Below are positions 1-41,667 of a stretch of DNA of 41,667 nucleotides, one piece after another. This DNA comes from Pseudobutyrivibrio sp. (GTDB lineage Bacteria; Bacillota; Clostridia; Lachnospirales; Lachnospiraceae), in contig JAFYYE010000230.1 of assembly GCA_017557715.1 (NCBI GenBank), positions 1-41,667 of the forward strand, given 5' to 3'. The notes under the pieces are model-generated. The model made no database searches. It was not told the DNA's origin and saw only the letters and a list, made by a program, of their open reading frames with translations. The position numbers and the translations under genes were made by a program. Each line of letters starts with the position of its first letter. The first letter of the stretch is position 1.

Positions 1-22
1 GAAGTCGAAGACTTCGTTGCTA

Positions 23-67
23 GACCAGAATTTGTAATTCTAAAGATTACAAAACTGGTCTTTTTTC
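23..67 (+). terminator. Intrinsic terminator of an upstream gene
   Basis: Long hairpin gaccag..tttgtaat / attacaaa..ctggtc followed by a T-run. Confidence 0.65.
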
Positions 68-181
68 GTTTTTGTCGGACAAAAACATTGCTTGCAAGGA
101 ACCCTGACGGACCCAATCAGACCCTAGGTACTTGCTTGAACTGGTTTTGCTTTTCAAAAGATTTTTGAAAAAGTAAAGGAG

Positions 182-484
182 ATGAAAATCATGAAAATTG
201 AAATTAAGACAACTAGATTAGAGAATCCAACTGGCCATGTTAAAGGTCTTTCGACTGTGACTTTTGATGAAAAGTATGCAGTGAGAAATATCTCAATTGT
301 AGAAAGCAAGAAGGGCGGCTTATTCGTTTCTATGCCTAACTACAAGATGAAGGAACCTGATGAAAATGGAAATGCTCAGTTCAAGGATATCGCATATCCG
401 ATTACCAAGGAGTTTAGAGAAATGCTCTATGGCAAGATCCTGGATAGCTTTAAGAATAATGAGAAGGTGGAGTTTACTGTGTAG
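182..484 (+). CDS. SpoVG-family protein
   Basis: VTFDE..AVRNISIVES..GLFVSMP and FKDIAYPITKEFRE match the SpoVG pattern; RBS aagga upstream. Confidence 0.8.
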   Translation: MKIMKIEIKTTRLENPTGHVKGLSTVTFDEKYAVRNISIVESKKGGLFVSMPNYKMKEPDENGNAQFKDIAYPITKEFREMLYGKILDSFKNNEKVEFTV

Positions 485-498
485 TGGAGGATGTAGAA

Positions 499-972
499 AT
501 GTCAGAAAAGAAAATAACAAAAGCAGAACTAAAGAAAATGGAAACTGCCAGGAAGAAGAAATTCGTCTTAGAAGCTTATAATATTTTTATGGATTCGTAT
601 TATAAGGTTTTAGGAGATGAGGCATGTCCTTCGAAACTTGTAATTACAATTAAAAACAATAATCATTATATTAAGTTTCAGGCGCACTGCCAGGGCTTTG
701 CCATTTTAGTTTACAGGAATGGAAATATTGATTTTTCAATTAAAGAATTTTGTCATGGAGAACATCTGGAACATTTGTATGAATACACAGATGATGTAGA
801 TTCTCAAAAAAAATTCCTGGATAAACTCAGAAATGAGCTTGCAGATAAAATTATGGAAGTTGCATTGGAGAAATATGTTGGCTATCACTATTTTATGGAC
901 TTGATTTATGGAGAGAATCATTTTTTTGATGCATACGATTATTTTAAGGCACAAGCAGAGGAGGAAGACTAA
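499..972 (+). CDS. Hypothetical protein
   Basis: ORF with GGAGG RBS at about 486-490 before ATG 499. Confidence 0.7.
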   Translation: MSEKKITKAELKKMETARKKKFVLEAYNIFMDSYYKVLGDEACPSKLVITIKNNNHYIKFQAHCQGFAILVYRNGNIDFSIKEFCHGEHLEHLYEYTDDVDSQKKFLDKLRNELADKIMEVALEKYVGYHYFMDLIYGENHFFDAYDYFKAQAEEED

Positions 973-1181
973 AAGTAAGGTTGTATGTAGATTAGCTTTT
1001 CTTTTTTTGTTAAAATGGAAATGATGATTTTTATATTTAGTAAAAATCATACTCCGCCCTTGAGAGGTAATTAAATGCAGGGATAATTCGATGTTTATCG
1101 AATTCAGCTAAGAAGGTGACTGTATAGTCCGCTATTCAGTGCGTGATTACCGTATTGGAATCAAGGAGAAAGGAGGCAGTC

Positions 1182-1424
1182 ATGGCTAAAAGAGGTGTAT
1201 CATCAAAAACACATAGTCAAAAGCAGTTGGATGATCATGCTAATCAGTACAATCCAAATAATAAGGCTTATCAAGCTAGAATGAATAATGCTCAAAAGTC
1301 AAAGAAAGCATTAAAGCATGAAGCGACTGTAAAGGCAAAACGCCAGGCAGAATTTGAGGACAAGCAGGGTGTTTTATGGCCACTAGATTGGATGTGTTAT
1401 AGCAATCCATATGATTTTGATTAA
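1182..1424 (+). CDS. Small basic hypothetical protein
   Basis: AGGAGG at 1171-1176 before ATG 1182. Confidence 0.7.
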   Translation: MAKRGVSSKTHSQKQLDDHANQYNPNNKAYQARMNNAQKSKKALKHEATVKAKRQAEFEDKQGVLWPLDWMCYSNPYDFD

Positions 1425-1537
1425 TCTTAAATCATGAGTTTAAGAAAGCATCAATTGGTTTATTGGTGCTTTCTTTTTTTGAAATCATTTTCATAAACAT
1501 ATACAATAACCGTATACTAATTATAAAGGACACAACA

Positions 1538-2155
1538 ATGAACATAGACAGAAACGACATGCTAGAACTCACCCGCAGGATGACATCGGCGCGCAGCAAC
1601 CTTGTGCGCATCGCGGGTGCATATATAGATGAGGAAGGCTATATCGATGGCACCTTTAATACAAGCTTCTTGACTTTGAAGGGAGCGGAAAAGAATAGAT
1701 GCCTTGATATCGCAAAGGCGATACCATTTGCAAAGCCAAATGAGGAATTGATTCAATATAAGATTCCAGGGATGGGGCCAGGATCTATCTGGCAGATGAT
1801 TTATGCAATACGTGATTGCGAATTGAAGAATGATGCCCTGATGCTGAATTTGTATGAGCTGATAGCTGAGAAATATCCTAAGGGAAGACCATATGCAATT
1901 TATGTTTACTATGGAGCTTATGATGTTCCAATCAAGGGTAGCGATAAATCTTATCAGGATGAATCAGAAGAGGTTTACAAGTATTTGATTATGGCGATTG
2001 CTCCAGTGGATGAGGAGCAGGTGCCACATTCTCCTGAGGCAGGATTCCTTTATCCGGCATTTACAAATAGAAGCACAGACATTAATCATGTGAACTTCTA
2101 TAGCCAGGATTACGAGGAAGCCAGGGAACTGATGAAGTTTTTGAATTTGGAGTAG
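1538..2155 (+). CDS. DUF4317-like protein
   Basis: N-terminus DMLELTRRMT..RIAGAYID..G plus YDVP.K..D...QDESEEVY..P..GFLYPAF..RSTDIN, typical of this Clostridial family. Confidence 0.7.
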   Translation: MNIDRNDMLELTRRMTSARSNLVRIAGAYIDEEGYIDGTFNTSFLTLKGAEKNRCLDIAKAIPFAKPNEELIQYKIPGMGPGSIWQMIYAIRDCELKNDALMLNLYELIAEKYPKGRPYAIYVYYGAYDVPIKGSDKSYQDESEEVYKYLIMAIAPVDEEQVPHSPEAGFLYPAFTNRSTDINHVNFYSQDYEEARELMKFLNLE

Positions 2156-2164
2156 GTAGACGCA

Positions 2165-2497
2165 ATGGATGTTAGAAAACAAGATTGGAAACTATTTAGA
2201 GAAAAGCTTCCTGGTTGGCAGGAGAAATACATAGAGCGTGTATTGAACAGTTATGTTAAGCTGCTGGCAAAGCCTGATGAACTTGCATCAGAGAAATTTT
2301 GGAAGCTGGATAAGAAGATTAAAAGTGATAAAAGAAAACCCGGAGTTATCATGGAACTTGATAAGTCAGAAATGGAAGTAGACATGGCAAGGCTTATAAA
2401 GGATAAGGTAATAACTTTTGATGATCTTGCAGATTTCAGTCCTGAACTGCAGGAAACAGTGAAGACTTATTATGAAAGGTTTTTTGGCAAGAAGTAG
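2165..2497 (+). CDS. Conserved hypothetical protein
   Basis: 110-aa ORF directly downstream of the DUF4317-like gene; DWKLFREKLPGWQE motif. Confidence 0.7.
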   Translation: MDVRKQDWKLFREKLPGWQEKYIERVLNSYVKLLAKPDELASEKFWKLDKKIKSDKRKPGVIMELDKSEMEVDMARLIKDKVITFDDLADFSPELQETVKTYYERFFGKK

Positions 2498-2521
2498 AAG
2501 TTATTGTATGGGGAGGTGCAT

Positions 2522-3010
2522 ATGCTAATTGTATTGGAAGGTTTGGTGATGAGTTTTTGGCTATTGCTTATCTGCGTGGTTGGAATAGCAAAGGAAGGCC
2601 CAGTTGGCTTAGTAAATTTCTACGAGAAGGATGCGCAGGAGCGAGTTGTAGAGCTTGGGCTAACTATAAAGGAGAGAATCAAAAAAGCTGCTACAATCTC
2701 GGGGATAGCACTGATAGTTCCATTGATAACAGTAGTTCCTGCGATAGTGTACTTATACAATGGAGTGACAGGCTTCTGGGATGGATTCATCCAGCTTTTA
2801 AGCATATATATGATTATGAATGTGTTTGACCGACTTTTTATCGATGAATGGTGGGTTTGTCATACAAAAGCTTGGTTTATCCCTGGTACAGAAGATTTGA
2901 TGCCTTACATAACCTGGAAGGTAAGAATCCGAAAATGGGTTATGAGCCTGATACTATTTCCTTTGGCTGCAGCGATAATTGCCGGAGTGATGCAAGTGAT
3001 TCTTGGATAA
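2522..3010 (+). CDS. Membrane protein with about 4 TM helices
   Basis: GGAGG RBS; several hydrophobic segments. Confidence 0.75.
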   Translation: MLIVLEGLVMSFWLLLICVVGIAKEGPVGLVNFYEKDAQERVVELGLTIKERIKKAATISGIALIVPLITVVPAIVYLYNGVTGFWDGFIQLLSIYMIMNVFDRLFIDEWWVCHTKAWFIPGTEDLMPYITWKVRIRKWVMSLILFPLAAAIIAGVMQVILG

Positions 3011-3064
3011 TCATCAATGAAGTGCTACAATACTCCCTGTCAGGTTTTTAGGGAGAGAGTTGCG

Positions 3065-3367
3065 ATGATTAAGCAAGTAATTATAATGAGTCTTCAGGAC
3101 AAATGCTTTGGTCCTAATCTGGAGACTATCAAAAATAATATGAAAATCCGTCTTGAGGATTTGAATGGAAATGTAAATGGTCTGCAGAATATTAAGGTTC
3201 AGTCAGATTGTTTAAAGTCATCAAATGCTGATGTGTTTGTAGAACTTACTTTTGAGAATGAGGAAGCTCTTAAGAATTTTAAGTCTAATGAGGATTACAA
3301 TGCAGCGACAAAGGAAGCTGTGGTTCCGTTTGTGGCTAGTAGGACTCATGTAGAGTTTGAAATGTAA
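3065..3367 (+). CDS. Dabb / stress-responsive A/B barrel protein
   Basis: MIKQVIIM.L ... SNADVFVELTFENEEAL..F....Y ... SRTHVEFE resembles the Dabb pattern. Confidence 0.65.
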   Translation: MIKQVIIMSLQDKCFGPNLETIKNNMKIRLEDLNGNVNGLQNIKVQSDCLKSSNADVFVELTFENEEALKNFKSNEDYNAATKEAVVPFVASRTHVEFEM

Positions 3368-3380
3368 ATAAATGAAGTTG

Positions 3381-3425
3381 AGGCCCTGCCTATGTGCTGA
3401 GATGCGCGTAGGTGGGGCCTTTTTT
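3381..3425 (+). terminator. Intrinsic terminator
   Basis: aggccctgcctatgtgc / gcgcgtaggtggggcct stem followed by T-run. Confidence 0.85.
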
Positions 3426-3428
3426 AGG

Positions 3429-3466
3429 TGTCCGATAAACCGCCCTATGGGGTGCTATTCTATAAT
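3429..3466 (+). promoter_or_regulatory. TGTCCGATAAA motif plus extended -10 element
   Basis: Motif recurs at 7204, 8997, 22770 and 24159, each upstream of a gene start. Confidence 0.6.
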
Positions 3467-3489
3467 TAAGAAAGAGGAATCTTTAGGAG

Positions 3490-4098
3490 GTGCCTATGAG
3501 GTTATATGATGCTGATGCAGATTATATGGATTTGATTGAGAAGGCTAATCAGGGCGATGTTGATGCAATGGTTAAATGTGTAAACTACTTTGCGTCAATG
3601 CCCAATATGGACAATCCATTATTGATAGAGCTTAGATCCAAATATATTGAGGAACTTGCGAACCAAGGCAACGCAATTGGGCTGATACGAAAGGCTGATT
3701 TTCTTTTAGAAGAGAGTATATGTGAAGAAAGCGTTGAAGCTGCTTTATCTTTATATGCACTAGCGGCAGTTAAGGGAGAACCTTATGGCTTGGAAAGAAT
3801 AGCTGATATGTTCTATGAAGGTAGAGGTGTGGAACTGGATGTAGGGTTAGCAAAGCATTTATTTTGGTCAGCAATATTTCTGTGTGATCATAATAACAAA
3901 TCAAAATGTCCTTCTGCGATGACTTATTACAGAACTGCTTGTATACAGGAAGAAACTGCAGATACAGAAGAGGCGATGCATGATGTTATTATGCTTTATA
4001 AGCTTGCAGTTTTGGTGGCAGGTATGGATGCTCCTGTTGATGAGTATGCTATTAAAGCCCAAGAGGCGCTTGTGAGACTTGGAAAAGCAGAATTATAA
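3490..4098 (+). CDS. Sel1-like repeat protein
   Basis: ANQGDVDAM, LANQGNAIG, IADMFYEGRGVELDVGLAKHLF are Sel1-type repeats; GTG start after AGGAG. Confidence 0.75.
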   Translation: MPMRLYDADADYMDLIEKANQGDVDAMVKCVNYFASMPNMDNPLLIELRSKYIEELANQGNAIGLIRKADFLLEESICEESVEAALSLYALAAVKGEPYGLERIADMFYEGRGVELDVGLAKHLFWSAIFLCDHNNKSKCPSAMTYYRTACIQEETADTEEAMHDVIMLYKLAVLVAGMDAPVDEYAIKAQEALVRLGKAEL

Positions 4099-4136
4099 CA
4101 GAAAGCTTATGTTTTATGATGAAGGAGGATGAGGGG

Positions 4137-4514
4137 ATGAAGTCTATTAATGAAATACAAAAGGTTATATTGACGGAGAAGGGATACAGTTTTCCAGATT
4201 TTAAATGTATGCGCTCTGAGAATATTGAACTTACATTGGATGGGATTAAGTACCATAAAACACTTCATGGAAGCAAGAAGTGGCTCAATAATTGTAAGTG
4301 CCAGGTAGACAAAGAAGAAATGAAAAGCTTCTTTTCAGAGTTGTATGAATTTGTCCGTAATGCTGCTGAATGTGGACCAACAGATGACGATTGCGAGCAT
4401 ATGGTGCTTTTTACTTATAATGACTATCATGAAGAGCTATTCTGGGGATGGACTGGTGACTCTAAAGAAAGTCTATCTGGAAAAATATGGAGTTTTGTTA
4501 ATTTGCATATGTAG
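4137..4514 (+). CDS. Hypothetical protein
   Basis: ORF with GGAGG/GAGGGG RBS; start could be 4116. Confidence 0.65.
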   Translation: MKSINEIQKVILTEKGYSFPDFKCMRSENIELTLDGIKYHKTLHGSKKWLNNCKCQVDKEEMKSFFSELYEFVRNAAECGPTDDDCEHMVLFTYNDYHEELFWGWTGDSKESLSGKIWSFVNLHM

Positions 4515-4547
4515 ATGGGGTGGACCTATTACAAGGGGATGAAGTAA

Positions 4548-6119
4548 ATGTTTAAAGAGGGCCAAAGCGTTTTATACATTCCAACTAAAGAAGTGGCAAT
4601 GGTGGAAGATGTAAATCAAGATTCCTCTGGAGAATGGTATTTTATATCCATTAACAACGGAGATTGTTTTCCAGTTTATGCTGCAGAATTAAAAGCCTTG
4701 AATGTGAAGAGTGATATTAATATGAAAAATATTTTACAAATGATTCAAGAGGACTCTATTATCCAATCATACAGAAATATATGGAAAATGATGTATCAAA
4801 ATCATGAGATGCCTGAGCCTTCGCCAGGATTCAATTTAGATGAATTTTCTGGAATAGATGATTACAGAGATTACCTTAAAAAAGAGGTTGAAAAATGGTC
4901 TTCACCAGCTCGTAAGAAGAGAGTACATCAAGACAGGAAAATGATTGATTTCTACGCTAAACGTCCTCAAGGAGAATTTTGGGGATTATATATTCCTAAG
5001 GAAAAGCCAATATTGTCAGGAGTAGATTCTAGAAAAATATGGCCAAGTTATGAGCCGGATTTAGAAGAGAATGACGGATATCCGCCACTGATGATTCTAG
5101 ATGAGCAGAATACGTTTATCAGATACATAACTAATGCAGAGGATGTAGAGGTCATTTTTATAGATGATGACAATATTGATGAGTTAGCTTTTAAGGAAAT
5201 CATATACAAGCTTTTTGCCCATGGAATAATGAATTTTAATATCAATTCAGACAGGGGAGATTATTTATCTGATGTTGTTTCTGATGTATGTGATGAAATA
5301 GATGCATCATTTTGTTCAGTAGGCTCAGATGTTTACAGCATCGAAAATGTATATTATGACATGAAATACGGCATAGGAAATTATAAGTTCCTTATTCTCT
5401 GCAAAAAAGATTCAACAAGAAGAGAATGCATAACTTATTTAAATGGGAAGTTTATGCATCCACATCCATTTATTCTAATAGATAAGATTCAACGCGCCTA
5501 TGGACTTGATTATGTTTCTGTGGAGACTGTAGAGAAGAAAACTTTTGTTGGTGATACGGTGGATGATGAATACATTACAGATGATGATGGAGAAGACACA
5601 TATAAAAGATGGCTAGTAGTCGAAAATGTGAATTCGAAGGAAATAACAGGATTTTTAGAAGAAGAGATTTTACATTTTGGTATTGCTTCAGAAGACAATG
5701 AAGATAAATTCGGAGCAATATTAGCTTATGGAGAGTTACTGAAAAGTGAAAAGAAATATGCAGAATTAATCTTTGATAAAGAACACTCTGGTAAGCCTGG
5801 TGATCCTATTCATATGCCTTACTATTCATATTCACCAACAGTGCATCAACTGATAAAAGCCATAGTGGATTTTAAAAATAATTATCCAGACTATAATTTA
5901 GATAATTACAGGGAAATTCTTGAAGAAAGAAACCTAGAATGGAAGCATTCAGTTCTTATCAAAGCAGATGTTTCTAATATGGATGCTCAGGGATTAATGG
6001 CTATGTTTATGGGAGTTATATGTGGCGAGAGAACCTGTGAGGGCTCAATTAAGAGTGCTATTGAAGAAGGGGCTTTTATACGATGGTTAGACAGACTTGC
6101 GGAGATTTGTGATAAATAG
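4548..6119 (+). CDS. Multidomain hypothetical protein with a C-terminal DUF6508-like domain
   Basis: 523-aa ORF; C-terminal MPYYSYS..V...YREILE...W...DVS..D...GERTCEG..SAIEEG..RWL.RL. Confidence 0.6.
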   Translation: MFKEGQSVLYIPTKEVAMVEDVNQDSSGEWYFISINNGDCFPVYAAELKALNVKSDINMKNILQMIQEDSIIQSYRNIWKMMYQNHEMPEPSPGFNLDEFSGIDDYRDYLKKEVEKWSSPARKKRVHQDRKMIDFYAKRPQGEFWGLYIPKEKPILSGVDSRKIWPSYEPDLEENDGYPPLMILDEQNTFIRYITNAEDVEVIFIDDDNIDELAFKEIIYKLFAHGIMNFNINSDRGDYLSDVVSDVCDEIDASFCSVGSDVYSIENVYYDMKYGIGNYKFLILCKKDSTRRECITYLNGKFMHPHPFILIDKIQRAYGLDYVSVETVEKKTFVGDTVDDEYITDDDGEDTYKRWLVVENVNSKEITGFLEEEILHFGIASEDNEDKFGAILAYGELLKSEKKYAELIFDKEHSGKPGDPIHMPYYSYSPTVHQLIKAIVDFKNNYPDYNLDNYREILEERNLEWKHSVLIKADVSNMDAQGLMAMFMGVICGERTCEGSIKSAIEEGAFIRWLDRLAEICDK

Positions 6120-6207
6120 AGTTGATATAGCACAGGTCTTTGTATAATAATTGTTATTATAATGGAATCTTAGTATTTATTGGTGAATTATAATTAAATG
6201 AGGGAGA

Positions 6208-7197
6208 TTGAAAATGACTTACGAAGAGGTAGTAAATAAAGCTAAGTTAGCAGTTAAAAATAGGGGTATATATGGTGATATAAACCTTGCGGATTGTGAA
6301 GAATGGCAGGCCGGTAATCAGATTAATTTGTGGTCTTACTGGCAGGGCTACCAAATTGAAGATATCAATAAAGGGATAGATATTCTTTTAGTAGGACAAG
6401 ACTGGGGAAATCCTGCCAGTAACCCTAAAATAATGAAATTAATACGAGATATTCAAGCAGGCAATGCTGATTGTACATATGCAGATATAGCAACAAGTAT
6501 GACAGATAGAAATTTGAAAGATTTATTTAGCATTCTAAAATGCGATATAAATAGTTCTAATCCAGGAAAGAGAATCCTTTTTACTAACTACTGTTTAGCG
6601 TACAGAACTGGTTCTGAAACAGGAGGAATGACTAAAACTCTAATGAATATGGATGAAGAAATATTCAAGGATTTAGTCGATTCAGTAAAGCCTAAAATAA
6701 TTATTTGTTTAGGTAAAATTACTTATGAAGCAGTTACAGGAAAAATTGCTAATGATTTTGTTAAGCTGCTTAAGCAGGGAAAGCCATTTCAAGGTGTTTT
6801 TAAATACAACAATGATATAAAGGTTTATGGTGTGGCTCATTGTGGCGCTAGAGGTGTAAGCAATGTCGGCGGTATTGACACAATGTATAGTACATGGCGA
6901 GAAATCGGTGAAGCAGAAGGTTATATTTATAGCATAGACGATTTTGCTGATAGATTTTCTTCTCCTATAGGAATTACATTGCTCGATGAAATTGAAGGAG
7001 TTGAAAAAAACAAGGATATCAAAACAAATAAAAAATATATTGGAATTAATAAAACGTATTCATTGCATCCAAATACTATTGAGGCATTTTCAGATATTTG
7101 CAAAGAACAAGGTAAAGATGAGAATGAGGAACTCAATCTAATTATGATGAGATATATTGCCGAGTATACAATGCGAGCACAAGGCGTTGATTTGTAA
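6208..7197 (+). CDS. Uracil-DNA glycosylase-superfamily protein with a C-terminal extension
   Basis: ILLVGQDWG (motif A), LFTN, KPKIIICLGK, VAHCG (motif B-like). Confidence 0.75.
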   Translation: MKMTYEEVVNKAKLAVKNRGIYGDINLADCEEWQAGNQINLWSYWQGYQIEDINKGIDILLVGQDWGNPASNPKIMKLIRDIQAGNADCTYADIATSMTDRNLKDLFSILKCDINSSNPGKRILFTNYCLAYRTGSETGGMTKTLMNMDEEIFKDLVDSVKPKIIICLGKITYEAVTGKIANDFVKLLKQGKPFQGVFKYNNDIKVYGVAHCGARGVSNVGGIDTMYSTWREIGEAEGYIYSIDDFADRFSSPIGITLLDEIEGVEKNKDIKTNKKYIGINKTYSLHPNTIEAFSDICKEQGKDENEELNLIMMRYIAEYTMRAQGVDL

Positions 7198-7203
7198 TAA
7201 GTT

Positions 7204-7233
7204 TGTCCAATAAACTTCCCTCTATGCTATACT
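7204..7233 (+). promoter_or_regulatory. TGTCCAATAAA motif and TGcTATACT extended -10 of the WYL gene
   Basis: Variant of the recurrent motif directly upstream of the WYL regulator. Confidence 0.55.
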
Positions 7234-7268
7234 AGTCATAGAACTAATATAGCTGGAGGGGATTTTTT

Positions 7269-8264
7269 ATGGCTAAGGGGTCTAATCAAAAATTAAAACT
7301 GAGCTATCTTTGTAAGATCATGCAAGAGAAGACTGATGATGAGCATCGGCTTACACTTGCTCAGATTATAAAGGAATTACAGAAATACGACATTACTGCT
7401 GAGCGAAAAAGCCTCTATGATGACTTTAAGGTTATGGAGAATGATCTTGGCATAGAAGTAATAAAGGAAACGGAAGGACGAGAAACCTTTTATCATGTTG
7501 GTAGTCGTGCTTTTGAGTTGGCTGAGGTGAAGTTGCTTATTGATGCTATTCAGTCTTCAAAGTTTATTTCTAAGAGTAAATCTGATGAACTGATCAAGAA
7601 GATGAATACATTTGTCAGTGAACACCAGGCAAAGCAGCTGAAAAGGCAGGTCTATGTAAATGACAGAATCAAGACCATGAATGAAAGTATCTATTATTCA
7701 GTAGACTCTATTCATAATGCACTCATGAATAATAAGCAGATTGAATTCCTTTATTGCGCTTGGACACTGGATAAAAAACTGGAACCAAAGAAGGAAGGTA
7801 AGAAGTATATAGTTAGTCCATGGGCTCTTACCTGGGCTGATGAAAACTACTATCTGGTGGCTTACGATTCTGATGCGGGAAAGGTTAAACATTATCGTGT
7901 AGATAAGATGATGAAACTTTCCGTGGTTGATAAAAAGCGAGAGGGCGAGGAGCATTTCAAGAATTTTGATATGACCACATATGCCCTTGAGAACTTTTCC
8001 ATGTTTGGTGGCGAAATCAAGCGTGTACATATTGAGTTTCCTAATGAGAAGGTAGGAATCTTTATAGATAGATTTGGTAAAGATATAAGTATTCGACCTG
8101 CAGGAGACGGAAGAAGCATGATAGCTGTCGATGTTGCTGTTAGCTTACAGTTTTTTGGATGGATATTCAGTTTAGGAAATGATGTAAGAATTATAGGACC
8201 GGATGCCGTAGTGGAGAAATATAAGACAGAGCTTCAAAACTGTTTACAGGCGTTCACAGAATAA
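7269..8264 (+). CDS. WYL-domain transcriptional regulator (wHTH-WYL-WCX)
   Basis: N-terminal KTDDEHRLT..ERKSLYDD HTH; VSPWAL.W..ENYYLVAYD...HYRVDKM WYL core; DRFG..FFGWIFSLG.V.IIGP WCX. Confidence 0.92.
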   Translation: MAKGSNQKLKLSYLCKIMQEKTDDEHRLTLAQIIKELQKYDITAERKSLYDDFKVMENDLGIEVIKETEGRETFYHVGSRAFELAEVKLLIDAIQSSKFISKSKSDELIKKMNTFVSEHQAKQLKRQVYVNDRIKTMNESIYYSVDSIHNALMNNKQIEFLYCAWTLDKKLEPKKEGKKYIVSPWALTWADENYYLVAYDSDAGKVKHYRVDKMMKLSVVDKKREGEEHFKNFDMTTYALENFSMFGGEIKRVHIEFPNEKVGIFIDRFGKDISIRPAGDGRSMIAVDVAVSLQFFGWIFSLGNDVRIIGPDAVVEKYKTELQNCLQAFTE

Positions 8265-8304
8265 TCATTTGTAATTTGCAGATTTCTGTAATACAATCCA
8301 TCCC

Positions 8305-8904
8305 ATGATGGATTTAAACAAAGATTATTTAGAAAATGAAGTTGATGAGTTTGGTTGGTTCAAGGAAGATTTGGAAGCTCTTGAGGCTCTACTAAGTAAG
8401 GTTACTTATGACCAGCGAGTGTTTTTGAACACACTTAAAGAAGTAGTAGATGCTGATATGAATTCTGAAGCATGGGCCTATGAGCATATGGTGCTCCAGG
8501 GGTGTATTGAAATGTACACAAGAAAGCCAGAACTTATACCTAATGCATCGCTTGATATCTTAAGAAAATGCCTACCTAAGAAAAAGCATTTAGGTGAGTT
8601 TCAAGAGCTGCTTGAGATAATGACACTCTGGGCTGATTCGGTTAGATCAAACAGAAGACCGATTAATAAGTTGGCAGCAAAGCTTGTCTTGATTCCAAAA
8701 CTGATTTTATATCCAGCTTTTGTAGCGGTGCTAGTAATTGTATTTCTGGCGGTTCTTCAACTTATTCAAACTGTTGGTGCTGGATTATCAGCGATAATTT
8801 TGAAGCAGGTAATTACTATTATTGTAGCTGGATATTTTAGCATAGCTTTGGGCAAGGCGATTATACTTAAGAACTCATTTAAAAGACTAAAATCATTATA
8901 TTAA
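8305..8904 (+). CDS. Hypothetical protein with two C-terminal TM helices
   Basis: 199-aa ORF with hydrophobic C-terminal segments; no clear RBS. Confidence 0.6.
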   Translation: MMDLNKDYLENEVDEFGWFKEDLEALEALLSKVTYDQRVFLNTLKEVVDADMNSEAWAYEHMVLQGCIEMYTRKPELIPNASLDILRKCLPKKKHLGEFQELLEIMTLWADSVRSNRRPINKLAAKLVLIPKLILYPAFVAVLVIVFLAVLQLIQTVGAGLSAIILKQVITIIVAGYFSIALGKAIILKNSFKRLKSLY

Positions 8905-8923
8905 TTTCATAATGCAAAATTGC

Positions 8924-8954
8924 AGCATTCAGTCTTCGGATTGGATGCTTTTTT
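8924..8954 (+). terminator. Intrinsic terminator
   Basis: agcattcagtc-TTCG-gattggatgct followed by T-run. Confidence 0.85.
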
Positions 8955-9066
8955 GTTATGTTGATGCAAAAATGTAGCAAAATCAAGGCTTTGAACTGTC
9001 CGATTAATATCCACCTTTATAAGTAGAATATAAAATAGATAAATCCTTTGAGCTAAGAGGAGGTTA

Positions 9067-9192
9067 ATGATGTTTATGAAACGACTTATTTTTTGGATAC
9101 AGAAAAAGAAGCGTATTGAGAAGAGATCCTGTAGTCAGTGTTGTTTGAATTGCCCTTATTTTAAGGATTGTGTTAAGGATGGTTTGTTTTAA
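9067..9192 (+). CDS. 41-aa Cys-rich micro-protein (not in ORF track)
   Basis: MMFMKRLIFWIQKKKRIEKRSCSQCCLNCPYFKDCVKDGLF; GAGGAGG RBS at 9057-9063. Confidence 0.65.
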   Translation: MMFMKRLIFWIQKKKRIEKRSCSQCCLNCPYFKDCVKDGLF

Positions 9193-9210
9193 GGAAGTTG
9201 AGGTAGAGAT

Positions 9211-9867
9211 ATGAAGTATGTAGTAGTTGATTTAGAGATGTGTCAGGTACCTAAGTTTGCATGGGACCAGGGAAAGCCACTAAGAAATGAAACCATACAG
9301 ATAGGTGCTGTTCTTGTTGATGAGAACTATGAGATAGTTTCTACTTTCAATACCTATGTTAAGCCTGAACTTGGATATTTGGATTATTTTATTTCTAAGC
9401 TTACAGGTATTACTAAAGCTGATTTAATGGATGCTCCTTATTTTGAGGATGCTATAAAGAGTTTTATTGAGTGGATTCCTGAAGGAGAAGTTAGATGTGT
9501 TTCTTGGAGCCGCACAGATCAGAAACAGCTTGAGAATGAGATGGCTAAGAAGGCTATCGTAAATTCGAAGATGAATTATTTATTGGAAAACTGGATTGAT
9601 TATCAGGAGCCGGTAGATGTGAAGCTTGGTATGGAAAGAAATGTAAGTCTTGAGGAAGCTCTTATTGCTACAGATATTATTCAGAATGGTAGAGCTCATG
9701 ATGGTCTTGATGATGCTTATAATACTGCACTTCTTTTTGTAAAGATGGAGAAGAATCCTGATTTTGAGTTGAATAGGATGTACAGCTATGCGAAGGAAGA
9801 GAAAACCGATAATTTGAGCTATACGTTGGGGGATTTGTTTAGTAGTTTTAAGTTGGCTGTTGGATAA
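9211..9867 (+). CDS. DEDDh 3'-5' exonuclease (KapD/ERI1-like)
   Basis: VVDLEM, ETIQIGAV, LTGIT, AHDGLDDAYNTA. Confidence 0.9.
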   Translation: MKYVVVDLEMCQVPKFAWDQGKPLRNETIQIGAVLVDENYEIVSTFNTYVKPELGYLDYFISKLTGITKADLMDAPYFEDAIKSFIEWIPEGEVRCVSWSRTDQKQLENEMAKKAIVNSKMNYLLENWIDYQEPVDVKLGMERNVSLEEALIATDIIQNGRAHDGLDDAYNTALLFVKMEKNPDFELNRMYSYAKEEKTDNLSYTLGDLFSSFKLAVG

Positions 9868-9977
9868 ATAGTAAATTGTCAGAAATTAAGAAGAACGCGT
9901 GAAAAATACAAAAATCTCGAATTTGCGTGATATAATATATTTAAGTTTCATTGTGTTTACAAAAGGGGGTAAAAACA

Positions 9978-10184
9978 ATGGCAATTTCTTATAAGAAATT
10001 ATTCAAGCTGATGATTGATCGTAATTTGAAACGAAAAGATTTGAAAGAAATGACGGGGTTAAGTTATTCGACGATTTCTAAACTTGAACGTGGAGAAAAT
10101 GTACAGGTAGATGTCTTAGAAAAAATATGTATTAAATTGAAGTGTCAGCTAAATGAGATTTCGGAAATAATTTTTGATGAATAG
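9978..10184 (+). CDS. Cro/C1-type HTH regulator heading the defence operon
   Basis: ISYKKLFKLMIDRNLKRKDL...STISKL.RGENV..VLEKIC..L.C. Confidence 0.88.
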   Translation: MAISYKKLFKLMIDRNLKRKDLKEMTGLSYSTISKLERGENVQVDVLEKICIKLKCQLNEISEIIFDE

Positions 10185-10197
10185 TAAGGGTGAAAAT

Positions 10198-11691
10198 ATG
10201 GATATTAATGATTTTGAATATGCAAATCCTAATGCAGCTGCATTGATGCAATCGTTACGAGCGTTTGGGTATGATATTTCAACGGCTATTGCTGACTTGA
10301 TAGACAATAGTATTACAGCAAAGGCAAAAAATATTGAGATTACATTTGATTGGAATAATGGAGAGCCTTGGATATCCATCATTGATGATGGATACGGGAT
10401 GGATGAAGAAGAACTTTTTGAAGCAATGAAAACTGGAGGGAAAAATCCTTTAGATAAACGTGAAGCTGATGATTTGGGCCGATTTGGATTAGGTTTAAAA
10501 ACAGCATCTTTTTCTCAGTGTAAACGTTTGACTGTTGCTTCTAAAAGAGTTGATGAAGGGGTTTATATACGTTGTTGGGATTTGGATGTTGTTAATGAAC
10601 AAAATGCATGGATCCTTTTAAAAAAGGCATCTGATACAGCAAAAGAAGTAATAGATAATTATTTTAAGGATAATAAAAATGGCACTATAGTTTTTTGGGA
10701 GAAAATAGACCGTATTATTCCTGGGTCAAGAATCAATGACGAAGAATATCAAGATGCATTTCTTGATTATGCTAGTATGGTAAAAAATCATATTGCTGTT
10801 GTGTTTTCAGCCTATATGTATGGATATAACAAAATTTCATTTAAGCTGAATGGTAGAGAAATCGATATGTGGGATCCATTTATGTCAGAGCTGTCTACAA
10901 AGATGCCTCAAGAAATTCTATATGTTAATGGTAGCGAAGTGAAGATAAGACCATATATTCTTCCTCATCAGAGCAAACTTTCACCTGAGGAGTTTGCTTT
11001 TTATGCAGGAATACACGGATGGAATGCACAACAAGGATTTTATATATATCGTAATAATAGATTAATAGTATCTGGGGATTGGTTAGTTCCTGGCATGGAA
11101 AAACTTGAACAATATCGCTTAGCTAGAATAAGAATAGATATTGGAAATGAGACAGATACGGAATGGAATATAGATGTTAGAAAATCTACAGCAGTTCCAC
11201 CAATTTCGATAATAAAAGAAATAAAAAGAATAGCCATCGCATCACAGAAAGAATCGTCCAAAATATATAGGCATCGCGGGAAAAAATTGGCGAGGAAAGG
11301 GCAAAAAGAGCAGTTCTTTGTATGGCATCAGAATATTCGACACGGAAAAATAGGGTATTCTGTTAATAGGGAACATCCTATAATAAAAAAATTGCTTGAT
11401 TCTACTCTGAAAAAAGAAATAAAAGAATTATTAGATCTTATCGAGGAAACTGTGCCGGTACCAATGATAATCTCGGATTACTCAGAAAAATCAGATAGTA
11501 TGTTGGAGCCATATGAAGGAAAAAATAAGAACGACTTTGATGATATGATTTTGAATATGTACGAAATGTATATTGGTTGGGGATATACAAAAAAGCAAGC
11601 AATAGAGAATATTGCAAATACAGAGCCATTTATTTATGCACCTGAGAAGATAGGATTATTTTGTGAGAAAGAAGGTATAGATATTGAATAG
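10198..11691 (+). CDS. GHKL (MORC/MutL-like) ATPase, MzaB-like
   Basis: AIADLIDNSITA, IDDGYGM, LGRFGLGLKTASFSQ, GTIV; QGFYIYRNNRLI. Confidence 0.9.
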   Translation: MDINDFEYANPNAAALMQSLRAFGYDISTAIADLIDNSITAKAKNIEITFDWNNGEPWISIIDDGYGMDEEELFEAMKTGGKNPLDKREADDLGRFGLGLKTASFSQCKRLTVASKRVDEGVYIRCWDLDVVNEQNAWILLKKASDTAKEVIDNYFKDNKNGTIVFWEKIDRIIPGSRINDEEYQDAFLDYASMVKNHIAVVFSAYMYGYNKISFKLNGREIDMWDPFMSELSTKMPQEILYVNGSEVKIRPYILPHQSKLSPEEFAFYAGIHGWNAQQGFYIYRNNRLIVSGDWLVPGMEKLEQYRLARIRIDIGNETDTEWNIDVRKSTAVPPISIIKEIKRIAIASQKESSKIYRHRGKKLARKGQKEQFFVWHQNIRHGKIGYSVNREHPIIKKLLDSTLKKEIKELLDLIEETVPVPMIISDYSEKSDSMLEPYEGKNKNDFDDMILNMYEMYIGWGYTKKQAIENIANTEPFIYAPEKIGLFCEKEGIDIE

Positions 11692-14482
11692 TACACAGGG
11701 GACAATGAAATCAATTATTTATGATAATGTTATGCAATTGTTGGTTGACAAGAAAATCATACCTGACAATATTCAACTGGAAATAGAGAAAATGTATAGT
11801 TTTATGAAAAATTACTATGCAGAGCAGGAACTAAACATTGAACTCCTTACAAGAGAAATTCTTTTAGATTACGGAATTTTTGAGGGTTCAGCAAAAGTAC
11901 TAGAAGACAATACAGATCATATCGAGTGGTTAGCAAATGAAAGAGCTAATATCAAATGGAAGTTTTGGGGACGTTATCGGAAGTATTTAGAGGTTCAAGA
12001 AAAACTTCCACCTGAAGTAATCAAGAATATTGACAATACTACTGATGAAATTCTTAAGCGTTTAGAAAGTCCTAAACGAGAAGGCAATTGGGATCGCAGA
12101 GGAATGGTAGTTGGTGATGTTCAATCTGGAAAGACAAGTAATTATAGCGGATTAATTACAAAGGCTTTAGATGCACAGTATAAGATTGTTATTATCCTTG
12201 CGGGCTTAAATAATGATTTAAGAAGTCAAACACAAAAAAGAATTGATAAAGGTGTAATTGGAAGAGATACAAGAAAAAAAGAATCCTATGATCAAACTTC
12301 TTCAAAAATAGGCGCAGGTTTATTACCAGGTTTTGAAGAACCTCCAATCATTTCTGTCACAAGTGCCGATGCGTCTGGCGATTTTAAAAAGAAGGTTCAT
12401 GAAACGATAACAATTACTCCTGGAGGAGATCCGATAGTAGCGGTTGTAAAAAAGAATGTTACACCATTAAAAAACTTATTAAATTGGTTTACTAGTGCTA
12501 ATAATCAAGGAAAGATTGCAAATGTTCCATTATTATTGATAGATGATGAGGCTGATAATGCGTCTATAGATACCAAGTCGTTGAAGCGTATAGGTGTAGA
12601 TGATGATGATGTTGATTTAGAAGAGCAGGATCCAACGAAGATTAACGGTTTAATACGTCAGATTTTAAATTGTTTTACTCAAAGTGCCTATGTGGGATAT
12701 ACAGCGACACCGTTCGCTAATATTTTTATATATCCAACAAACCCTAATAACGTTGGAGAGGAATATGGTGAAGATCTTTATCCTAGGAGCTTCATTGTTA
12801 ATCTTCATGCGCCATCTAACTATATTGGTCCAGAAAAGGTTTTTGGTTTATATCAAGATAGGACTGCGAATCTGAAGGAGGTAAAGCCATTACCGCTTGT
12901 AAGATGTGCTGATGATTATTTGGATTGTTTTCCAGAAAAACATAAAAAAGATTTAATTGTTACTGGTCTTCCAGATTCCTTATATAGAGCTATTTATTCA
13001 TTCATTTTGTCATCAGCTGCAAGAGAGTTGAGAGGTCAAGAGAACAAACATCATTCTATGTTGGTGCATGTTACTAGGTTTGTAGATGTTCAGGCTCAGA
13101 TTACAGAACTTTTATCAGAAGCCGTAAAGAAGATTGCATCTGCTTTGGAGTTTAGGACAGGCCCCTTCTATGATTCTCTCATTATAGAGATGAAAGCTAT
13201 TTGGGAAAATGATTATTTACCTACTTCAATTATAGTGAAAGATAATATTGAGGATCCGTTAATTGAGATTAGTGACTGGGAAGATATTGAGAAAAGATTA
13301 TACCAATGTGCATCGAGAATAGAAGTTAAGTCTGTTAACGGTAAGGCTGCGGATGGTGGACTAGATTATGATTCTTACCCAAATGGATGTCGTGTCATTG
13401 CTGTAGGTGGAGATAAATTATCTAGAGGTTTAACACTAGAGGGACTTTCTGTAAGTTATTATGCACGAATTTCGAGAATGTATGACACTCTTTTGCAAAT
13501 GGGACGATGGTTTGGATACCGTAATGGATATGCTGATTTATGCAGACTATATACTAGTAATCAGCTAGTTGAATGGTACCGACACATTGCTGTTGCAAAC
13601 GCTGAACTAAAGCATGAATTAGATGATATGGCTGATCTTGGTGCTACGCCAGAAACATATGGATTGAAGGTTAGAACTCATCCAGATGGTATGATTATAA
13701 CAGCATTGAACAAGATGAGAAACTCAGAGAAGAGAACAGTAACATATGCAGGAAAATTAGTTCAGATTACAAGATACTATAAGGATAATAATTGTAATGA
13801 AAATAATTTTAATTATTTATGTAGATGGATAGAAACACTTGGTGATTTCAAAGAACCATGTCCTGACACGAGAAATAACTATTGTTGGTATGACGTGTCA
13901 GCTGAAAGAATAGTTGATTTTATAAGTAATATTTCGATACACCATTCTTGCTCAAATGCTTCACCAAAGATAGTAAGTGAATATATTATGAACCAAGTAG
14001 AAGATGGGGAATTGACAGAGTGGACAGTTGGTTTGGTTTCTGTAGCATCATCACTTGAAAAAAGGACAGTTGGTGGATGTGAAATAGGACTAGCATGGCG
14101 AAGTGATAGTTCTGTAACTAATAATGCAAATCCAGATACTGTATATATAATTAATAATAATTTAATTACAGAATCTGATCAGGAAATTGTTCTTAATAGC
14201 CAGGAATATGAAATGGCTATGAAAAGGACTATAGATAATTGGAAAGCTAATGAGAAAAATAATAATCAACCTAAAAATCCATCACCGGTTTGGATTAGAA
14301 AGTGTCAAGATAAGAAGAAGGGGTTATTATTGATATATGTTTTTCAATCGGGTGTTAAGGATAAAGAAACATATAAAAATATTTATGTTGGTTATGCTAT
14401 TGGTTTTCCATACAGTGATACAGCAAGATCAATTGAGTATAAGGTTGACGAAGTATATTTGAGGAATAATTTAGATGAATAA
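11684..14482 (+). CDS. Z1-domain SF2-helicase-like protein, MzaC-like
   Basis: GDVQSGKT Walker A, IDDEADNAS, GYTATPFAN, HSMLVHVTRF, LSRGLTLEGL, DTLLQMGRWFGYR. Confidence 0.92.
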   Translation: MNSTQGTMKSIIYDNVMQLLVDKKIIPDNIQLEIEKMYSFMKNYYAEQELNIELLTREILLDYGIFEGSAKVLEDNTDHIEWLANERANIKWKFWGRYRKYLEVQEKLPPEVIKNIDNTTDEILKRLESPKREGNWDRRGMVVGDVQSGKTSNYSGLITKALDAQYKIVIILAGLNNDLRSQTQKRIDKGVIGRDTRKKESYDQTSSKIGAGLLPGFEEPPIISVTSADASGDFKKKVHETITITPGGDPIVAVVKKNVTPLKNLLNWFTSANNQGKIANVPLLLIDDEADNASIDTKSLKRIGVDDDDVDLEEQDPTKINGLIRQILNCFTQSAYVGYTATPFANIFIYPTNPNNVGEEYGEDLYPRSFIVNLHAPSNYIGPEKVFGLYQDRTANLKEVKPLPLVRCADDYLDCFPEKHKKDLIVTGLPDSLYRAIYSFILSSAARELRGQENKHHSMLVHVTRFVDVQAQITELLSEAVKKIASALEFRTGPFYDSLIIEMKAIWENDYLPTSIIVKDNIEDPLIEISDWEDIEKRLYQCASRIEVKSVNGKAADGGLDYDSYPNGCRVIAVGGDKLSRGLTLEGLSVSYYARISRMYDTLLQMGRWFGYRNGYADLCRLYTSNQLVEWYRHIAVANAELKHELDDMADLGATPETYGLKVRTHPDGMIITALNKMRNSEKRTVTYAGKLVQITRYYKDNNCNENNFNYLCRWIETLGDFKEPCPDTRNNYCWYDVSAERIVDFISNISIHHSCSNASPKIVSEYIMNQVEDGELTEWTVGLVSVASSLEKRTVGGCEIGLAWRSDSSVTNNANPDTVYIINNNLITESDQEIVLNSQEYEMAMKRTIDNWKANEKNNNQPKNPSPVWIRKCQDKKKGLLLIYVFQSGVKDKETYKNIYVGYAIGFPYSDTARSIEYKVDEVYLRNNLDE

Positions 14483-15470
14483 AAGTGAACTTGAAAAAAC
14501 CTGGAATGAAATTGATGCAAAGAAAGGATTATCACAAGATACGTCTTTTCAGCAAATGATTTGTATTGATCTTTTATATAGAGTGTACATTGGTGTAAGT
14601 GGCATTCCAGCAAAAAGATTTATTTCTCTTGAAATTCCAAAGTCATCAAAAGAAGATGTTTTAAATTTTGAACCTGTAAAGGGATTTGAAATTGAAATAT
14701 CAGAACCGACGGTAAAAAATGACGGTTTTGTTTCTTGTACTTTACAGGCATCGTCATCAGATCAAAATGATGTATTTACTATTATTTCTGAAGACATACT
14801 TGTTGAATTATATAAGCATAACAAACACGAAGAATATATTAATGCTTTGCTTAAGCGGATTAATAAATGGCGAGATTTTTTTAAATCAATTTCAAATAAA
14901 AAATTGAGTGAAACACAAGAAATAGGATTATTTGGTGAACTAAGTTTTATTAATTTTGCATTGGACGCTGGTGTGGATTTTGTATCAGACATGTGGAATG
15001 GCCCTATAAGAGCTGCTCAGGATTTTCAAAATGATTCATTTGCGCTTGAGGTAAAAACGGTTATAACGAATGCTATAGAGTATGTAAAAATATCGAGTGA
15101 AGAACAATTGGATATTAGTAATAGAAACAATTTGTTTTTATTGGTCTATAGAATTGAACATGATGAAGCTAAGGGGCAATCGTTACCGGATTTGATCGAT
15201 TGTATTAATTCGAAGATAACTGCTACTCAGAGCAATCGTTTTATGGCTTGTTTATTATGCCTTGGTTACAATCAATTTGATTGTGATTTATATGATAAAA
15301 AATATTCTGTCCGTGAAAATGTTGTTTTTGAAGTTAAAGATGATTTTCCGAGATTATATAGTGGAAATATTCCTGCTGGTGTGAAAAAAATAAAGTATAG
15401 CTTAAATATAGAAATGTGCAAAAAATTTGAATCAGATATAACTAGAATAATAGATATATTAAAGGAGTAG
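14475..15470 (+). CDS. PD-(D/E)XK motif protein (DUF4420), MzaD-like
   Basis: GLFGEL, WNGP...QDF...ALEVKT, ISSEEQL, DFPRL. Confidence 0.88.
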   Translation: MNKSELEKTWNEIDAKKGLSQDTSFQQMICIDLLYRVYIGVSGIPAKRFISLEIPKSSKEDVLNFEPVKGFEIEISEPTVKNDGFVSCTLQASSSDQNDVFTIISEDILVELYKHNKHEEYINALLKRINKWRDFFKSISNKKLSETQEIGLFGELSFINFALDAGVDFVSDMWNGPIRAAQDFQNDSFALEVKTVITNAIEYVKISSEEQLDISNRNNLFLLVYRIEHDEAKGQSLPDLIDCINSKITATQSNRFMACLLCLGYNQFDCDLYDKKYSVRENVVFEVKDDFPRLYSGNIPAGVKKIKYSLNIEMCKKFESDITRIIDILKE

Positions 15471-15474
15471 ACCC

Positions 15475-17589
15475 ATGGCAAAGACAGAAGAATTGCGTCA
15501 GTTTTATGAAGATTTAAGTCAAGAGATTATTAATAAAGCTGCGATAGATGAAACTGAAGACTATAGGGAAAATATTTTCACACAAATCTATATTGATTAT
15601 CTTTGTGAGGCGGCTGAAATTGAAGATGGGAATGTTTGCTTTCATGAAGGTAGAGGAGTGAAGGTAAATGGTTATAGTATTGCGGAAGACGAGAGCTATT
15701 TTGCCATTTTTGTCTCAATATATAAGAATAATCCTGACGTCTATTCAGTTCCGCCTTCAGAAGCTATACAGATGATTAACCGCGCTAAGCAATTCTATCT
15801 AAAATGTTTAAAAAATTATCAAGTAGAGATAGAAGAAGCATATGCTGCTTTTGATTTAGCCAGAAGTATAACAGAATATAAAGATATCATCGATGAAGTT
15901 AAAATAATATTGATGACAAATGGTACTATTCGTTCAACTGTCATTGAACCCGAAGAGATTGATGGAATAACTTTTGAGCCTACAATATGGGATCTTGAGC
16001 GTATATATCGTGTATGTACCTCTGGCGCTGCTAGAGAAAAAATAGAATTTAATTTGAAGGATTTAGCAGGTAAAAATCTTCAGGCTATTAAAATAGACAT
16101 ACCCGAGGTGGAAAGAACAGAAAAGAATGGAGAATCGGTACAAAGTGGAGGATATTCTTCTTACCTTACTGCATTTCCAGGGGATGTTTTATATAAGATA
16201 TACGAAACATATGATGCTAGATTATTAGAAAAGAATGTCAGAGCTTTTTTGCAAGCACGTGGTGGCGTAAATAAAGGAATACGCTCAACTATTTTAGATA
16301 ATCCAGAGATGTTTCTTGCCTACAATAACGGCATATCAGCTACCGCTGAAGCTATAAAGGCTGTTAATAAAGGTGATGGAATATACGAAATTACAGATTT
16401 AATTGATTTTCAAATAGTTAATGGTGGACAGACTACCGCTTCAATTTTTAATGCTTGTATAAAAAATAAGGAGCCATTGGAACATATTTATGTTCAGGCA
16501 AAAATCACCGTACTTAACAATCAGTCTCAAATGGATAAAGTTGTCCCACAAATTTCTGCTTGTGCTAATACGCAGAATAAAGTTCAACTAGCTGATTTTT
16601 CAGCAAATGATGAATTCCATCAGGCTATGGAGGCTCTTTCGAGAACGGTATGGGCGCCTGCTAAAACTGGTGGTGAGCAACAGACTAAATGGTTTTACGA
16701 AAGAGCGCGAGGTCAATATGCTGATACTAGGTCACGTGAAAAGAATGTAAAATATTTTGATTCTATATATCCAAAAGCGCAGTATTTTGACAAGCTAGAG
16801 CTTGCGAGATATGAAAATGTATGGGAGCAATTGCCTTATATTACTAGTAAGGGCGGACAAGCGAGTTTTAGAGATTTTACAATTAGATTAAAAAAAAGGG
16901 GAAAGTTTATTCCGAACCAAGATTATTATCAAGAATTAATAGCAAAAGCAATTCTGTATAGACGCGTTCGACAAATTGTAAGAGCTCAACAGTTTCAAGG
17001 CTTTTGGGCAAATATTGCAGATTATACTGTAGCTTATTTAAGCTATAAATCTGCGCAGAGAATAGATTTACAGAAAATATGGAGACAACAGGCTACATCA
17101 GAGGAAATTGATAGGATGGCTGAAACTGTTTCAAATGCTATATATAATTATCTTACAGAAACATGTGCAGGTATTAATACAACTCAGTGGTGTAAAAAAG
17201 AAATATGTTGGAATGAAATAAAAGAAAAAATTAATATTCCGCTTGATAATGATGTAGTTAAGGGTTTAATACCTCTAGGTAAAGAAAAACCTAGAGGAAT
17301 AGATAATCCTGATGATGGCGAAAATGAAATGATTACAGCTGTTAAAGATGTTCCTGCCGATGTTTGGTTTACAATTAGTTCATGGGGTAAAGAGACTGGT
17401 ATATTGCAAGGCTATCAATGTGGAATAGCAGGTACTCTTGGTAGATATGTTGGATGGCATAAAGCACCTTCGGTAAAACAAGCAAGACAAGGAATAAAGA
17501 TTTTGATAATAGCAAATAGACGAGGATTAACTTTAGATGATGCATGCAAAGAGATAATTTCAAAATATGCTTCATTAGAGGATGATTAG
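15475..17589 (+). CDS. AIPR family protein, MzaE-like
   Basis: LLEKNVRAFL, FLAYNNGI, QIVNGGQTTAS, NTQNKV, WFYERARGQY. Confidence 0.92.
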   Translation: MAKTEELRQFYEDLSQEIINKAAIDETEDYRENIFTQIYIDYLCEAAEIEDGNVCFHEGRGVKVNGYSIAEDESYFAIFVSIYKNNPDVYSVPPSEAIQMINRAKQFYLKCLKNYQVEIEEAYAAFDLARSITEYKDIIDEVKIILMTNGTIRSTVIEPEEIDGITFEPTIWDLERIYRVCTSGAAREKIEFNLKDLAGKNLQAIKIDIPEVERTEKNGESVQSGGYSSYLTAFPGDVLYKIYETYDARLLEKNVRAFLQARGGVNKGIRSTILDNPEMFLAYNNGISATAEAIKAVNKGDGIYEITDLIDFQIVNGGQTTASIFNACIKNKEPLEHIYVQAKITVLNNQSQMDKVVPQISACANTQNKVQLADFSANDEFHQAMEALSRTVWAPAKTGGEQQTKWFYERARGQYADTRSREKNVKYFDSIYPKAQYFDKLELARYENVWEQLPYITSKGGQASFRDFTIRLKKRGKFIPNQDYYQELIAKAILYRRVRQIVRAQQFQGFWANIADYTVAYLSYKSAQRIDLQKIWRQQATSEEIDRMAETVSNAIYNYLTETCAGINTTQWCKKEICWNEIKEKINIPLDNDVVKGLIPLGKEKPRGIDNPDDGENEMITAVKDVPADVWFTISSWGKETGILQGYQCGIAGTLGRYVGWHKAPSVKQARQGIKILIIANRRGLTLDDACKEIISKYASLEDD

Positions 17590-17591
17590 CT

Positions 17592-18359
17592 ATGAGGAAA
17601 AATTGGAGTCGAGAAGAAACAATATTAGCATTGGATTTGTATTGGAAAATACCGTTTTCTAAAATTGGAAAAACTAATAAATTGATTGTACAATTGGCAG
17701 ATTTAATAGGAAGAACGCCAAGTGCAGTAGGTTTAAAAATTGCTAATTTAGCCCATTGGGATCCTGAGCTACAGGCACGAAATATTAGCGGAATGAAAAA
17801 CACAAGTAAGCTTGATAAGGAGATATTCGAAGAATTCTATGGTCGATGGGATCAATTGGCATACGAATCAGAAATAATAAAATCATCGTTCGGTTTGACG
17901 GAAACGGATTGTTATGATGGGGTTGATATGTCAGATATTCCTACTGGTGCTGATAAAGAAAGTGTTGTTAAAACAAGAGTAGGCCAAAAATTCTTTAGAG
18001 AATCTGTTTTAGGAAATTTCAATTATCAGTGCTGTGTTACTGGCATTAATTCTCCGTTGTTGTTGCGGGCTAGTCATATTAAACCATGGCGAAATAGTGA
18101 TCCTCTTACTGAAAGAACAAATCCTAAAAATGGTCTTTGTTTAAATAATTTACATGATCAAGCATTTGATTGTGGTTTGATTACTTTAAACATGAATTAT
18201 GAGCTTATTTTTTCAAAAGAATTAAAAAATGTAAAAATGAATTTGGGTACAAGAGATTGGTTTTATAGTTTTAAAGGGAAAAAAATCTTTTTGCCAGAAC
18301 ATTTTTTGCCGGATAAAAAATTTATTGAATATCATAATGATTATATTTTTATCCAATAG
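17592..18359 (+). CDS. HNH endonuclease (putative restriction nuclease)
   Basis: RVGQKFFR, CCVTG, LRASHIKPW, NGLCL..LHDQAFDCGLI. Confidence 0.9.
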   Translation: MRKNWSREETILALDLYWKIPFSKIGKTNKLIVQLADLIGRTPSAVGLKIANLAHWDPELQARNISGMKNTSKLDKEIFEEFYGRWDQLAYESEIIKSSFGLTETDCYDGVDMSDIPTGADKESVVKTRVGQKFFRESVLGNFNYQCCVTGINSPLLLRASHIKPWRNSDPLTERTNPKNGLCLNNLHDQAFDCGLITLNMNYELIFSKELKNVKMNLGTRDWFYSFKGKKIFLPEHFLPDKKFIEYHNDYIFIQ

Positions 18360-18462
18360 ATGCTTATCATAGATGGATATGATAAAATTAAGTTCATATG
18401 CTGCGGCATTTTCCGCTGTGAACGTGGAAGCACGTTAATCTTAAGAAAGAGAATAATTGTAA

Positions 18463-19524
18463 ATGAAAAAAGAAGTATTTAAATTAGGTGAATTGTACTG
18501 TGGCCCAGGGGGGCTTGCATGTGGAGCGTTACGTGCTAAAAGCGATGATGGGAATTTGGGGTTAGTTCATGCGTGGGCTAATGACTATGATAAAGACACA
18601 TGCGCAACATATACCAAGAACATTTGCCCAGATAATCCTGAAAGTGTTCATTGTGGAGATGTAAGAGAGCTAAATATACCAGCTTTAGGTGAGATTGATG
18701 CCTTTGCTTATGGATTTCCATGTAATTCTTTCTCTAATGTTGGTGAGCACCAGGGATTATCAAACGAAAAATTTGGTCAGTTATATTGGTATGGAATAGA
18801 GGTGTTACGACACTATAAGCCAAAATGGTTTATGGCTGAAAATGTTTCTGGCATAAGGTCTGCTGGTAGTAATGATTTTAAAATTATATTAGATGATATG
18901 CGAGATTCGGGATATAAATTGACAGCCCATCTATATAAAGCAGAAGATTATGGTGTCCCACAAACTCGACACAGAGTTATTATTGTTGGTATTCGAGATG
19001 ATTTAGATGTTGAATTTAAAGTTCCTTCTCCTGCACCATATAAAAAGTGTGATATATCTGCAAGAACTGCTTTATCTGGAATAACACCGGATATGCCTAA
19101 TACAGAAAAAAGAGCATTATCAGATACTGTAGTAGCTAGGCTTTCTTATATAAAGCCTGGACAAAATGTATGGCAAGCAGAAGCTTCTGGAAATTTGCCT
19201 GATGAGCTTAGAATTAAAACAAGGACTAAGATATCGCAGATATATCGTAAATTAGATCCAGATAAACCAAGCTACACTATTACGGCTTCTGGAGGGGGTG
19301 GCACCTTTGGCTATCATTGGACAGATAGAGAACTTACTAATAGAGAAAGAGCTAGGATACAGACATTCCCTGATAACTATGAATTTGTTGGAAAATATGC
19401 ATCAGTAAGAAAACAAATTGGGATGGCAGTTCCATGTAAACTTAGTGAAGTTGTTACTACTGCAATACTAAATTCCTTTGCAGGAATAGAGTATGAGAGT
19501 ATTGAGGCAAATCTTAATGAGTAA
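18463..19524 (+). CDS. DNA (cytosine-5) methyltransferase, resembling M.BbvI/M.NgoFVII
   Basis: Motif I ELYCGPGG, IV GFPC, VI ENV, VIII QTRHR, IX-X RERARIQTFPD / KQIGMAVP; TRD SQIYRKL.PDKPSYTIT.SGGGGT recalled as BbvI-like. Confidence 0.93.
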   Translation: MKKEVFKLGELYCGPGGLACGALRAKSDDGNLGLVHAWANDYDKDTCATYTKNICPDNPESVHCGDVRELNIPALGEIDAFAYGFPCNSFSNVGEHQGLSNEKFGQLYWYGIEVLRHYKPKWFMAENVSGIRSAGSNDFKIILDDMRDSGYKLTAHLYKAEDYGVPQTRHRVIIVGIRDDLDVEFKVPSPAPYKKCDISARTALSGITPDMPNTEKRALSDTVVARLSYIKPGQNVWQAEASGNLPDELRIKTRTKISQIYRKLDPDKPSYTITASGGGGTFGYHWTDRELTNRERARIQTFPDNYEFVGKYASVRKQIGMAVPCKLSEVVTTAILNSFAGIEYESIEANLNE

Positions 19525-21070
19525 ACGTTGTAATTATTGGTGGGTGACTAGACCTAAAAGAAAACTAAATTCCATTCCTGAAATTCTTTCAGTATTTGCT
19601 GGCGCTACATTAGAACATCAGTGGGATGGCAGTAGAAGTCTTCATATTCAGTTCGAAGATGCGTTAGAAGATGCAGGGCTAAAAAGAAAAGGAACACGAA
19701 GAGATCAAGGTGGGTCTGGTGGTAGAACTTATGCTGCTTGGCTTCGTTCGTTAGGTTTAATATGTGAAGAAACCACTACTAAGCAAGTTTATTTAACACT
19801 AGCAGGTGAGGCAATTATTGATGGAAAGTCACCAGTACAGGTTTTAAAGAAACAAGTGTTGGATTATCAGTTTCCTTCACATTTCTCTCTTTCTGTAGGG
19901 GTTGATGAACGATTTAAAATTAAGCCTTTTAGATTTTTACTACGTTTATTATTGGATGAAAGAATAGGTTCTTTATCAACAGAAGAAGTCGGTAAAATTG
20001 TTATTACAGAGGCCGAAACTGAAAAAGATTTTGAAAAAATAGTAAATCGAATAATTGCATATAGGAATTTTGGTGATGAAGTATTAGCAGATGATTTTTT
20101 TGAACAATATATTCCGGAGGTAAATCCAGAAGCGCACGACAAATTTCAGAAACTTACAGATATTGCTAATACGATGTTTAATTGGTTAGAATATACCCAA
20201 TTGATTGGAAGAGACACCAAAATTATTTTTATTCCAGAGGAAAAGATTGCTGAAGTAAGAACTATAATAGATAATAAATCTTCTATAATATTAAATGCTG
20301 AAGATGGGGAATTTTTTCAGCGAAAATATGGGATTGATCCATGGCATAAAAAAGATACTAGAAATTTATTAGCAACAAAAACTGTTACTGCTAGAAGTAT
20401 TGATATTCAGAAGATAAAGAATGCATTGATTATTCTTGCATCACAAAAACCAATAAATACGATTGATTTTGATATAATAAATCAAGTCAGTGAAATTACA
20501 GGAACAGATAGAAAGCTTGTTGAGGAAACATTATTATCATCATATCCTCACGGTTTAGTTGGTGGTTTTTTAGCAAATTATTATGAAATGGCATTTAAAG
20601 GAACAGAAGAAGCTGTTGAATTTGAAAAGGCGACAACAGAAATTTTTAACAGCGTGTTTGGGTATAAGGCAATTCATTTAGGACAAACAGGCTCAAAATC
20701 AGCTCCAGACATTCTTTTGCTTTCCGATGATGAAGGATATCAGGCTATTATTGATAATAAGGCATACAGCAAATATAGTATTACTGGTGACCACCATAAT
20801 CGTATGGTTCATAACTATATTGGTAAGATTGGCAATTATAGTGAGAGTCATTATCCATTGGCTTTCTTCTCTTACATAGCAGGCGGATTTATTTCAACTA
20901 TTGATAAGCAGATAGCATCTGAGGTTTATGAATCAAATGTACATGGCTCGGGTATAACGGTTGGAACATTTATAAAAATGGTAGAAAAACATAATGCTAC
21001 CCCTTATTCGCACAAAGAACTTCGAAATATTTTTTCTGTTGATAGAGAAGTTAAGTTAGCTGATATATAG
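19517..21070 (+). CDS. Type IIS-like restriction endonuclease (AlwI-family N-terminus, FokI-like cleavage domain)
   Basis: LTLAGE..KPFRFLL.LL in the N-terminal part; C-terminal FEK....F..VFGY...HLG....APD......IIDNKAYS..Y matches the FokI PD..DxK domain; overlaps the MTase stop. Confidence 0.82.
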   Translation: MSKRCNYWWVTRPKRKLNSIPEILSVFAGATLEHQWDGSRSLHIQFEDALEDAGLKRKGTRRDQGGSGGRTYAAWLRSLGLICEETTTKQVYLTLAGEAIIDGKSPVQVLKKQVLDYQFPSHFSLSVGVDERFKIKPFRFLLRLLLDERIGSLSTEEVGKIVITEAETEKDFEKIVNRIIAYRNFGDEVLADDFFEQYIPEVNPEAHDKFQKLTDIANTMFNWLEYTQLIGRDTKIIFIPEEKIAEVRTIIDNKSSIILNAEDGEFFQRKYGIDPWHKKDTRNLLATKTVTARSIDIQKIKNALIILASQKPINTIDFDIINQVSEITGTDRKLVEETLLSSYPHGLVGGFLANYYEMAFKGTEEAVEFEKATTEIFNSVFGYKAIHLGQTGSKSAPDILLLSDDEGYQAIIDNKAYSKYSITGDHHNRMVHNYIGKIGNYSESHYPLAFFSYIAGGFISTIDKQIASEVYESNVHGSGITVGTFIKMVEKHNATPYSHKELRNIFSVDREVKLADI

Positions 21071-21115
21071 GACATCATAGTTTCTGGTTAAGGTTTTTAT
21101 AATGTATTGGGCAGG

Positions 21116-21349
21116 ATGGTGATTGGAGATATAAAATTGGCTGTTAATGAAAACAATCTAAAAGTTGGAACTAATATTGCAAGACTTCGTAAATTGAAGG
21201 GTATTTCTCAAGAAGATTTTGCTTTTGACATTGGCTATTCTAAAAATCATATTTCGAGCATAGAGCGTGGTAAAAAGAATATTACAAAAAAAGTGGTTGA
21301 CGCTGTTGTTAGATACTTTGATGTAGATGAGGAAGAATTATATAAGTAG
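21116..21349 (+). CDS. XRE-family HTH protein
   Basis: VGTNIARLRKLKGISQEDFA..IGYSKNHISSIERG; start uncertain (21107, 21116 or 21137). Confidence 0.85.
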   Translation: MVIGDIKLAVNENNLKVGTNIARLRKLKGISQEDFAFDIGYSKNHISSIERGKKNITKKVVDAVVRYFDVDEEELYK

Positions 21350-21365
21350 TATATTGGTGGGTGTA

Positions 21366-21545
21366 ATGAAGCTATATTTAAAAGTAACTCCAGATGAATA
21401 TGAATTACCTGTTGCTGTTGCTGAAAACAGAAAGGTACTTGCGGAAATGGTTGGAACTACTCCAGAGTATGTTTCAAGTCAAATTTCAAAAAAGAGTAAA
21501 GGCTGGTGTGTAGTAAATATAGTTGATGAGGATGAAAATAAGTAA
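21366..21545 (+). CDS. Small mobile-element hypothetical protein
   Basis: MKLYLKVTPDEYELPVAVA...LAEMVG; GGTGG RBS. Confidence 0.6.
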   Translation: MKLYLKVTPDEYELPVAVAENRKVLAEMVGTTPEYVSSQISKKSKGWCVVNIVDEDENK

Positions 21546-21565
21546 ATATTTTTAATGAATAATTA

Positions 21566-21596
21566 AAGGAATCTCTAAGGTTTTGAGGTTCCTTTT
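21566..21596 (+). terminator. Intrinsic terminator
   Basis: aaggaatctc..gaggttcctt followed by T-run. Confidence 0.65.
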
Positions 21597-21684
21597 CTAT
21601 TTATTTAACAGAAAAATCTTAAATAAATGCTAAAATAATTCCAATGATGTTGATTGTTACATATTCATATTTTGAGGTTTTATT

Positions 21685-22296
21685 ATGGCTTATTTTATGA
21701 TAAATGACGAACGCAAACAGATTGAAATATATTTTGATGCAGTACCTTCTGTTGATCTGCGAAATGATTTGAAGGAACATGGTTGGCGTTACTTTAGATT
21801 GAACAATTGCTGGTATAAAAAAATCACAGATGAAAATGAAACATATGCACGTTTCATTTGTGATGGTCATGATAAAAAAGATTTGGCACCAACTAAGGGG
21901 ATAGAGATACTATCCACAAAACTGTATGGCAAAGGAGATTCTATTTTTATTAATAATAAAGGGATTAATGTTTTGTTTAAGGGGGCGCGATTTGGAAAAG
22001 ATGAGGAAGGTATTTTAGATTTTTTTACAGAAAATATCACTGATAATACAGTAGCACTTGTGATAAATGAATTGCAGATTAATGGTTATATAGTCAAAGC
22101 TAATAGACGGGGATATAGATGTAAGCCAAACGACTCTGTTGATATGCGTTTTTATATAGATAATAGATATTTGAAAATGATACATGTAAGAGATTACACT
22201 GATATTCATTCTTTAAAAGCAAAGATGAGTTGTTATTTGGGGGAAGAATTGTTACGTGAAAAGGGAGTAGAGTTTAAGATTGATGTGGCGGAATAA
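21685..22296 (+). CDS. Hypothetical protein
   Basis: GAGG RBS; N-terminal IEIYFD..P....RNDLK.HGWR...CWY domain. Confidence 0.65.
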   Translation: MAYFMINDERKQIEIYFDAVPSVDLRNDLKEHGWRYFRLNNCWYKKITDENETYARFICDGHDKKDLAPTKGIEILSTKLYGKGDSIFINNKGINVLFKGARFGKDEEGILDFFTENITDNTVALVINELQINGYIVKANRRGYRCKPNDSVDMRFYIDNRYLKMIHVRDYTDIHSLKAKMSCYLGEELLREKGVEFKIDVAE

Positions 22297-22390
22297 TTCT
22301 ACAAAGTTACATTTGCACACATAATTTTCATATTAATAAAGTATTATAACTATATGAACAATAACCCTAGCTTTTTAAGGGGGTGATTTC

Positions 22391-22597
22391 ATGGTTCGTA
22401 TAGACGAAAATGGATATATTCACACGGGTGATGCTGATATTTCAGATATAGTGCATCTTCTTAAGTTGGATGTGTTTGATACATTTGATGATATTCCATT
22501 GAAAAGACATATTGAGGATTCTGAATTTGATTTAGTTCAAGAATTCAAGAGGAAACGACAAAGTTTTTACAATAAAATAATTAAAGGTGAGTATTAA
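22391..22597 (+). CDS. Small hypothetical protein
   Basis: Strong AAGGGGGTG RBS. Confidence 0.6.
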   Translation: MVRIDENGYIHTGDADISDIVHLLKLDVFDTFDDIPLKRHIEDSEFDLVQEFKRKRQSFYNKIIKGEY

Positions 22598-22627
22598 TTG
22601 GATGAACTAATTACCTTGCTGTTGTGT

Positions 22628-22653
22628 GAGCTGTCCGTGAGGGCAGCTCTTTT
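22628..22653 (+). terminator. Intrinsic terminator
   Basis: gagctgtcc-gtga-gggcagctc-tttt. Confidence 0.8.
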
Positions 22654-22857
22654 AGGATATGTGTAATAATTAAGGGGTTTTAGTTATTAGTGTATCAGTT
22701 AATCGAATCTGATAATATCATTTTTTAAAATTTTAAAAGTAAGTATTGTCATATTATCAGTTTTTTTACTGTCCGATAAAATTCCACATCAGGGTGCTAT
22801 CTTATATTCACAAAGAAACACATAGCAATGATGGATTAATTTCCAGGAGGTAGTACC

Positions 22858-23196
22858 ATGAAAAAGACAATTATTAGCGTATTTGTTATCGCATTAGCAC
22901 TTACATTTGTTGCACCTATACCAGTGGAGGCAAAGACAAAGAGTTCAACTAGCTATTCAACCTCAAAGTCTAAGTCGACAAGTAAAAGCAAATCTTCAAG
23001 TAAATCATCATCAAAGTCAAAGAAAAAGACGTATGATCCTTATGATGCTGATAAGTACAGTTCCGCAGATGATTTTGCGGAAGACAAGTACGAAGAATTC
23101 TACGATTATGAAGATGCTGAAGATGACGATGATGCATATGATGCAGCTGTAGACTACTGGAATAGCAAGAATAAAACGAAAAACAAAAGAAAATAA
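22858..23196 (+). CDS. Secreted Ser/Lys-rich low-complexity protein with acidic C-terminus
   Basis: Signal peptide ending VEA; SKS repeats; AGGAGG RBS. Confidence 0.75.
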   Translation: MKKTIISVFVIALALTFVAPIPVEAKTKSSTSYSTSKSKSTSKSKSSSKSSSKSKKKTYDPYDADKYSSADDFAEDKYEEFYDYEDAEDDDDAYDAAVDYWNSKNKTKNKRK

Positions 23197-23250
23197 GTTT
23201 TTTTCTATATAATGTTTTCACTATGATGTGTAGTTGTAGGAGGCTGTCAT

Positions 23251-23667
23251 ATGGATGAAAGTTATGAATATTTAAAAGAAGCAATAAAATCATACCAATG
23301 TCCTAGTTGTGGCCAACGCGGAAGATGGACTAACACTTGTGAGCTTGCAGTTGATGGTACGGGGATTTATGCAGAGTGTACTGGAAGAATTAATGGTCAG
23401 GAGTGTTACTACATTCTTACTGCTTCAAGTTTGGAAGATTTAATGCAAACAGATGCTAATTTTAGGGCTTTTACAAATAATTTAAATCAGCAGAAAGCTC
23501 CATGGGAGGCAAGTTATTACAATCATCCATGTCCTTATTGCGGTCAATACAAAGTTCGTGATGCAAAATGGGGAGACAAAGCTATTTCGACCGCATTTTG
23601 GGGATTTCTTTCTCATAAATTACATAGTAGATATAAATGTGATGCATGTGGAAATATGTGGGATTAA
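23251..23667 (+). CDS. Double zinc-ribbon protein
   Basis: CPSCG, C..C, CPYCG and CDACG motifs; AGGAGG RBS. Confidence 0.75.
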   Translation: MDESYEYLKEAIKSYQCPSCGQRGRWTNTCELAVDGTGIYAECTGRINGQECYYILTASSLEDLMQTDANFRAFTNNLNQQKAPWEASYYNHPCPYCGQYKVRDAKWGDKAISTAFWGFLSHKLHSRYKCDACGNMWD

Positions 23668-23701
23668 GAGTTGAAATCTTTTATTTGAAAAGGAGTGCGC
23701 T

Positions 23702-23887
23702 ATGGGAATATTCGATGTAGACGAGCAGAAACTTCAAGCTTTATACCATCGTGCATGGATTGAAGCAAATCGTGGTTTTGTAGATCCTAGAAAATATCTT
23801 TATTTAGATGATGCAATCCAGGTATATGTGATGCAGCATGGTTGCTCATATGATGAGGCTTTATTAATAGCAAAAAGAGGATGTTAA
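23702..23887 (+). CDS. Small hypothetical protein
   Basis: AAGGAG RBS, 61 aa. Confidence 0.65.
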   Translation: MGIFDVDEQKLQALYHRAWIEANRGFVDPRKYLYLDDAIQVYVMQHGCSYDEALLIAKRGC

Positions 23888-23916
23888 TTAAGCGGAGAAA
23901 GAAGGAGGTATTCGGT

Positions 23917-24132
23917 ATGTTTCCAGGAAGACCAGTGAGAAATGTAGATGAAATGGCTTTTGATTTTGATGGTGACGATTATCTTGATCCTGCAGAGGAA
24001 GCTGAAATGGCACGTTATCTTGATGATGACGAAGAAGACGAAGATGATGATTTTGATGAAGACTTCGAAGATGAGGATGAAGATGATTGGGATATAGATG
24101 ATGAAGACGATTTTGACGGAGATGATTGGTAA
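23917..24132 (+). CDS. Highly acidic small protein with a DxDGDxxLDxxE loop
   Basis: AAGGAGG RBS before ATG 23917; D/E-rich tail. Confidence 0.65.
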   Translation: MFPGRPVRNVDEMAFDFDGDDYLDPAEEAEMARYLDDDEEDEDDDFDEDFEDEDEDDWDIDDEDDFDGDDW

Positions 24133-24242
24133 AATACAGTAAAATCAAGGCTTTGAGCTGTCCGTTAAAAAGTTAATATTAGCTGATATTATACAATCAA
24201 GGAACAGAAAAACCATATTTTGATTGTCATGGAGGTTCTATT

Positions 24243-24533
24243 ATGTTTGATGATTCGAGATTTGGAAGCGGTTTTGGTGGTGATTCTTTTTTTGATTCTA
24301 ACCATGATGGACATCTTAATGCTTTTGAAAGAGACCATGCTGAATGCTTTTTGCATGACTGTGATACATATGACCAAGTGATTAAAAAAGAAGGTTATTG
24401 TGGAAGCCATACAAGCAGAACGGAACGCGAAAATGCATATTATATTAGCGTTATTAAATGGCAGCTAAAGGCAATAGCTGTACTAGCCATTATAAACTTT
24501 CTTTTAGACTTTATACTTGGTTTGTTTGATTAA
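24243..24533 (+). CDS. Small protein with a DxNxDG loop and C-terminal TM helix
   Basis: GGAGG RBS; DSNHDGHLNAFE; hydrophobic C-terminus. Confidence 0.65.
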   Translation: MFDDSRFGSGFGGDSFFDSNHDGHLNAFERDHAECFLHDCDTYDQVIKKEGYCGSHTSRTERENAYYISVIKWQLKAIAVLAIINFLLDFILGLFD

Positions 24534-24560
24534 ATAGTTCTCTGAAAGGAGCAATCTATA

Positions 24561-24683
24561 ATGTGTAAATTCAAGAGAATTAGATTTTTTACAATTAATA
24601 TTACTTGTGGTTGGTGTGGGAAAGAGATTCCAGTGATAACTACACGACCAACTAAATGCCCTTATTGTGGCATGACATTATAA
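24561..24683 (+). CDS. 40-aa zinc-ribbon micro-protein, copy A (not in ORF track)
   Basis: MCKFKRIRFFTINITCGWCGKEIPVITTRPTKCPYCGMTL; AAGGAG RBS. Confidence 0.65.
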   Translation: MCKFKRIRFFTINITCGWCGKEIPVITTRPTKCPYCGMTL

Positions 24684-24734
24684 AGCTTATTTCTAGAAAC
24701 AATTGTTGTTGATTGTTTTTGTTTGTCATAATAC

Positions 24735-24851
24735 GCAGATGCCGGAATGAAATGATCCTTCCTCTGGGTAGTACGGTATCTGTCCACGGTTACTTCATAG
24801 GCCGTGGCTCAGTCCTGTAGGGGAATAGTTATACGAGGTCAGCAGGAGCAC
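24735..24851 (+). ncRNA. Candidate structured leader or ncRNA
   Basis: GC-rich island with three consecutive stems: gcagatgccg/cggtatctgt, ccacggtt/ggccgtgg, tcctgt/gcagga. Confidence 0.35.
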
Positions 24852-24908
24852 TTTCTAAAATAATCAGTTTTACTGTTTTTATAGCGATGGGATATTGGAG
24901 GTCGCAGT

Positions 24909-25037
24909 ATGTTTAAGAAGATAAAAGTTGGTAAAGTAACTGGTGTTGTCACCAGTTTATGTGTCTGGTGTGGTAATCAGATTCCATGGGTTAGTGGAAA
25001 GCCAACTAAATGCCCATTTTGTGGTAAACCGGTGTAG
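24909..25037 (+). CDS. 42-aa zinc-ribbon micro-protein, copy B (not in ORF track)
   Basis: MFKKIKVGKVTGVVTSLCVWCGNQIPWVSGKPTKCPFCGKPV; GGAGG RBS. Confidence 0.7.
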   Translation: MFKKIKVGKVTGVVTSLCVWCGNQIPWVSGKPTKCPFCGKPV

Positions 25038-25049
25038 GAGGTAATAATT

Positions 25050-25322
25050 ATGGATGTAAATAAAGCGTGGAATAATTTGATAAGACATGAGGGTGAAGTA
25101 TTCCATACAACTCGCGGGCTAGATTTTACATATACAGTTTTTGATAAACCTGAAGGATTTAAAACAAGTAGAACGGACTATCTGTTGTCTAGGAAGAATT
25201 TTGAGAAGGCGTATAATCTTTTGCCTGCAAAGGACACTAAATATTTAGGAGATAATGGTATTAGGGGGCAATCTTATGTTTATGCTTTGCTAACTGATAA
25301 AAGGATTATTTTGGAAGAATAG
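25050..25322 (+). CDS. Conserved hypothetical protein
   Basis: AGGAGG RBS; W..L..HEGEVFHT.RG..FTY ... RGQSYVYA. Confidence 0.7.
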   Translation: MDVNKAWNNLIRHEGEVFHTTRGLDFTYTVFDKPEGFKTSRTDYLLSRKNFEKAYNLLPAKDTKYLGDNGIRGQSYVYALLTDKRIILEE

Positions 25323-25339
25323 TTGCGAGTAGGTGTGAT

Positions 25340-25453
25340 ATGTTTGGAATTGATTGGAACCTAGATGGTGATGTAGACATTATCGATGATCTTATTACGT
25401 TAGACTTGCTCACTGACGATGATGAAGAGGAATCTGAGAATGAAAATAAATAG
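25340..25453 (+). CDS. 37-aa acidic micro-protein with a DxNxDGxVD loop (not in ORF track)
   Basis: MFGIDWNLDGDVDIIDDLITLDLLTDDDEEESENENK; AGGTG RBS. Confidence 0.5.
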   Translation: MFGIDWNLDGDVDIIDDLITLDLLTDDDEEESENENK

Positions 25454-26339
25454 AGTACTGATAATAGCATTAATTGGGTGTCTGCTTATGGGTTGTGTAC
25501 AGACAACAGATGCCTCAATTAGTGATGAAGCAGTAGACAATCATGCCGCAGATAATGATGGAATTCTTGATGCGAAATCAGATGATATTGATAATTCTGC
25601 AAATGAGAAAAATTTAGATGATGTATACCTTCAGTATAAGGCTATTTTGGTTACATTTATGGAATCTGGAGTGTTACCTACGGATGATCGAAATATAGAA
25701 GCGCCAGCAGAAGAAATGAATACAGTGCTTAAATATTCAAGCTTTGCAGTGACAGATATTGATAATGACGATATCGATGAATTAATTGTATATTTTGATG
25801 ATGCTTGCATGGCTGGTATGGTTGCTGTCATTTATGATTATATTGATGGTCAGGCTAAGTATAAGTTTTTGGAATTTCCTAATCTTAGTATTTATGAGAA
25901 TGGTACAATAGAGGCAGGCTGGTCACATAATCAAGGATATGCAGGAGCTTTTTGGCCATATAATTTATATTACTATAATAAAGATACTGATGAATATGTT
26001 GAAGTTGGCTCGGTTGATGCTTATGACAAGGACTTATATGAATGCAATAAAGAGGTTCTTGATGCTAGTGGAAGTTCATTTCCTGAAGAAGCAGACATAG
26101 ACGGAAACGGATTTGTTTATTATATCTATGAGAATGGTTTAGAAGATTATCAAAAGATAGAGCCTGTAGATGATGTCGTATATCAAGAATGGTTAAATCA
26201 ATATACGGACGGCTCGAATAAGATTTCACTTGATTTTTATAGAATTACAGATGAAACTGTTAATAGAATTGGTGATAAAGATTACTTTGAAGAATTAAAG
26301 AATTCAGAATCAAATCTTTACGTGGCACCATATTATTAA
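25440..26339 (+). CDS. Acidic lipoprotein
   Basis: Lipoprotein signal MKINRVLIIALIGCLLMG-C; DIDNDDIDEL and DIDGNG loops. Confidence 0.8.
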   Translation: MKINRVLIIALIGCLLMGCVQTTDASISDEAVDNHAADNDGILDAKSDDIDNSANEKNLDDVYLQYKAILVTFMESGVLPTDDRNIEAPAEEMNTVLKYSSFAVTDIDNDDIDELIVYFDDACMAGMVAVIYDYIDGQAKYKFLEFPNLSIYENGTIEAGWSHNQGYAGAFWPYNLYYYNKDTDEYVEVGSVDAYDKDLYECNKEVLDASGSSFPEEADIDGNGFVYYIYENGLEDYQKIEPVDDVVYQEWLNQYTDGSNKISLDFYRITDETVNRIGDKDYFEELKNSESNLYVAPYY

Positions 26340-26359
26340 AATTATGGGGAGAATATAGC

Positions 26360-26539
26360 ATGAATAAGAAAGATCAAATGACAGTAGAAAATTTTGTTAG
26401 TACAGGCATGGACTTAGAGACGCTATATGACTGCTTTCAGGATTTCTCAAAGGAAGAGATTGCTGAGATTTATCATAAATATAATGCGGCTAAGACTAGG
26501 GTTGAGGCAGATATGAATGTAAGCATTAACTGTTCTTAA
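26360..26539 (+). CDS. 59-aa hypothetical protein (not in ORF track)
   Basis: MNKKDQMTVENFVSTGMDLETLYDCFQDFSKEEIAEIY...INCS; GGGGAG RBS. Confidence 0.6.
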   Translation: MNKKDQMTVENFVSTGMDLETLYDCFQDFSKEEIAEIYHKYNAAKTRVEADMNVSINCS

Positions 26540-26625
26540 ACCTCACGAGATGAGATAATTTAGCTCATGAGAGTTACTCCTTTTCCTGATATAAAATTGC
26601 TAAAATTTTATATTAGGAGTGAGTA

Positions 26626-26973
26626 ATGTCTATGAATAGAGATAAATCATGCATTATTAAGGGAATGGGTTCCAGACTAGAAGAAGTACAACGAAATCTT
26701 GGTCTTACCCAGGATGAAATGGCAGAAATGATGGGGATTTCAAAAGAGCAATATCGTAAGTATTGTAAAGGGCATTCAGAAATACCATCGACTAAGTTAT
26801 TTGTTTTATTTGATAACATGCGCTTTGATATTAAATACGTTATGACAGGAGTTCGTGAGGATGAAGAGGAATCCTTTGAAGAACATTTGTCATCTATGAC
26901 AGAAGAAGGAAGGACAAAATATATAAGAGACATCGTAAATTGTTTTGGTAATAGAATTATAAAGGTATTTTAA
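26626..26973 (+). CDS. XRE-family HTH regulator
   Basis: MGSRLEEVQRNLGLTQDEMAEMMGISKEQYRKYCKG. Confidence 0.85.
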   Translation: MSMNRDKSCIIKGMGSRLEEVQRNLGLTQDEMAEMMGISKEQYRKYCKGHSEIPSTKLFVLFDNMRFDIKYVMTGVREDEEESFEEHLSSMTEEGRTKYIRDIVNCFGNRIIKVF

Positions 26974-26989
26974 TAATAGTGGTAATACT

Positions 26990-27022
26990 AAGATCAAGGT
27001 GGTTAGCTGCCTTGGTCTTTTT
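26990..27022 (+). terminator. Intrinsic terminator
   Basis: aagatcaaggtgg/ctgccttggtctt followed by T-run. Confidence 0.75.
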
Positions 27023-27077
27023 ATTATATTTGGGAGAAACTGCGGGATACTTGTTATGAAAACGGAGGAAGTGAAAA

Positions 27078-27620
27078 ATGGGAAGAAAATCCAAGGATGA
27101 ACAGGGGATTGATATTATATGCGAGGGGAATGGTATTGATCCTGATGTAGATTATGAACTTACAATGATGATGTTTGAGCATCACAGTAGAAGTGTGGTC
27201 GCTGGTAAGATGCTTTCAAGCATTGTTAAACTAGCTAATCCAGATAAGGTAAGACGTCAAATGCGTAAAGATTTTCTTTGGGTAGTTAATCAGCCAATTT
27301 CAGAATCAAAAGACATGCAACAAAGACTGCTCTGGCAGGTGTCAGAGTATGAGTGGCTTATAGAACCAAGAGATTATATCCTTGAAGGAATGAAAGATTA
27401 TGGAAATTCTGGCCCTATATATCACAAGATTATTACTGATTACTATCTTAGGAAGGATAGAAAAACGGTTGATGAGCTTGCTAAAGAGTTAGGTTTTAGC
27501 AGAGCCAGCATTGAGAATAAAAAGCGAGAAGCTATTAAGCTATTTGGAATCATGATGTACCGATATGCTTATGAAAAAGAGCAGGAAGAGGCCGAAAAAG
27601 AAGATAATACTCATAATTAG
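27078..27620 (+). CDS. Putative transcriptional regulator with a C-terminal sigma-region-4/ArpU-like HTH
   Basis: IITDYYL....TVDELAKELGFSRASIENKKREAIKLF. Confidence 0.65.
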   Translation: MGRKSKDEQGIDIICEGNGIDPDVDYELTMMMFEHHSRSVVAGKMLSSIVKLANPDKVRRQMRKDFLWVVNQPISESKDMQQRLLWQVSEYEWLIEPRDYILEGMKDYGNSGPIYHKIITDYYLRKDRKTVDELAKELGFSRASIENKKREAIKLFGIMMYRYAYEKEQEEAEKEDNTHN

Positions 27621-27627
27621 CCTGATT

Positions 27628-27662
27628 ATGCCTACAGTTTTTGTGACTGTGGGCATTTTTTT
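27628..27662 (+). terminator. Intrinsic terminator
   Basis: atgcctacagt / actgtgggcat followed by T-run. Confidence 0.8.
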
Positions 27663-27669
27663 ATGGATG

Positions 27670-27790
27670 TGTTAGACACTTGTTTGACACCTGTTAGGGA
27701 ATCGCTAGACATCTGTTAGATAGATGTTAGACATCCGCTAAACAACTGTTAGACGAGTGTTAGACTAAGATTAGACTATTGTTAGGGCTT
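27670..27790. repeat. 11 tandem degenerate 11-bp units, consensus TGTTAGACnnn
   Basis: Units start at 27670, 27681, 27692, 27703, 27714, 27725, 27736, 27747, 27758, 27769 and 27780. Confidence 0.9.
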
Positions 27791-27859
27791 CAAGTTAGAA
27801 GACTTATGATAATATTGTTTTCGCAGGGGAATGAGTTTTTGAAGGAAAGGAGAAGGGCT

Positions 27860-28030
27860 ATGGAATTATTTGTAGAAGACAATCGTGTTTATTGTCCTTG
27901 CTGTGGCAAGCTGGTTATAAAAAAGCTTGCTGGAATGGCAGAGAATAATTGTCCACGTTGTCATGTAAATATTACATGTATTGTAAAGGGGCCAAACTAC
28001 ACTATTATTACATCATTTGGTGAAACTTGA
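27860..28030 (+). CDS. Com-like zinc-finger protein (56 aa)
   Basis: RVYCPCCGKLV......CPRCH resembles the Mu Com family; AAGGAG RBS before ATG 27860. Confidence 0.6.
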   Translation: MELFVEDNRVYCPCCGKLVIKKLAGMAENNCPRCHVNITCIVKGPNYTIITSFGET

Positions 28031-28156
28031 TTTTTTATTTTACATATTTAAATAGAATGAGCTGCTTGTGATAGCGACGAACTGGTCGTAGGAGCCTTAA
28101 GGTCGCAGGCAGGTAGCAAGAGTTTGTGACACGGCTAAGGTGATCAGAGAATTACG

Positions 28157-28221
28157 AAAGGCGGGGCAAAACAGAAGGAAGTATCTAGAGATAGATATTC
28201 TGTTTTGCTTCGTCTTTTTTT
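28157..28221 (+). terminator. Strong terminator/attenuator within a structured leader
   Basis: ggcggggcaaaacagaa / ttctgttttgcttcgtc followed by T7. Confidence 0.8.
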
Positions 28222-28355
28222 GATGCAATAAATAATGCTTCCTTCTGGAGCTCTGAGAGTGATAGAGGATGCATGATTGGGAATGCTATGTAGCAGCTTA
28301 CCCATGACTTTCGGTTTTTGGAACTAATCAATTTTCAAAAATCGGAGGTTAAACA

Positions 28356-28871
28356 ATGAATACAAATAATGAAAACAAAGAATATGAACTTATAAATCTG
28401 GAGTTTGAGTATCCAGGAATTAATGGAGGAGTTAAGTGGGCTGTGATATCGGATTTGCCTATGGAGGAACTGATGAGAAAGTACGGGGCAGAGCTGGAGC
28501 ATTATTCTCCTGTGATACTGCTTTCTGTTGAGCAGGGGGAGGCTTTTAAGGAGTTTCATAAGAATGAGCATAAGCATGATGTTAGAGATTTACGTCATAA
28601 AGTACCTGTTAATTATGATGAAAATTTACAGGGATATCTTCAGCCATTATATGATATAGCCCCTATTGATAACGAAGCTGTACAAACGGAAGAAATGGAA
28701 TTGTTAAGGGTTGCAATAGAATCGCTACCTGCAATTCAACAGAGAAGGCTAAGACTCTACTTTTTTGAAGGATTAAGTTTTAGGGAAATCGCAAAAATAG
28801 AAGGTGTTCGTTTCTCTAGCGTGGCTAAGTCTGTTGATCTAGCAATAAAAAAAATAAAAAAATATTTCTAA
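28356..28871 (+). CDS. Sigma-70 region-4 domain protein (Tn916 Orf7-like activator)
   Basis: LRVAIESLPAIQQRRLRLYFFEGLSFREIAKIEGV..SSV..S...A.KKIK. Confidence 0.88.
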   Translation: MNTNNENKEYELINLEFEYPGINGGVKWAVISDLPMEELMRKYGAELEHYSPVILLSVEQGEAFKEFHKNEHKHDVRDLRHKVPVNYDENLQGYLQPLYDIAPIDNEAVQTEEMELLRVAIESLPAIQQRRLRLYFFEGLSFREIAKIEGVRFSSVAKSVDLAIKKIKKYF

Positions 28872-28939
28872 ATGGGGAGACAAAAGGCCTTTCTCTGTGC
28901 ATATAAGTGAAAAGGTTTTTTGTCGGACATTGATAATTT

Positions 28940-29200
28940 AATACACATTCATCAGGTACGTTCCTGCATGCTGGAGCCCCAACAGGTACGCCTTGCGCGA
29001 TATAGCCTCACTGGAAAATTGGTAACACCAAACTGGCGATGATACATGTAGGTATAATGATACTTCCGCTTAGCCACAATTATCGTAATGGGAGCGGCCC
29101 GGCGAGACCCGCGGGGAGGATAGAACCTATGGAGCTGTGTTGCAGCCGCCTGATTGAATCCCAGGACTGTATCGGGGTGCGTGGCAAATAGATACGAAAC
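28940..29200 (+). ncRNA. Candidate structured ncRNA between the sigma-like gene and the toxin
   Basis: About 260 nt, visibly GC-richer than flanks, no ORF in track, several short stems (caggtacgttcctg; gctg-tgttg-cagc; ccc..ggg). Confidence 0.45.
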
Positions 29201-29214
29201 TAATGATTTATTCT

Positions 29215-29248
29215 AGAGCGTCTTCTTTCTATGTGAAGGCGCTCTTTT
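29215..29248 (+). terminator. Hairpin plus short T-run directly before the toxin RBS
   Basis: agagcgtcttc / gaaggcgctct-ttt. Confidence 0.65.
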
Positions 29249-29271
29249 ATACATAGGAAAGGAGGAGGCTT

Positions 29272-29655
29272 ATGCTAGTAGTTCAACGTGGAGATATTTA
29301 TTTAGCAGATTTAGGTGAAGGAGTTGGCTCAGAGCAGAGAGGTGAAAGACCAGTTCTTATTGTTCAGAACAATAAGGGTAATATCTTTTCACCTACAGTC
29401 ACAGTGCTTCCTATCACTACAAAGATTCATAAGAGTGAGGGAATGCCTACACATGTGATTATTGATGATCTTAATGTGCTGCCAGAGAAATCAGCAATTA
29501 TGGCAGAGCAGATTACCACTATTGATAAGACAAAGTTAATAAGAAAGCTTGGTATCCTTGACAAACGATTCATGAGCAAGGTTGTAAATCCAAAGCTTTT
29601 AATTCAATTAGGTTTTTACGTGGAGGATAAAGAGGGATGGAAAAAGCATTATTAA
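29272..29655 (+). CDS. PemK/MazF-family toxin with no adjacent antitoxin ORF
   Basis: QRGDIYLADL....GSEQ.G.RPVLIVQNN.GN..SPTV.V.PIT ... EQITTIDK. Confidence 0.92.
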   Translation: MLVVQRGDIYLADLGEGVGSEQRGERPVLIVQNNKGNIFSPTVTVLPITTKIHKSEGMPTHVIIDDLNVLPEKSAIMAEQITTIDKTKLIRKLGILDKRFMSKVVNPKLLIQLGFYVEDKEGWKKHY

Positions 29656-29816
29656 CTCTAGATGAATTTCGGGAGTACCTTGGGATAGGCGAGAACAAGG
29701 CTTTAGAACTTGTTAAGCAGCCACATAATGGATTTAGTTTGAAAATTGGAAACAAATGGTTCATTCATAAATCACGGTTAGATCAGTGGCTAGAGAGCGA
29801 ATGCGACAAGTACTAA
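29637..29816 (+). CDS. Excisionase-like HTH protein, copy 1 (not in ORF track)
   Basis: MEKALLTLDEFREYLGIGENKALELVKQPHNGFSLKIGNKWFIHKSRLDQWLESECDKY; overlaps the toxin 3' end. Confidence 0.8.
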   Translation: MEKALLTLDEFREYLGIGENKALELVKQPHNGFSLKIGNKWFIHKSRLDQWLESECDKY

Positions 29817-29902
29817 GTTGATATCATAGACGAAATTAATGTAATGGATTTTAATATAACCATAACAAGCGCTCGTTAAATAATAATAAGGTTGGTGAAG
29901 TT

Positions 29903-30088
29903 ATGGAAAAAGTATTATTAACATTACAGGAGTTTCGTGAATATCTGGGAATTGGTGAGACCAAGGCCAGAGAATTGGTTAGAGATCCGCGTAATCATTT
30001 TAGCCTTATGATAGGAAATAAATGGTATGTAGACAAGAAAGAAGTCGATGCGTGGATACAGAAAGAATGTAAAAAATATAAACTTTAG
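29903..30088 (+). CDS. xis: Excisionase-like HTH protein, copy 2
   Basis: LLTL.E..EYLGIGE.K.REL.....F..MIGNK..V.K Tn916-Xis-like pattern; directly upstream of the integrase. Confidence 0.85.
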   Translation: MEKVLLTLQEFREYLGIGETKARELVRDPRNHFSLMIGNKWYVDKKEVDAWIQKECKKYKL

Positions 30089-30111
30089 ACTATGAAGGTA
30101 GGTAAAAGCAT

Positions 30112-31365
30112 ATGGGAAAAAATCTAAATGGTAGAGAGTTAGGCAAAGGTATAAGCCAACGTAAAGATGGAAGTTATATGGCCCGGTATGTTGATAAGTA
30201 TGGAGTGAGAAAGTCTTTATATGCTAGCAGCATTAATGAAATAAGACTCAAATTAAAAGCGGCACAATACGAAGAAGAAAATCGAATTGTAAGATATTCA
30301 GATATTACACTTACAAAATGGTTTGATACTTGGATGGAGGTTTATAAAAAAAATGCTGTTAGAGCGGGAACTAAAGCAGGATATTTAAACATTTTTGAGA
30401 AACATATAAAACCTTACTTAGGGGCATATGAAATTGGAGAAATTAAAACCAGTGATGTAAGAAGGCTTATAAATAAGCTAGAAGCAGATGGTTTAGGTTT
30501 TGCAACTCAAAATAGAGTAAAAATAATGTTAGTTGACATGTTTGATAAGGCGCTTATGGATGATTTAATAAGAAAGAATCCAGCCAAGGGAGTTCGTGTA
30601 ATCAATAAAGAAGACTTTGAAAGAAGAGTTTTAACAAAAGAGGAGCAGATCACATTTTTTGAATGCTCAAAAGGTACATATTTTGACAACTTATTCGTAG
30701 TGGCAGTTACCACTGGAATGAGAATTGGTGAGATATGTGCCCTGACATGGGATGATATTAATTTAAAGACTAAGAAGATTTCTGTCACAAAAACACTTAG
30801 TTACAGAAAGATTGAGGGAGATGAAAAGCGTTCTTTTCACTTAGGACCACCCAAGACGAAGGCTAGTATAAGAGAGATTCCTATCAGTCCTAAATGTGAG
30901 GTAGCTTTGAAAAAACAATTCATTCTTAGGAATAACATCATGTCAAATCGTAGATGCAAACCTATAGAGGGTTTTGAGAATGTGCTATTTGTATCTCGAA
31001 TTGGTCGACCTTTATGTGATCAGACCATAATTGACAGCATAGATAAGATTATAAACGAGATTAATTATAGCAGAGATGATGCTGACCAATTTCAGCGATT
31101 ATCTCCACATTGTTTTAGACACACTTTTGCTACTAGATGCTTTGAAGCTGGTATTCCACCTAAAACAGTTCAGCACCTACTTGGACATGCTAGTTTAGAT
31201 ATGACTATGAATCTTTATACTCATGTTATGGATGATAAAAAAGATGAAGCTGTTATAGCACTGAATGATTACTATTTTGATATAGAGCAGCAAAAAGAAA
31301 TTGTTATTGAAGACGATTTCAAAAAAGCTATATCAGATAGTCGTAAAGTAGTAGCCTTTGGATAA
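30112..31365 (+). CDS. int: Tyrosine recombinase/integrase (Tn916-Int-like N-terminal DNA-binding domain)
   Basis: GISQRKDG.Y.ARY arm-binding domain; catalytic TGMRIGE, PKT, HCFRH, LGH, NLYTH. Confidence 0.95.
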   Translation: MGKNLNGRELGKGISQRKDGSYMARYVDKYGVRKSLYASSINEIRLKLKAAQYEEENRIVRYSDITLTKWFDTWMEVYKKNAVRAGTKAGYLNIFEKHIKPYLGAYEIGEIKTSDVRRLINKLEADGLGFATQNRVKIMLVDMFDKALMDDLIRKNPAKGVRVINKEDFERRVLTKEEQITFFECSKGTYFDNLFVVAVTTGMRIGEICALTWDDINLKTKKISVTKTLSYRKIEGDEKRSFHLGPPKTKASIREIPISPKCEVALKKQFILRNNIMSNRRCKPIEGFENVLFVSRIGRPLCDQTIIDSIDKIINEINYSRDDADQFQRLSPHCFRHTFATRCFEAGIPPKTVQHLLGHASLDMTMNLYTHVMDDKKDEAVIALNDYYFDIEQQKEIVIEDDFKKAISDSRKVVAFG

Positions 31366-31465
31366 TTAGATATAAAGAGATATAAAGGCAAATAAATACA
31401 GTTTGCTGATTGTCATATATCTGTGAAATTGCAAAATCCCAGATTTATAAGGAGAAATCGTCAAG

Positions 31466-31683
31466 TGGTGTGCAATAAGAAAAAAACAATCAAAAAAATG
31501 GTGTAAAAATGGTGTATACTATTTACAGTACACCAGTAAGAATATTTTATTTACAGGCTTTATGAGTCTTACAAAAATATTCATGAACATGTTATTACGT
31601 ATATCAGAACACACCTTATGAGTGGAATAAGATTTCGGAGAAATAGTGTATTTACAGGAGTATGACCAAAGCAAAATGGTGTA
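31466..31683. repeat. Candidate att site with (A)TGGTGTA arm-type repeats
   Basis: TGGTGT at 31466; ATGGTGTA at 31498, 31509 and 31676; inverted TACACCA at 31529; TATTTACAGG at 31548 and 31649. Confidence 0.6.
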
Positions 31684-31738
31684 CGAAAAAACTCAATAAA
31701 ATCAGTACATAGAGCAATTTGTAAAGGTTGGGATGATT

Positions 31739-31766
31739 AAGGCTGCCGATAAGGCAGTCTTTTTTT
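31739..31766 (+). terminator. Intrinsic terminator
   Basis: aaggctgcc-gataa-ggcagtctt followed by T-run. Confidence 0.75.
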
Positions 31767-31915
31767 ATGGCAAAAAATAAGGATCAAAAATGAATACTCA
31801 TGCTACTACATATGTGTAGATTATTTTTATTAAATAAATGGGTTATATTCAATTTATCAAATAACAGTAGTTCAATCTAATACGTTATATCAGTTTGAAA
31901 GAAGGAGGTAACGGG

Positions 31916-32620
31916 ATGGTTAAAGTTGGTGATATTGTTTCTTTGGAAAATGAATCAACATATTATGGTGGACAAAAGATTCCTCAGTGGGTACTGGATG
32001 ATAAATGGATTATAAAGTCTATATCAGGAGATAAAGTTATTCTTGGGAAAAATGAAAATGGCTCCCATGAAATAAATAGTCCGGTTAATTTGAAATTCGT
32101 TAAAGAGTATAAGGCTGGAGATAGTGCAAATCTAAATAATAAGCCAGTTGAACCAATCTTGCCTCAGAATCCACAAACTAATCAGGGAGGAATGCAAATA
32201 TCACAAAGGGGAGTTGAATTAGTTGCAAAATATGAGGGCTGTAGATTGGAAGCATATAAGTGTCCCGCGGGAGTTTGGACAATTGGATATGGCCATACAG
32301 CAGGAGTAACACCAGGACAGAAGTTGCCATCAAAAGAATATGCTATGGAGTTACTTAGAGCTGACTTGAAAAAATATGGAAACTCTGTAAATGATTTAGC
32401 CAAGAAGGGGATTATTACATTCCCTATTACACAGAATCAGTTTGATGCATTAACAAGCTTCTGTTATAACTGCGGCGCTGGAAATCTTCAGAAGTTAGTT
32501 TCGGGCAGAAATCCATCTCAAGTGGCAGAAAAATTTATGGCTTATACAAAAGGTGGAGGAAAAGTTTTGCCAGGTTTAGTTAGAAGAAGAGAAGAAGAGA
32601 GAGATTTGTTTCTTAGATAA
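31916..32620 (+). CDS. GH24 lysozyme with an N-terminal SH3-like putative wall-binding domain
   Basis: YEGCRLEAYKCPAGVWTIGYGHT (E-x8-C-x5-T), TQNQFDAL.SF.YN.G, LPGLVRRR.EE..LF; AAGGAGG RBS before ATG 31916. Confidence 0.92.
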   Translation: MVKVGDIVSLENESTYYGGQKIPQWVLDDKWIIKSISGDKVILGKNENGSHEINSPVNLKFVKEYKAGDSANLNNKPVEPILPQNPQTNQGGMQISQRGVELVAKYEGCRLEAYKCPAGVWTIGYGHTAGVTPGQKLPSKEYAMELLRADLKKYGNSVNDLAKKGIITFPITQNQFDALTSFCYNCGAGNLQKLVSGRNPSQVAEKFMAYTKGGGKVLPGLVRRREEERDLFLR

Positions 32621-32637
32621 TTATAAAGGAGAATAAT

Positions 32638-33501
32638 ATGCCTTATCGTAGCAAATCGGATGAAAGCAGTATGGATAAAGATGGTAACAATGAATCAATA
32701 ATGGACAGCGATTTTATACCATTAGATGATTTGGTATATGCACCTCTTTATGCGATTGCAAAATCCAATCAACAACTTAGAGCTGATATACTACAGTCTA
32801 TTCGTGCTATGGGAACATCTAAGCAAAATGGGCAAGAAGAAGTTATTCATATGAATAACATTAATATTGCTTATGACCAGATTAGGCCAGAAGGTGACGA
32901 TGGATACAGTGTTGATAATCTACAGGTGCAAGTTCCCTTATTATCAATGGTTCCTGTAACAAATTTGGGAGTCGATAAAGCTGAAATCAACTTTTCTACA
33001 GAAGTAAAAGCTGTAGATAATCCTAATACTGGAGAGCGGAAGATAAATGCAAGAATATGTTCACCCTCTCAAAGAGAAAGTGATTTCTTGCCAAAAATAT
33101 CATATAAGTTACAGGTTTCATCAATACCGGCTACTGAAGGAATCTTACGTCTAACTGACGCCTTGTCATCTAGTCAGGTGGCGAAAAAAATTGGAAGTAC
33201 ACCTATTGCTATCTCTGGAGATTTTGGCACAGATGAACAGAAGAATATTATTCAGAAAATAAAAGTTCTTAAAGCTAAGATTGGCAAGTTAAATCAGTTA
33301 CATCAGAAGATATCAGAAATGATTGATGAACAAGAGAGACTTCATCAGCTTAGTAAAGATTCTTTTGAGGAAGATACATATGAATTTGATAGGGACAAAT
33401 ACAAGATGGCCCAATCCAATATTATTAATCGAATAATGGAATATAAAGAGGAAATTATGAATATGGAAATATCATATGGCCTTGATAAGGATTATGAGTA
33501 G
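32638..33501 (+). CDS. DUF2589-like protein, paralogue A, with C-terminal coiled coil
   Basis: PLDDLVYAPL.A, VPLLSMVPVTNL.VD..EINF..EV and EGILRL.D align by eye with paralogue B. Confidence 0.75.
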   Translation: MPYRSKSDESSMDKDGNNESIMDSDFIPLDDLVYAPLYAIAKSNQQLRADILQSIRAMGTSKQNGQEEVIHMNNINIAYDQIRPEGDDGYSVDNLQVQVPLLSMVPVTNLGVDKAEINFSTEVKAVDNPNTGERKINARICSPSQRESDFLPKISYKLQVSSIPATEGILRLTDALSSSQVAKKIGSTPIAISGDFGTDEQKNIIQKIKVLKAKIGKLNQLHQKISEMIDEQERLHQLSKDSFEEDTYEFDRDKYKMAQSNIINRIMEYKEEIMNMEISYGLDKDYE

Positions 33502-33730
33502 AAAAAAAGCAAAAAAAGAAATCCAATTGGATAGAGGTGAACTACAAAATGTTCTAGATAACATATGTGAAAATATCAATATTGATAGCATTTGTAACTG
33601 GGAAAATTCAAATAAAGAGAAAGTGATTTTTATAGAGAACGTAACTCTTATGTCCTTTGAAGAGCCAGTAATGGCAAAAAAGAAACCTTGTTTTTTAAGG
33701 CGGATAATCGATTGTCTTTTGCGGTGGTAG
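33494..33730 (+). CDS. Small hypothetical protein
   Basis: Overlaps the stop of paralogue A; AAGGA RBS. Confidence 0.55.
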   Translation: MSRKKAKKEIQLDRGELQNVLDNICENINIDSICNWENSNKEKVIFIENVTLMSFEEPVMAKKKPCFLRRIIDCLLRW

Positions 33731-33781
33731 ATACTATGCCCAAAAGAAAAATAAAAAAATATAGAAAGAGAGGTAAAGCGT

Positions 33782-34957
33782 ATGTCAATTGGACAACAAT
33801 TTCAAGGACTCCCTATGGATCAATTAATTGGTAGTCCCTTGTCAGCAGCAGCAGATGCAAGTATTCGTCTAGCTAATTCTACTGCCGACTTCATCAACAA
33901 AGTTGGATTTGATGCGGAAGGTAATGTTAGAAATGTAGCTTTCAGGTACGAAAAACGCAGCACAAATGACGATGGAACAAGCAACTTGGATGAAATGAAA
34001 GTAGATGTTCCAATGTTGGCTATTGTTCCCATTCCAAATCTACAGGTAGACGAAGTCAATATTCTGTTTGATATGGAAGTAAAACAAAGTGAAAGAAGTG
34101 AAACTGCAGTAGATGTAGGTGCAACAATTACAGGTACAGCACGACTCGGAATAATTAGTGTAAGTGTATCTGGTAGTGTTAGTGCTCATCAGGCAAACAC
34201 AAGAAGTAGTGATAACTCGGCTAAATATCATGTTGATGTTAGAGCTACAAATCATGGCACTCCTGAAGGTCTTGCAAGAGTACTGGACATGATGGCTGCT
34301 AACGTAGCACCTTCCCTTGTAGGAAGTACGCTTAAGGACGGTAATGGTCAGGATCTTTCTGAGCAGGCAAGAATCAAAGCAGAAAAGCTTAAGGCTCTTA
34401 GAAACGAAATTAACCAGATAGAGAATAGACTTTCTGCTGCACAGGATGGACTTTCTGCAAGTATTGTTCAACTCAAGAAGGTTGGTCAGAGTCAGCTTAA
34501 TGTTTATCAGTCAATTATGACAAGTAAAATGAATTCCGTTGATAAGCCTAATGCTGGTACTGCTGAAGGTGGAGGTACAGCTGGTAATTCAAATGAAGCA
34601 ATTGAGAAGTACAGCACAGCTATGGATACAGTTAATCAGAGTTGGAATTCTTTCCAGAACAAGGCTTCTGATGTAATTAAGATGATTGCTGACCAAAAAA
34701 ATGATAATGAAGCTTCTGAGAAAAAGACAGTATCGAATCTGTTTGCCCTTAAGTCTATTAAAGATGATGGAGCGGTTGCTGAGTATGGAGCTGGTGAAAC
34801 ATATTATGATTCACTACTTGTAGCACAGCAAAATGCAGTTGAAAGACAGAAGGTTGTTAATCAAACAGAAAATGAACTACTTACAAAGAAGAATGAGTAT
34901 AGTTCAGCAATATCTGGTCCTTCTCAGACAACACCTGCAACAACTCCAAGTACTTAA
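33782..34957 (+). CDS. DUF2589-family protein, paralogue B, with long helical C-terminal extension
   Basis: QFQGLPMDQLIGSPL.AA..A...LA..T..FI..VGF, VPMLAIVPIPNL.VD.V...FDMEVK, TRSSDNSAKYHV.V.A...PEGLARVLDMM. Confidence 0.85.
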   Translation: MSIGQQFQGLPMDQLIGSPLSAAADASIRLANSTADFINKVGFDAEGNVRNVAFRYEKRSTNDDGTSNLDEMKVDVPMLAIVPIPNLQVDEVNILFDMEVKQSERSETAVDVGATITGTARLGIISVSVSGSVSAHQANTRSSDNSAKYHVDVRATNHGTPEGLARVLDMMAANVAPSLVGSTLKDGNGQDLSEQARIKAEKLKALRNEINQIENRLSAAQDGLSASIVQLKKVGQSQLNVYQSIMTSKMNSVDKPNAGTAEGGGTAGNSNEAIEKYSTAMDTVNQSWNSFQNKASDVIKMIADQKNDNEASEKKTVSNLFALKSIKDDGAVAEYGAGETYYDSLLVAQQNAVERQKVVNQTENELLTKKNEYSSAISGPSQTTPATTPST

Positions 34958-34985
34958 AAGAGATTAAGGGAGGTAAGAGGTAATT

Positions 34986-35273
34986 ATGGCACAACGTAAT
35001 GAGAAGATGACATTTGTTGATGTCGGATTTGTAAAACTCGTCACAGTAGGCAGTGTAAATCCTAATAATCCCTTATCGGATCAGTCTAGGGAATCACAGG
35101 AGAAATATTTGAATCGCTGTCTGAATGATTACCCAAAAGGAATTATTCTATCCAAAGATACAACTATTGGTAGGTATGTGTTGGGGGAACATGAGTTGAC
35201 TATGGAAAAGGTTACATATCATGTGGGCTTTCCTAGAAAACCAATGTGGATGGAAGAAGATGAGGGCGAGTAA
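34986..35273 (+). CDS. Conserved hypothetical protein (95 aa)
   Basis: GGGAGG/GAGGG RBS; in operon. Confidence 0.7.
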   Translation: MAQRNEKMTFVDVGFVKLVTVGSVNPNNPLSDQSRESQEKYLNRCLNDYPKGIILSKDTTIGRYVLGEHELTMEKVTYHVGFPRKPMWMEEDEGE

Positions 35274-35308
35274 ATCTAACATATGCCAATAATAGATGGG
35301 GGGTAAAA

Positions 35309-35608
35309 ATGAAGATTACAACAAATATTGACGAGAGTCACTGCACGATAACACTTGATGGAAAACTTGATACGTCTACTGCGTCATTTGTTCAGGAGAA
35401 ATTCGATGAAATTCCTGCTAATGTATCCCATATAACTGTTGATATGGAGCAGTTGAACTATATATGTTCATCTGGTTTGAGAGTTTTGCTAAAAGAGACA
35501 AAACTAATGAATAATCGAGGTGGAGATGTAGAAGTGATTAACGCAAATGAAGACATTAGAGAAGTGTTTAAAATAACCGGGTTCAATAAAATATTATGTG
35601 TGCGATGA
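35309..35608 (+). CDS. STAS-domain anti-sigma-factor antagonist
   Basis: LDGKLDT.TA, DM..L.YICSSGLRVLL, IREVFKITGF. Confidence 0.92.
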   Translation: MKITTNIDESHCTITLDGKLDTSTASFVQEKFDEIPANVSHITVDMEQLNYICSSGLRVLLKETKLMNNRGGDVEVINANEDIREVFKITGFNKILCVR

Positions 35609-36681
35609 TTCCTTTTATTGATCAAGGATTAAATAGGTGTTACCGGGTAAAGAATAAGTCTGGAGAAGAAAAAACATTTCTTATTCGATTAAGTGAACCC
35701 GGAGACGAAAAAGGAATGATTGAGTGTATTCGTGACGAATACGGTGACACCTATTTTAAGAGAAGTTTTTATAATGAAGGTTTTTTGGCTGAAAAGGCAA
35801 AAAAGAAAGAGATAATTTTCTTAGTTGCAGAGGTTATTGATACAGCTTTGAGAACGGAGTCCTCACGAACCGGAGAAATAGCTGGAATGACAATACTAAA
35901 GGATTTTTATCCAGAGGAATCCATGTGCGAGGTTGCATCACAAATATTTAAGAAAAAATATAGAGGTTTTGGACTGTCGATGATATTTTTTGAGCATAGC
36001 ATGTATATGGTTGAAAACACCAACCGTACATCTGTAATTTGTTTACCTGTTATGTTTCATGATATTACTCAAAGATTAATGAAACGATTTGGATTGGTGG
36101 CAACAGGTCTTATCATGAATGTGTTTGATGTAGAAGGAATTATACATTCATATGATAACGGAAGAAACACCAAACATTCTCAGGGATTGCAGGTAAAGAA
36201 AATATCTAAAACTAAGGTAGGCACTCTATATATACCAAGAGAACATATTAAGTTTTGTAAGAAAATATATAGATCCCTAGGTGTAAAGTATAAGATTTCA
36301 AGATTTTCCAAATATAATAGGAAAACTTCCTTTAGTGAGGTTACTTGTGCCCAAGACGCCAATCAAAACAGCTTAGAAATAAGAATCATTTCCATAGGTG
36401 ATGATGTGTTAGAACAGGTTGATAGGGTACTAAAGGAATATCCTTTAAGAGGAAAACAGACAGCCAATATTTTTCTAAATATTAATGATGAAAACGCAGT
36501 ATGGTTATATGAACAGCTCAAAAACAGGGATTGGTTTTTTGCTGGGTTAAGACCTTTATGTGGTAGAAATGAGTTTATGATTCTACACAACTGTGGAGAA
36601 ACTAAAGTATATTTTGAAGATTATCACATGAGTGAGGAGTTTAGAAAAATAGTTGAGTATGTACAAAAGCATAGGGGGTAA
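35605..36681 (+). CDS. GNAT-like N-acetyltransferase domain protein
   Basis: IR...P.D..GMIECI..EYG.TY; KKYRGFGLS acetyl-CoA motif A; ATGA-coupled to the STAS gene. Confidence 0.65.
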   Translation: MIPFIDQGLNRCYRVKNKSGEEKTFLIRLSEPGDEKGMIECIRDEYGDTYFKRSFYNEGFLAEKAKKKEIIFLVAEVIDTALRTESSRTGEIAGMTILKDFYPEESMCEVASQIFKKKYRGFGLSMIFFEHSMYMVENTNRTSVICLPVMFHDITQRLMKRFGLVATGLIMNVFDVEGIIHSYDNGRNTKHSQGLQVKKISKTKVGTLYIPREHIKFCKKIYRSLGVKYKISRFSKYNRKTSFSEVTCAQDANQNSLEIRIISIGDDVLEQVDRVLKEYPLRGKQTANIFLNINDENAVWLYEQLKNRDWFFAGLRPLCGRNEFMILHNCGETKVYFEDYHMSEEFRKIVEYVQKHRG

Positions 36682-36687
36682 AAAGTT

Positions 36688-37329
36688 ATGCCAATTTTAA
36701 ATTTAGAACATAATACCATTATTGAAAAAGTTATTGACGCTTGTGAGTTTAACGAAGGAGAAGCTGATATTTCCAAATATATTAGAGGCGGAATATGCTT
36801 TGCCTTGAGTGTGGAATGGTTAAGAGCTATTCATGAAAATGTAGCGGGCTGGAATAATGTTTACGGTACAACAAATCATTATAATGCAAATCCAACGTAT
36901 TATATGCAGATCGCTAGAAATTTTCAGGCTTATAAAAGAAGCGATGAAAATTCATTGAGAAGCTTATTAGGAACCAAGACAGTCGAGGCGGATTATACTG
37001 CATTTGCAAGCTTAATGACAGGCAATATTTTTAAGAGATGTGATCCAGGTTCTGGTCATATTAAAACTCCTGATGTATTGGCAAAACAAATCTGTAGTTC
37101 TAGTAATTATTTATTGTTTTATATGGATTTAAAAGAAGGCGCTCATGCAGTAGCTGCATATGTTGATAAAACCAATGGAACAGTATATTTTTATGATCCA
37201 AATTGTGGAGTAGTAAGTTATTCATCAGAAGCTCAGTTGAAGGAATTTCTCACTGAATGGTGGGGAGAGTATAAGGATAAAAGCACAATTAAAAATGTTG
37301 CGCTATATATGGTTATTCCATCAAAATAA
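36688..37329 (+). CDS. YopT/C58-like cysteine protease
   Basis: GICFALSVEWL (Cys), GAHAVAA (His), YFYDPNCG (Asp) triad. Confidence 0.8.
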   Translation: MPILNLEHNTIIEKVIDACEFNEGEADISKYIRGGICFALSVEWLRAIHENVAGWNNVYGTTNHYNANPTYYMQIARNFQAYKRSDENSLRSLLGTKTVEADYTAFASLMTGNIFKRCDPGSGHIKTPDVLAKQICSSSNYLLFYMDLKEGAHAVAAYVDKTNGTVYFYDPNCGVVSYSSEAQLKEFLTEWWGEYKDKSTIKNVALYMVIPSK

Positions 37330-37355
37330 TAAACTCAATTAATAAGTTGATATAT

Positions 37356-37389
37356 GACCGGTCATGTAGACCATGGCCGGTCTATTTTT
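37356..37389 (+). terminator. Hairpin/terminator after the protease gene
   Basis: gaccggtcatg-tagac-catggccggtc followed by tattttt. Confidence 0.6.
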
Positions 37390-37395
37390 AACAAT

Positions 37396-39594
37396 ATGAA
37401 AAGAAAAAAATCAATTCAAAATAAAATAATAGCCCTGCTGCTATCTTCTGTATTAACTGCTTTATTTATTTCGTCAACGTTAGCCTTGTTAAACATAAAT
37501 TCCATGAAAAAAAGTTTTGACAATCAAAGTGAGGAATTCGAGCAATCTACAACAATTTATGTTGAAGATGAAATGATAGATAAAACATGCAAGCAGCTAT
37601 TAATTTTATCCGATAGTAATGCAGCGGCTATAGATAAAAGATTTGAAAATATAAATCATGATGTGGATGGAATTGTAAACCTTGCGGAACATATATATGC
37701 CAATCCAGCTCTCTATAAAGCCAGAAAGGTGGATTTGCCACAAAGGAATAATTACAATTTATCCACTCAGTTATTGTGGTCAAAAAGTATTAGTGATAAT
37801 ACGACCGATAGTCCTACAGTTCCTTCATATACACAAGAAATATCAAAGTTGGCCAACATACAGGATTTGCTGTATGAGATAAACTATAGTAACGATATGA
37901 TTTCATCTGTATACATAGCCACAGAATCCGGCTGGATGATACAGGCAGATTACATATCCAATAAGAAATATTCTGGAGAAAAAGAATTGCCTGATAATTA
38001 TGAGGCATCAGAGCGTCCGTGGTTTATTAATGCAAAAAATAGTGAACGAGGAGAAATAGTTCACACGGAAGTTTTTCAGGATATACATAGCAAATCGGAT
38101 TGTATAGTTTGTTCGAAAGCGGTATATAAAGGGAATGTCTTTGTTGGAGTTGTGGGCGTAGGTTCATATTTGGATGAGATATATCAAGAAGTAGATAAAA
38201 CTAAAACTGTGCTTGAAAAAAATTATTCAAATACAGGGTATGCCTTTTTAGTAGATGAAAATGGAAAAATTGTAGTATCAGGTGCAACTAGTGGAGAAAC
38301 TGCAGTAATAGGAGAAACAAATACTGACTTAAAAAGAAGTAGTAACAGTGATTTGAGAACCCTTGCAGAATCTATGCAGAAAAAAGAGAGTAAATGCACG
38401 AAAATAAAAATCAATGATAAAGAAGTATTTATTGCATATGCGCCACTAGATACGTTGGGATGGAGCTTTGCCACAGTTGTAGATGCCGAAGAAATATTAA
38501 CGCCGGCTAATGAAAGCAAAGAGATGATAAATACTTTGAATTCTAATTTTAATAAAAGCGTAGGAGATTCACAGCAGGTTATAATAATAGAATTTATTAT
38601 TGTGACCATGGTTTTGTTTATTGTGTTTGGATTTTTATCTATTAAATTAGGTAAACGTATTTCCGAACCAGTTCAAAAACTTACTGCTGAAGTAGTAGGA
38701 ACTAATGGAAAAAATCTTGATGGTTTAATTGAATTTGATACAAACGATGAGTTAGAGGATCTTGCAAATGCATTTAACAATATGCGCTTGCAGATAAAAG
38801 AATATATTGAAAATATTAAAATAATCACTAAAGAAAAAGAGAGAATACATACGGAATTACTAGTGGCAACAAACATTCAAAATGATATGCTTCCTGACAG
38901 TTCAAGCATGCTAAATAGTAGTGAAGAATTTTCAATTTATGCTATAGCATATCCGGCGAAAGAAGTCGGAGGTGATTTCTATGATTTTTTCTTTATAGAC
39001 CAAGACCATTTGGCATTTATAGTAGCTGATGTTTCCGGTAAAAGTGTTCCGGCAGGTTTATTTATGGTAATGGCAAAAACACTGATAGAAAATCAGTTGA
39101 TGTTGGGGAAGAATCCTGCTGAGACTTTTGAAGATGTTAATTCTGCATTATGTAGAAATAATCGTAATGGCATGTTTTTAACTGCGTGGTTAGGTTTTTT
39201 AGAACTATCAACTGGCAAGTTGGACTATGTAAACGCTGGTCACAATTGCCCGCTATTATATGAAGCTGAATCTAATACGTATAGTTGGCTTACTGGAGTC
39301 AGTGGCTTTGTATTAGCTGGTATGGAGGATATGACTTACGAACAGAAACATATGGTATTAAAAAAAGGAGACAAGATTTTTGTTTATAGTGATGGAGTGC
39401 CAGAGGCAAATGATATTAAAGGGGATATGTATGGGAATGCTGCATTAGAACTATTCTTTAGTAGGAATTCATCACTTAATCCTGATTCCTTCTGTGGTCA
39501 ATTAAAAACTTCATTAGAACAATTTCAAGGTGAGGCAGAACAATTTGATGATATTACAATGCTATTTTTAGAATATAATGGGGGCAAAAAATGA
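37396..39594 (+). CDS. Membrane sensor phosphatase: TM-dCache-TM-HAMP-SpoIIE/PP2C (RsbU-like)
   Basis: ERPWF cache motif, DELEDLANAFNNM HAMP, EVGGDFYD, ADVSGK, NAGH, YSDGVPEA, QFDDIT; start 37396 or 37354. Confidence 0.92.
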   Translation: MKRKKSIQNKIIALLLSSVLTALFISSTLALLNINSMKKSFDNQSEEFEQSTTIYVEDEMIDKTCKQLLILSDSNAAAIDKRFENINHDVDGIVNLAEHIYANPALYKARKVDLPQRNNYNLSTQLLWSKSISDNTTDSPTVPSYTQEISKLANIQDLLYEINYSNDMISSVYIATESGWMIQADYISNKKYSGEKELPDNYEASERPWFINAKNSERGEIVHTEVFQDIHSKSDCIVCSKAVYKGNVFVGVVGVGSYLDEIYQEVDKTKTVLEKNYSNTGYAFLVDENGKIVVSGATSGETAVIGETNTDLKRSSNSDLRTLAESMQKKESKCTKIKINDKEVFIAYAPLDTLGWSFATVVDAEEILTPANESKEMINTLNSNFNKSVGDSQQVIIIEFIIVTMVLFIVFGFLSIKLGKRISEPVQKLTAEVVGTNGKNLDGLIEFDTNDELEDLANAFNNMRLQIKEYIENIKIITKEKERIHTELLVATNIQNDMLPDSSSMLNSSEEFSIYAIAYPAKEVGGDFYDFFFIDQDHLAFIVADVSGKSVPAGLFMVMAKTLIENQLMLGKNPAETFEDVNSALCRNNRNGMFLTAWLGFLELSTGKLDYVNAGHNCPLLYEAESNTYSWLTGVSGFVLAGMEDMTYEQKHMVLKKGDKIFVYSDGVPEANDIKGDMYGNAALELFFSRNSSLNPDSFCGQLKTSLEQFQGEAEQFDDITMLFLEYNGGKK

Positions 39595-39659
39595 AAGAAT
39601 GGTCAGGTACTCCCAACCAAGATACACAGGTAAAAATACAAACTTCACTAAAAAAATAG
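39591..39659 (+). pseudogene. 22-codon stub coupled to the phosphatase, probably a truncated downstream gene
   Basis: ATGA overlap with the PP2C stop and GGGGG RBS, but the frame stops inside the terminator. Confidence 0.4.
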
Positions 39660-39683
39660 AGCCATAAGTGCTCTATTTTTTTA
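39649..39683. terminator. Bidirectional terminator
   Basis: taaaaaaatagagc-cataagt-gctctattttttta perfect inverted repeat between convergent genes. Confidence 0.8.
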
Positions 39684-39918
39684 CCGTATATTCATCTAAG
39701 TCATATTTGTCTGTTTCAGAATCGTCTACAAAAGCAATTATTTCGTCTGGCTCACAGGACAGTATTTTACAAAATCGGTCGATTGAAGAAAGTGTGTAGT
39801 TATGATTGTGTTTTAATCTGTATACTTCTACAGGATTAAAGTCGTAATTTTCTACAAGTTGGTATGTGGTAATTCCACGTTTTTTTAGTTGTTCCCATAA
39901 AGGATCAAATGTAATCAT
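39673..39918 (-). CDS. Cro/C1-type HTH regulator
   Basis: MITFDPLWEQLKKRGITTYQL......RLK.N....SIDRFCKILSCEPDEI; GGGAG RBS on the minus strand. Confidence 0.85.
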   Translation of the reverse strand: MITFDPLWEQLKKRGITTYQLVENYDFNPVEVYRLKHNHNYTLSSIDRFCKILSCEPDEIIAFVDDSETDKYDLDEYTVKK

Positions 39919-40041
39919 AAACTAGCTCTCCCGCATAAAAACCTGAGGTTCACACACAAGTATGAGATAATTTTATTATATTTATAGTATATTAACAGGT
40001 TAAATCATTTGATAATATACATTTAAGTAATTCAGAGTAAA

Positions 40042-40222
40042 AAAGAAGGGTTTTAACAAAAGAGGAGCAGATTACATTTTTTGAATGCTCAAAAGGTACA
40101 TATTTTGACAACTTATTCGTAGTGGCAGTTACCACTGGAATGAGAATTGGTGAGATATGTGCCTTGACATGGGATGATATTTATTTTAAAACTAAGAAGA
40201 TATCTGTCGCCAAAACACTCAG
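40042..40222 (+). pseudogene. Integrase fragment, near-identical to 30620-30800
   Basis: Manual alignment gives 171/181 identities, ungapped; no start codon or continuation. Confidence 0.9.
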
Positions 40223-40374
40223 CAAATCGACGTTTGTAAGGTTCTTATGTTAGAGAAAGAGCTTGACAACTTCCGGTCTATCGACTTGTTGTTAACCAAC
40301 ACATAACAAAAAAGACTTGTTTTTATATTTATAGAAAGCTCCCACTAATAACGTAACCACATAAACTTCTAAAA

Positions 40375-40603
40375 ATACATCCCAAATGGGAATTTTATAG
40401 TTTTTGGATGGATACTAATGGAGTTTGTTTTGAAGTAATGCATCCCGTAGGTAAGATTTTGGTATTTGGGATGAAAAGGTGTTTAGTGCTATGCATCCTA
40501 AATGTTGACTTTCATTCTATGGGCTGCATACATATATAAATTTAAGTTTTTATAGAAAACGGGATGCATCCCAATGTTGATGTTTTATTACTGGGGCTGC
40601 ATG
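40375..40603. repeat. Cluster of direct and inverted (G)CATCCC / GGGATG / GGGCTGCAT motifs
   Basis: atgcatcctaaatgttga..gggctgcat and atgcatcccaatgttga..gggctgcat, palindrome gggatgcatccc at 40561-40572. Confidence 0.55.
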
Positions 40604-40659
40604 CTTGGTCATTTACTAAGAAGAAATCGCTAAATTCCAATTTATAAGGGGGAAAGAAA

Positions 40660-40995
40660 ATGAACATTGGAGCTTGGATGTGTGGCGTTTTAGTTTTACC
40701 ATTTGCTATTGTAGGATTGCTATTTGGAATATTTAAAGAAAAAGCAACTAAATTTGTAGCTGGATTTAATTCATTTTCTGAGGATGAACAGGCTATGTAT
40801 GATAGAGCGGCTATATCGAGAGATATAAAAAATCAGTGCTTTATATGGTCAGGATTAATGCTTCTAGGAACAATTCTTTCATATGCCATTACAACATATA
40901 TGGCTATTCCAACATTTATTATTTGGTTTATCTTGTTCTTCAAGGATACTCATATAGATGTTCATAAGGCTTTTGATAAATATTTAATTAAATAG
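40660..40995 (+). CDS. DUF3784-like membrane protein
   Basis: TM helix, then VAGFNS....Q..YD, then two TM helices. Confidence 0.75.
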   Translation: MNIGAWMCGVLVLPFAIVGLLFGIFKEKATKFVAGFNSFSEDEQAMYDRAAISRDIKNQCFIWSGLMLLGTILSYAITTYMAIPTFIIWFILFFKDTHIDVHKAFDKYLIK

Positions 40996-41055
40996 AGATT
41001 ATTTATGCTAGAATAGATTTAACAGAGTTGCCAGGTGCGATGAACACTTGGGATC

Positions 41056-41082
41056 AAGCCGAGCATTGAGCTTGGCTTTTTT
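41056..41082 (+). terminator. Intrinsic terminator
   Basis: aagccgagc-attga-gcttggctt followed by T-run. Confidence 0.75.
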
Positions 41083-41168
41083 ACTTTAAGGAGATTGCAT
41101 TATAAAAAAGAGAAAGTTTGTTCTGTTTTTATGATTATGAGTCTGTTATAATTAAATGTATGAATAAA

Positions 41169-41667
41169 ATGATACAAAGACCAATACTTAATACTAATTT
41201 AGACAGTGATACTTTTAGAAGTTACTATTATTTAAAGGAAGAGCTTGTAGAATTCTGCAGAAACAATGGAATTCCTACATCAGGAGGCAAATTAGAACTT
41301 ACTGATAGAATAACCTATTTTTTGGATACAGGAAATGTGAAAAAAGTTACTAAGATTAAGAGTGTTACTGTAGATGTAGGAGAAATTACTGAAGAAACAA
41401 TTATAGAACCTAATATAGTTTGCTCAGAGAAGCACAGAGCTTTTTTCAGGGAAAGGATTGGCAAATCATTTTCTTTTAATGTGCAGTTTCAGAAATGGTT
41501 AAAGTCGAACGCAGGCAAGACGTATTGTGATGCAATTGAGGCTTATCATTTAATACTTGAAGAAAAGAAAAAGGGTAAAACCACGATAGACAAGCAGTTT
41601 GAATACAACACTTACATTAGGGACTTTTTTGAAGATAATCAGGGCAAAAGTTTGGATGATGCTATTA
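41169..41667 (+). CDS. SAP-domain / DUF6434-like protein, truncated by the window end
   Basis: MIQRPIL...F.SYYYLKEEL..FCR..GIPTSGGK.EL..RI ... CSE..RAFF...IG..FSFNV.F..W ... TTIDKQFEYNTYIRDFF. Confidence 0.75.
   Translation, partial: MIQRPILNTNLDSDTFRSYYYLKEELVEFCRNNGIPTSGGKLELTDRITYFLDTGNVKKVTKIKSVTVDVGEITEETIIEPNIVCSEKHRAFFRERIGKSFSFNVQFQKWLKSNAGKTYCDAIEAYHLILEEKKKGKTTIDKQFEYNTYIRDFFEDNQGKSLDDAI

Follow-up and report, generated by a model that had tools for sequence, protein, structure and literature searches.

In aerolysin, lysenin and epsilon toxin, and in the stem of anthrax protective antigen, a long hairpin carries a Ser/Thr-rich polar stem and an amphipathic tip. In such beta-pore toxins, a hairpin ribbon whose stem is polar on both sides is unstable alone and needs an oligomer. 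In the bicomponent leukocidins, both subunits supply a stem hairpin. Known holins are, to our knowledge, alpha-helical membrane proteins. In type 10 secretion and holin-endolysin systems, a regulated hydrolase without a signal sequence depends on a holin and is encoded beside cargo, according to one account (PMC13284979). Pepco and Trypco (PF24393, PF19631) are small helix-plus-hairpin proteins forming beta-barrel pores, as stated in their description (PMC12642450). For the DUF2589 family (PF11655), no function is described in the literature that we searched (supplements and subscription papers being outside its scope), where the family is named in expression lists only; these give a DUF2589 gene as upregulated with meropenem in Bacteroides fragilis and another upregulated on lactate in Archaeoglobus fulgidus.

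We analysed a window of 41,667 nucleotides from a Pseudobutyrivibrio sp. genome (2.79 Mb, 82% complete) in which the only DUF2589 matches are two genes, A and B. They are paired as elsewhere in the family, and this subtype adds helical tails, a small gene D and a STAS-SpoIIE module (Table 1). The operon runs in the order signal-less peptidoglycan hydrolase, A, D, B, C, STAS, GNAT-like gene, variable cargo and SpoIIE sensor. Its likeness to the type 10 and holin-endolysin cassettes (Serratia ChiWXYZ, Salmonella ChiH/ChiP, C. difficile TcdE/TcdL) is a signal-less peptidoglycan hydrolase near cargo; here, however, 54 of 55 loci have no alpha-helical holin, soluble beta-hairpin proteins are present instead, and the hydrolase is sometimes absent. 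As in aerolysin-like toxins, an amphipathic insertion-type hairpin is flanked in B by Ser/Thr-rich polar strands, whereas there is no sequence match to that family, helices sit on the hairpin base, a signal peptide is missing and an obligate paralogue, predicted to be non-inserting, accompanies B. Compared with Pepco and Trypco, DUF2589 has an extra hairpin, a longer stem and an asymmetric pair, and lacks a sensor-fused protease. The leukocidins are likewise made of two co-encoded paralogues, but A is without a membrane-length tip, its segment being polar, 36 residues long here and 26–68 among relatives.

Table 1. Features of the DUF2589 locus (window coordinates)
Feature	Coordinates	Strand	Basis
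Phage-type lysozyme (GH24), N-terminal extra domain, no signal peptide; likely start ATG 31916	31895..32620	+	PF00959 130 bits; PHROG endolysin
DUF2589 paralogue A, 287 aa, core and two-helix tail (199-284)	32638..33501	+	Pfam, profile comparison, model
A residues 119-154, short polar hairpin segment, 36 aa	32992..33099	+	Model, alignment
Small gene D, 84 aa (second ATG 33494): helix, strand, basic amphipathic C-terminal helix	33476..33730	+	58-ORF cluster, alignment
DUF2589 paralogue B, 391 aa, core and three-helix tail (194-378)	33782..34957	+	Pfam, model
B residues 87-157, single long antiparallel beta-hairpin, register i+j = 245/247	34040..34252	+	Covariation; fixed length
B residues 110-135, amphipathic tip, predicted membrane-spanning part	34109..34186	+	Face composition
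Gene C, 95 aa, no known family, constant B partner	34986..35273	+	73/73 loci
STAS anti-sigma-factor antagonist	35309..35608	+	PF01740; 60/70 loci
361-aa protein, probably GNAT-like	35596..36681	+	Weak PF00583 in relatives; 38/69 loci
YopT-type C58 cysteine peptidase, variable cargo slot, no signal peptide	36688..37329	+	PF03543 49 bits
Membrane Cache-HAMP-SpoIIE sensor phosphatase	37354..39594	+	Pfam; 52/64 loci

An earlier sequence-only reading of this DNA had placed two DUF2589 paralogues sharing three motifs here; both ORFs lie where it put them and the motifs are present. By sequence comparison A and B are DUF2589 paralogues: both exceed the PF11655 gathering cut-off of 23 bits (60.2 for A, 134.6 for B), BLASTP aligns them at 25% identity over 224 columns (E 3e-14), and the profile-profile probability is 99.4%. 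The B profile matches 2943 clusters at 50% identity, and its core is 79% identical among 64 long-type relatives; no solved relative was found by sequence search of the PDB. Each tail is built from a short beta-extension, which is conserved, and long helices, and is free of hydrophobic segments. That reading had called the tails heptad-like, which holds in part: the AlphaFold2 models of both proteins make them helical, and heptad periodicity exceeds shuffled sequences in two of the five tail helices, both in B (p 0.0095 and 0.0005), but not in B 342-378 (p 0.08) or the two helices of A (p 0.12 and 0.17). Many DUF2589 members are tail-less, and since short-type pairs without tails occur in the same genus, the tails are a feature of the subtype.

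The reading had also noted that B is longer than A between the shared motif blocks, and the difference proved larger than first seen: between equivalent anchors the segment has 54 residues in B and 36 in A, an excess of 18, with one 19-residue gap in A, in the BLASTP alignment, at the stretch originally quoted (B residues 108-136, 34103-34189). We aligned 432 of 466 B-type sequences, leaving out 34 that were incompletely covered; at 80% identity the effective number is about 157. Segment length is exactly 54 or 58 in 403 of the 432 (about 128 of 157 by weight), the two lengths differing by a step of four, two per strand. Mean-field covariation pairs residues 86-101 with 140-159 (base), 101-110 with 134-147 (stem) and 110-121 with 124-136 (tip). 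On the diagonals i+j = 245 and 247 the mean Z was 1.70 and 2.40 in the base, 1.43 and 0.90 in the stem, and 1.69 and 1.18 in the tip, against at most 0.81 on other diagonals, which served as control. When only the 127 most divergent sequences are used, the highest value in each zone still falls on 245 or 247; competing diagonals in the tip then reach 1.14 compared with 1.42, and the tip register is the least certain of the three. The pair 101-132 is strong (Z 6.5–7.6) and lies outside the main register; a folded-back second conformation built on it was rejected because its diagonal shows no enrichment.

The same 127 sequences divide the hairpin by composition. In the base, one face is 98% hydrophobic and covaries with the N-terminal helix of B, and the opposite face is 54% charged. 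The stem is polar on both sides (6% and 8% hydrophobic). At the tip, one face is 62% hydrophobic, 14% Gly and 5% charged, and the other is 5% hydrophobic, 33% charged and 46% Ser/Thr. An AlphaFold2 monomer model of B places the turn at 123-124, as in the covariation register. A hairpin buried in a soluble monomer had been named in advance as evidence against insertion; instead, the model leaves the distal hairpin unpacked, with pLDDT below 50 at 108-116 and 125-140. By analogy, it appears well supported that this hairpin, with strands of about 35 residues, a tip of 13 residues that is hydrophobic on one side and a stem polar on both sides, has the anatomy of a beta-barrel stem. General knowledge of beta-pore toxins, taken with the zoning, implies that the tip would be bilayer-long and that the stem would need a barrel. 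A residue-level model (tip 110-135, stem 101-109/136-146) that can be tested is thus offered for a large uncharacterised family.

The proposal that B is the inserting subunit thereby gains independent support from the fixed length, the single register and a conserved tip that is hydrophobic on one side only and lies beyond a polar stem; the searches showed no homology to a known beta-pore toxin, tail tube or gasdermin. Foldseek and related fold searches with full-length queries, which barely probed the core, gave no significant row for beta-pore toxin, tail-tube, gasdermin or MACPF folds; a lysenin pore row had a non-significant E of 0.3, the helical tails having filled the lists. Neither the six Pfam rows of B (E up to 10) nor the PDB sequence searches contained a beta-pore toxin. 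In a viral structure library the matches were DUF2589-like phage proteins only, and an atlas search leaving out PF11655 gave no usable match. Summed over the three readings in which it happens (holin-like, released toxin, suicide pore), membrane insertion by B seems to us a likely event.

Paralogue A is modelled with a B-like core and a short hairpin (strands 121-127 and 134-140). Its segment varies from 26 to 68 residues across 96 relatives, compared with the fixed 54 or 58 of B, and its hairpin is 31% charged and without a membrane-length hydrophobic face. The idea that only one paralogue carries an amphipathic hairpin is therefore right as to the face but not as to the hairpin, which A keeps in short form. 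Covariation in A gave no register signal at an effective depth of 46. A complex prediction with one copy each of A 22-200 and B 1-195 scored 0.05 against a mark of 0.32 and is uninformative either way.

Counts for the operon come from the closest 80 of 444 genome loci, which are kin and not independent. A is present in 79 of the 80, the lone miss having just 209 bases upstream; it lies upstream of B in 79 and on the same strand in 78. A is thus the obligate genetic partner of B. The two-component assembly envisaged at the outset stands as far as this pairing goes, but not in its size, as gene C too follows B in all 73 loci with enough flank. C aligns with copies from Vibrio, a deltaproteobacterium and a viral contig, and has no match in Pfam, NCBIfam, PHROG or the PDB. 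The small protein D is predicted from its sequence to be a membrane-surface anchor: the helical moment is above that of its own shuffles in 48 of 58 ORFs and the median net charge is +7. D has no Pfam match, and its standing as a third DUF2589 paralogue was unsupported (profile match 0.1–0.3%). The 361-residue protein itself has no Pfam match; two longer relatives match PF00583 weakly. Relatives of the SpoIIE sensor carry an additional HATPase_c_2 anti-sigma domain. LytTR genes flank some loci (17 ORFs). An uncharacterised LytTR-linked operon of Akkermansia, Amuc_1011-1014, which may or may not belong to this family, is reported to be induced in co-culture (PMC5945754).

The link to a wall hydrolase is close. 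The lysozyme is the sole PF00959 match in this genome; across related loci a hydrolase cluster (amidase or lysozyme) occurs in 62 of 80, and a lysozyme match in 53 of the 64 with enough flank. In the genus, a phage lysozyme lies beside the pair in all three DUF2589-positive genomes (upstream here, downstream in the two short-type ones), compared with 3 of 31 DUF2589-negative control genomes having one, just one of them full-length. A hydrophobic 19-mer was found in none of 76 hydrolase ORFs of related loci, nor in any of 162 A/B, 58 D or 65 C ORFs, and was found in 55 of 64 SpoIIE ORFs as positive control. The window contains no alpha-helical holin gene. Within the hydrolase-to-C span, a small hydrophobic ORF occurs in one of 55 loci (ORFs below 55 aa being uncalled), and in locus L012 a 107-aa hydrophobic ORF, holin-like by eye, lies between B and the amidase.

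The reading that we tentatively prefer, giving it somewhat less than an even chance, is that B, aided by A and C, opens the producer's own membrane in place of a holin. B, A and probably C would assemble into a ring, and the long hairpins of the B subunits would together make a beta-barrel whose tips insert into the membrane of the producing cell. Such a pore would do the job of a holin, allowing the signal-less hydrolase to reach the wall, and the variable, signal-less cargo proteins would then be released. A would be a non-inserting scaffold or trigger and D a membrane anchor, the SpoIIE-STAS partner switch may control the system, and the helical tails could be a subtype-specific add-on serving as spacer, inhibitor or cargo dock. 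If this is true, a soluble pair turning into a beta-barrel that exports a wall hydrolase would be a new route to lysis and to signal-independent secretion, and a candidate for the missing holin of cassettes that have none. A wider generalisation is possible but doubtful: DUF2589 cassettes may form an undescribed "beta-holin" class, from gut Clostridia to Vibrio, Burkholderia and phages, in which the alpha-helical holin of type-10-like release has given way to an asymmetric A/B(/C) ring whose fold is unassigned, the system here being switched by SpoIIE-STAS and equipped with a swappable toxin slot.

Several observations weaken the holin-replacement reading, among them the holin-like ORF of L012, the less clean tip register in the divergent sequences and the kinship of the 80 loci. 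Five walled genomes keep A and B with no lysozyme or Amidase_2 match (PF00959, PF01510) anywhere, so the hydrolase is not obligatory. Loss of the hydrolase in wall-less hosts was rejected as the cause, because these five genomes carry penicillin-binding proteins. The polar stem, with some 10 residues on each strand, fits a pore docking well away from what it attacks, in the manner of released toxins, and this too counts against a holin. So do the DUF2589-related clusters that exist in archaea, to which bacterial wall hydrolases are inapplicable (PMC3949148). The five genomes (L046, L048, L052, L068 and L074) are small and labelled Mollicutes or Anaeroplasmataceae; in their loci an HTH/sigma-like gene replaces the hydrolase, and three have a GH3-family gene.

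The contents of the cargo slot bear on a second, rather unlikely explanation, by which B would leave the producer as a pore toxin or translocon directed at other cells, either competing bacteria or protozoa, with lectins binding the target, C58-like enzymes being delivered and the lysozyme acting as co-toxin or release aid. Across loci the slot holds C58 peptidases, jacalin lectins, eCIS_core, an EEP-family enzyme, a GH-E/HNH nuclease, GH3, DUF6765 and many orphans. C58 peptidases make up 7 of 42 proteins scanned, and a C58 match was found in 4 of 69 loci (tblastn), stand-alone and unfused to a sensor. In near-identical strains, the contigs spanning A, D, B and C show, for example, 5 differing letters in 1363, 3 in 649 and 11 in 1069, and those spanning the C58 gene 42 in 530 together with 32 gaps, and 94 in 1582 together with 65; that is, C58 diverges by about 4–8% of letters plus many gaps where A and B diverge by about 1% or less, a pattern that we infer to be that of a fast-changing effector slot. 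The released-toxin explanation is favoured by these lectins, toxin-like enzymes and fast change, by the likeness of the hairpin zoning to aerolysin, by the core being kept without a hydrolase, and by the position of the Vibrio aquimaris trio between eCIS_core/PatG and RebB R-body genes. However, no hydrophobic export signal exists in any of the 162 A/B ORFs, so the way they would leave the cell calls for an explanation of its own; the loci yielded no immunity gene, and endolysin-type enzymes are tightly linked. Were it correct, gut commensals would hold a new family of pore toxins or translocons. One orphan cargo family of eight members (L049:3499-4434, L055:4446-5855, L058, L061, L066, L067, L073 and L083) has invariant K, DYD and QHG motifs, which we take to resemble those of class II nucleotidyl cyclases; that identity was rejected, having no Pfam, PDB or hhalign support.

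It is improbable, though conceivable, that the two paralogues form a soluble polymer, be it a tube, fibre or shell, with the hydrophobic face of the tip packed on neighbouring subunits and not on lipid. A fixed hairpin length suits any rigid polymer, the very high conservation of B agrees with one, and the weak Foldseek rows are assorted ring and tube proteins; but the hydrophobic face extends over no more than some 13 residues of each strand, at the tip, and is set off by a stem that is polar on both sides, and a signal-less hydrolase without a holin is left unexplained. Least probable is a protease- or sensor-gated anti-phage suicide pore resembling Pepco or a bacterial gasdermin, its helical tail being a removable inhibitor, for although Pepco forms 9-11-mer beta-barrels activated by C-terminal cleavage (PMC12642450), 2 of 97 A relatives match Pepco (E 0.017), a protease lies in the operon, and restriction-type genes and an integrase adjoin the locus, the C58 gene occurs in so few loci and unfused to a sensor, neither Pepco nor Trypco is among the 25 families that were listed when 117 B relatives were compared, hhalign to a single Trypco2-like protein scoring below the cut-off gave 3.0% and 0.7%, and phages carry DUF2589 too. 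Trypco2 was absent from all 121 genomes of a phylum search built around one labelled genome.

DUF2589 has a patchy distribution, with 5 carriers among 151 relatives and 4 among 401 phylum genomes, counting the source genome, and the nearest named relatives of the B protein are mostly from Lachnospiraceae. The family recurs as A and B pairs, phages included among its carriers. A Burkholderia stagnalis plasmid has the order B-A-lysozyme, a deltaproteobacterial plasmid and Vibrio aquimaris have A-B-C with a muramidase nearby, and a Vibrio tubiashii plasmid has A-B-C; plasmids of Fulvitalea, Streptomyces and Francisella with DUF2589 genes show no annotated hydrolase in the stretch shown. On the Vibrio aquimaris plasmid pTHAF100_a (L114:4138-10990), A-B-C is flanked on one side by an AAA ATPase, eCIS_core and two PatG-domain genes and on the other by a series of RebB R-body genes, and a gene with a RebB-like C-terminal fusion precedes A. 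A link of this trio to R-body or toxin release is possible; a paper on R-bodies (PMC13689365), when searched for it, gave no mention of a "DUF". Another DUF2589 subtype (L106:7369-9520 and L107:5682-8422) has a large beta-rich insertion in its first hairpin. Two conserved genes that look unrelated come after it, and a faint DUF2589-like motif is present in the first of them (hhalign 7.8%).

Around the operon, the part from lysozyme to C58 was uncovered by any DNA match among those listed from 33 genus genomes (40 weaker ones being outside the list), which suggests from sequence comparison that it was gained horizontally. Promoter and terminator scans gave chance level only. RNA-library contigs from three runs match pieces of A and B at about 99% identity, such contigs being no proof of transcription. 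Just 5' of the operon, a 55-bp element (31592-31646) with three copies in this genome and many in genus relatives marks the point where likeness to those relatives ends; it is a candidate recombination site or small repeat element. A 181-bp direct repeat (94%; 30620-30800 and 40042-40222), a piece of an integrase gene duplicated past the far end, brackets the operon. Upstream (26626-31365) lie an HTH gene, a sigma-70 region-4 protein, a PemK/MazF toxin for which no antitoxin ORF of at least 70 aa is evident there, and a Tn916-like tyrosine integrase; the PemK-integrase part is common to several genus genomes. Further upstream (10174-21070) is a stretch that by eye we take to be defence-like, presumably encoding a MORC-type ATPase, a large Z1-like protein, PD-(D/E)XK-like and AIPR-like proteins, an HNH nuclease, a cytosine methyltransferase and a restriction-like nuclease.
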